Shown here: positions 1 to 64,000 of the stretch, piece after piece | Layout of the letters: every line of letters starts with the position of its first letter | How positions within the stretch are numbered: position 1 is the first letter of the stretch | From: Geosiphon pyriformis uo1 | Taxonomy: Eukaryota > Fungi > Glomeromycota | Assembly: GCA_016748015.1 (NCBI GenBank) | Contig: JAAOMT010000708.1 | Location: forward strand, 124,001 to 188,000 | Direction of reading: 5' to 3' | Length of the DNA stretch: 64,000 bases | Translations under genes and position numbers: made by a program | The notes under the pieces: generated by a model | Told to the model about the DNA's origin: nothing | The model's database searches: none | Seen by the model: only the letters and a program-made list of their open reading frames with translations

Positions 1-842
1 TTTAAAGAATGTAGTGTTATGAATAGAGGAGAACACTCGAGAAAACTGGGTTATATTCGCAAAGTTGCGTTTGATTAGGCGAAAATCCGCAGACCGACAG
101 TACATTATCAGGCAGACGAAGAATTTCGCCTTCGGTGTAATTTTCTGGTTGCTGAAGTTGCATAGCTTTTAAGTTTGAAGTTTTATCAATTATTTTGAAT
201 CATTAAAATTGTATATCAAAACTAAATGAAAAACTTAAATATGTAATACATATAATTTTTTTTCAATAAAGAAATACAATTTAATACAAAAAAACTAAAA
301 TATTAACACATTTATTTAAAAAATTGGGTTTAAAATGTTTTTTTAATAAAATGCTTAATATTAAATTTGTAAAATAATAATATGTAATAATATTAATTAT
401 GTAAGTAAAAAAAAATTATTGATTTGTAAAATTATAATGTATTTATACCTGAACATAGAATTATTGTGTAATATTATTGTTGATTATTAGTAAATAAACT
501 GGACCTAAATAATAAGTTTTTTATTTCATACAAATTCTTAATAAGTTATTGCCTTTTACTTTAGTCACCCATAATATACTGTAAATGGTATGATCAGATT
601 ATTCGGAAAAACAGAATTCCAAGCGAATCAATTGCTTCTCACATGGAAAACAAGCCTCGCCGATTCTTACAGTCGCATGGCTTTTGTTGCATATAGATTC
701 TATGTAGATTATAAATTTTGAACATTTTGCTATTAGTTATTTTATTTTCGCTAAAAAAAGTGCTGCTGATTTATTGCATTTTTTACATACATCATACTAG
801 TATTATTAACTTTGAGAACACCTTACCTGAAAACATTCTTCG

Positions 843-1150
843 ATGAGCATAGTAAATCCCGAAATAAACCAACCGGTTGACGAAAAACAACCATATATTG
901 AAGAAAGAGAAAGGAATCTGCAAGTCCAAGAAAAAAGTGTACCCGATGAAACTGAATACAACGAAAAGATGCAGTTTTCGAACGAAGACACCCCTAATAC
1001 AGTTGAAAACGTGGTAAAACAACAAAACTTGTCAATAAAGCCTTCACTACAACAAGATTTACCTTTCGATTTCAATCGTTTCATTGAACAAATAAAACAT
1101 CGACGTGCCGAACAAATTAATCTACTTTTAAAAAGGTAGAGTGTTGCTCC

Positions 1151-1192
<42 letters not shown>

Positions 1193-3202
1193 TTCGGTCA
1201 ACTTTAAGCGATTTCACAACTCGTCCCACTATTTTTCTGCTAGGTTCCAAAGAGAATTTGAGCGAAAACCTTTCACAATCAATGAACAGATAAGAATTGT
1301 TCATGATTTCTTAGAAGTATATTTCAAAATTTTTTTAATTCGCTCCTTTCAATTCAATTCGATTCAATTTAATAAATATTTTGGATTATTTTCACTATTC
1401 TATAGTTTATACCGAAAAAAATGAGGGAGTGCGAAATATGGCGTGACGTATCTGATCAAGAATTTGAAAATGCCAAAGAAGGAATGGAAAAACTAGTGAT
1501 GAATAGGCTATACACATTGTAAGATGAGTTTGGGCACCTTCTGAACTACATTATAATTTAACAATCGGATGACCACATTCACAGAACTTTTGCGCCAGCG
1601 ATTCAAGGGCCAGTCACTAGCGATGATCGAGAACGGGACGAAATCCTCCATCAAAAAATTCAAATATTTCGTTGGGTGAGAGAAGAACATTTGGACATTA
1701 CTCCAACTGCGCACAATCATTCATTTCTTGGGCTTGCCCGAGATGGTAATAGGAATAAAATTATTTCTCAAAAGAGCTTCTTTCATTGTTTCAACCTTGT
1801 ATAAAAATAATCATTCTTGTAACTTATAGAGTTATTAAAAATAAATGGCTACAAAGCCCCTCGCGATAAGCTTATCTGTATTTTGAATTGCTGTAAGGTT
1901 ATATTTCGTAAGTCACCTTTTTTTGTAAATCGATGTGAGTTTTGGAATATTTTTCAGGTCGACTCACGTTTTTTATTTTTTCTTTCAACAGGATTAATTA
2001 GGAAAGTCGATGGAGAAGAAGGTGCAGACAAGTTTCTACCTATTCTTATTTTTGTTGTATTGAGAGCTAATCCTGAACATCTTGTCTCTAATGTGCAGTA
2101 AGTAGATTTTTTAATCATTGCTTTAATTTACAGACAAAGGTATAGCATAATGTGTTGATTTTATTTTAGGTACATCTCCCGTTTTAGGAATCCCGAAAAG
2201 TTACAGTCAGAAGCTGGCTACTATCTTTCTAGCTTGGTATGTCACAAATATTAGTGCATTAGGATTGCTTTTACTATTTTCTTATTTCGCCACGCTCTTT
2301 CAAAGATGGGTGCTATCGCCTTCATTGAAAATATGGATGCTTCATCCCTTTCCATAACTCAAGAAAATTTTGACAAGTAATTATGATGTTTTCTCTCATA
2401 TTTTTGAATTGTCATTTCGGAGAATCTTGCTTACTCTTTTTGTGGAACTAGGAACATTGAAATAACGATGAAAGAATTGGAGCGTGAACGACCTAAACCT
2501 GAGGAGAATGATATGGTCATCAGTTATGATAACGTCATACATCCTTCAAGGTCACCACAACCAAATAAAGCAACTACTTTTAATTCAGCCCAGGCCAGAG
2601 CATTTTTCGAGAACGGTAGAAATATTGCCCATCGAACAATTCAAAAGCCACTAAACATTGTCGGAAAACTTATTGCCGAAATCACTAACGATTCCCATGA
2701 AACTGGTAATCGGGGGATCGGCTCTACCTTGGAGGTTGGTTCTCCCTCGCAATCATCATCACCTAGTAATTCCCCCCATCGACCACCATCAATCAATGTG
2801 CCACCTCCTTTGCCGCCTAGGGCATCATCACATGGTGATGAGAGCCCTCCCCGAAGACCTCGTTCCTTATCAGCATCATCACACTCTTCCCAAATATCAC
2901 AGAATTCGAACGAATATTCTGACCTGCAGGAAGAGTCCGCTCGTGCTAGCGCAGCTGAATATGAATCATCCTTGATAACCCTGAAAGCCATGTTCCCAAA
3001 TGTTGATGATGATGTGTGTGAGCTTTTGTTACAGGCCAGTGACGGGGAATTATCCCATGCTATAGATAAACTTTTAGATATATCTGACCCAACTTCACAC
3101 GACAGGGGAGGTGGCCTTGAAGATGGGGGCACCGATGATGTCATGAGTCAAATGCCAGTTGGCGGTGAACAGCACAAAAATGAGCTTTCTGCTGTCTACT
3201 AA
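843..3202 (+). CDS. VPS9: Rab5/Vps21 guanine nucleotide exchange factor, VPS9 domain plus C-terminal CUE domain; 9 exons (843-1135, 1244-1316, 1406-1518, 1585-1745, 1830-1907, 1992-2097, 2170-2236, 2306-2376, 2452-3202)
   Basis: GT-AG splicing gives a continuous frame with VPS9 hallmarks (EGMEKLVMNRLY, WVREEHLDI, KAPRDKLICILNCCKVIF, GADKFLPILIFVV, LVSNVQYISRFR, SEAGYYLSSL) and a CUE motif (LKAMFPNVDDDVCELLL...AIDKLLDIS). Confidence 0.95.
1154..1190. repeat. (TTA)n microsatellite in VPS9 intron 1
   Basis: direct tandem repeat. Confidence 0.95.
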
Positions 3203-3355
3203 AAACCAATTTTTTCGAAAAAAATAATGCAATTTGGGTTTTTATTTTTTGACCGTGTGCAATCATGTGTAAACAATAGGAACACTGGTCAAAAGGTCGT
3301 AAATAGGTAGGTGCAATCAGGGCATATATAATATTCATTTGACTCAATTCACTTT

Positions 3356-3445
3356 AGACCTCTCAAGCCTAACGTCACGATCTGAAAGAGAAGTAGAAAA
3401 TTCTCCTCTCTAAGGCCGAGGGAAGCATCAATACTTGAGAGGTCT
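3356..3445. other. Inverted repeat, 12-bp perfect arms (AGACCTCTCAAG / CTTGAGAGGTCT), ~150 nt downstream of the VPS9 stop
   Basis: arms at 3356-3367 and 3434-3445 are exact reverse complements. Confidence 0.6.
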
Positions 3446-4901
3446 GATAAAAGAAATAATGAAAGGGATCTGATAATGTTGAACTTATTGCAGTTGAAAT
3501 GTAGAATATTAATATCATGTAAACAGGTAATAACTCTCCTAATCAGTTACGCAGTTTATCTAATCCAGTAATAATTTCAATGTAATAATCGATATTTCTA
3601 GAGTTGCAATATTTTATTATTTATTTTAATCAATAATACCGTCATATTTTACAAGATTAATGATTTTAAAGCCATATCCCAAATAAGATAATAGGATACT
3701 TACAGGTACATTAACATAACGCTATATTGTAATGCTCAAATGATTTTTACCTCAAAAAGATTTACAAATCGACGAAACAATAGATTATTAAGATAATTAA
3801 ATGATGGTGGTAATGTTTGATTTTGGGATTATTTGTATGATGGAAACTTTATTTGCTTTGTTTGCCCATACAAGTTAACAACAGAACAGAAAGTGATTAA
3901 ATTGGAAGAGATATAATAGAGAAACCTAGAAAAGTGGATCACAATAATTCAAAGCTTAGGTCAATCAAAAAACTGTAAAAATTACTAGTCCAGGTCTATT
4001 TGATAGATCGAAACAAAAATTCGAGAAACTATAACGGCTTGAGAACACTCAAGGTTATATCGAAATAAATAAAAGAGCTTCAAAAATAAAGATCAAAAAA
4101 TAATGTAAACAGACAAAAAATAAGGAAAGCAGAAAATCCAAGAAAGCCCTAAAAGTTTATCTATTGGTGCTTTTTTCCTAGAACCATACAAAAAAATGTT
4201 TCTTGAGTTTGATATGTACCTAAACCGAAATTGCAACAAAAAAAATTCCAAAAATAGGCAACCACCAGGATGTCCAAAAAAACCGAAAAACCCAAGAAAA
4301 ATGTATTTAAAATCAAAAAAATTTATAACAATACTTGACAAAGAATTTATACATTAACAATGGAGAGTGTAGAAAGAAGGTTTAGTGAGTGGCCATGGTT
4401 TAGAAAAGAGATTCGTGATGAGAATAAAAGAAATTTGTATAATGGGAAACCGATGAGATAAAGAAAACTAACTACCAAAGGAAGGAATAGGGAAAAGATG
4501 TAAAAGTGTGAATTAACACATATTATCCAAGAGTCTTTTGATGCACATTATAAATACAAAAGCAAAGCAATGGTTTGAGAGCGAGATTGAAGAGATGGTT
4601 TTTCTGACGAGCGGAGATACAAGTACGAGATGAAATCTGAAATATTAAGATGAAAAAGTAGAAATATATTTTTTGAAATATATACAACCTTCTTACATCT
4701 CTGATCGATTTGTTTTAATGGGTAAAAAAGTCTATTAAGGAAAAAATCTTGAACAGAGACGCGTGTGTAAAACAAGGAAACCAAAATTGTTCGCATATGT
4801 CCGACAACAATGAAAAATATATATTACAATTGCTGATATGAAAAATATGTATCAGCCATTATGGATAATGTTCACAGATGGTAATCTTTAAAAGAAAAAA
4901 A

Positions 4902-7900
4902 CTATATGCTGTTTCGCCGCAGCCATCCCCTCTTGGAGGTAGATGATTTTTTCTTCTTTTTTGAAATGGGGCTTGACTTGGACTTAGAACCCTTTAACAA
5001 ATTCGAAGCATCTTTTTCTTTTAGATTATTTAATGAAGAATATATTGAATGCGACCAATGATCACCCCTTTTCTTTGAAGACTTTGTTCGAATTTTGCGG
5101 GTTTGCATAAGCCAAAACCCATCACTACCACCGAAAGGCCCATTGCGTCTTGGTCTCCGTAGTACAACACTTCGAACCCGTCGTACAGTCTCTTGCTCCG
5201 ATTCATCCGTGTCCATCGTTGTGTTTGTCATTATTGATGAATATGATGGAGCCCATCGAAAGGCTGCCGGAAAAGAACCGGGTATTTGAAGGTCGACATC
5301 TTCGTCATCGAAATATTCTTGTTCATCGTCACTAATTTCATCTTGGCTTCCATTATTCTCATCTCCTGTGATCATAGTCGGAACGACATGATCGTTATCT
5401 TCTTGTGTCATTGTAATAGTTTCTTTTGAAACAACTTCCGCTATCTCTAACGAAGAAAGTTGTTGTTGTTGTTGTTGTTGTTCACCCATCTCTTCATCCT
5501 GAATATCAATGCACGGAAACATATGCAAAGATGTATCATCCTGGACAGTTGAATCTCCCCTTTCTTGTTCTACAGGAACATTCATATTTTGGCTCGTTTT
5601 GACGTGTCCAGCACGCTTTAATCGTTCATCCGTAATTCGACGTCTTAACAACAAGGCCGGATCATCTTCACTGCTTTCATCGTCTTCATCGCTGCTATCA
5701 TCAAAATCCACCAATTCCCACTCTTCGCTATCCTCACTCATTTCATCATCATCATCACCCCAATTTTTTGGTAAAATTGATCTATTATGTATCTTATTGG
5801 AATTCCATCGCCTTCCCATGAGAAAACGTCCACTTCGTTTACCCAGATTCATGAAACCTTTTGCCCCGTTCTTTATCCAACCATGACCATTCTCTACACC
5901 AGCCTCAACTCCCCTCCACGAAACTGTCTTCAAATTAAGGCCGGTACAAATTTTGACGTTTTTTTTTTTACTATCGACCATTCCAACACCTTGATAATTT
6001 TCATAATCGTCTTCAATTTCAAATTTAGATTCTTGATTCTGATCCAATTCAAACGGTTGTCCAGGTTTTAACATGCCAACCATTTTAATTACTTGACGTC
6101 CAGCCACCTCACAGAGCCAAGCATCGAGAACTAAGGAACCTAAAGTGAACAAAAAAGTCCAATACATAAGATTCATGAATGTTCGAGTTGTCCCAGTTAC
6201 AGATTTAGGCATATTGGGCCGATTAGAAGATTGAATTGATTCAGTCATGAACGAATGTGTCGCATGCAAGAAGGGAAGTATGAGGGCTCTGGTTAGTAGT
6301 CGACATTGTTGTGCAAAATCGTCCAAATCTGCCAAATCTGCGCTAGGATTGTTAATAAGTTCTAGGGTAGGATCGTTGTATTGAACATCCATAATTGGTT
6401 CTTCACGAATCACGATCCCGTTCTTATCTTTTATTTTTCGAATGAGAACACCATTTCGATTTTGTACTATCACAGCTTCTTCCTCTTCTATCAATTCATC
6501 CGTCATATGAGTTATCAGACATTGTACTTGATTCATACTCGAATCCAATGTTTTAAAACAATCTTCAAACTCCTCTTCCTTTCGGCTTCTGGATCGTCTA
6601 TGGGTATTATTTCTCTCCCTCCTGCGTGATTCTCTTGACAGATCAACTTGCTCAATCATTTCCGGTTGATTGAGAAGATTTTCATCGTCATCTCTTAACG
6701 CATCCCAATCAAAGTCTTCAAAATAATCTTGTGAAACTTCACTAGAATTCGAATCTTGCCTCTTTTTGTCCCTTGTAATTACGGGAGCTTCAACCGCTGT
6801 GGTGGCCTCAGTAATCAGAGTCGATAACAGACTACACATTCGTTCAAAGGCTTCACTGTTTTCACTATCAGTATCATCGCCACAGTCACCAGCTTCGCTA
6901 ATTGAACTCATAACTGATCCTTTATAAGGACGTATTGAAGGAGAGGTAGGTGTTGAAGATAAATCAATCTTGGGCTTTGATGAGGTTCTAGATGATACAG
7001 GAGTACGTGAAGGGGAGACGGTACGTGAAGCAGATCTTGAGGGAGTTCGTGATGCAGAACGTGAGGGAGCACGTGAGGTTTGTCGTGATGTGGTTCGGGA
7101 AGTTGGTTTGGAAGGTGGCTGTAAGATGACTGATAGAGAAAGAGATCTTGGAGAGGAGGGTTCGAAAGATGGAAGTAATTCTTCAATCTGGGATTGTGTT
7201 TGGTTTTGTGAATTTTGAGGAGGTTGATGATGATATTTCTCCTCAACTTGTATTGTAATTTCGGCGGCAGCAGCGGCTATCGCAGCGGCAGCAGCCGCTG
7301 CATTACTAGCATCAAGTTGTCTTTTAACCTCACTTGAAGCCATGATATTTTCGGTGAGAGCCTATTTCGGATTAGGATAAACGAAGAAGCATTCAGAAAG
7401 TTGAGTGAATTAAAGCAAATAAATTTTGTACCATCAAAAAATTGAATTATTTTACCTTCATTGTGACTACTTGCTTCATCACCTCTTCACTGGTCATAGT
7501 TTCTTGTTTGTCTTGCATTTTTTTTAGAACAACTTGAATGCTATGTGAGTTTCAGTTCAGATTTAATGTTAGATATGTTTTATATATAAAGCACATAAAA
7601 ACTAAAATGAAAATTGAGGAAACACATACTCGGACAACTGTGATCTCAAATCGTGCATCGCAAATGTTTGATCATTAAGGATCATTTGAAGTGAGGATAC
7701 GAGGCTTGCCAATTGAGTCATCTGATTGAAAGTAAAGATTGGGTTAGTATGGAATTTATAATTTATCAAACTTAATAGTGTCTTTCTAAGCCACACTTGA
7801 ATGATAATATTCTCGAGAATATTTTCTTGTAAAACATAGGGATAAAAGCGTGAGAGCACAGAAAGACACCAAAAATTCACAGGAGTAAAAGTAAAAAGGG

Positions 7901-8309
7901 GACAACGTACTAGGTAAGACGAGTCATCGCTTACCTTATCAAGCATGTCGGTGTTCGTTTTTTTCTCGTTACCGCCTTGTGCTAAAAACTCGGAATGTCC
8001 GTTAAGTACTTCACGACTTTTTTGTAACAATTGTTCGAGGTTTAGTTCATCCCACTGTGAATAAGGCGGGGGTGGATGTTGTAAGGTTCCGGGAGAAGGT
8101 GGTGTTTCTAAGAAGACATCTTGTTTGAGTTTATCCAAAAGTGTGGTAGGTTCTTTTGGGACTGTTGGGGTGTATATTTCATTTTCTTCCTTTTTAGTCT
8201 CCATTTGACTTGTCGTTATCACTTTAGAAACCGTTGACTGTTGTTGTTCTTGAGACTGTGATAAGGTTTTCGTGGGGTTGATAACGCAGTGGTTCACTGC
8301 GGCAGCCAT
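4902..8309 (-). CDS. Hypothetical ~1003-aa acidic, low-complexity protein with an N-terminal coiled-coil-like segment, a central hydrophobic (putative TM) segment and a basic C-terminus; 4 exons (8309-7935, 7721-7630, 7540-7456, 7361-4902)
   Basis: ORFs 7602-8309 and 4902-7343 join in frame through canonical GT..AG introns; hydrophobic stretch FMNLMYWTFLFTLGSLVLDAWL at ~6110-6180; no family recognised. Confidence 0.8.
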
Positions 8310-8661
8310 GAAATTTATTTTTAGATAATAGGAAAAATAATAAAAGATTTTTGGGATTTAAATAACGTTAACGAGATGTGAATTTTCGTATAGAACTTTT
8401 TTGGTATTATCGGATTTAGAGTTTCAAGAAATTTTTAGCGCTCAGCGAAAGACGGGAAAATTGGGGGCGATAAAGCTTTTTTGGTTTATTCAGACATGAA
8501 CCAAAATAATTCTTGCAGTATTTTACACGAAATAGGATAATATATTGTTGTGTAGACGCGTATTGTTAAAAGTTGCAAAGAAATAATACTAAGAGTAAAA
8601 TAGCGAGGAAGCATACAGATGTAGTATTTATAGGGATTTTTGTCGGGTATCAAAGACAGGC

Positions 8662-8696
8662 GGGGGGGGGGGGGGGNNNNNNNNNNNNNNNNNNNN
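8662..8696. other. Poly-G run (15 G) followed by a 20-N assembly gap
   Basis: seen directly. Confidence 0.95.
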
Positions 8697-9913
8697 TATA
8701 TATATTATAGGAAAACCTATGTCGTAATGTAATGGACGTATCGAGAAGGAATATTTTAACGGAAAATAGATAAAAGACCAAAAAAGAAAGCGGTAAACCG
8801 TCCTTTTGAGACTAAGGGCAAAAAAAAAAAAAGAGAAAAAAGGGATAAGGAACTTTTTTTTTCGGAGAGCTATTTAAAAAATGGCTATAAAGATGATGAT
8901 TAGAAAAAATCCGGTACCGGGAAGTTCTTGTTTATAATGGCGGGCGTGAACATTTACTTTTTTAAGGTTGACATCGGGATCTCGGTAGATGGCAGTAAGT
9001 TTATTTAACAATTTACGTCATTATGTCAGAGAAGTTTTTATAGGTTTAAAACTGGTGACTTTTTTAAAAAGGAATCCTAATATCGGTTGCAGATCTTTTA
9101 AAAGGGAAAGTATAGCTTGTCAGCCAAGTCAACTGATGAAGAAGATTATGTAGAAAAAAAGTTTGGTTGAGTGCATAAATTACAGATATGGATAGATCGG
9201 TAAAATTTGAGGGGTGGATATGATAGAGAATTTTGATCTGGCTAACTTTAAGTTGTAAAAAATGGGAATTTGAAGAGAGAGGGTTAATAAAGCATGACGA
9301 GGAAGTAATCTTTTCAATTTGATGGAACTAGGAATGTTTTCTGGGGAACTATTTTTTTATTTTTTTATTGCGAAGGATGAAATGGTAATGCGTCATCATT
9401 CTAGTGTGAGGTCAACGATACAATACTGCTCCCCCATTGTTCTTGAGGTTAGAGAGTGATTGAAAGAGTGAGCCAATGTTGTGATACTCTTAATTCTGTT
9501 GATTGTCTCATGAAAATTATTTTTTTCGGCATAAATTCACGCATGTTTGTCACCTGAATTCTATACTGTTCCTATTCCGAGTCTAGTCTGTGTTCGCGCA
9601 CTTTTACTACCTATGGTTATATTGTTTTAACAGGGTGAAAAGAATCAAGAATACTTTGACTATTATTCGTCTTTTTTTGACAGCCATCCAGCGTTTGAAT
9701 ATTTCATTATAATGCGCCAATCAAGCCATCTTATCGATATATACATTACCGCTAGTCTCAAATTTCCGAATAGTGAACTTTAGGAATTTTTTAGTTTGAA
9801 TCAAGTCCCAATTATTAAAATTTTCCTATATCGATAATGGGCGTTTTTTATTGAGAAATCCCAGAGGCGTGCGAATTTACCGATATTTTTCTTGTAATCG
9901 TTAATTTTTTTTA

Positions 9914-9942
<29 letters not shown>
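9914..9942. repeat. (AAT)n microsatellite
   Basis: direct tandem repeat. Confidence 0.9.
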
Positions 9943-9944
<2 letters not shown>

Positions 9945-10333
9945 GACGTTTTTTTGAAAATTGAAAAAAATCCCGCATAACACATTTTAAAAAATCCTTT
10001 TTTTACTAATAAAGATGTAACGCAACATATATAATTCTTCGGAGACAAATATTTTCTTGTCTATACTAATACGCTAAAGAGGCGTTAAAAAAAATGCATT
10101 CATACAAAATATCACTTGCATGCATATTTTTCAAGATTTAAATAAATACCTTTTTTCTAATTTTGCAAAGTTCAAACAGCAACCAAGTCATTATCACCAT
10201 CATGATCATTTCTAAAGGGAATGTTTAACAATGAATCAAGAAGCACGCAATATCCGCTCAGACACTCCATATAATTTATAAATGTACATGTAGTTGGCGG
10301 TTATCTGCTCCTTTGATATATAATAGAGCGAAC

Positions 10334-10366
<33 letters not shown>
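10334..10366. repeat. (TAA)n microsatellite
   Basis: direct tandem repeat. Confidence 0.9.
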
Positions 10367-10368
<2 letters not shown>

Positions 10369-13335
10369 GGGAAGTTTTGAAAATTCCTGAAAAAAATTTT
10401 TTTTAAAAAATTTTTAAAATTTTCAAACCATTTTCAGAAGATATTCCATCTTTTATTTGTTATCTGTTCTTCTGTTATTGCCTCTCTATTAGATCTGTCA
10501 TAATACAAAGAACTACTCTTCCAAAACTGGAAATAACTGGCAAAATGATCTTTGTGATTTTCTTTACAATGAAATATTATTCCTTTATCTTTGAATAGTT
10601 AGTGTTCACGATAAAGTCAATGATAAAACCTAGACTCAACAAGCTCTTTCTGATCAAAAAAAAAAGTTGATCATGTTGGAATTTGTGTGTGAAACAAATT
10701 AAATTAGGCACATCAGGAAAAAAGTAATGCTAGAAAAGAAAATGTACAAAAAAATCGTCCAGTCAAATAAATCTTGTTACATGAAAACAATTTTAATCTT
10801 ATCCATGATGGAAACTAGCCTATTCTTTCTTTCTTTCTTTCTTTCTGTGTTCCCATTCCACTAAAAAAAAAACTTTGATTGATTATAAATTAATCACTCC
10901 CGCATTACAATCTGATGCTCTCCCCCGCACGTTCACATTTTTTTCAAAATTTTTTAACCTGTTAATACCCTTTGATTCTCCCTTTAACTTTTTTAAAGAA
11001 GCTATACCGTTAAAAGGTAAGCTCATATTTTTAACATATTCATAACACGTGTTAATTGTGGTCAGCCATTGTTTACAGAAATTCTAAACGCAGTCCAAGT
11101 TTGGGGCGAACGGTTCGTGTTTCAGACCTTTTGGCGGCGTTAGTTAGTTAGTATGTTTCAGTGTTTGTTCGGCATGCAGAACTGCATGACCACGATAAAT
11201 CAATAATAATGATGCATTTAGTAACGCTTCATTCTTGAACTTAATGTACGATATAGAAAATTCGAAAATATTTTCACCAAAATATTCTACTAAGGAATCG
11301 GATGAGATCAGCCTGATGAAAAAAGAAAATAGCAAATGGCAAATCAAAAAACTATGACGATAGATATCTCTCCCTTGATCTGTTTTATTTTTTTCATTGA
11401 CCAATTTTGTGTTTGATTAAAAAAGTTTATGATGAGAAGGGGAATTAAAACATTATTTGACAATTTCAAAATAAATAAATATTATATACGTACATATGTA
11501 TGTCAATGCTTGTAAATTAAGTTTCATTCCCAGTGTAATTGAAAAATCATTTTTAATAATCCTGAGATTTGCCAAATAATAATCCCTCTTTAAAAAAAAA
11601 GGTTTAGACTAAAAAATTTACCATCAAGGAAAATTTCTTATTGTTCAACTTAATAAATAAATAAATAAATAATAAATAGAGATTCCCTAATAAAAAAGAG
11701 GCGGATCGCGAAACTAAAGAAATATGATTGTGTCATGACTTTTACATTTAAAGAATGATATCATCTAAATTTAATAATACGTTATATTATCGAAATTTTT
11801 TAAAAAATTTTATTCATATTCATATTGATATATTATATTCATATTCATATTTATATCTATATTTATGTTTTTATTCTTCATATTATTATTTTTATTTCTC
11901 CTTTCAATCTTTAAATATGATTTTTAAAATATTTCGATCTAAATTTTATTTAATACAATATGATTTAATAAAATCACATGAAAATTATGTTTAAATTATT
12001 TTATTTTTAATTAAATCCCATTTTTTTTTTTTATTCATTGATTCTTAAATTAATTAATTAAAAAAATTTTTTGCCTTTTTTTTTTCGAGTAAAATTATTG
12101 TTTGCTTGTTTCGTAAAATCAAAGTTTTTAACAGGAAACATACTAATAATAATAATAATAATAAGATCAAAAAGAATATCGTTTAATAATCTTAACAGTT
12201 CTCTGTGAACAGGATTTAAAACAATTTCGTTTTTTAATCGAAATAGACGAATCGCTTTTTTTTATAGCAAAATAATAATAATATAGCTTTTTTCTATGTT
12301 TTTATCAATATGTGAATTTGCTTAACAATAATCCACGCTCCGAAACATCGAATTAAAATAAGTTAAAAACAATTTCTGTTTCGTAATTTTATCCCATATC
12401 AAAATTTTTCATTGGCGATGCAATGGGTAAAAAAAATTTTCATCGACCATCAATAATCGACGCGTCCTTCATTCCTTGCTCACAGTCTTGTTCTTTTACG
12501 AATTATTTGGACAAACTAGGGCTCTCTTACTTGATCTCCATTCCTTGCAAAACCTAGGATCCACTGTGGAGTATCACGAGGCCTGGCGCGCAGCTAAACG
12601 TCCCATGAACAAATCAGCGATAAAGATAGCACTTACGCGACAGCTAGACTAGTTCAAGAAGGCAATTTCAATTGGGCCCTCTTTGTTGATATGTTATTGT
12701 TTTGTTGATTCATTTTAGCCATCCAAACCTCTACAAGTCATATGGCAGTTGGGGCCAGAAGCAAACCACTGGATTACGATCCAAGTGGCGACGGAATACA
12801 TTCCCCGGAATCCATCCATGAATTTTCTCCTATATGATTAATTCCAACGATCTTGGGGACCGCAGGGATAACAGCGATGGTATTCTGGGTGTTAAGAAAG
12901 AAAAAAAATATTAAGCCAACATCGGCAAAGGCAGCGTCATCTTAAATGTTCACTTTGTCTAATTTTGTTCCACCACGCCCCATATATGAGTGATAGTGAA
13001 GGTTAAAAATCAAAGGATCAATCTCTCTTTTGTGTAATAATTTTACAAGCCGTTGCCCTACGCAATTAATCAACAGGCATCAAGCAAGAATCAGTATATC
13101 AAACATCCTTCAAACTCATTCATTCCAATTCCTGAGATATATATGTCTTGCCAGAGTAAACAACTCGCTCCCTCTTTCCAACCTGGAGACTACTCATAAA
13201 TCTAATTCAATAATCCTTTCAACAATTGCTCTTGGCAAAATTTTCACCTACATGTTAGTGTTTTTTTGTTCATTTATGTCAAGATTCTTAGATTATTGGT
13301 CAAAATTGTTCAGTACCCCTACTACCAAAATCGAA

Positions 13336-14388
13336 ATGTCACTTAGTACAACAGATACCGCAATGTCATTATGTCCTGTCCCCGATTGTGAAAATCAGCT
13401 TAGTCCAGGAACACGTCTTTGTGATGTTCATGTAATTTCTTTATTGCGTAAGTAATTAGATTATCGCTTAACAACTATCGAAGGTTAGAGACTTTCTTAA
13501 TTTTTCAAAATCTACAGGCCATCAAAACCCATTTCCTGGAATCCACTTAATTAAGATTCCAGCTAAAAATAAAGAGATTGTTACAATATTTCCACTACCC
13601 AAAAATTCACAACGATTCTTATCGCGCGTCACCACAATAACTAGTGATTGGAAGAAATCGAACGTGACCGATTTCAGAATTGAAACAGTTGCTGAAATTC
13701 ACCCAAGTCCATATCAAATTAAAACGTATAATGCCTACAAAGAACATATCGCAAATTTGAGAGAAGGTAATGGTGGTGCTAACGTGATGGCACTATATCA
13801 TGGTACCCATCAACATTGTAATCCAATCATTCTGAAAGAGGATGATAGTGCGCACCCAAAGCCAACTTTATGTAAAAGCAGCGATTGTGGGATTTGTGGG
13901 GTAATTCTCAACGGCTTTGATCCCGAAAAGATAGGTAAAAACGAACGTGGTGAGACCTTTCAAAGATTAGGCATGGGATTTTATTTCGCACCCAACCCTT
14001 CTAAGGCGCACTATTATTCTCGTGGGGCGGTTTGTTTTATCAAATATCAATTCTTTTAACGAAATTGACCTCTCAACATCAAGATTTAATTTTTTCTCCT
14101 TTGATTTTACCATACTAGCAAAAACTTCATCCACACGATCCCAACCGTTACACACAAGTGCTTTTACGATGTTTAGTGGTATGCGGCAACCCTTATAATG
14201 AGACTGTGGTAAACCAAACACGAACTTCCCCGCCAGCAGAATATGATTCAGTTTATGGGGGAGTCGGAACGTGTAAGTCTCGCGGACATGGTCCTCTGAA
14301 TTGGCCAGAGTACGCTGTCTACGATCCGCGAGCAGCCTTGGCTGTTGAATATATCGTGTATAGCTATAGCTCTACTTCTGAATTCTAA
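13336..14388 (+). CDS. PARP-fold (diphtheria-toxin-like) ADP-ribosyltransferase, ~297 aa; 3 exons (13336-13447, 13518-14029, 14119-14388)
   Basis: in-frame splicing gives LYHGT, RLGMGFYFAPNPSKAHYYS, LLRCLVVCG, YDSVYG and LNWPEYAVYD, the H-Y-E ART signature in the expected order; Cys cluster C..LCKSSDCGIC after HGT. Confidence 0.85.
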
Positions 14389-14960
14389 ATGTAATCTTTA
14401 GGAAGTAAATTTGGCATCTTGATAGCATTAAACAACGTTTTTGAATAAATGAATCTCATCGTATCCAATGATTTTTTTAAGAGGCAGCAAGTTGCCAAAA
14501 TTTTTTTCCAATCTTGCATACTATGGGTCAAATTAGCAACAATCGACAAAACTTTAGACTGAATTTTAGATTCTAGTTATAATTCCAAATCTAAGACCAA
14601 GTCATAACCAATATTCCGATATTCCTTAATAGACTTAAATTTCACAACAATAACTGCTCAATAACTACTATTATCATGACACGAACATATTTTAAGCTTC
14701 TGGCAACATCGATTACCCGCAGCAAACAAATTTACTTTCCTTGTTTAGACGTAACAGCACTGCGCCTGAACACACTTTTGCACTCGCCAAAAAGCAATAC
14801 TGGTTTAAGATGGTATTATGATTATACTATATCAAGGATCCAAGGTTGGCATCAAAATACTAAATTGTGAAAAAGTTTCTCTTGTCAGCTATTTCGTTTT
14901 CTTGTATTTCATATGCAAAATCAATTTCTTACAATTGGTATTAAAATCTTGGTAATAAAA

Positions 14961-15365
14961 ATGAAAGCATCAAACACTTTCCTTGGCAAATTACCATTTT
15001 CCACCCAACAACGTGGGATTTCGTCCGTCACACGCCCAAGCCCAAACCCCCTTAAAAATCAATCAAAGGCTGTAGAACTTGCCAATTCATCATCCCAGCA
15101 GAAAAGAAATCGAATAAAACCGTCACAACTTGACACTCCATCTGCTGCACCTGAGGGTACCATCCTTACTGGCCTTAATTATATGAAAGATGGATCTGAT
15201 CCAATTGCAAAACCTGATCATGAGTACCCTGATTGGTTGTGGGATTTGCTTGATCCAGTAAAACAAGCGGCATCAGCAAATGATCCACTCTCTCGTTCTT
15301 ACCACCGTCGAATTCGCCTACACAATATTCGTAATGCGAATTTTGATAAGAATAAGAAAAAGTGA
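14961..15365 (+). CDS. MRPL37: Mitochondrial large-subunit ribosomal protein mL54 (yeast Mrpl37); start could be 14913
   Basis: motif SAAPEGTILTGLNYMKDGSDPIAKPDHEYPDWLWDLL, basic C-terminus IRNANF, and a basic/hydroxylated N-terminus resembling a presequence. Confidence 0.9.
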   Translation: MKASNTFLGKLPFSTQQRGISSVTRPSPNPLKNQSKAVELANSSSQQKRNRIKPSQLDTPSAAPEGTILTGLNYMKDGSDPIAKPDHEYPDWLWDLLDPVKQAASANDPLSRSYHRRIRLHNIRNANFDKNKKK

Positions 15366-15721
15366 TTGCGAGGCCACGAAGTAGAATTGGACAATTTGAA
15401 TTTCTGATAATTACGAAAAATATGGTTTGACAAAAATTTCATGCCCCAATATTGGTGAGGAACAATTCCCATGATTCAAATTTTCATTCAAATCTTTAAT
15501 GTTATTATTGTCCGTGACATTATTGCCAGTTCAACTATTTGTATCTTTAAAACCAAAATAAATGACCAATAAGAATACTATATTACAAATACAATCCTTA
15601 TACTTTAGGATGCGTTCAGCTATATTGCAAAACAGAAGAAGGTATTCAGATCAAAATATTTTCTGTGACAAGACTGATATCTATATACACCCAAATATAA
15701 CTCCAAAAAAACCCCGATTAA

Positions 15722-18575
15722 TTACAGCTCAATCAATGGTCGTTCTTCAATCTGTTGTGGTTGATGGGGAGGTATCTGTTGTGGTTGATAATTTTGCTGA
15801 TAGGATTGGTGTTGGTACTGATAAAAGTTTGTCTGTGGTTGTGCTGTAGTTGAAGACACTGGCTGCTGTTGCAATTGTTGGAATCTAAAGGTGTAGCATT
15901 CAATATGTTTAGAAAAAAATACAACAATCCTTATATGCAGAATTATAAATCTGGATTGGAAAATTACCCTGCGTCGCTATACCCGGATGTGGGCGCGAAA
16001 GGCGGTACTCCATTGGGTTGTGCTGGATATTCTTGCTGGGAAGTAGCAGTAGCTGGTACTTGATATTCAGTAATTGTAGTAGTAGTCGCTGCGTTATTAT
16101 TGAGGGTTGAAGTGGGAGCATAGGGTGCTTGGGGTTGATGAGAATAAGGGGCATAAGGCAATTGTTTTGATGGTTGGTATTGTTGTGATTGTTGATATTG
16201 TTGCGGCTGATCTGCTGATGAGACCGATGGTTGTTGAGAATATTGAGAAGTTGAAGCTAGAGATTGGACAGCGAAATAAGTAGGTGATTGTGCAGGTGCC
16301 GAGGCAACTGGATAGCTGAGCTGAGGGTAAACGTTTGCATTCGTAGCTGTGCTGAGAATTGGATAAATAGATCCTGACGCAAGAGAACCAACCCTTTGTC
16401 TGGATGGATATGACGTTGAGACGCGACGTGTATATGTACTCGCGAGTTTCTCTTCCAAAAGTCTGTCATACAGTTTTACAACTTGAGCCAACTTTTCATG
16501 TATATCCACAAGATCCTCTAATGTAATATATAATGGTCAGTATTATATTAATAAATTGTGGGAATTCTATGAAGTTACAACTCACGGTGTTTTTGTATTG
16601 TCTCGCTCAATGTTTTTGTTAATTTGGGTTTCAATTGTCCGATTATTTCATTTAACTCCTTAAAAAAGATCAAGGAATTAATTCAGAAAAATAATAATAA
16701 TACTATTAAATTCAGGCACGAACCTGAACTTGGCGATCTCGCATCAAATCGCTCCCACTTTGCTCGATTCTATCTACTATATCTGCAAATTTGTGAATGT
16801 TTTCGGCCTCAATTGGTGAAAGTTCATGAGGCGATACATTTGTTGCGGGTAATCTATAGGCTTCAATGTCATATCCTGGATAATTTGATGTCGCGTATTG
16901 AGATTGATTTGTCGAGTGCGCTTGATTAAGGTTCATTTCTCGAAGCGAAGCTGCAATAGCGGCAGCGAGATCCACATCTTCTTCTTCGTCCTGTGTAGTA
17001 TCGTAATTTGTAGTTAGACATTTTTAATCCAAAATACGTCGCTATTCAGTTATACTCGCCTGTTTTTTCGGCGCCTCTACCGCCTTATGAACTACTTTAG
17101 ACTGGGGAGGTGAGTAAACACGGCTAGATTCTGCTTCTTTCAAAGATAACTCGATGGCTTTCTTGATATCCTCATCGTCATCATCACGACGTAGATTGGG
17201 AGAACTTGAGTTAGGATTTCCATTTGGCAAGGAGTTTGAGTGTGAATGTGAAATGGAACTATGAACAGGTCTTTGGACTGTTTGATCGACACTTGCACTA
17301 TGGAAACAAGTCCATTTTGTCATATGAATCCAATTTTAATACTTAATACGAAAAAATATATTAATTGAAAGAAACAAGTACCTTCTTGCTTTTGAATGCT
17401 TTTTAGAAAAACATGACTCACAAACTCTAACTCGATCGTTCATGCCGATATGGGGCAGCTCCATTGTTTTGGATGAACAATCACCGCAAAAAGTTTGCCC
17501 ACAATTACGACAATGATGCTAAAAAACAAAAACTTTTTAGAATTGGATCTGCAATACTCAACAGTCTAAGGGTAAATAATGCTCTTAACCTTTCTATTGA
17601 ATGTTGTAAAAGATGTTCGACATCTCATGCATACGTCACTATCAGTCCATTCTGGAGGCTATCGTGGTTTGAATAAAAATTAAAATAAATTCTTCAGAGC
17701 TGCTTTGATTAGACAAGCAATGATATTAGCAAATACCGTAGCAGTGTCAATCATGACGGCGGTCGTAGTCTTTTCGATTCGAGGAAATTGGTAATCTAAT
17801 TTAAGAATAGCAAGAGGCCACCGACAAATCAGTTTGTAATTTTCTAATACTAGATTTAATGAATGAATTTATAGTCACCTTCAGCCTTTAATGATCGATA
17901 AGTCTCGGTAACATATCTTAATTCTGGTTTGCCTTCAAAGGCTATCCCCCATGTTTGAATCAAACCGAGAATCTTGATTTTAACCTCGGAGTTACCACCC
18001 GTCTTAATATGTTAAGAAAAAATAATGATATTAGTTTGTGAAAGCAATAGAAATTGCTGATAATGAAATAACAAGTGTTATAATTACAGGTGTCCTGACG
18101 AGGGAAACAAGATTATCGACAAATTCGCGCGAAGCGATTTCGATTAAAAAATGATTGCCTCCATTTTTAACGCAAGCATCTGTCAACTGAATTGGTGGAA
18201 ATTTAAAATTTATGATAACAAAAAACGACGTCAATTTAAGCTTCTATGGGCCAGATAATTCTATATCGTCTTAATGATACCGACTCCTAAAGCCAACAGC
18301 TGAACATTCGGATTTGAGTGATCAATTCTTCTCTTCAGAGCTCTCATGGCATCTTTAGCTGAAACTGATTTGCTGCGTATCTGATCACATACATCCAAAC
18401 TCAATACTAAATCTTCTTGACCTTTGGGAAGTAATTCCGAGGTGGCCTTGTCTTTCAAAAAGAAAGCATTTTTTGCTAGTAGCTCATAAAAGTAAACGCA
18501 CAGAAGGAAAGAAATTGGGAATTTACCAACAAGTTCATCGAACTGACTGGGTCCCCATATCATTCTAGAAACCAT
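15722..18575 (-). CDS. VPS27: ESCRT-0 subunit Vps27/Hrs (VHS, FYVE, two UIMs, GAT-like region, Q/P-rich tail, C-terminal clathrin box); multi-exon
   Basis: VHS ([35 protein letters not shown]), FYVE ([30 protein letters not shown]), UIMs [14 protein letters not shown] and [12 protein letters not shown], terminal ERPLIEL*. Confidence 0.93.
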
Positions 18576-19595
18576 GTTATTACAAGAGAATAGCGACAAC
18601 TTTTGTTAAGACTTTACTAATATACGATATCGCCAAATGGTGATATCGTAGAATTGTGGAATATCATGTGAGTCTCAATAGTTAATTGATTTGTTTTAAT
18701 AAAATGCTATTTTTTATATTACCCTCAAAAAACAGCAACATAATTAAAAATCGCATTAACTTATGAATTAAATAATTAAAAAAATTTTTACTATTATTTT
18801 AACATTTTATTTGAAAAATTAAACATTTATATTAAAAATTAAATTAATAATAAATAAATCGAAATTTTGTAATATTTACAATATATATGTATATACACAT
18901 AAATAATTAAAATTATTTTTATTAAATTTATAATTTAAATTTTAATAATTTATAAAAATTTATAATAAGTTAAAAAAAATCAAATCCTCTTTTTTTTGTT
19001 GATTTTTTGACCACCAAAAAACAAAGCATATTATTTTATTATTATCTAAGTTTAAAGTTTCAAATCTGTTTACTTAAAAGTTTTTTTTAATAATGATAAT
19101 AGTAAAAAAAATAACAAAAAAGCCAAAAAAAAAGATTTTATTGCTTTGTTTTTATTTAATTATTATAAAAAAATATTTTTTTAACAATTTTTTGTTTAGA
19201 AATTGACAATAATAAATATTATTATTAAAAACATGTTCAAAAAAACAGTTAAAAAAGAATTAAGTTAAACAACAAAAAAGATATTTTGGTATTCAAGCTA
19301 AAAACTTTAGTATTAATAACAATATTAATCTATAAGAGCCAGCAATTAAGTTAAAAAGTTTTTACAATTAAGTAATAAATGCAATATTATAAATAAAAAT
19401 AAAACAAATAAAATTAACACAAAGAATATAAAAAAATATTATGTTAAAAAAACCAGTTTTAATTTGAAAAATAATTTTAAAATTTTAAATTATTTGATTA
19501 AAATAATTATTATTATTAAAAACTTTTTAATAATACTACTTAAAAAACCAAATTTTAAAAAATAAGTTTTAATTTATTATTATTATTTTTGCTAA

Positions 19596-19724
19596 TTATT
19601 TATTATTATTATTATTATTTAATAAGTGCAGTCTAATTATTATCTAATATATAAAGTCAAGATTAAGAATTTTAGCTAAACATAATTCACATATTTTTTA
19701 TATGTAATCAGTTATTCAAACCAG
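19596..19724 (-). mobile_element. Putative LINE 3' UTR and (AAT)n tail, separated from its ORF2 end (38163-38374) by insertion of element A
   Basis: removing element A at its TSD joins 38163-38374 to this segment, which ends in an AAT-repeat tail on the minus strand. Confidence 0.45.
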
Positions 19725-20563
19725 TATTACTCATAAAATATAGGAAAGTATATTTGCATATAAATTAGCCAATTAGAAGTAGCCATAGTAAATATGAAAT
19801 TCCAGGATTTTTCTTAAAGGAATTACAGGATTCCAAAAATTTTAGGATTCTCATACAAAAAATTGCAGGATTCCAGAATTTCAGGATTCTTCTCAAAAAA
19901 ATTGCAAGATTCTAGAAATTCCAGGATTTCTGGTATGAAGAATTAAGAAATTGAGAAATCTTAATTATGTATATATATTGGTAGCATTAGAAGTAAAAAA
20001 AGAGACCTCCAAGTTTAAATTTAATTTAAGCAACCTTCTCTATCACAAATATCAAAATAAATAATTATTTACTATCTTAAATCTACTCTTTACTATCAAT
20101 ACTTTATGTTGATAGTAATTAATACTTGAACACATTAAAACAATAGCTCTTGATCACGGCTATTAATAGGATACTAACTTTCATTGTCTTGGCTTATTTT
20201 TTTATTTCTTTAATTTTTTTATTTCTTTTGTTATGTATTAATTGATTAAAGAATTAAAGCGCTAAGTTATTAACATCAAGGATTGCCTGGTAAAAAACCC
20301 CTGCGAATGAGTAGAGCACATAAAAGAATTATGGATTACTTATTAGAAAAGTATCAGTCATCAAGCTGAAGAAAAAAATTAACAGAATTGCAATTCTGAA
20401 AAGCTACAGATAAACAACTATTGAATCTCTGTTCATTATACAAAGAACTCAACCAAAATCTTCAGATCACAAAAATCTTTAGAAACTAACAACATTATAT
20501 CAATTGAGTACCAAGTTATGAATTTGTTATTTGCTTTAAAACCCCAAATAATTACCTGTAACA
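19725..20563 (+). repeat. 5' LTR of element A
   Basis: aligns with 37346-38158; followed by decayed PBS TTTAGTGCTCTCTATGAGG. Confidence 0.9.
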
Positions 20564-22275
20564 TTTAGTGCTCTCTATGAGGTATAATCCTACAGAAAAC
20601 CAGCACCAACAACAATCATTCAAAAGTGGCAGAATTAGAAATCATAAGAGCAAACCATTTAGGATTTGCCAAATCCTTGTTTCAACAGTACAGCCAACAA
20701 TTAGGATTAAACAATAACTATTTCCCAGCAGAATCAGCCTTCAACTTTTACATTAATGATAAAATCACAGACTGCTTAGGAAGAACAGTTAACATTGAAT
20801 TCACAAGAGAAAATTTTCTATACAGAATTGTTTCAACATATCAGCTTACCAAAAAATTACAGTTTTGCACCAATCATTAGGGAAATTAATCAAACCATTA
20901 AAAAATATATCCAACAACAATTTCCTATTATCTACACAGACAAAGGCAAAGAAAAATTGCAAATACCAGCAGTAACACCCAAAAAGATACAAATATTCAC
21001 TTAGAAAAAGACCAAATTTGAATTACCAACCAATTTATCATACTATTATACACCAGAAAGTGCCATCAATATTTCCTCAATAGATGTATCCACATCAAAC
21101 ACAACATTAACCTTTGGACAATTCCCATTCCAAAGTAAACAAAAAAGAGCAGAGTTATTAGGATCATACAGCAAATATTTTGAAGGATTTAAATCATGAT
21201 TACCAATGCCATTAGGATTTTGATTACCACCACCTCAACCAGATTTCAGAACTGCAAGTCCATAAAAAGTAACAGAATTAGAAGAAAAAGAAAGTGAAAA
21301 TCAGAAATTTACTTATCAAAACCCAATTCCAAAAAATCCAAAAGCTGAAACTCTAAACATTCAAACTCAGTAAAAGTGACAAAAAAAAAACAGTAGTAAT
21401 TATGCAAACAATCCAAACTCTGAAACAATTAATCAATAAAACTTACCTCCAGTAATCATTATCAACCAGCCACCAATTGAACTGGTTATTGAACTGATTC
21501 AACAGCAGTCACTTTAGCAACCTATTCAACAACCATTTTAACTATCACAATAATAACCAATCGCACAAATAGCATATACACACATTGCAAAGCTAGAAAA
21601 ATTTTCTGGTGAAAAGAACAATGCCCAAACATGGATCAATGATGTCACCAAAGCCATTATCACCAATAATTAAGATGACACCAGAGCCCTTCAAGCAATT
21701 CCCTATTTTTTTTAGAATACTACCAACTCATGATATCATAGTCTAGCTCAAAAACCCCAAACATTTGATGCATTTTAATTGGGATTTTTAAGATATTTTA
21801 GTAACAGCAACAGCATTAATCACTTGGTCAACATCTTTACTACCATCAAACAAAAAAATACTAAAGCAGTTACCACTTACTTGGGATGTTTCTATCAAAA
21901 TCTGCATCAAATACAAGTCATCGATACCAACTATTTTACTGCAGTCTAGATCCTAAATCAGTTTATTTGCGGATTATACAGTAGTATCCTGCAACATGTA
22001 TGGCCACTACATTCAGTCAACCTACAAGACACAGTCACATGCATCAGGAATTTTGAATTAGCTGAATTAGAAGCTAATCACACCCAAGCCATAAATCTAG
22101 TAATGAATAGATCATCTGACTTGGGTTCCAAACTAAAGCAATTCAGTAATTCAATCAATTAGAAAATCGAGGAATACTTAGCTGACAATTATGCAATTTA
22201 TCAATTACTACAATAATGCAATAATTTAGGAAACACAAATCATTTCCAAAATCAGTCACATTTGTCATTATCTAA

Positions 22276-23348
22276 TATTACCCAAGTAGAAAAACCAATC
22301 CAAAGTTATAAAGAAATGTGACCAAAACATGACATAACACAGAATAACACACAATAACATTGGATAATGTGTTATAATATAGGATAACGTGTTATAATGC
22401 AGGATAACACAGAATAGCACACAATAACATAGGATAACATGTTATAATACAGGATAATACAGAATAACATGTAATAATGTCAGATAATGTGTTATAACAT
22501 AGGGTAACTAGTGATAATGTAAAAAAACGAAGCAATAACAGAAACAACAAAGCAATAGCTAGCAATAGTGAGACAATTGAAAGCAATCCTGTAAAACCAA
22601 AAGAATGTATAAAAGCAAGTAATTGTAGAAGTAAGAAAAGACAAATAGATACAAATCTCTAAACAAGAATTAAATATCCATATCCCTTCATTCTTTATTA
22701 TTTTCCCTATTTCATTTTCTGAAATAAACCAATTATTAAAGAAATCAGAATCACAAATTCATGTTCTCGAACTTCGTGGAATTTACGTGAATTAATTTTT
22801 GTCTTGTACCTCTGTTCTAAGACAGATGTTCTTAGCATAACTGTCTCAAATCTATTAATGATTTGGACCAATTACTTTTGATCACGGTGATTGACGATAC
22901 TAATTTATCTTTTCTTTCTTTTCTTTTCTTTTTCTTTTTCTTTCTTTTTTTGTCTTATTTTTGTGGAGCAGCAACATAGTAAAATTAACTGTCTGGGAAT
23001 AGACTTCATGATAGCCTGGTAAAAAAGGGAAGCTCCCTTTAAGTTTTGAATATTAACATTATCTTTGTTAACTTATCAGAAGGACGAAAAGACAATGTCA
23101 GACCCTAATGATTGCACTTGTTAGCTTGGAAAAAAAAGCTCACATTTACGAAAAACGTTGCAATCGACAAAAGACAAACTCTGTGCCTTATAACCAAAGA
23201 ACTTAATGGGTAAATTTACATCCAAAAATAGACTTTTAGAGACTGATAATCAAGACTAAGCCAACAGAATTACGTGGAAGATGCATCATCAATAATTGAG
23301 AGTGTCAAACATTATCATTTCCCATATCCACCAAGTTTACTCATAACA
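22276..23348 (+). repeat. 5' LTR of element B (10-bp-period ATAAC array ~22324-22520; TATAAAA 22608-22614)
   Basis: aligns with 29650-30726 and 58795-59831. Confidence 0.92.
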
Positions 23349-23350
23349 TT

Positions 23351-23367
23351 TGGTGCTTTCTGTGAGG
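23351..23367 (+). promoter_or_regulatory. Primer-binding site of element B (TGGTGCTTTCTGTGAGG); tRNA identity unresolved (elongator Met- or Ile(UAU)-like 3' end)
   Basis: TGG starts 2 nt after the LTR end; related TGGTGCT.. PBS follows the 5' LTRs of A, C, D and E. Confidence 0.8.
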
Positions 23368-23410
23368 TTATAAATTCACAGAGACAGAGCACCCCCAAAA
23401 ATACATAAAA

Positions 23411-26400
23411 GTGGTCACTATTGGAACAATAAGAAAAGACCACTTCTCATACAGAAAAGCACTATTTCAATACTTTCGAAAAGACCTAAGGATACCAGTA
23501 GAAACTGCTTATGCAGAAAGTAATTTTTGTAACTATATCAACACAAAAATTGACTGCTTATTAGACTGCGCAACTGATACAGAAAGACTTAAAAAACAAA
23601 TCTATCAAAGCTTATTAGGGTACTCAACAGCCATGACTACCCAAGCAATCACTGAAACTCTGCACATAATCGATACAAACATTAAATATTATGTGGCACA
23701 ATGATTCTCTCAAGTACAACAACCAGTGGAATCCGACCCTAAGGAATACAAAAATGAATTCAACAACCCTGTAACTGCCCAAGCCAAGTCCACAATCAAC
23801 AAGAAACCAAGGGTCCTTTCCCCAACAACTCTATCATACCATCAGACACTCCAAAGTAGAATTGTATTTAACCCACCCCTGAAAACTCAGTCAGAAATAC
23901 CACAAACTTCTAAAAATCCACACCCTTGGAATCAACACAGTTGGACCAAATTACTAGAAAAATATGGATCGCTGTTTGGAAATCTTACCCCAGCAGCCAG
24001 TCAAACAGAAGGAAACCCATACCAGCAACCCAGATATTAGCAAAACACGGTACCCCAATATTCTATACCTCAGAATCAACCACTCTAATATACACAACAA
24101 GTCCCGTACACTCAACCACCACCCCAGAATTATTATCAACCACCACCAATGACACAAGCAATCCCTCACTATCAAACTTTCTCTTACAGCCCATCCAGAC
24201 TTCGAGCTATAGACTATAATCAGGGATGGAGGAATCCCAACAACAATCAGGTGCAAACCAACAGTGGACTGTCTCAACCAATCCCTCACGGTCCTGCCCA
24301 ATCTCGACCAACACCAACTGGATACCCGAATCAAGCTTTCTATCTCAGTCTTATGGAAGACCAGGGTTTTAATCAATCTACACTTGTGGAAGGAGGGGAT
24401 ATAGAACAAATCTCCCAATCTTCCAAGCAAACAAAAAGCAATATCCCACCAGCCACTATTACCGAAAACACCACCCTAGCCACCATATTTTCTTTTGACA
24501 TCAATAATTTGAACACCCATAGCCTTTTTAGTAGAGCAGCCATCAATTAGGATAAACCAATAACAGCTCTATACACCAATGCCAGAGTCAGAGGAATAGA
24601 TATTAAATTAATTCTGAATAGCGGATCAGCCAGTAGCATAATCACAAAACAGTTCATGGACCAACTAGGTTGCTGAATAGACCATGCTGCTACCGTCCGA
24701 ATCATTACAGTGGATGGAAACACAAAAACCCCAATAGGAGAAATTGACAACTTCCCCTTCAAGATTAATGGAATCCAAATTTCTATCAAAGTACTTGTCA
24801 TGGAAGCTATTCAATATCAAGCTCTAGTGGGAAACAATTGGTTGTCAAAAGCCAATGTTACTCTCAACTGGAACACCCAAGAACTTCAACTCACATTCAA
24901 CAGACAGCATGCCCAAGTTCCAGCTATGTGTGGACACTTTAAAACCCAACATACTAAGGAACTTCTTATTGAATTCGAAGACACATCAATACTACCAACC
25001 ATCGAGACCTATCAGGTTTCATGGGTGGATGATTATCAAACTGAACTACTCCTACCACCAACTTGGGAAGAAAAAAGAAAAGGCAGAGCCAAAGAAGAAC
25101 TCCAATTATTATCACTAGGATACGTAACCTTGGACCAAAGAAATTTATTTTATCAACCTCTAAAACTAATATGTGTCAATTGTGAGAAAAAACTATCCAC
25201 TATGGATACATGTATTGGAGACAATAAAAAATGGCCCACCATCACCAAATACTATTGCAGACCTTGTTTACTGGAAAGATTTGGATGACTAAAATGACAA
25301 GGCAAATGAAACAACACGCTATGCCTTGCATATAGCAAAATCCTGCCAGATGAAAAACTCTGAAATGATGTGTCTGGTAGAGGAGAAACATGCGACAAGA
25401 CTTGTTAATACACCATATTAATCAACAATTGGGTATGAAAGGGAACCCCCATCGAGGATGCTTGGAAATAAGCACTCAACAGACTGGACGGTTATCCACA
25501 TGATGACCACAAAATCTGGAGAATGGCAAGTGCCAAAGCCAAAGGTGCCACACCCAAAGAAATATGAGAAATCAAGGACAATCCTTGGACACCCGAATAT
25601 AATAAACCCAACTACTCCGAGGATGATTTTTTTATAGATGACCCAAATGCATTTCAGAACCAATATCAGGAATTGGCCTCAACTTATGAAGAACAAGAGC
25701 AAAGATTGGCCGATTTGAATACTAAACTGTGCGATCACTGTTTGATCTCCTGTCACTTCCAGTACTGTGACGAATGTGATCTCATGTTCAATTTGTCTCC
25801 AAGAATACTGTTTCTAATCACCAAACAAAAACTTCAAAATCACCATCCACAACCTGACAGAAGATGTTATTGAAATCTCTGAAGGGACCCTCATCGGTTC
25901 CATATCCGCAGATATTCAGAATTCTGAAAAACCCCAGTCCATTCCAGATTTCACACAATTATTCTTATTCTGTGACATTACCTCACAAGTATGGAATTTG
26001 CCAAAAAAAAGTTACTTGTTTACACCAGAAGAGATTAATAAATTGAATTTAGGAAATTTAAGGACCCTGCAACAAATGCAACTCAAAATCCTTCTGAATC
26101 AGTATGCTGATGTCTTTGCCAGCAAAAATGAATTTGGACACACCGATATTGTGAAGCATCAGATTGATATGGGAGACGCTCGACCAATTAAGCAATGAGC
26201 TTACCGCATACTCCTATCTGACAATAATCTAATTAAGCAAGAAGTGCAACAGATGCTTGATAATGACTTAATCAAAGAATCATTAAGCCCTTGGTCTTCT
26301 TTAGTAGTCTTGGTCACCAAGAAAAACAGAAAAGTGTGATTCTGTATAGATTATTGAAAACTAAATAGCATCATGTGAGAAGATAGTTATCCCACTCCCC

Positions 26401-27443
26401 TTATCTAGGAAATTCTGGATAATCTAGGGAAAAAGAAATGGTTCTCATCATTAGATTTAGCAAGTGGTTACTGGCAAGTTGAAATGGATCCCAAAGACAA
26501 AGGAAAAACAGCATTTACCACTTGAGATAGAAACTTCGAGTTTAACGTAATGCCTTTTGGACTTTGTAATGTTCCTACCACGTTTCAATGCCTGATGGAT
26601 GTAGTATACAAAGGAATCCTTTGGAAATCAGTAGTAATCTACCTAGATGACACAAATGTGTTTTTCGAAATATTTGATGACTATCTGCTCCACCTGCAAC
26701 AAGTCTTTGAATGCCTTTATAGTGCTGGATTGAAACTCAATCCTGAGAAGTGCTTCTTTGAAAAAACCAAGTTAAAATTCCTAGGACATGTAATTGACAA
26801 GGATGGAGTTAAACCTGATCCAGATAAAGTACAAAAAGTCAAGAATTTTCCAGCCCCAATCAACCTCAGAGAATTACAAGGATTTCTAGGATTGGCAGGA
26901 TATTATTGTTGATTTGTCAAAGGTTTCTTGAATATTGCAAAACCACTCCATCAATTGTTGTCCAAATACATACTGTACTTGTGGAAAGAAGATCAACAGA
27001 AAGCATTTGACTATCTCAAGCAGTGATTGATCACATCCCCAATCCTGATTTACCCAGATTTCATTAAACAGTTCATTGTTACTATGGATGCCTCAAAAAA
27101 TGCTCTAAGAACAGTCTTATCACAGATAAGACTGAACAATAGAGAACACCCAGTTGCCTATGCTAATTGTAGCACTAGCCCAGCAAAAAAAAATTACAGC
27201 ACAACAGATCTGGAATGTCTTGCCATTTATTGGGCCGTACAGACTTGAAAACATTACCTCAGTCAACCATTTGACCTATATACCGACCACAAAGGACTTA
27301 TTTGGTTACTCAACAATCCACAACTAGAAGGAAAATATGCGAGATGAAGTACTTATCTGCAACAATTCTCACTCAAAGTCTATTACAAAGAAGGATCCAA
27401 GAACACCAATACTAACAGTTTGTCAAGGATGCCACAAACCTAA
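23411..27443 (+). pseudogene. Element B ORF1 (truncated Gag, protease, Cys-rich domain, RT, RNase H)
   Basis: LIL(D>N)SGS protease, MPFGLCN and IYLDD RT motifs, TMDAS RNase H; ends ..SLSRMPQT*. Confidence 0.88.
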
Positions 27444-27453
27444 TTCCAGACCC

Positions 27454-28820
27454 ATAAACACACTCACTTATCAATAACTACATCAGTACCTATCGACACT
27501 ACATTTCAAGGAAATATTATCTCAACAGGAACAGAGTACCATACGAAAACAAGCCCGAAATTATTTTATTCAAGACAACCAACTATATTGACAAGAACAC
27601 CAAAACCACCCCAACCCACAACGACTAATCAAGAACAGTGAAAGAGAAACTATACTATATAGTGTGCACTCAAATCTGACTGCAGAACACTTTAACAAAG
27701 ATGCTACCCTCAAGAGAATACTAAACTTATACTATTGGCCAACAATATATAAAGACATTTTCGAATACATGCTCAATTGTGATGTATGTCAGCAAAAAGG
27801 AGGAGCAAGATCAACAGAACCACTTTGACCCATTCCAGTTGGAAATCTATTTGATAGAATTGGGATTGATTTAGTTGGACCTTTTTTAATTACATCCCAA
27901 GGAAATTGCTATATCGCTGTAGCCATAGACTATCTTACAAAATGGCCAGAAGCCAGAGCAATCCAAGTGGCCAACGCCAAAACAGTAGCCAAATTTGTGC
28001 ATCAAGACCTAATTTGCCAACATAGATGTCTGAAAGAATTATTATCTGATCAGGGAACACACTTTGTTAATAATATGCTGACTGAACTAAGCCAATGGTT
28101 TGAAATAAAGAGACCCTTATTGTTACCATACCACTCACAAACAAACGGACTAGTAGAACAATTTAACAGAACACTGTACAAAGCACTAGCAAAAATAAGT
28201 TATGAAAACAGACAAGAATGTGACTTATTCATATCTTCTGTACTCTTTGTATACCAAACATTGAAACAAATATGACTCAGTTCACACCATTTGAACTAGT
28301 CTATGGAAGAAAAACTATATTACCAATTGAACGAGTGATACTGTCATACCCAACAGAAACAATCAATGAAGAGAATTTTGAAACTACCTTATACCAAAGA
28401 ATGTACCAGCTAATGAAAACGTTGGAAAACAATCGAAGAACAGCAGCTAACAATATTAGTCATGCTCAAGAATGACAAAAAGAAAGACATGATAAACACC
28501 TATCAGAACAACCAATGGAATTCAAGATTGGAGACCAAGTACTGTTACATCGTACAAAAGCTGAGAAACAGTGGAGTGGAAAGTTTGACCCAAAGTGGGA
28601 CAGTTCATTCCACATACACAAAGCATTAGGAAATGGAGCTTACAAATTACAATTGGAAGACAGGATTTTAAAAAAAGTAGCGCATGGAAATCGGTTAAAA
28701 ATTTATTATGTAAAACAGGAATCATCATCATTAATATCTCAACTAGGAACACAAATTTCATTAATCAGACCAGAAGATATACCACGAGATCTGGAATCAA
28801 TTATTGTCATTGAAATGTAG
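27454..28820 (+). pseudogene. Element B integrase as a separate ORF (HHCC, DDE, GPY/F-type C-terminus)
   Basis: VHS..EHF..CDVCQ, IGIDL, SDQGTHF, QTNGLVE, KWDSSF; begins AT(G>A)-AAC out of frame with ORF1. Confidence 0.85.
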
Positions 28821-28823
28821 ACA

Positions 28824-29635
28824 ATGGGCAGCAAATTAAATTGGGGAATTCAAATATATATAGTATCCGAAAAGCAGCAAGAAACGATAGAAATTTCAAC
28901 ATAGACCTTTCAGATCAAATTTTAAAATTATCTAAACAATTATTTGAAACAATTCAAAAATCGACATCTCAAATAGAAATAACAATTGATAAAAAAGAAA
29001 TATGGTATAAAAATAAGAGCAGAAGAGGAGAGAATGAAAGTTCAATTAGAACTAAACATTCTCTCTTCTACCCACCACTTGAAAGGCAATGTTGGAGGAA
29101 AAATTGCCTTCAGACAGAAGGTAGAAAAGAAGAAAGCAAAGAATGAGAAAAAGATTACAAAAGAAGATACTTGGTCCCCGAGCTTGAAGAAATAAAAGAA
29201 GCTTTAGTTCGTGAGACCGAACTCCCTGAAACAGGGGAGTGGACACCTGACAATGCCCAGAAATGGAAAGAAAGACTTCCTCCAGCTTATTGGTTTTACA
29301 AAATTGGAGAACAGCTTGACTTGAAAACACCATACGAAGACCTCAGCCAGAAAACGTTCAACAAAAAAGCAATACAACAAGTAGAAAAATTCATAAAGAA
29401 AAACAACCTGACCCTACATTACAAAGCAGCATACCAACTATACACCACTTTCTAACATTGCCCAAATGTACTACTGAATGGATCTATAAAAACCATAATG
29501 GTTAACAACATAGGACGAATAACCAATCAACAGTTCAAAGACCTACAAAAGGCAATATTCAAGGCAACAATTGAACATTACACAAACAAAGCCATGATAA
29601 CAGATACATACAATTTTGCAGGAGCTCAATTTTAA
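28824..29635 (+). pseudogene. Element B ORF3, unknown function (env position), frameshifted; start approximate
   Basis: coding fragments 28841-29455 continue to ..NFAGAQF* at the PPT; homologous to the same region of A and C. Confidence 0.7.
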
Positions 29636-29649
29636 AAAGAGAGGGATAA

Positions 29650-30726
29650 TATTACCCGAGTAGAAAAACCGATCCAAAGTTATGAAGAAACATGACCAAA
29701 ACGTAACATAATACAGAATAACGCGCAATAACATTGAATAATACATTATAATATAGGATAACGTATTATAATGCAGGATAACACAGAATAGTGCACAATA
29801 ACATAGGATAATGTGTTATAACACAGAATAACACAGAATAACATGTAATAATGTCAGATAATATATTATAACATAGGGTAACTAGTGATAATGTAGAAAA
29901 ATGAAGCAATAACAGAAACAACAAAGCAATAGTTAGCAATAGTGAGACAATTAAAAGCAATCCTGTAAAACCAAAAGAATGTATAAAAGCAAGTAGTTAT
30001 AGAAGTGAGAAAAGACAGATAGATATGAACCTTTAGACAAGAATTAAATATCTATACCCCTTTATTTTTTATTATCTTCTCTATTTCATCTCCTGAAATA
30101 AACCAATTATTAAAGAAATCAGAATCACAAATTCATGTTTTTGAACTTCATGGAATTTACGTGAATTAATTCTTGTCTTGTACCTCTGTTCTAGGACAAA
30201 TGCTCTTAGCATAACCGTCTCAAACCTATTAATGATTTGGACCAATCACTTTTGATTACGGCGATTGACAATACTAATTTATCTTTTTTTTCTTTTTTTT
30301 TCTTTTATTTTTCTTTTTTTTTCTTTTTCTGTCTTATTTCTGTGGAGCGGCAACATAGTAAAATTGACTGTCTGGAAATAGACTTCGTGATAGCCTAGTA
30401 AAAGAGGGAAGCTCCCCCTAAGTTTTGGATATTAACATTATCTTGTTAGCTTATCAGAAGGGCGAAAAGACAATGCCAGACCCTAATGACTGTGCTTGTT
30501 AGCTCGGAAAAGAAAGCTCACATTTACGAAAAATGTTGTAATTGATGAAAAACAAACTCTGTGTCTTATAACCAAAGAACTCAACAGGTAAATTTACATC
30601 CAGGAATAAACTTTTAGAGACTGATAATCAAGACTAAGCCAACAGAATTATGCAGAAGATGCATCATCAATAATTGAGAGTGCCAAACATTACTATTTTT
30701 CATACCCACCAAGTTTACCTATAACA
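29650..30726 (+). repeat. 3' LTR of element B
   Basis: preceded by PPT, ends ATAACA, followed by TSD CTGA. Confidence 0.92.
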
Positions 30727-33014
30727 CTGATTAGCTGTGGCAGCCAGAGATGCAAGTCTGTCACAACTGTGGTAAACAAGGTTACATTAGAGCTAACTGC
30801 CATTTTTATAGTAATCCACAATCAGGAAATCAATACCAAAACCCTGATCACAGCATTTAAACTCCACATTATTACTCAAATCAAAGCCAATATTAGCTCA
30901 CGTATCTGCCAATAATATAGGAGTTAATATATCAACCACCTATATATCAACCCCCAATTTATCAACCACAGCTACAAGTAATATATCAACCATAGCCACC
31001 AGTAATTTATCAACCTTAGCAACTTCAAACAACACTCCAAAACCCCATCCAAATAACATCAGGAAACCCCAGATTCAAAGTCACCCAAAACTGAAGATTA
31101 GTGATGGTGGTTCACCAACTGATCTCCAGTTTACCAAATCACTTATTAAGATTATACCAGTGGAATTCAGAAGCTGGGTACACCTAAAACCCAAATTTTC
31201 AGAACTATTTAAGTTTTCTGATAACCCCAGAAGATGTCCCATCCAACAAACAGAAAACTCATCACATACCAACACCTACTAACAATATTCCACCAGCTAT
31301 CATCACTAAGAATAAATTACTGGATGCTATCTTCTCATTTAAACTTGAAGAACCATCAGTTACGCCATTATTTAGTGGAGCCATTTTTAAAAAAAAACCT
31401 ATCACTGTTATGTATACTGATGCCAAAGTTGATGGCCATTCCATCAAATTGATTCTAGACAGTAAATCAGCTGGCAGCATTATCATAAGACAACTTATGA
31501 ACCAATTAGATTGCCGAATTGATTGAACTGCTAGTGCACAAATCATCACTGCTGATGGAGTGACAAAAACTCCAATCAGCAAGATTGATAACTTCCCTAT
31601 AAAAGTTAACAGCATCATTGTGTTAATCAAAATATTAGTTATAGAAGCCACTCAATACCAAGCACTTGTCAATAACAATTGGCTGTCTAAAACCAACGCA
31701 ACACTTAATTAGAACACACAGGAGCTTCAACTTAGCCAAAACAGTTAACACACATACATACCAATCACATGTGGTCATTTCAAGACCACTAACATGCCAG
31801 CACTACTTATCGAGTTTAAAAAAGAAGAGAAAAAACCTACCTAAAAAGCCTATCAAGTATTATGAATTGAAAACAACCACAATGAATTACTGCTAATACT
31901 TTTTTGGAATAACAAAGAAAAAGAAAAACAAAAGGAAGAACTTACCTGAAATACCAACCAAGCTTGGAGAACTGACAATAAACTAAATAAATTATCAACT
32001 TGAGAGTGGAAAAAAAACAATAAGGAAAAAGGAAAAGAGAAAAAAGAAAAAACAACATTTACCAGCACTACTACTTATAATTCCTACACTTATACTACTC
32101 CACAACGATCTACCTATTGCCAACCAAAGCTCATATGTGTTGATTGCAACAAGAAATTGTCATTAATGAGTACATGCTATGGCAATAATAAAGAATACCA
32201 AACAGCAACTAAGTTTTATTGCTGTCTATGTGTTATTAAACACTTTGGAAGACCAAAACAAATGAAAAAATAGGATAATGAACCATGCTTGGCTTGTGAA
32301 AAAACTCTTTTAGACAAAGGAATGTGGAATGACATTCCTAAACAAGGAAAAATGTGTGGCAAATCATGTTAATACATGATCCTAATAAGTGATTGAGTTA
32401 GAAAAGGAACACCGATAGAAGCCATCTGGAGAAGAACTGTAAAATGTTTGGATAGATGTCCATACAATGATAATGAAATTTGGGAAATGACTTTTACCAA
32501 AATTGAAGGAACATTATTAGAAGAAATAAAGATGATCAAAAATAACTCTCCAAAGCCTATAGAACTTGACTAAGACCCAGAACCAGTCATAAATCTCTTG
32601 GATCTAAAACAATTCTACAAACACTACCAGAAATTAGCACTCACTAGAAAGGAACAAGAGCAACAGTTGGAAAAAATAAACACAAGACTATGTGACCATT
32701 ATTTGATCCCATGTGACTTCCAATATTGTAATAAGTATGACCTCATTTACAATCTACCACTATGCATGATCTACATGATTCTAGAAGAAGAAAAAACAAT
32801 TAGCAGCTGTGCATCAGAATTGGAATCAACTTTCAATCCTGATTCAAACTCTGACAACAATGGCAACAAAAATAATGGTTCCAGCTCTGTTCCAAATGAC
32901 AACAAAAATTACAATAATTCAAACTCTGAGTCAAACCCCAAAACATACATTGCACTTCCAGATCTTACCAAGGAACAGAAACTTAAATAGTTTAGTAATA
33001 ACAATAAAGATATT

Positions 33015-33405
33015 ATGCCAGAACATGCACATAATACTAATGCAGGATTTGATCTAAGATATCCAGAAAAAGATCTTATCAAATTAGAACTCTATTTGCA
33101 CACTTGCATTGATCTCAAAATAGCATTAAAAATTCCAGCAACAATAATGGTTCAGTTAGCATTTAGGAACAGCTTAGCCAAAAAGGGAATCAACATCAAA
33201 AGAGGAATAATTGACACAGAATATGTAAGAAATATTATTGCTATGTTACAAAATGACTTAAAAAAGACATATATTATAGATCCAAATGAAAAAATAGCAC
33301 AGACAATATTTCTGTCTCTGGTTAAAATAGCTCAATTAGTATCAGTAGGAAACTGGAAAGAATTAGAGATAACAGCAAAAGAGATACAAGGATTTGAATT
33401 CATGA
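33015..33405 (+). pseudogene. dUTPase domain in element A ORF1
   Basis: NAGFDLRY, FRNSLAKKGI, GIIDTEY, EKIAQ and a decayed motif V (QGFEF). Confidence 0.85.
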
Positions 33406-35272
33406 ATAGAATAAATGTACTAATTAATATGGCAAAGGAAGAAATTGTTGACAAAAGAAAAATTATCTTCATCTGTCAACCAATTTCTATTCCACCATAT
33501 GACCAGTACATGGTAGTTATAAAGAGAAAAGTAAAGGATCAAGTTCAGATTTTTGAGGCAGAAGCAACACTTTGTGAATCAGGAGAGATTAGATTAGTTA
33601 ATTTATACATACCAGCCAAGAGCCACAGTTACATTAAAATTTCCATTTACAACAACATGAGAAACATCATCAAAATACCAAAAAGAACTACTATTGGATA
33701 CTTAACCACCAAACTTGAAGACCAACTGCCAAACACTATTCCAGACTTTCCACAACTGTGTGGATATGTAGATATTACATCTCAAATTATATATGGATAA
33801 GAAAAATGTTATCTGCTCCAACCAGAACAATTAGAACAGATGAATTTGGAAAACTTAGATTCACTACAATGTATGCAGCTTAAAATGTTACTCAACAACT
33901 TTAACAACATCTTTGCCAGTGAAAACAAATTTGGCAGAACTGACATAATTCAGCACCAGATTAAGACAGAAGATGTGATGCCAATTAAACAAAAAGCATA
34001 CAGAGTAACATCAGCTAGCCATGAAATCATTTATCAAGAAATCAACAAAATGCTTGACAATGGGCTAATTCAGCCATCAATGAGCCCATGATTGTTACTA
34101 GTGGTACTAGTCCATAAGAAAAATGGAAAAATTTGCTTTTGTGTGGATTACTAGAAACTAAATAGAATAACAAAAAAAAATAGTTACTTGACTCCAAAGA
34201 TCCAAAAACTGTTCAATGTTTTTGGAGGAAAGACATAGTTTTCAACTTTAGACTTAGACAGTGGTTATTGACAAGTAGCCATGAAACCAGAAGACAAAGA
34301 GAAAATGGTTTTTACAAATCAAAAAGGAAATTTCGAATTTGAAGTAATGCCATTTGGCTTAATGAATGCTCCAGCCACATTTCAATAACTAATGGAAATT
34401 GTCTATATGAGACTACTATGGAAATCAGTAGTTGTATACTTGGATAACACCAATGTGTTCTCAAAAACATTTGATGATCATCTGCATTATCTCCAACAAG
34501 TATTTGAAAGACTCAGATGAACAGAATTAAAATTAAATGCAAACAAATGCTTCTTTGGCAAAACTGAACTCAAGTTTTTGGGACATGTTGTAAGCAAAGA
34601 TAGTATCAAAACGGATCCAGATAAGATTGAGATTGTTAAGAACTTTCTAGTACCAAATAATTTCACAGAATTAAAAGCATTCTTGGGATTTGCTGGATAC
34701 TACTACTGCTTTATTAAAAACTTTTCCAAAATAGCTTAACCACTACACCAATTCCAAACAAAAAATACCAAATATAAATGGACTGAAACTCAACAAAAAG
34801 CTTTTAATATATTAAGAAGAAAGCTTATTCAAGTTCCAATACTAATCTATTCAAATCATAGCAAGCCATTTATAATTACAACTGATGCATCTGGTCAAGC
34901 ATTGGGAGCAGTACTATTGCAAAGAGAACCAGATAAAAGAGAACATCCAGTAGCTTATGCCAGTAGAAACTTAAGTCCAGCTGAAAAGAACTATAGAACT
35001 CTAGCACTAGAACACTTAGCTATCTATTGGGCTGTCATCAAATGGAAAGAATACTTGAGTCAAAAGTTTGATGTATATACTGATCACAAAAGATTGACTT
35101 CAATCCAAAAGCAAGAATTTGGAAATGATCACTATGTCAGATAGAAAATAAAACTTTCACCATTTAATTATACAGTATATTACAAAAAAGGAAAAGAAAA
35201 TGGAAATGCTGACGGATTGTTATGAATGAGACAAATCTAAAAACATTTTTAACCCAAAAATATAACAAAAAG

Positions 35273-36649
35273 ATGAATTTACAAAAATGCCAACAACTCC
35301 AACATTATATAAATACCCAATTGTTCAAGGAAAAATTATCTCAAAAAGAACAAAACAACATAAAACAGCAATTAAAATATTTTATCAACCATTAAAATAT
35401 CTTTTACCAGAAGAACAAAAAAAATCCAAATCAACCAACCAGAGTAATTACAAAATTGGAGAAAAAAACAATATTATTCAACATGCACTCAAACCCAACA
35501 GCAGAACATTTTCACAAAGAAACAACCATAAAAAGAACCAGAAAAAGATACTATTGGCCATTAATGTATCTGAACATTATTCAATATGTTCAAAATTGTG
35601 ATGTTTGTCAAAGAAAAGGTGGAACAAAACCCAGTGAACCATTGAGACCAATCAAAGTGGAACAACCATTTAATCATATTAGAATTGACTTAATCAGACT
35701 ATTAACAATTACCAGCAGAGGCAACAGATATATTGCAGTAGCCATAAATTATCTCACAAAATGGCCAGAAGCAAAAGCCATTCAAAAAACAGATGCAGAA
35801 TCCATTGCCAAATTCATTCATTAAGATTTGATTTGTCAACATAAATGTTCAAAAGAACTATTATCAGATCAAAAAACTCACTTTGTAAATAGAACATTGG
35901 TGAAATTAAGTCAAAGATTTGGGATAAAAAGATTATTATCATCATTATATCATCTACAAACAAATGGGTTAGTTGAAAGATTTAACAGAACATTGTGTAA
36001 AACCATTGCCAAAATCAGCCAAAAAAACCAAGATGAATAGGATTTGATTATACTATCAGTATTATTTACTTATCGAACAATGAAACAAGACACTATACAA
36101 GCAACACTATTCAAATTAGTATACGGTAGAACAACAACATTACCAGTAAAGATAAAAGTTAAAACATATCCAACAAAACCAATAGCAGAAAAAAATTTTC
36201 AAAGAACATTGTTGAAAAGAACATATAACTTAATAGAGACATTAGAAAACACATGGCAAAGAACAGCTGATAACATCCAAAAGTTACAAGAAAAACAAAA
36301 AGAAAGACATAATAACCAACTACCAAAGAAACCAGTTGAATTCAAGATTGAAGACAAAATACTTTTACATCATACTAAAGTGGAAAAACAATGGAGTGAA
36401 AAATTTGACCCCAAATGAGATGGACTATTTCACATAGAAGAAATTCTTGGAAATGAAGCTTATAAATTAAGGTTAAACAACAAAATCTTAACCAAAGCAG
36501 CACATGGTGATCAACTGAAACAATATTACCATATAGTATCATTATCTACCAGCAATATTCTCCAATTAAAAGTACAGAGAATACTAGTCAAACCAAATGA
36601 GATCTTACGAGATCTAGAACCAATTATAATAATTGAATCAAACATGTAA
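35273..36649 (+). pseudogene. Element A integrase as a separate ORF (MNLQK..; one frame of 459 codons)
   Basis: MHSNPTAEHF..CDVCQ, IRIDL, SDQ, QTNGLVERFN, ends DLEPIIIIESNM*. Confidence 0.88.
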
Positions 36650-37345
36650 AATTGAACAACAACAAAAAAAGTATATAAATACATGGTATATGTGACAAAA
36701 GACAGCAAAAAAATGGAAATTACTGATGGCATTCACTCACTAGCACAACAACTTTTTCAACTGATCCAACAACAAGAAATGGAAATTACAATTAACCAAT
36801 AAACTATCAGATACACAAACATCAGAAAAAGACCATGAGATAAAATATGAAGAAAAACAGAAAACACTGTGGACAAAATAATCACAAAAGTGAAATTGGC
36901 AATAGAAATACAACCAAAAGTTACCTAATATCAAGAGTTGACTATAAAAACTTGGAATTGGTGAATACAACAATTTTCAAGAAACTTTTGTTACTTTTAT
37001 TTAGGACAACACTTGAACATTCAAAGCTTGTATATGGATAAAACAAAACAATTATTTAACACAATAATACTGTAACAACTAAAACAATTTGTGGGGAAGA
37101 ACAATTTGATCACACAAACAAGAGCCATTTATTGGCTACACACCAGATTTTAAGATAGACCAAAAATCTTACTCAATTCAGAAATGAACTCTATTACCAT
37201 TAACCAAATGAGAAAAATAACCAATGCTCAATTTGAAAAATTACAGAACAAAATAGCACAAGTAATTCTTAAAAAAGAAGTTCAAAGACAGAGAATTAGA
37301 ATTAGGAAATCTCGATGGAGCTTAATATTAAAGAAGAGGAAATAA
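36650..37345 (+). pseudogene. Element A ORF3 remnant plus polypurine tract (~37330-37345)
   Basis: DGIHSLAQQLFQLIQ and FVGKNNL..LHTRF..ILLNS..ITINQMRKITNAQFEKLQ align with ORF3 of B. Confidence 0.65.
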
Positions 37346-38158
37346 TATTACTTATAAAATATAAGAAAATATATTAGCATATAAATTAGCCAATCAGAAG
37401 TAGCCATAGTAAATATGGAATTCCAGGATTCCAGAAATTTTAGGATTCTCATACAAAGAATTGCAGGATTCCAGAATTCCAGAATTCCTCTCAAAGAATT
37501 GCAGAATTCCAAGAATTCCAGAATTTCTGGTATGAAGAATTGAGGAATTGAGGAATCTCAATTATATATATATATATTAGTAATATTAAAAGTAAAAAAA
37601 GGAACCTCCAAGTTTAGATTTAATTTAAGCAACCTTCTCTATCACAAATATCAAAATAAATAATTATTTACTATTTTAAATCTACTCTTTACTATTAACA
37701 CTTCATGTTGATAGTAATTAATACTTGAACACACTAGAACAATAGTTCTTAATTATGGCTATTAATAGGATACTAACTTTTATTGTCTTGGCTTATTTTT
37801 TTATTTTTTTTATTTTTTTATTTCTTTTGTTGTGTACTAATTGATTAAAGAATTAAAGCACTGAGTTATTAATGTCAAGAATTGCCTGATAAAAGATCTC
37901 TGCAAATGGATAGAGCACATAAAAGAATTACGGATTACTTATTAGAGAAGTACCAGCCATCAAGCTAAAGAAAAAAATTGATAAAATTGCAATTCTGGGA
38001 AGCTATAGATAAACAACTATTGAATCTCTGTCCATTATACAAAAAACTTAACCAAAACCTTTAAATAATAATACCTTCCAATCAACCCTATATATCTATT
38101 GAGCACCAAGTTACAGATTTGTTATTTGTTTTAAGACCCCAAATAATTACTTGTAACA
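37346..38158 (+). repeat. 3' LTR of element A
   Basis: aligns with 19725-20563; ends GTAACA, followed by TCAG. Confidence 0.9.
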
Positions 38159-38162
38159 TCAG

Positions 38163-38374
38163 TTAAAACAATACTAAACTCTTATATAAACTATTGTTAT
38201 ATCACTAAAACCAGAAAAAAACAAACATAGCTTATGAAAACCAAAGCTAACTTCAAAAGACTTATCAATACCAAGCAAATAAACTATTTTATCTAATAAA
38301 CCTAACACCAAATAGCAGGTTACAATTGACATTACTCCAGAATTACTAATTAGATCACACTTTTTTATATCTAT
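38163..38374 (-). mobile_element. Putative decayed C-terminal end of a LINE ORF2
   Basis: translates as ..LLGIDKSFEVSFGFHKLCLFFSGF..VYIRV*, followed across element A by a UTR and AAT tail; family assignment from recollection only. Confidence 0.45.
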
Positions 38375-39322
38375 TATTACCAGTAAAATTTTAGCTATTA
38401 ATTAGCATGGAATTATTCTTATAATTCTTATTATTAATTAGTATATATTATTATCATTTTTATTATTACTTATTATTTAATCAATAACTCGATTTATACT
38501 ATAGAAATTAAGATAATCAAATTACACAATATTCTAAACCATGTAACATAGTCAAAATTTGCCGAAATTAATGAAAATTGGCCGAAATAATCAATAGTTT
38601 AGTAAAATAACTTGTAGTTTGCTGAAATGTATTTTTAGTTTACTAAAATTATAGCAAAAAGAAAAGTTCAAGTTCAAAGACTAGTATTACAACAAGTTGT
38701 ATAAAAAAAGAGCTATTCTCTTTAAGAAAATATATCTTTTCATAGTATTTTATTATAGTATTTTACTTTAGATATTTTAATTAGAACAAATCACTTTTAT
38801 ACTTTTCAAATTAAAATTAAATATTTGAAAAACCAAATCCTTTAAACTATTATATTTGAAATTTTTTCAACACAACTAACATTTTGAAATTAATTAGCTA
38901 TCAATTTCAATAATCTGTTAGTGACTTCAAACCTAAATAGAAAACGTTTTCCTTGTTAGAATTTTATTTTTTTTACATTTTTTTTATTTTTATTTTTTTT
39001 TCTTATTATAATCATTAAGATAGTCTACAGACAAGATTTTTGTAAAAGAGTTGACTTTTACAGCAAAGTAACTACATATTTTTAGTGAGCTTTCAAATGA
39101 GCAATTCCTGGAAAAGAGTTAATATTTACTATAACATAATTACATAAAGTAACTGGCATAGAATTGGTCATTTCATTTATAAGCCCAGCAGTTCAAATTA
39201 TAAATGATAATTTGAAGATAAATTCAGTTATTGGAGGTTTAATTGCTTTCAGAAAACGTAAAATTAGCAACAGACAGACATTAACAACATTCAAAAAAAG
39301 AGACCAAAAACCTTCAATAATA
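38375..39322 (+). mobile_element. Solo LTR of the element C family, opposite orientation to C, with non-matching flanks
   Basis: colinear with the reverse complement of 49092-50069 from TATTACCAG to CCTTCAATAATA; flanks CTAT vs TCAG. Confidence 0.85.
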
Positions 39323-40932
39323 TCAGCTATGAATTCTGCATCTGCTTTTTGAATTGCTTTTGCCTTTGGCCATTTTGTAAGATAATTTATGACTACTGTG
39401 ATATATTGGTTGCCTTTTCTGGTTATTGTTAATAGTCCAACTAAGTTAATTTCAATTTGATTAAATAGTTGTTCTATTTTAATTGGTTTTAGTAGTTTAC
39501 TAAGTCTTGTTCTTTCTCTTTTTTGACAAGTATTACAATTTTGAATGTATTAAATGGTGTTTGAATACATTGATGGCCAATAATATTTTTTTTTGGTTTT
39601 TTTTATGGTTGTTTCTTTATAAAAGTGTCCTGCTGTCAAATCTGAATACATGTTGTATAGTATTGTTTCTTTTTCTGATTCTGTGATTACTCTAAATGAT
39701 TGATCTGGATCCTTTCTGTTTTTTCAATATAATATATTTTAGTGGATAATAAAAGATTTAGATTGTTGTTTTATGTTGTTTTGTTTTTTGGAGATAATTT
39801 TTTCTTGAACTGCTGGGTATTAATATAGTATTAGAGTTGTTAATATTTTTGTGTATTCATTTTTTGTTATATTTTTGTGTTGAAAATGTTTTTTAGATTT
39901 GTTTTATTCATGACAAACTGTCAGCATTTCCATTTTTTTTCTCTTTTTATAATATACTGTATATTTGAATGGTAAAAGTTCTATTTTTTATCTGGTATAG
40001 TAGTCATTTCCAAATTTTTGCTTTTGGATTGATGTTAATCCTTTGTGATTAGTGTATATGTCAAATTTCTGGCTTAAGTATTCCTTCCATTTTATGACTG
40101 CCCAATAGATAGCTAAGTGTTTTAGTGCTAGTGTTCTATAGTTTTTTTTAACTGGACTTAAACTTTGGCTAACATATGCTACTAAGTGTTTTTTTCTATC
40201 TGGTCTTTTCTGTAATAATACTGCTCCCAATGCTTGACCTAATGCATTAGTGGTAATAATAAATGGCTTGCTGTGATTTAAATAGATTAGTACTGATGCT
40301 TGGATGAGCTTTTTTCTTAAAATATTAAAAGCCTTTTATTGTTTTTCAGTTCATTCATATTTTACATTCTTGGCTTGAAGCTGGTAAAGTGATTGGACTA
40401 GTTTAGAGAAGTTTTGGATAAAGCAGCAATAATATTCAGTGAATCCCAAAAATGCTTGTAGTTCTATCAGATTTGTTAATATTAAAAAGTTTTTAACAGT
40501 TTCAATTTTGTCTGGATTTGTTTTAATATTATTTTTGCTTATGACATGTCCTAGAAATTTCAATTTCATATTGCTAAAAAAACACTTGGTTGCATTCAGC
40601 TTTAATTCTGCTTTTTTCAACCTCTCAAACACTTGCTAAAGATGGTACAAATAATCATCAAATGTTCTTGAGAACACATTGGTGTTATCCAAATATATAA
40701 CTACTGATTTTCATAGCAATTCAGTATAGACAATTTTCATAAGCCATTAAAAGATGACTGGAATATTGGTTAAGCTGAATGACATAACTTCAAATTTTAA
40801 ATTTTTTTTTTGGTAGTCAATGCAGTCTTTTTTTTATCAGCTAAATTCATGGCTACTTAATAATTATTATTTAGATCCAAGGTTGAGAACCATTTTTTTT
40901 CTCTGAAAGTATTGAATAATTTTTAAATACAT

Positions 40933-41413
40933 TGTTACCAGAGGTTTTTGGTCTCTTCTCTTAAATGTTGTCGATGCTTGTTTGCTGTGAATTCACGTTT
41001 TCTGGATGTGGTTGAACCTCCAGTAACTGAATTTATCTTCAAATTATCTCTTATAATTTGAACTGCTGGGCTTATAAGTGGAATGGCCAATTTCTTGCCA
41101 GTTACTTTATGTAGTTACGTTGTAGTAAATGTCAACTCTTTCCCAGGAATTGCTTGTCTGGAAGCTCACTAAAAATGTGTAGTTACTTTGCTGTGAAAGT
41201 CAACTCTTCTACAGGAATCTCGTCTGTAGGCTACCCTAATGATTGTAATAAGAAAATAAAAGAAAAATAAAAGAAATGTAAAAGAAATAGAATTCTGTCA
41301 AGGGAAACGTTTTCTATCCAGGCCTGGAGTTACTAACAGTTTATTGAAATTGGTAGCTAATCAATTTCAAAACGTTAGTTGGGTTTTGAGGATTTTCCAA
41401 GTGCAATAATTAA
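40933..41413 (-). repeat. 3' LTR of element C (visible part; the rest lies in the gap)
   Basis: 10 differences over 481 bp versus 49092-49572, counted by eye. Confidence 0.92.
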
Positions 41414-41600
41414 NNNNNNNNNNNNNNNNNNNNNNNNNNNNNNNNNNNNNNNNNNNNNNNNNNNNNNNNNNNNNNNNNNNNNNNNNNNNNNNNNNNNNNN
41501 NNNNNNNNNNNNNNNNNNNNNNNNNNNNNNNNNNNNNNNNNNNNNNNNNNNNNNNNNNNNNNNNNNNNNNNNNNNNNNNNNNNNNNNNNNNNNNNNNNNN
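41414..41600. other. Assembly gap (187 N)
   Basis: N run. Confidence 0.99.
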
Positions 41601-41900
41601 CATTTGGTGGAATACTAATTGGAGTGAACATTAGGTTTTCTCTTAAAGCAAGCTTTAAAAGTTCTGGCAGGTGAATTCCAGTATAACTTCTTGTGTTCTT
41701 CTTATACAGGTGATATTTTTGTGAATTTGGGGCTAAATTTGTAACTACTTCTGTTTAGGTATAATTAATGTGGTTTCCAGTAACAGTAATGGATAATTCG
41801 GGTATTGTTTTTAAAGCTAACATTAGTTTTTGGGATAATTGTTGAATGTTTTGAGAAATAGTTATTATAAGCAATTTGAAATAACAGAAAATTATTTTTG
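41601..41900 (-). pseudogene. Element C ORF3 fragment
   Basis: ISQNIQQLSQKLMLALKTIPELSITV resembles LSDQILKLSKQLFETIQK..IEITI of B. Confidence 0.5.
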
Positions 41901-41986
41901 GTGTATGAGTTTTTATGTTATTTTTGTTTTGTTTTTGTGAGATTGTTTCTAAATTATAAGAAGATAACTATAATAATAAATTTAAA

Positions 41987-43372
41987 TTAAGTGTTCAAGT
42001 TGGGAGGCTGTTCAATGACAACTATTGGTTCTAAATTTCAGGGAATGTCTTTGGGATTGATTAAAGGAGAATGTGTACCAATTTGTGAAATTAATGGTTC
42101 AGGATTGTTTCTGGAATTATAGTGTTTCAAACAATCTCCATGTGCAACTTTTGCTAGAATTTTGTTATCAAGTCTTAGCTTGTATGATCCGTTGCCTAAA
42201 ACTTCATAGATAAAGAATAGTTTATCCCATTTATTCTCAAATTTTCCACTCTATTGTTTTTCAGCTTTAGTTCTGTGTAAGAGAACTTTGTTTCCAATTT
42301 TAAATTCATTAGTGACTGGAGACAATTTGTCATCATGCCATTCTTTTTGTTGAGCTTGGGAGTGTTCAATATGGGTGGCTGCTATTCATCGTTTTCCTTC
42401 CAATGTGCTAAGCAGAGTGTAGGCTCTTTGCTGAAGCATTTCTTGGAAATTGTTTTCATCAATTGGTTGTGCTAGATATGTTTCCACTGTGAAACTAATT
42501 GGTAACGTTGCTGTCCTTCCGTAAGTTAAATCAAATGGTGTGTGTTTCGTGGTATCTTGTTTTAGTGTTCTATATGCTAGTAACACTGATAGAATAAAGA
42601 GATCCCATTCTTGCTCAAAATTGGTTGAAACTTTGGTTAATGATTCACACAATGTTCTGTTGAACCGTTCTACAAGTCCATTTGTTTGTGAATAGTAGGG
42701 TGAAGATAATGGTCTCTTGACATTAAATTGTCCACAAATTTCCTGGATTAAATTGTTCACGAAATGTGTTCCTTGATCAGATAAAAGTTCTATTGGGCAT
42801 CTATGTCTACAAATAATGTCTTCATAGATAAAGTTTGCTACTGATTTTGCATCTGCCCATTAAATGGCTCTGGCTTCAGGCTATTTGGTGAGATAGTCTA
42901 TGGCTACTACAATATAATGGTTCCCTTGGTTTGTGATAGGTAGTGGTCTGACTAAATCGATACCAACTCTGTCAAAAGGCTGTCCAACTTTGATTGGGTT
43001 TAAAGGTTCTGGTGGATGAGTTCCTCCTCTTTTTTGACAACTATTACAAGATTCAACATATTCGTGAATGTCTTTTTTCATTTGAGGCCAAAAGTAGTAT
43101 TCTAGTATTCTTTGGGTGGTGCTGTTTTTTCCGAAGTAGGCTGATGAAGGATCTGAGTGCATGTTGTATAATATAGTCTCTTTTTCCTGTTCTTGTATTA
43201 ATCTGAGTGGTTTGTCTGGGTTTTTGAAATTTTGATGATAAATAATGTTGTTATGTAGAAAATATTGTTTGGCTTGTTGTTGTAATTGATGTTTTTTATC
43301 TGGAGACCAATCTGTTGGGATTGTTAATGTTTCCAAATATCGTTTGAGATCGTTGTAGTTTTCTGAATTCAT
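41987..43372 (-). pseudogene. Element C integrase as a separate ORF (MNSENY..; one frame of 462 codons)
   Basis: MHSDP..CNSCQ, VGIDL, SDQGTHF, QTNGLVERFN, ends NLEPIVVIEQPPNLNT*. Confidence 0.9.
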
Positions 43373-43425
43373 TGTTTGTTGGCTGTTTTGGTTGGTTAAG
43401 TTGAGTGTTGGTTTTTTGTGTTTTT

Positions 43426-46400
43426 CTAATCTTGTCTCATTCTGGAGAAACAGTCAACATTGGTGTGGAGTTTTCCTGGTTTGTGATGAACTATGTATCG
43501 ATAGTTTGCTAGAAATCCTGTCCATCAGGTTTGTTTTGCATTCAGCTGAGTATTTTTGTTTTGAAGCCATTTGAGTCTAATATTATCAGTGATAATATCA
43601 AATTTTTTAGGCCTGAGATAAAGGTTGAAGTAGTGTAGAGCCCAAATTACGGCTGTTGTTTCTAGTTCTGTAGCAGGATAGTTTTTCTCAGCTGGTTTTA
43701 ATGTTTTGCTAGCATAAGCAATTATTTGCTCATTTCCGTTGTTATCTAGTTGTGATAAGATGGCACCAAAGACAGTATACGAAGCATTTGTAGCTAGTCA
43801 AAATCAGTTGCTGAAATCCAGGTAGGCGAGAATTGGAGCTGTTGTCAGTTTTTCCTTGAGGATTTCAAAAGCTTTTTGGTGTTCGGTAGTCCATTTGTAT
43901 TCAATGTTTTTGGTAGTAAGCTGGTTGAGGGGTTTTGCAATTTCTGAGAATCTTTTGATAAACTTCCAATAGTAGGATGCTAATTCTATGAATCCTCTTA
44001 GTTCTGTAGTGTTTCGAGGAGTTTTGAAGTTTTTGACAATGCTGATTTTTCCAGAGTCTGGTTTGATTCCATCTTTACTAACAATATGACCAAGGAAGGC
44101 CAGGCTTGTTTTTCCAAAGTAGCATTTTTTGATATTGAGTTTTAGTTCTGCTTTTTGTAATCGTTGAAAAACTTCTTGCAGGTGTTTTAAGTGTAATTCA
44201 AACAATGGAGAATAAACATCAGTATTGTCAAGATAAATGACTACTGACTTCCAAAGAAGTCCTTGGTACACAACATCCATTAATCTCTGAAACATTGCTG
44301 GTGCATTGCATAATCCGAAAGACATTACATTGAACTCATAATTTCCGTCTTGGGTGGTGAATGCTGTTTTGGGGTGATCGTTGGGATCCATAGCAACTTG
44401 CCAGTAACTGCTTTCTAAATTTAGTGTTGAAAAGTATTTGGATTTTCCAAGAGCATCTAACATGTTATCAATCCGGAGAAAGGGGTAGGCGTCTCCAATT
44501 GTAACACTGTTGAGCTGTCAATAGTTAACACAAAATCGGATCTTTCCATTTTTCTTTTTAACTAGCACTACAGGTGAAGCCCAAGGACTCATAGAGAGTT
44601 GGATGAGCCCATTGTTAAGCATTCGTTGTACTTCTTCTCGGATGAATTGGTGGCTTTCTAGAGCAACTCGATATGCTTGTTGTCTTCTTGGTTTGGCATC
44701 TCCTGTATAAATTTGGTGTTGAACCAAATTGGTTCTTCCTAAGTTATTGTTGTTTTCAGCAAAGATATCAGCAAATTCTGCAATTAGCTCTTTGAGCTGG
44801 GTCTGTTGTTGTGGTTCAAGTTGTCCCATGTTGATTCGAGATAGTTTTTCCATGACAACATGGTAGTTTTTGGAGCTGGGGTTTGGGTTAATTTTTGGTA
44901 GTGAATGTTCAGTAATTTCAGAGAAATTGGGAACTGTTTGGAGTAATTCTTGTTGAAATATATTACTGTGAATAACTCCAATTTCTAAATTATTTAATAA
45001 AATTATGGGGTAATTATTGGGGTTGTAAAAAGTAACTCAGACTCTCTTTGTTCCTTCTGGAATATAAATGTTTGGGATTGAAATATTATGTTCCAAGCAG
45101 ACTTGTTCATTGGACTCAAAAATTTGTTGTGTGGTTGTTGGCTTTGGGCAGGTGTAGATTTCTGGATGTTTTCCAAAGGGTGAGATGATAATCGGTTGTG
45201 GAAGTCTGAGAATCTGGTGAGATTTGTTCTGTGTGTTAAGAGCTATATTAACTAGAACTGTGAATCGTCCAGTTGAACCAAAACCTTGAGTTCCTCTATC
45301 ACTTTTTCCTAATTGTTTTCTTTGATTGACTAGTTGCAAACCTGAAATGTTGATTAAGAGTAGGTAAATAGCTTGGGCAATTTTTTCAGCATGTTCGATC
45401 TTGAATGGTTTGTCAGTTTCATTTTGAAGCATTACTGTAATGTCTCCAGTATATCCAGCATTGATTATTCCTTCTCTGACATTGATTTCTTTGCTTGCCA
45501 AAGAGGACCGGGAGGTGATTTGAACCATTGCTCCTGGCAAAATTTCGAGTGCAATTTTGAAATTGATTTTTGTGAGAGATTTGGGTTTGAGAACAAGAGT
45601 ATCCTTGCCTGGATATCTTAGGTCATATCCAGCATCAATTTTGTGTGCTTTTTCGGGTTTTATTTCTTGTCCATTGTTGTTAAAGTATTTAAGTTGTAAG
45701 GCAGGCTGATTTTTGATAAGGTAGATAGGTGTTGTTTCAATTTCTTCCATTGCTTCAGGTTCTTCAAATTCAATTTTGTTCTCATCATTTTCACTGGGCA
45801 AGGGGATACTAAGAGCGTAGCATTCAGGACACCACTGTTCATCGCAAGGCATAATGCATTCTTCACATAGCCTAATGTTCATTTACTCTAATCATTGAAT
45901 TTGAGCTTCTTGGGTTGGGTAGATGTGACTTGCAATTTGGTGGTAGACTTCTACTTCATCTTCATAATTGAATCCAGTTAATTCCATGGTGTATTCAATG
46001 TATTCTGCTTCCTTCATTTGATGAACATCTTCTTTGGTAGCTCTATTAATTAATGCCATTGCTAGATCAAAAATCATCTCAGCATTATAGGGGTAGTGAT
46101 AAAGTTTGTTAAGAGCACTGTTGTATGCCGCATTAAAGAGTGTTCCTTTTTTTACTTTTTCTGAAATTGATAAAGCATATTGGCAGGTCTGATTGCAGAC
46201 TCCTCCTCTCATGGCTATATCAATCTAATTGCATTCTTCCGGTAGCATATTTCCACAAGTCAAACAAGGGATGTTGTCCCATTTTCCGCTCCTTTTTATT
46301 AGATGACCCCATCGTTCTCTGTGACAAGCCTTGCAGTAATAACAAGTATGATTTTCATATTTTTCTTCAAGTAAAATGCAGGCTTCCATTGACAATAGTT

Positions 46401-49045
46401 TCTTGTGGCAGTCCTTACATTTAAGGGGAATATAGAGGCATTGTTTTCTTGGTTTGAGTTTTGAGTAAGAGATATTCTATCCAGAGGTTTTGGGTTCAGA
46501 GTGTGAGATAAAATGTTCTTGTTCTGTTTCATTGGCCCAGTTGGACGTTGATCCAAGAGCCATGAATGTTTCAATGAGGGGTTTTTCTTCTTCTGGTTTG
46601 AATTCAAAAGCTGGGGCTTTTTCAGAGCATTTGTTGAATGTACCACAAGTGGCAGGTACCCGGGTGTGTTGTCCTTGGTAGGAGATTATTAACTTTTGTG
46701 TTTTCCAATTCAGATTAGCAATGGCTTTTTGAAGCCAATCATTTCTGACAAGAGCTTAGTACTGGGGTGCGTCCATTACAAGAACTTTGACTAGAATGGT
46801 AATTCCATCAAGAGTGAATGAAAAATTGTCAATTTCTTCTACTGCAGTCTTTTTCATGCTATCGGCAGTGACGATTACTGTTTGAGCTGGTCGGTCAACA
46901 TTTCTTTTCAACTGTTGCATTAACTAGTAGGTGATAATGCTTCTGGCAGATCCACTGTCTAGGATCAAGCGAATTGTTTTTTTTTCGACTTCTGCTTCAG
47001 TGTACATAGCCATAATTGCTTTTTGTTTATTGGCGGCTGCATTACTAAGCAGGAATGGTAACTCATTTGCTTCAAACTCAAAAAGGAATATATTTGAAAA
47101 GTTAGCATTTTCAGCGATTCTGGCTGGTAAAATTGTGATGAGAGTATAGGAAGAGTTTTGTTGTTGTGCTGCAGCTCTACCTTCCGAGAGTGCAGTATGG
47201 TGAAAATCCTGTTCTTCTGGCATTGTTAAATAACTGGGTTGAGTGTGGTAGTGGTTGGGTCTTGGTTGAGTGGAATTTTGGGGAACCAATGGGTTGTTTG
47301 AACTGATTCTATTGTTGTTTATTTGGTATCGGTTTTGTGGTGTGAATTGATTTTGTGTAATCAGTCTTCGAGCAGGTACTTGATAATGTTGTGTGGGTGG
47401 TTGTTGGTATTGCTGTTGGATTTGGCTGTGGGGCAGGCTGATAATAGTTATTTTGGTATTGGGGTCTTGGTGAATAGTAAGCTGGTGGTGGTGGTTGATA
47501 ATAAGATTGCTGTAGTGGAGGATAACGTTGATTATTCTTATTTTGTTGGTCTCATTGTAGCTTTCTGCAATCTTTTTTCCAGTGGCCAGAGATTTCACAA
47601 TAATGACAATTCTGCGGCTGGTTGTTGGAAAGTGGTGCAAAGTTATTTTGATTTCGTCTTTGGGGTGGTTGATATCTTTGGGGTTGCTGTTGTTGTTGAT
47701 TGGTGAAATAGTTTTCAATCTTCTTTGTGAGTTGGTCAATTTTTTTCTCAGCTGCTGAGCTGGTTTCTCCAATTGCCAAATTTACAAGTTTTGTGCAATT
47801 GGCCTCTTCCATGGCCATTTCATATCTTTTCACATACTGTATGGCAGAGTTTAAATCTTCTGGCGCATGTGGGCGAACCTTTTTAATTAGTTTATCTTTT
47901 AGACCAGCAATAAATTGATCCAAGATTTGAGCATTGGAATAATAATTGTTTGTTTCAAGTTGGTGAATTTGTCTGAGAAGTTTGTTGAATTTCCCAATAT
48001 AAGTCATAACAGATTCGGAGGATTCTTGTTTGATATTTTGAAAACGATTGCAAAAGGTAATGGAGTTATTATTGTTAGTGAACTGTTCAAGGAAGGCTGC
48101 TTTGAAAGCATTCCAATCATTGAATAGGGCAGCCAAGTTTTCAAACCATTCTTCTGCTGTTCCTTTGAGAAAGTAGAGAATTGTTCTTAACATTCTGACA
48201 GCATTCCATCCATTTGCATCTTCAGCTTTAATAACTTGGTCGAGCCATTCTTGAGGACTGGTTTCAATGTTTTCTCCATTAAATTCAGGGATTTTTGTGA
48301 TGTATGTTGTTATTTCGTCTTCTTCATTCTTACTGTCTATTGATTCTTCCTCAGATATTTCAGGTTCATTTTCTTCGTTTGCTGCTGTCTCAGAGTGTTT
48401 ACTTTGATTTTCAGCTAGAAAGTCAAGAAGATTGGAACTAGTTTGAAGGGGTTCTTGTTGTCTAATGGGACTTCTGAGTGATGTAAAATCTTCTGGTCTT
48501 GCAAATTGATTCAAGGATGAATTAGGTATTTGTGTTTGTGCAAGTGAAGCTGGAAAAGGTGTGATAGTAAGTGGAAGTTTTGAACTGGTTCCTTGTTCAG
48601 GTGTTTGTAAATGGTTGGCAGTTGTTTTTGGTAGTGTTGGAGTATTTGGGGTGGTTTTTGAGTATTGCTTCAATTTGTTTTTGCCTTTGTTGCTTGTTTC
48701 TGTTTTCAATTCAAAATCAATAATGTATTGAGACTGCACTGGATATGTTTCTTCACAGTATTTGATAATGTTAAAATTAAGTTTATGAAAGTAAGTGACA
48801 AGTGTTTCACTGTTAAGGTCTTTAGTTCTCAACTGTGAATAGTGTGCTAAATTATTGTAAAGGTTGCTTCTAACTTCTGAGATATTGTAATTTCCAAAAA
48901 GATAATTGTTGATGCGGTTTTCAATGTATTGGTATACTGATTTCTTAACAACTTCAATTCCGTCTGGAATGTTGAATCTTTGCTTGCAGTAGGTGTAAAT
49001 TGACTGGTAATACTCTAGAGTTGTTGTGTTTGGTGTGGTCACTAC
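43426..49045 (-). pseudogene. Element C ORF1: Gag (capsid IPEFNG..PQEWL, zinc knuckle CHYCEISGHWKKDC), protease LILDSGS, Cys-rich domain, dUTPase, RT, RNase H
   Basis: fragments starting 47772, 46212, 45882, 44853 and 44463 share one frame down to TAG 43428-43426; one frameshift in the Gag Q/P-rich tail. Confidence 0.92.
45265..45665 (-). pseudogene. dUTPase domain of element C with all five motifs
   Basis: DAGYDL, SRSSLA, GII(D>N)AGYTG, KIAQ, RGTQGFGSTG. Confidence 0.92.
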
Positions 49046-49091
49046 TTTGAAGTTGTTTTTTGCTGTGTTGTTTCCGTGGGAGAGCACCAAA

Positions 49092-50069
49092 TGTTACCGG
49101 AGGTTTTTGGTCTCTTCTCTTAAATGTTGTCGATACTTGTTTGCTGTGAATTCATGTTTTCTGGATGTGGTTGAACCTCCAGTAACTGAATTTATCTTCA
49201 AATTATCTCTTATAATTTGAACTGCTGGGCTTATAAGTGGAATGGCCAATTCCTTGCCAGTTACTTTATGTAGTTACATTGTAGTAAATGTCAACTCTTT
49301 CCCAAGAATTGCTTGTCTGGAAGCTCACTAAAAATGTGTAGTTACTTTGCTGTGAAAGTCAACTCTTCTACAGGAATCTCATCTGTAGGCTACTCTAATG
49401 ATTGTAATAAGAAAATAAAAGAAAAATAAAAGAAATGTAAAAGAAATAGAATTCTGTCAAGGGAAACGTTTTTTATCCAGGCCTGGAGTTACTAACAGTT
49501 TATTGAAATTGGTAGCTAATCAATTTCAAAACATTAGTTGGGTTTTGAGGATTTTCCAAGTGCAATAATTAAAGAATTTGGTTTTTCAAATTATTTGATA
49601 TTTATTTCTTTTTGTGTGTATAAAAATGGTTCTGAGTGATAATCTAAAATAAGATATATTTTCTCGAAGAGAAAAGCTCTTCTTTTATACAACTTGTTGT
49701 AACACTATTCTATGAACTTGAACTTTGCTATTTTCTACAATTTCACTGAACTAAAGATACATTTCAGCGAACTACAAGTTATTTCTGCGAACTATTAGAT
49801 ATTTCGGTAAACTATTAATTATTTTGGTGAATTTCTACAAATTTCGGTGAACTTTTGAATGTTACATAGTTTGGGGTATTGCATGATTGATCATCGCAAT
49901 TAGGTTACATTTGTGTTGTGTACAATTTGGGTTATTAATTAAATGATAATTTTGGACATTTTTGCTAATGTAATAAGTAATAATTTGAAATGATAATATA
50001 TGCTAATTAATGATAGGAATTATAAGATAATTTCATGCTAAATAATATTTCTAATTTCATCTGGTAACA
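49092..50069 (-). repeat. 5' LTR of element C (TTCGGCGAA-like array ~49740-49855; TATAAAA 49683-49689)
   Basis: TGTTAC..GTAACA termini, adjacent to PBS and TSD. Confidence 0.92.
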
Positions 50070-53000
50070 ACATGAAATGAGATAGCTGTTTCCATAAGTT
50101 ACACCATTGAGTTTTTTATAATTAACACAAAAGTGGATTTTTTCATTTTTCTTATGGACTAGTACCACTGGTGACCACCATAAACTTATTAATAGTTAAA
50201 TTAACTTGTTATCCAACATTCTGTTGATTTTTTGTTGAATAATCTTATGACTAGCTAATGGCACTTAATATGCTTTTTGTTTAATTGGTATTGTATCTAT
50301 TGGAGTGGATCTAAGTTTCCCAAGTTCATTTGTTCTAATTGTTCTGATTAGAGCAAATAACATTCTTCTCATCTATATATTATTTGTGATGTTATGTTTA
50401 TATATCTATACAGTTGTAAAAAATTTGGAATAGTGCTTGGTGGTTGGTTTTTGACTTTAGTGCTTAAATATTCAATGATGGTTATTTTTTGGTATTTCGA
50501 AAATCTTTTCAGTTGTATTGTAAATAAGAATTTTGATGTGTTTAAAGCTTTTGGCTAGTATGTAAAGATTGGTGATTCCAATTTTTCCTGATTTACAAAT
50601 AATAACTTCTACTTCAAAAATTTGAGCTTGATCTTTTACTTTACTTTCTATGACTAACATGTACTAATTATATGGTGGGATGAAAATTAATTGATAGGTG
50701 AAGATAATTTCTCTTTTATCAACAACTTTTTTTTAGCCATGTTGACTGGTATGTCTATTCTATTTGTGAATTCAAATCTATTTATTCCTCTTGCTGTCAT
50801 CCCTAATTCTTCTTTATTTTTTACTGATACTAGCTAAGCTATTTTAACCAGAAATAGGAATATTGTTTGTGCTATCTTTTCATTTAGTTTAATAATATAT
50901 TCTTTTTTCGAGTCATTTTGTAACATTGCAATAATATTTCTTACATATTTTGCATCAATTATTTTTTCATTAATGTTGATTTTTTTTTTCACTAAACTAC
51001 TTTTAAATGCTAATTAAACTATTGTTGTTGCTGGAATCTTTAATGCTACTTTGAAATTAATGCATGTACATGAATGTGGTTCTAATTTGATGATATTTTT
51101 CTCTAAATATCTAAAATTAAATTTGGCATCAGTATTATATACACATTCTGGCATAATGTCTTTATCATTATTGCTAAACCATTTCAGTTCTTGTTTCTTT
51201 GTAAGATTAAAAAATGCAATATATTGTTCTGAGTTTGAATTAAAATCTGAATTATTGTTATTGGTATTGCTATTTTGGACTGAACTGAAACTATTGTTTT
51301 TATTGTTGTCATCAAAATTTGAATCAGGATTGAATTTCAATTTCAATGTATAGCTATTAATTGGTTTTTCCTCTTTGGGGATTGAATAGATCATTCATGA
51401 TAGTGGATTGTAAATAAAGTTACACTCATTACAATACTGAAAGTTACATAGTATTAAACAGTGGTCACAAAGATGAGTATTAAGTTGTTTTAAACATTGT
51501 TTCTGCTTCTCTTTAGTGAGTGTTATTTCTTGGTAGTGTTTATGGAATTGTTCAGAATCTATTACATCAAAAATAATATCTGGATTTGGAACCCAAATGA
51601 TTTCTTCCAGTTTTGGTAAGTTGTTTTTGATTATTTTGATTTTTTCTGGCATCATATCTTCAATTTTGGCAATTGTCATTTTCTATATTTTATTGTTATT
51701 ATGTGGACAACTGTCCAAATGTTTTACAGTTTTTCTTTATGCAATATCTATAAACATTTTTTTTCTTACTCAGTTGCTAATCAGAATCATGTATTAACAC
51801 AATTTGTCATATATTCTTCTATGACCAGAAATGTTATTTCATATTTCTTTATTTAGAAGAGTTTCCTTACAAGCAAGGCATGATTTAATGTCCCATTTTT
51901 TTTGTTTTTTTGGTTGTCCAAAGTGTTCAAGGATGCATGAATAGCAGTAGTATTTTGTGACTATTGGTCATTCCTTATTATCACTACAACATGCGTTCAT
52001 TGACAACAATTTCTTGCCACAATTAATACATATCAGTTTAGATCAATAGTAGATTGAGTTAGAGCAATTGGTAGTGTATGGCATATAAATAAAAGTTGTC
52101 TCTCTCTTTTTTTTTTCCTCTCATGTAGGCACTGGTGATAAGCTATTGTGGTCATTATCAGTCCACAAGACTTGGTAGGCTTTTTAAGTAAGTCTTTTTT
52201 TCTTTTCTTTCAATTTGATTAGTGGGGCTTGAGTGGTGTTAGTTGGTCTGAAATAACTATATATGGCTGATATTCTAATGTACTGACTATTTTGGCTGAA
52301 TTGCAATTTTTGAGTGGTTTAGTCAAATACAGCATTTGTCTTGGACAACCAATTATTACCAACTAGAGCTTGATATTAAGTGGCTTCCATAATAAGAACT
52401 TTGATTGGTATATTAATGCTGTTAACTTTGATTGGAAAGTCATTGATTTCATTGATTGGAGTCTTGATGGCTCTATTAGCAGTAATAATTTTGGCACTAG
52501 CAGTGTGATTAACTTGGTAACTTAATTGGTTTATGAGTTGCTTGATGATAATGCTGTCTGCTGAACTATTGTTTAGGATTAGTTTAATGAGCTAACCATC
52601 AATCTTGGCATTAGTGTACATTGCAGTAATGAGTTTTGTGTCTAGAGCAGCTCTACTGAATAATGAAGTTATTGAGGATTCCTCAAGTTTAAAGAGAAAA
52701 ATTGTGGCTAGTAATTTGTTATTAGTGACAGTTGCTAGAAGTATGTTGTTGATGAATAGTTGAGATTGATTGGGTTTCTGGTTGTTGAGTTTAATGTCTT
52801 TTGGGATAACTAAGAGACTTAAATAGTGTTGGGTGGTTGAGTATTGGGCATAGCTAGTTTCCAAATTTTGCTGTCAAGATCCCAATAGTTGAGCAGTTGA
52901 ACTGAAGATTGGTTAATATATTATTATCATTAATTGTCAATTCTGTTAGATCTGAGTAGTTTTCAGTTTTTAACTTCCATAATAAAGTAGGTTTTGGGAC

Positions 53001-54968
53001 TGAGTTTGAATTGGTTGAAGCTAATAAATTAGCTGGGGTTGGGGCAGCTGATAGATTACTGGTACTGGATTTTAATAGATTGGTGCTTGATATATTGGCT
53101 GCATTATTTGGAAGTAATAAGGCTGAGATAGATATTGTTCAAATAATTGATTATTGTCATAATTCTAAGTTTGAAATCAGTAATTGGGATTTTGATACTG
53201 ATTTTCTGATTATTGATTATTTAACCATTTGCAATATTCAATTTGCAAATGTTCTTGTTTATTACAATAGTGACAATTTCACATTTTTTGTTATCACAGT
53301 TGATTGATTAATAATGATAGATGCATTTGGTTTTGAATACTATTTGAGTTCTCTAGATTATTACAATATTGTGGTGGTTGATAAATTGTCTAATTGGTAG
53401 CTAAGTATTCTTCTAATTTCTGATTAATGAATTCAGTTAATTGTTTCAGTTTCAAATCCAAGTCAAATGATCCATTCATTACTAGATTAATAACTTGGAT
53501 ATGGTTAGCTTCTAATTCAGCAGATTCTAAATTTCTGGTGTGGTTAATGGCATCTTGAAATGTAGCTGGGTGTAGTAGATGTACACATTGTAATAAGCTG
53601 CTGCATAGTCTGCAGATAAACTGATTCAAAATCTGAAATACCATAAAGTAGTTCATGTCAATAGCTTGAATTTAATGCAAATTTTAATGGAAATGTTCTA
53701 AGTAAGTGGTAACCACTTTAGTGTTTTCTTGTTTGATAGTAGTAAAATTAGTTACCAAGCAATTGATGCTGTTATAATTACTGAAATATTGTAGAAACAC
53801 GACTTTGAATATGTTAAAATCTTGTAATTTGTTTATAAAATTTTGGTACCAAAAATCAGTGGTGTCTTGTAGAAAGTACAAGATGGCTTACATTGCTCTG
53901 GCATTATTTTAGTTGTTGATGGTTATTGTTTTGGCTATGTTATTGAGCCAAACTTGGGTGTTTTTTTTTTGCCAGTGAATTTTTTTAATTTGGCAATTGG
54001 TACATAGACCATTGGAGCTATGATTGGTTATTAAATTGGTTGTTGCAGTGGTGGTTAAAGTTGTAGTTGTGGTGATGTGGCAACTGGTGGTAGATTGATC
54101 ATAATTACTGGAGGTAAGTTTTGCTGATTAATAATATTAGAGTTTAGATTGTTCTGATTTTGTAAAGTTGGAACAATTGGAGTTTGAGTTTCTGGGTTTT
54201 CTGGAATCAGGTTTTAATAGTTGAATTCCTAATCTTCATTTTTTTTTTCTTCTGATTTTGTTATTTCCCAAGAACTTACAGTTCTGAAATCTGGTTGAAA
54301 TGGTGGTAATTGAAATTCTGATGACATTGGTAATTGTAAATTAAACCTTTCAAAATAATTACCATAGGTTTTCAATAATTTTGCTTTCTTTTATTTACTT
54401 TGAAATAAAAGTTGGGCTAATGCTGTTTTCATGATTAATGTGGACATGTCAGTTGATGAAATATTAATAATACTTCTGGATATATAGTAATATGATGGAT
54501 TAGTTGGTGATTCAACTCTTGTTTTCTTTCAAGTAAGTGGTTATATTCTCTGAAGTGTTACTGCTGATGTTTGTAGTTTTTTTTTGCTCTTGTTTGTATA
54601 GGTAATTAGATATCTTTGTTGAGTGTGATTTTCAATTTTTTGATTGATTTTAATAATAATAAATGCAAAATTATAATTTACTGATAGGCTGGTGTTTTAA
54701 ATTAATTTGTTGTAAAAATTTCCTCTTGCTGATTTGATATCTACTGGTGCTCCTAGGAAATAAGAAATCTTCTCATTAATATAGAAATTAAAGACTGATT
54801 TTGCTAATAGGTGATTGCTAATTAATCTCAAATGTTAACAGTAATATTGAAATAAGAATTTGGCAAATTTTAAATAATTTGTCCCTATTCTTTCTAATTC
54901 TGCCACTTTTAGATGGTTGTTGTTAATGCTGGTTTTCTGTAGAATTATACTTTACAAGAAGCACCAAA

Positions 54969-55828
54969 TATTATAGGTAATTATTTGGAGTCTCAAATCA
55001 AATAATAAACCCATAACTTGGTACTTAAAAACTGTTACAATTGATATTATCTAAAGGTTTTGGTTGAGTTTTTTATATAATAGACAGAGATTTAAATGTT
55101 GTTTTATCTGTAGCTTCCCAGAATTGCAATTTCATCAAATTTTTTTCTTTAGTATAATGGCTGGTTTATTCTAACAGTCATGCTCTTTTGGTAAGCTATT
55201 TGTAAATTCTTTAATTGTTATACCCTTTCTTTGAGGTCTTTTATCAAACTATCTTTGATGTCAATAACTTAGTGCTTAATCTCTTTAATCAGTTAGCAAC
55301 ACAACAAAAAAAAATAAAAGAAAAATAAAATAAAAATAAAGAAAAAAAAATAAGCCAAGGCAAGTAAGTTAGTATTCTGTCAATAGTCATAATTAAGAGC
55401 TATTGTTCTAGTATGATTAGGTATTGAATATTATCAATATGTAGTGTTGATAATAGAAAGAGTAATTTGAATGGTAAATAGTTATTTTATTAATATTGAT
55501 AATTCTATTTTGCAAAATCTTGGTAGTGATTCTATCTGGAAAATTTTGTTCTTTCTGCTTCTAATGTTCTTGCTATATATACATAATTTGGGTTTTACAA
55601 GATTGCTTACATTCCTGAGCAATGTGTTATAATTTCTTAAGCAATGCTTATATTGTTAAGCAATATGTCTTAATTTTCTAACATTGCTCTACATTGCTGA
55701 ACAATGTGTCATAATTCTTGACAATGCTTCACATTGCTAAGCAATGTGCTCATGTATTAACTACTTTTTCTTATTGGTCTATCTGTTTTTTTTACTATTT
55801 TTTTGTATGTTCTTTTCTATAAGTAATA
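54969..55828 (-). repeat. 5' LTR of element D
   Basis: decayed TATTAC..TAATA termini, adjacent to PBS; downstream half aligns with LTR A. Confidence 0.82.
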
Positions 55829-58794
55829 ATGTATTTGGTATTATATACCACTTTTATAAAGTGAAAAAAAGCTTGGATTTCTATAATACCAAAATTACAT
55901 AATTGGAAAAAGATACTTATAAATACTAGGCTAATAGTTTTAATTGAAACAGTTCACAAAATCCTTTTTAAAATACTCTTAAATAAAATTTTCTTGGTCT
56001 GTAGTAAATTTAATGTTTTATACAGTAATAATTTTTTAGGTCTAAAAGATACATTCATTCAAATTCCAATTTTTATTATAAGTTCTATTATTGAAAATGC
56101 TTTAGAGAAAGGCAGAAAATTGTAACTGGTTTTTCAAGATATGCACAAAGCATATAATTCTGTTAGATAATATTATTTGCAGAATAGTTTAAATAGAATC
56201 AAGATATGTCCTTATTTTATTAGGTTTTTTGAAAACATTTATAATAATAAGATCAATTGAATAATAACAGATTTTGGGTTTGCAAATGGGTATACTGTTC
56301 ATAATAGTTTGGATTAAGAAAAGGTTTTTTCATCTTTGATGTAGAGAATTTTTTATGATCCTCTGCTGTATAAAGTTAAAAAGCATAATAGTTTGTGTGA
56401 CTACAGATTAAATATTAAGTTTATTACAAAAACTGGCAAGTAAGATCTCAAAAGTGGCATAACATTTTTTTTAATGGCAGAAATTTTCATGAATAATATG
56501 ATCTGGATCAAAAATAACATATTTACTATTCAACATATTTTAGACATTGTGAGTGAATTTTTTGTTATCAATGACATTTCAATCAACACTAAAAAAACAT
56601 TTGCCATTTTCATCAATTAAAAAGCAGTGGTTTCCAATTTATCAATAAATGGTTTAAATATTTTTATAGTAAAAAAGGATAAGATTCATAAATACTTAAG
56701 TATTTTTTCGTCCACAAATGATTTTTCTAAATCAAATCTTGCCAAAATTTATTCAGATGTTAAATTTTTCACAAATCTGGTTTTGAAAAAAACTGTATTA
56801 AATAAGCAATTTTTATATTTGGTGTTTGCTATTTTCTAATCTATAGTTGGTTATAGACTATAATTTAATTATGCTTCAGTAAATGCATGTGAAAAATGAA
56901 ACAAATTATTAAAAAAAAAATTGAAGCTTAAGACTAATTTGTCTAAAAACTTTCCTAATAAGACTATTTTTTATTCCAAATTTTAGGGTTTTAAATATTT
57001 CAGACAGATACAGACGAATTTGATGACTAATTTAATCATTTTTGCTAATTTGGGAGAAAGAAGAGAAGAGATTCTTAGCAGATTATTTGATCATAAAGCT
57101 ATGAATTTGCAAATCACTAATTGAATACTTCAGCACTCTTTTAATTTTCCAGTCACATTGTCAATTAATCTAATGAACTGCTTTTTGGTAGATGAAACTA
57201 TTACTCTGGTGTTGTGTAGTTTGTTTTTGGAAAACAATCTTCCAAATGTTTTTTGGGCTGATGGTAATATTATTATTGTTAATGTCCTGGATTTAGATTG
57301 TTATATTAATATAGTAAAATTTTTGAAAAGATTTGGCATCACTTTTGCTAACCAACTTCTGGATTATTGTAATGTTTGCTTTACATAAAACACATTTTAC
57401 AGATGGAAGAAACTTGATCTTAGAGATTCTGTTTCTGATTGGTTCAGCTTGCTTATTATGTTTATTAAGAGTAATAGTCTGGCCAGTTATAATGTTCTGG
57501 CTTCTTATCCTGTACCTGTTGGCCAATTATGTGACTTTGAATTTGCCAAAAAGTGTTTGCTAAAAAATAGAGCAAAAAAAGTAATTGTCTATATAGATAG
57601 TTCAATTAAAAACTTTGGTTCTGTTAATACTTGTGATAGCACAACTGCATATTTTTTAGACATTAATATGAATATTGGAATTAAGATGAATGGTTTGTTT
57701 TCTTTAACTCTAGTAAAACTACAGACTATTGCACTTGTACTAAATTGTATTTTTATGTTTAACTTAGTTATGTTGTTTATTGATAGTCAAATATCTTTAG
57801 ATATTTGTGCTTCAAATATGAAATATGCTGGTTCTAACTTTTGTGACAAATACTGGATTAAAAAAGAGCACATTTATTAAACTGTTTTATCAAAAAATTT
57901 ATTAGTCAATTGGAATAAAATTAAAAGTTATTTTAATGTTATTGGTAATAAGCATGTAGACTTTTTTGCCAATACAGTCATTATGTCTGATTTTACTATG
58001 CCTGTCAAAGTATTATACTGTTTTTTTGCTATCAAAAATAGATCAATTTCTAAAAATGCACATCATCTTATTAGATAGATATTTAATGCTATTGGTTTCA
58101 TTGGCTAAAAGTTTAAATGTGCTGTTAGTACTATTAATTTGACATTTTGTAATCTCTTCAATATGCACAGAACATTTGCCATGTGGTATCTTAATAATCA
58201 TATTAAGTCTGATTTTACCAGCTTTGTATTTACAGTACTTAGATTTTACTTCATGAAGATCATATATTATTGTTTGTTTGTGGTTAAAAGAAAGAAACTC
58301 TATAATTCTAATTATTTTAGTGTGTTATACATTCAATATGGGCTGATTAAAAACTTTGATTATACATTTTCATGTATTTATAACATTTGTATTAGAAAAA
58401 ATCTGATTTTAAACATTATTCAAAAGTAAATTAATTTGCTAAGTGTTTGTGCTACTGATTGTAAGATAATCTGATTTATGTGTGAAGGAAAAATTTTTGA
58501 CTGCTTGTATATATCTTTGGCTAAAGGCTTTGTATTGAAAAAATAAGTAGCTAAGATGGTGTGTTTACTGAGTGCTGGGTCTAATAGTAGTATAATGCTT
58601 ATTGATTTGATTAGAAGTTTTGCCAAAAGTCACAAAACTGCCATTTGGTTGCTAAACATACAACTGAAAATACATTATAAAAAGCATAATTTTTTGTTCT
58701 ATGATGAGTTAATTGTTCTTTCTATTTCAAATTTGTCATTCTTATAGACTTTTAAAATGATTCATAACTTTGGTATTAGGTTAAGTATACATGT
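55829..58794 (+). mobile_element. Decayed non-LTR retrotransposon (LINE) ORF2: RT, RNase H and C-terminal region; cut by D on the left and E on the right
   Basis: AWISIIPK..NTRLIVLIETVHKILFKIL, LVFQDMHKAYNSV, decayed AFVDD (EIFMNN), RNase H VYIDSS..VKLQTIAL..IKSY..GNKHVD. Confidence 0.8.
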
Positions 58795-61700
58795 TATTAC
58801 CTGAATAGAAAAACTGATTCAAAGTTATAAAAAAACATGACCAAAATGTAACATAACACACAGTAACACACAATAACGTTGAATAATATATTATAACTTA
58901 GAATAATACAGAATAATGTATTATAATGTGGAATAACACAGAATAACATGTAATAATACCAGATAACATGTTATAACAGAGAATAACTAAGAATAACATA
59001 AAAGAACAAAGCAATAACAAAAATAGCAAAGCAATAATTAGCAATAACAAAACAATTAAAAACAATCCTGTAAAACCAAAAGAATATATAAAAGCAAGTA
59101 GTTATAAAAATTAGAAAGAGACATCTAGATATGAACTACTAGATAAGAATCAAATATTCTTATCTCTTCTATCATTTATTCTATTCCATTTTTATTTTCT
59201 GAAATAAATTGATTATTGAGAAATCAGAATCACAAATTTATGTTCTCAAACTTTGTGGACTTTACATGAATTAACCATTGTTTTGTACTTTTGTTCTAGA
59301 ACAAATGCTCTTAGCATAATTGCTTTGAACTATTAATGATTTGAACCAATCACTCTTGATCACAGTAATTGACAATACTAATTCTTTTCTTTCTTTTATT
59401 TCTTTTCTTTTTATTTTTTTTCTATTCTTTTCTTTATTCTTTTGTGAAGTAACAACATAGTAAAATTGACTGTCTGAGAATAGACTTTGTAATAGCCTGG
59501 TAAAAAAAAGAGACTCTCTCTAAGTTTTGGATATTAATATTATCTTGTTAGCTTACCAGAAGAGCAAAAAAACAATGCCAAATCCTAACAACTGTGTTTG
59601 TTAGCTCAGAGAAAAAAGCTCACTTTTATAAGAAGTTGCAATCAGTAAAAACCAAAACTCTGTGTCTTATAACCAAAAAACTCAATGGGTAAATTTACAA
59701 CCAGTAAAATAAGATCTTTAAAGACTGATAATCAAAGATTAAGCCACCAGTATTACATGAAACACAAATTACTAATAATTGAAAATACCAAATGTTACTA
59801 TTTTCTTACCCAACCAAGTTTACTCATAACATTTGGTGCTTTCTGTAAGGTTATAAATCCACAAAGACAAAGCACCCCAGAAATTCACAAAAGTGGCAAC
59901 TATTGAAACAGTAGAAAAGAACCACTCCCCATATAGAAGAACATTATTTCAATACTTTTGACAAAACTTAGAAATACCAATAAAAACCACTTATACAGAA
60001 AGTGATTTTTGTAACTATATTAACACAAAAATTGACTGCTTATTAGGCCACACAACCAACATAGAAAAACTGGAAGAACAAATCCATCAAAGCTTATTAG
60101 GGTACTTAACAGCCATAACTATTTGAGCAATTGCTGAAACTCTGCACATAATTGATACAAACATTAAATATTATGTGACAAAACAATTTTCTTAAGTACA
60201 ACAACCAGTGGAATCTGACCCTAAGAAATATAAAGACAAATTCAACAACCACACAATTGTTCAAACCAAGTCTACAGTCAACAAAAAACCAAAGTTCTTC
60301 TCTCCAACAACTCTATTATACTATTAGACACTCCAAAGTAGAATTGTATTCAATTCACTTCCAAAAAACCAGTTAGAAACATCACAAACTCCTGGAAATC
60401 CACACCTTTGGATCAACACAGTTGAACTAAATCACTAGAAGAATACAGATTACTGTTTAAAAATCTTATCCTAACAGCCAGTCAAACAGAAGAAAACACA
60501 TTAACCTAAGAAGAACCACCAGCACAAATCTCAACAGAATTAGCATTTCCCCTGATGAAAAGAACAGCTATCTTGTAACCTATTGATTCAAGTAACAAAA
60601 AGAAACAACCAGCACTAACACCTGAAGAATACTTAAACACATAGACACTAATACTTTCAACATCAAACAGTAATACCCCACCTATTAACTAGATCATGGC
60701 TTATTGAAATATCACCAAACTAGAAAAATTCTCTAGTGAAGAAAACAACACATATACATGGATTGTAGAAGCCAAAAAAGCCATTACCACCAACAATTGA
60801 GATAATAATAAGATCATTTAAGCATTGTTATTTTTTCTAACCAGAACTACAGACTCATAGTATCAAAATCTTACAGAGAAACCAACCAACTTTGCCACCT
60901 TTAAACTGGCCTTTTTGTAATATTTTTGTAACTCCAATACTTTCATTAGATTACAAAATCAGTTCAGTATCATAAAACAAAAAAATCATAAAGCTGTGAC
61001 CACTTATCTTAGACAATTCAATCAAATCCTTCATCAAATCCAGGCCATTGAAAGGAACTACTACATTGTGGCATAAATCCTTAATCAATTTATCAAAGAA
61101 TTAAAGAGCAGTCTCCTCCAATTCATAAAATCTTACCAACCAACAAACTTACAAGAGGCAGTTACTCTTGCTCATAACTTTGAGTCAGCAAAACAAAAAG
61201 CTAATTATATTCAAACTGTTAACCTGGCTATTAATGAAACATCTAATATTGACACAAAAATAACTCAATTAAGTAAGAAATTAACTCAGAAAATTGAAAG
61301 ATTTTTAGCCAGTACCATAAGACTCTATCAGCCACCACAATAAAGGGATAGTAATAACAACAGATACCAACAATAAAAGAATTGTTAGCAACAACAACAA
61401 CCTTGGAGATCCAATCCTTACAATTGTTAATATTGCCAAAAACCTGAATATATTGCCTGAAACTATTATAAAAAAGTAATGAACCAAAATCAAGAAAATC
61501 AATATTAGCAACCAAAATACTCTCAAAACATGGTATTCCAATATCCTGAATCTCAATATTAACTGCCTCAATACTCACAACAAATTCAGTATACCCAGCA
61601 ACCACCTTAGAACTACTACCAATTATCGCAACCAATAATTCAAACAGCACCTCAGTACTAAAATCCTGTTTATAACCAATCTAGACATCATGTAATTGAT

Positions 61701-64000
61701 TACAACCAAAGATAAAGGAATTCTAACAACAATCAGATGCCAACTAACAGTGTACTATTACAATCCTTAAATCATAGTAATGTCTTATTTTGACCAGCAC
61801 CAACCAGATACCTGAATCAAGTCTTATATTTTAGTTTTACTAAAAACCAGGATTTTTTTAGTTCTATATCTTTAGAAGGGAAGGATGTAGAAGAAATGCC
61901 CAACCCTTTGAGTCAAAATTAAATCAACAATATCATTCTACTTGTTACTATCACTGAAGACACCATCCTTGCCACTATCTTCCCTTTCAATATTGACAAT
62001 CTAAATACCAATAGTCTTTTCAATGGAGTCACCATTAATCAGGATAAACCAATAACTGTTCTGTATACTAATGCTAGAGTTGGAAACATAGACATTTAAT
62101 TAATCCTCAATAATAGATCAGCAGATAGTATAATTACAAAGCAATTTATGAATCAACTAGGTTACCAAGTAGACTATGCAGCTACTGTCCAAATCATAAC
62201 CACAAATGGAAATACTAAAATTCCAATAAAAAAAATTAACAACTTTTCCTTCAAAATTAACAGAATTCAAATCTCTACTAAAGTGCTTATTATGGAAGCC
62301 ACCCAATATCAAGCCCTTATAAGAAATAATTGGTTAGTCAAAGTTAATACCACTCTCAACTGGAATATGTAGGAACTACAGATCACTTTTAACAGACAGT
62401 ATGCATGAGTTCTAGCTATATGTGGACATTTCAAAGCTTAAAGCCCAGAAAAACTGCTGCTTAAATTTAAAAACTCAATACCATCATCAACAATAGAAGC
62501 CTATTAAGTTTTTTGGGCTGATAATTACTAAGCAAAGTTATCTTTACCACCAACTTGAGAAGAAAAAAGCAAAAGAAAAACTACAATTAGCACTTGCAGG
62601 CTATCCTATTCCAAGTCAAGAAAGTTAATAGTATCAAATCCTGAAATTAATTTGTATTGACTGTGAGAAAAAGTTATCTTCTATGGGTGTATGTATCAGA
62701 GATGACAAGGAATGGCCAATTACCACCAAATATTACTGCAAATCTTGTGTGTTGAAAAGATTTGGCAGGCCAAAATAACAAGGCAAATAAGACAATACAT
62801 TATGCCTTGTCTGTGGCAAGATTCTGTCAGATAAAAAACTATGAAACAATGTTTTTGGCAAAGGAAAAACATGTGATAAAGCATGTCAATACATCATCTT
62901 GATCAATAATTGAGTATAAAAAAGAATATCAATCAAGAATGCTTAAAGATGAGCACTTAGTAGATTGGATGATTACTTGCATAATAAACATGAAATATGG
63001 AGAATAATAAGTGCCAAAGCTAAAAGTGCCATATTTAGTGAAATACAAAAAATCAAAGAAAATTTATTTACACCAGAATATAATAGACCTGACTACATTA
63101 CAGAAGATTTCTTCATGGATGACCTGGACACATTTTAAAATTAATACCAGGAATTGGTCTTGACCCAAAAAGAACAAAAACAGTGGTTAGCTGATCTAAA
63201 CACAAAACTATGTGATCATTGTTTAATCTCTTGTTATTTTTAATATTGTGACAAATGTAATCTCATGTTCAATCTGTTTCCAAGAAAACTATATTCAATC
63301 ACTGAACTACTTGAGTCTGAGGTAGAAAAAAAATTAATTACCAAGAACATGTTGTTTTAAAATTCAACTAAGGATATTAAAACAAAACAGTATTTCACTT
63401 ATCCAGATCTCTCCAAAAAATTAGAATTAAAATGGTATAGTAACAATGAAAAAAAAATTTGCCCCAAAAGAGTACATGACACCAATGCTAATTTCAACCT
63501 ACAATACTTTAGACAATTATCTATAGTTATAGTCCCACATTCTCTTGTAACAATAGATCTTAAGATAGTATTAGAAATTTCTGTTAGTACAATGGTACAA
63601 GTTGCCTCTCAATTTAGTCTAGCCAAGAAAAAAATCAATGTAAAAGGAGGAATTATTAGTTATACAAAAAACATCATTATAATGCTACAGAACAATTTGA
63701 GCAAACTCTACAAAATAGAATTACAAGAAAAAATTGCTCAAGCTATCTTCTTATCCCTAGTCAAAATACTCCAATTAACCCCAGTAACAACCTGAGAAGA
63801 ATTAGGTTTTACTGCCCAAGGAATCAATGGGTTTGGATCAAATGGAAGAGGAAACATATCAGTCAACTTTACAGAAGAAGACAGTAATCAGGTAGAATTT
63901 ATTTACATCAATACAGTCATCTCTATTCCCTTATACTGACAATACATTCTTAAAATGAATCAAAAGATCCAAGATCAAGCTCTGTTATTTAAAGCCAGTT
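58795..64000 (+). mobile_element. Ty3/Gypsy-type LTR retrotransposon E (B family) with complete gag, protease, Cys-rich domain and dUTPase (~63460-63850); continues beyond the window
   Basis: 5' LTR 58795-59831 homologous to the B LTR, PBS TGGTGCTTTCTGTAAGG, GTG 59893, capsid ATG 60696, EKIAQ..QGINGFGS dUTPase motifs. Confidence 0.9.

Follow-up and report, generated by a model that had tools for sequence, protein, structure and literature searches.

Four Ty3/Gypsy elements with integrase outside the Pol frame

The window, that is, the whole 64,000-nucleotide stretch of Geosiphon pyriformis DNA analyzed here, carries four LTR retrotransposon copies of the Ty3/Gypsy type, designated A to D, two of which are inserted within the other two (Table 1). 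The four junctions between RNase H (RH) and integrase (IN) lie where the initial annotation had placed them; the stops, the spacers of 32, 10, 53 and 32 nt in A, B, C and D, and the integrase starts all match. Alignment to the IN profile begins at profile position 1 at nucleotide 35273 in A and 43372 in C. The ATA with which the B integrase opens is presumably a decayed ATG, and the D integrase is truncated near 39322, beside a C-like LTR remnant (38374-39313). In element C, Pfam recognizes Ty3-type capsid, dUTPase, RT, RNase H and integrase domains, and TTTGGTGC is present past the 5′ LTR; element B gave neither a dUTPase nor a capsid match. The copies had been described as representing four distinct families. 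There are really three, as A and D belong to one family (78.6% identity, 4.3% transversions over 938 nt), while the other five pairs among the window copies share 58–62% identity with 18–23% transversions.

All four copies are decayed, with 4–10 stops in RT-RH and decay dominated by transitions; the two LTRs of B differ by 104 transitions and 0 transversions. Near-pure transition decay of this kind would be the expectation from methyl-cytosine deamination. The youngest copy, C, whose LTRs are 97.9% identical over the compared parts, is split between RH and IN like the rest. Elsewhere in the window, a fifth, B-related element with LTR, gag, PR, Cys insert and dUTPase occupies 58795-64000 on the plus strand, where it is truncated by the window end, and three host ORFs encode mitochondrial ribosomal L37 (14871-15365, plus), a CUE-domain protein (2408-3202, plus) and an 819-codon product without a Pfam match (4902-7361, minus). 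The named homologues suggest an arbuscular mycorrhizal fungus as host.

Table 1 Retrotransposon features of the window, in window coordinates
Feature	Position	Strand	Remarks
Element A, decayed Ty3/Gypsy LTR retrotransposon	19725..38159	+	gag interrupted by element B
Element A LTRs	~19725-20564 and ~37346-38159	+	87.9% identical to each other
A RT-RNase H	33825..35240	+	TAA 35238-40 at end; 9 internal stops per 459 codons
A spacer, 32 nt, ATG-free	35241..35272	+	
A integrase ORF from ATG AAT	35273..36649	+	-1 frame relative to RT-RH; decayed; profile positions 1-416
A probable ORF3 remnant	36680..37345 (approximate ends)	+	likeness to B ORF3 by eye only
Element B, nested in A gag	22276..30726	+	4-bp target duplication CTAA/CTGA
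Element B LTRs, ~1.07 kb	about 22273-23348 and 29647-30726	+	90.3% identical
B RT-RNase H	26028..27443	+	TAA 27441-43 at end
B spacer, 10 nt	27444..27453	+	
B integrase from ATA AAC	27454..28820	+	+1 frame; internal frameshift near 28265
B probable ORF3 remnant	28824..29640 (approximate ends)	+	
Element C, youngest, nested in D RT	40933..50069	-	termini TGTTAC...GTAACA; 4-bp target duplication ATGT on both sides
C Gag	47552..49093	-	Retrotrans_gag, Ty3_capsid (Pfam)
C PR, Cys-rich insert, dUTPase, RT, RNase H, single frame	43426..47781	-	TAG 43428-26 at end; 11 internal stops
C spacer, 53 nt, A/C-rich, ATG-free	43373..43425	-	
C integrase ORF from ATG AAT	41987..43372	-	H2C2, rve, GPY/F-type end
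Element D, A family, split by C	39322..55500	-	
D junction	RNase H stop TAA 39895-93; 32-nt spacer 39861-39892; integrase from ATG (AAT) 39860	-	

The split is shared by intact relatives

A search with the IN profile yielded 44 metagenome loci, of which seven lacked upstream DNA, five were distant (25–31% identity) and 32 were scorable (27 after removal of near-duplicates). The split was found in 32 of 32 scorable loci: RNase H ends in a stop 1–16 codons past its last motif, and IN then begins with an ATG at the homologous first codon. The IN ORF is intact in 16 of these loci (409–434 codons) and open to the contig end in five more, and unbroken Pol and IN ORFs with the split between them occur in, for example, L004, L011 and L013. 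Among single cases, L001 offers just 69 nt of upstream sequence, IN is broken in L034, and L040, one of the five distant loci, has RH and IN in one frame. Relative to Pol, the IN frame is offset by 0 in seven loci, by 1 in 12 and by 2 in 13; the spacers measure −4 (ATGA) in one locus, −1 (TAATG) in two, and 19–102 nt in the rest. The claim that spacer length is never a multiple of three thus holds within the window and fails in the lineage, where the seven relatives at 0 mod 3 carry in-frame stops.

Database proteins were likewise evaluated, from protein sequence rather than from downstream DNA. All 12 longer IN homologues are proteins of 330–429 aa without RT. On the Pol side, 76 of the best 150 matches were multi-stretch or unusable, and full RT-RH stretches alone were kept. 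Among the best 120 RT-RH matches, 84 terminate no more than 25 aa from the N-x-D-x-L-S-R motif, 13 continue into longer IN-free tails, 12 are without the motif, and 11 contain IN, these last being five Rhizophagus clarus and six animal gene models. The five fused R. clarus models omit the RH end motif, and their junctions differ among the three displayed; we counted them against the split and against re-initiation. Gag-Pol proteins of Rhizopus delemar, R. arrhizus and R. microsporus (903–1389 aa, known here as protein sequence only) terminate in ADFLSRLGY, and close relatives are also present in Rhizophagus and Paraglomus. An IN scan of viral contigs gave no relative among 17 pattern matches. 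A search for long fused Gag-Pol-IN proteins was filled by multi-copy animal and plant gene models at no more than 51% identity and is uninformative on fused members of the clade.

Most integrase-less Pol proteins form a single clade

A control set was assembled by scanning for RT first. It comprised 86 loci, of which three lacked the RH end and 14 lacked a downstream IN; 64 of the 69 scorable loci were fused and five were split or broken. Four of these five look like linker decay, and the fifth, L073, is genuinely split and belongs to the IN-less clade described below. The 79 Gypsy RT-RH loci L045-L123 come from prokaryote-labelled assemblies and most likely represent eukaryotic contamination.

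In an 80-row RT-RH tree, built by a quick search without bootstrap after exclusion of 32 near-duplicate or long-branch rows and with split rows picked as nearest matches, 40 of 42 IN-less rows group together in a clade (SH-aLRT 99) that contains none of the fused rows; two earlier trees were similar. The clade unites the three window families, L073, Rhizophagus-type loci and a Rhizopus-cluster protein, and P0260 and P0278 are the IN-less rows outside it. It is placed among fused Gypsy-type Pol rows, in a tree composed without named GyDB reference lineages or outside families. One subclade (P0103, P0117, P0119, P0129, P0134, P0141, P0150) bears an acidic or Cys-rich tail of 165–405 aa after RNase H, in which there is no IN and almost no Pfam match. 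Taken together, the layout with RH and IN split is almost certainly real and lineage-wide, and its hosts are likely mycorrhizal and Mucor-type fungi.

Gag-Pol frames, accessory domains and ORF3

Gag through RNase H had been described as one frame. This is so in A, across the B insertion, and in the intact relative L029 (2018 codons, with protease domains scored by Pfam), but not in C, where the frame changes between Gag and PR, nor in B and D, which have indels, nor in the Rhizophagus-type relatives. In these last, gag and pol overlap, and TTTAAAC, which we take to be a −1 slippery site, lies just upstream of the gag stop in five of five examined. The proposal of a tricistronic lineage survives as (Gag-)PR-RT-RH / IN / ORF3 on the strength of the intact relatives, the control set and the tree; the Cys insert and the dUTPase that it had included are not lineage-wide, a dUTPase being unlisted for most of the best 120 Pol matches. 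A Nudix domain (PF00293) occurs in Pol of P0136 and P0139, dUTPase in other members, and the ORF that follows IN in L028 (L028:2220-2501) contains what is presumably a Nudix-box-like motif.

ORF3 of L004 (L004:4516-4926) and its homologues specify a 137-aa protein modeled as all-helical (pLDDT 93). A Pfam scan of five ORF3 proteins returned no family in three, a weak DUF match in one and an HTH in that of L011; there was no Atlas match at 0.9 or above, and Foldseek comparison with PDB and BFVD gave nothing at E 0.001. The best structural match (Z 4.9, rmsd 3.4, 75 aligned) is no demonstration of a new fold. The probable remnants in A and B did not match the ORF3 profile of the relatives. On the L009, L013, L016, L029 and L038 contigs, ORF3 is followed by gag, probably through assembly across collapsed LTRs or tandem copies.

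Features of the spacer and the integrase start codon

The integrase ATG is preceded by a purine at −3 in 25 of the 27 non-redundant loci and followed by G at +4 in 26 of them, and from its sequence context it looks like a real initiation site. The 24 non-redundant spacers (1987 nt in all) contain no ATG, where mononucleotide shuffles give 21.4 and dinucleotide shuffles 11.2 ± 2.8. As ATG is the sixth most depleted spacer trimer, with five others as depleted, and as the spacers are homologous and not independent, we treat this depletion as moderate evidence. The good −3/+4 context together with the ATG-free spacers makes the IN ATG the likely true start. In 12 of 14 loci an ATG lies no more than 26 nt beyond the IN stop, so that ORF3 is probably expressed differently from IN. 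The Met-Asn start reported in the initial annotation is real in A, C and D (ATG AAT) and does not extend to the lineage, in which the G at +4 mostly gives Met-Asp. The IN of L028 has a natural Met-Asn start, and in copies A–C decay has changed 7 of 27 invariant Asp residues to Asn; an Asn after the IN Met would appear to be a local trait at best.

Within 21 long spacers (L002-L024, L039), the triplet GA(C/T) recurs at approximately −40, −26 and −13 from the IN ATG, with sites 13–15 nt apart and one of them missing or shifted in some spacers. The triplets are anchored on the ATG rather than on the RNase H stop, and divergent families, among them L011, L013 and L015, share them. No consensus RNA fold was obtained for these 21 spacers, the triple pattern was unmatched in the window, the overlap loci and the short-spacer loci, and a look-up for an earlier record of the motif returned none. 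The 139-nt RH-IN spacer of L073 (L073:1570-1900) contains an ATG ORF that extends beyond the IN start.

Routes that would bypass or fuse the junction were queried at the DNA level. Across 36 junctions, the IN frame is closed over the spacer in 24 and open in 12, including A, B and C; in-register slippery heptamers are absent from all 12. Five junctions would permit a fusing GT-AG intron with the RH motif retained, and 31, all four window copies included, would not. Frameshifting or removal of the spacer, either of which could have restored a fused Pol, is thus absent as a route in most loci. A conserved acceptor of the foamy virus type was not found: in 6 of 31 loci the interval from the last upstream ATG to the IN ATG contains no YAG, YAG positions are scattered in the others, and AG is depleted (25 observed against 63.8 expected).

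Possible routes to a separate integrase

We lean, by a little, towards a Ty3/Gypsy lineage in which the frame ends after RNase H and a separate, ATG-started IN is likely made by ribosomes that terminate and re-initiate on the full-length RNA. Termination-reinitiation itself we hold to be an even call. Under such a model, ribosomes finishing RNase H would restart at once where stop and start overlap (TAATG, ATGA), and elsewhere would cross an ATG-free, unstructured spacer of 10–102 nt to the first AUG, much as proposed for mammalian L1 ORF2; the triple GA(C/T) element of the long spacers may aid the restart. IN would be made with its mature N-terminus, rendering a protease cut unnecessary, and might reach the particle or the cDNA by binding RNA or RT translated alongside, in the manner of foamy virus Pol. 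The sequences support the view that IN of this lineage would need both an initiation and a packaging route of its own.

Several observations would favor re-initiation: the UAAUG/AUGA overlaps in 3 of 32 loci, the ATG-free spacers of the other 29 as set against the ATGs that follow the IN stop, the purine at −3, and the lack of a consensus fold in the long spacers. Within the clade, spacing grades from overlap up to roughly 100 nt, which is most simply read as one re-initiation mechanism. Re-initiation downstream of an ORF of 900–2000 codons is usually inefficient, and the upstream ATG ORF in the L073 spacer speaks against a strict first-AUG rule. In caliciviruses, influenza B, CHV1 and SART1, overlaps of the UAAUG/AUGA type mark re-initiation (PMC10275272, PMC5972666), and for L1 re-initiation over a 63-nt inter-ORF spacer has been proposed (PMC10275272, PMC5972666, PMC2699510). 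TURBS-type restart declines with distance (PMC5972666), so spacers of 77–102 nt would need an L1-like traversal.

ATG-free spacers and a good Kozak context suit ordinary scanning on a subgenomic mRNA just as well. Such an mRNA, whether transcribed from a promoter inside the RNase H end or the spacer or, like that of foamy pol, produced by splicing from the 5′ LTR, is a possible but unlikely source of IN. The ATG-anchored GA(C/T) triplets of divergent families could be a promoter or leader element, and a precedent exists in foamy virus Pol, made from a spliced mRNA (PMC3705302). A subgenomic mRNA gives no reason, however, for keeping the stop-start overlaps of three loci, and its spliced form is at odds with the scattered YAG positions and the AG depletion noted above. 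Internal recruitment of ribosomes by the spacer, through an IRES-like or rRNA-tethering element that dispenses with upstream translation, strikes us as improbable: it would account for a conserved, ATG-anchored and unstructured motif in the 21 long spacers, but that motif is unmatched in the window, the overlap and the short-spacer loci, and spacers of 10 nt and overlaps leave little room for any such element.

That the split exists at the DNA level only, with a fused Pol-IN restored by frameshift, readthrough or an intron, is very improbable. The open IN frame in A, B and C, the five fused R. clarus gene models and the five junctions that permit a fusing intron can be cited for it; but most junctions have a closed frame, none of the open ones has an in-register heptamer, 31 of 36 allow no fusing intron, all three frame offsets occur, and the fused R. 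clarus models drop the last RNase H motif. General frameshifting or readthrough was rejected on the ground that it fails in most junctions. Decay or assembly error in dead copies, which the stops and transition-dominated damage of the window copies might suggest, has a negligible chance of being correct and is refuted by intact relatives with the same split in unbroken ORFs and in many independent assemblies. The initial annotation had argued that point decay cannot explain the spacers; judged by the relatives, the control set and the tree, the split lies far beyond chance or decay.

Comparison with known systems

By termini, domain order, capsid and integrase these are Ty3/Gypsy (Metaviridae) elements like yeast Ty3, sharing TG...CA LTR ends, a PBS-like site, a 4-bp target duplication, a Ty3-type capsid, the domain order Gag-PR-RT-RH-IN, and an integrase with H2C2, DDE and GPY/F. 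Against solved structures, the IN profile matched Ty3 Gag-Pol best (E 8e-41, aligned over positions 35-415) and PFV IN second. Unlike canonical Ty3/Gypsy, they hold IN outside the Pol ORF (32 of 32 relatives, four of four window copies) and have an additional ORF3, and some members add a dUTPase, a Cys-rich insert or a Nudix domain. A survey of fungal LTR elements places IN within pol (PMC3248453). The split is apparently an undescribed variant of the Gypsy gene layout that deviates in this one feature, IN within Pol.

In SART1, L1, CHV1, caliciviruses and influenza B, too, one long ORF is followed by another in a different frame; the stop-start overlaps find their counterpart there, and the 10–102-nt spacers resemble the 63-nt spacer of L1. 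Those re-initiation systems are non-LTR elements and RNA viruses, whereas here an LTR element would produce an integrase from the downstream ORF. Foamy virus provides a second parallel, its Pol being synthesized independently of Gag and requiring a packaging route of its own, which shows that Gag-independent packaging is possible (PMC3705302); there, splicing separates Gag from PR-RT-IN, while here the split falls between RH and IN. A third is Ginger1, whose Gypsy-type integrase of about 400 aa stands alone and combines H2C2, DDE and GPY/F with an N-terminal extension; it has relatives among YPYY-type Gypsy integrases including Gypsy-1-I_RO (PMC2836005). Unlike in Ginger1, the present IN sits within an LTR element behind RT-RH and is without terminal inverted repeats or a protease tail. 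Identity with a Ginger1 DNA transposon was rejected, since IN lies between RT-RH and the 3′ LTR.

No prior description of a separate-IN layout was found in the literature covered, which included PMC12440569, PMC7947760, PMC9040795, PMC2836005, PMC11952901, PMC11075540, PMC8647823, PMC3248453 and PMC11943222; Repbase and GyDB records and subscription papers may annotate such elements. Lokiretrovirus, Odin and Troyka were considered as precedents and set aside, the accessible descriptions giving gag/pol/env or a single Gag-Pol or being silent on the point.

Implications

The rule found in textbooks is that LTR elements and retroviruses package integrase as part of Gag-Pol or Pol. A clade that keeps IN outside Pol across Glomeromycota and Mucorales breaks this rule. 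More speculatively, and we think it doubtful, an old fungal Gypsy clade may have turned IN into an independently translated, transposase-like gene, with restart after an ORF of 900–2000 codons through overlaps or an undescribed triple-GA(C/T) element and with IN delivered without Gag-Pol packaging, a living intermediate between LTR retrotransposons and Ginger1-type integrases. For annotation, gene predictors appear to invent introns at the RH-IN junction, and domain-based screens for transposable elements may call intact elements broken. Reporter assays are feasible given the intact members in Rhizopus and Rhizophagus relatives. The layout raises the question of how ribosomes of eukaryotes would resume initiation past a very long ORF when the spacing ranges from overlap to 100 nt, and of how an unfused integrase locates its own cDNA.
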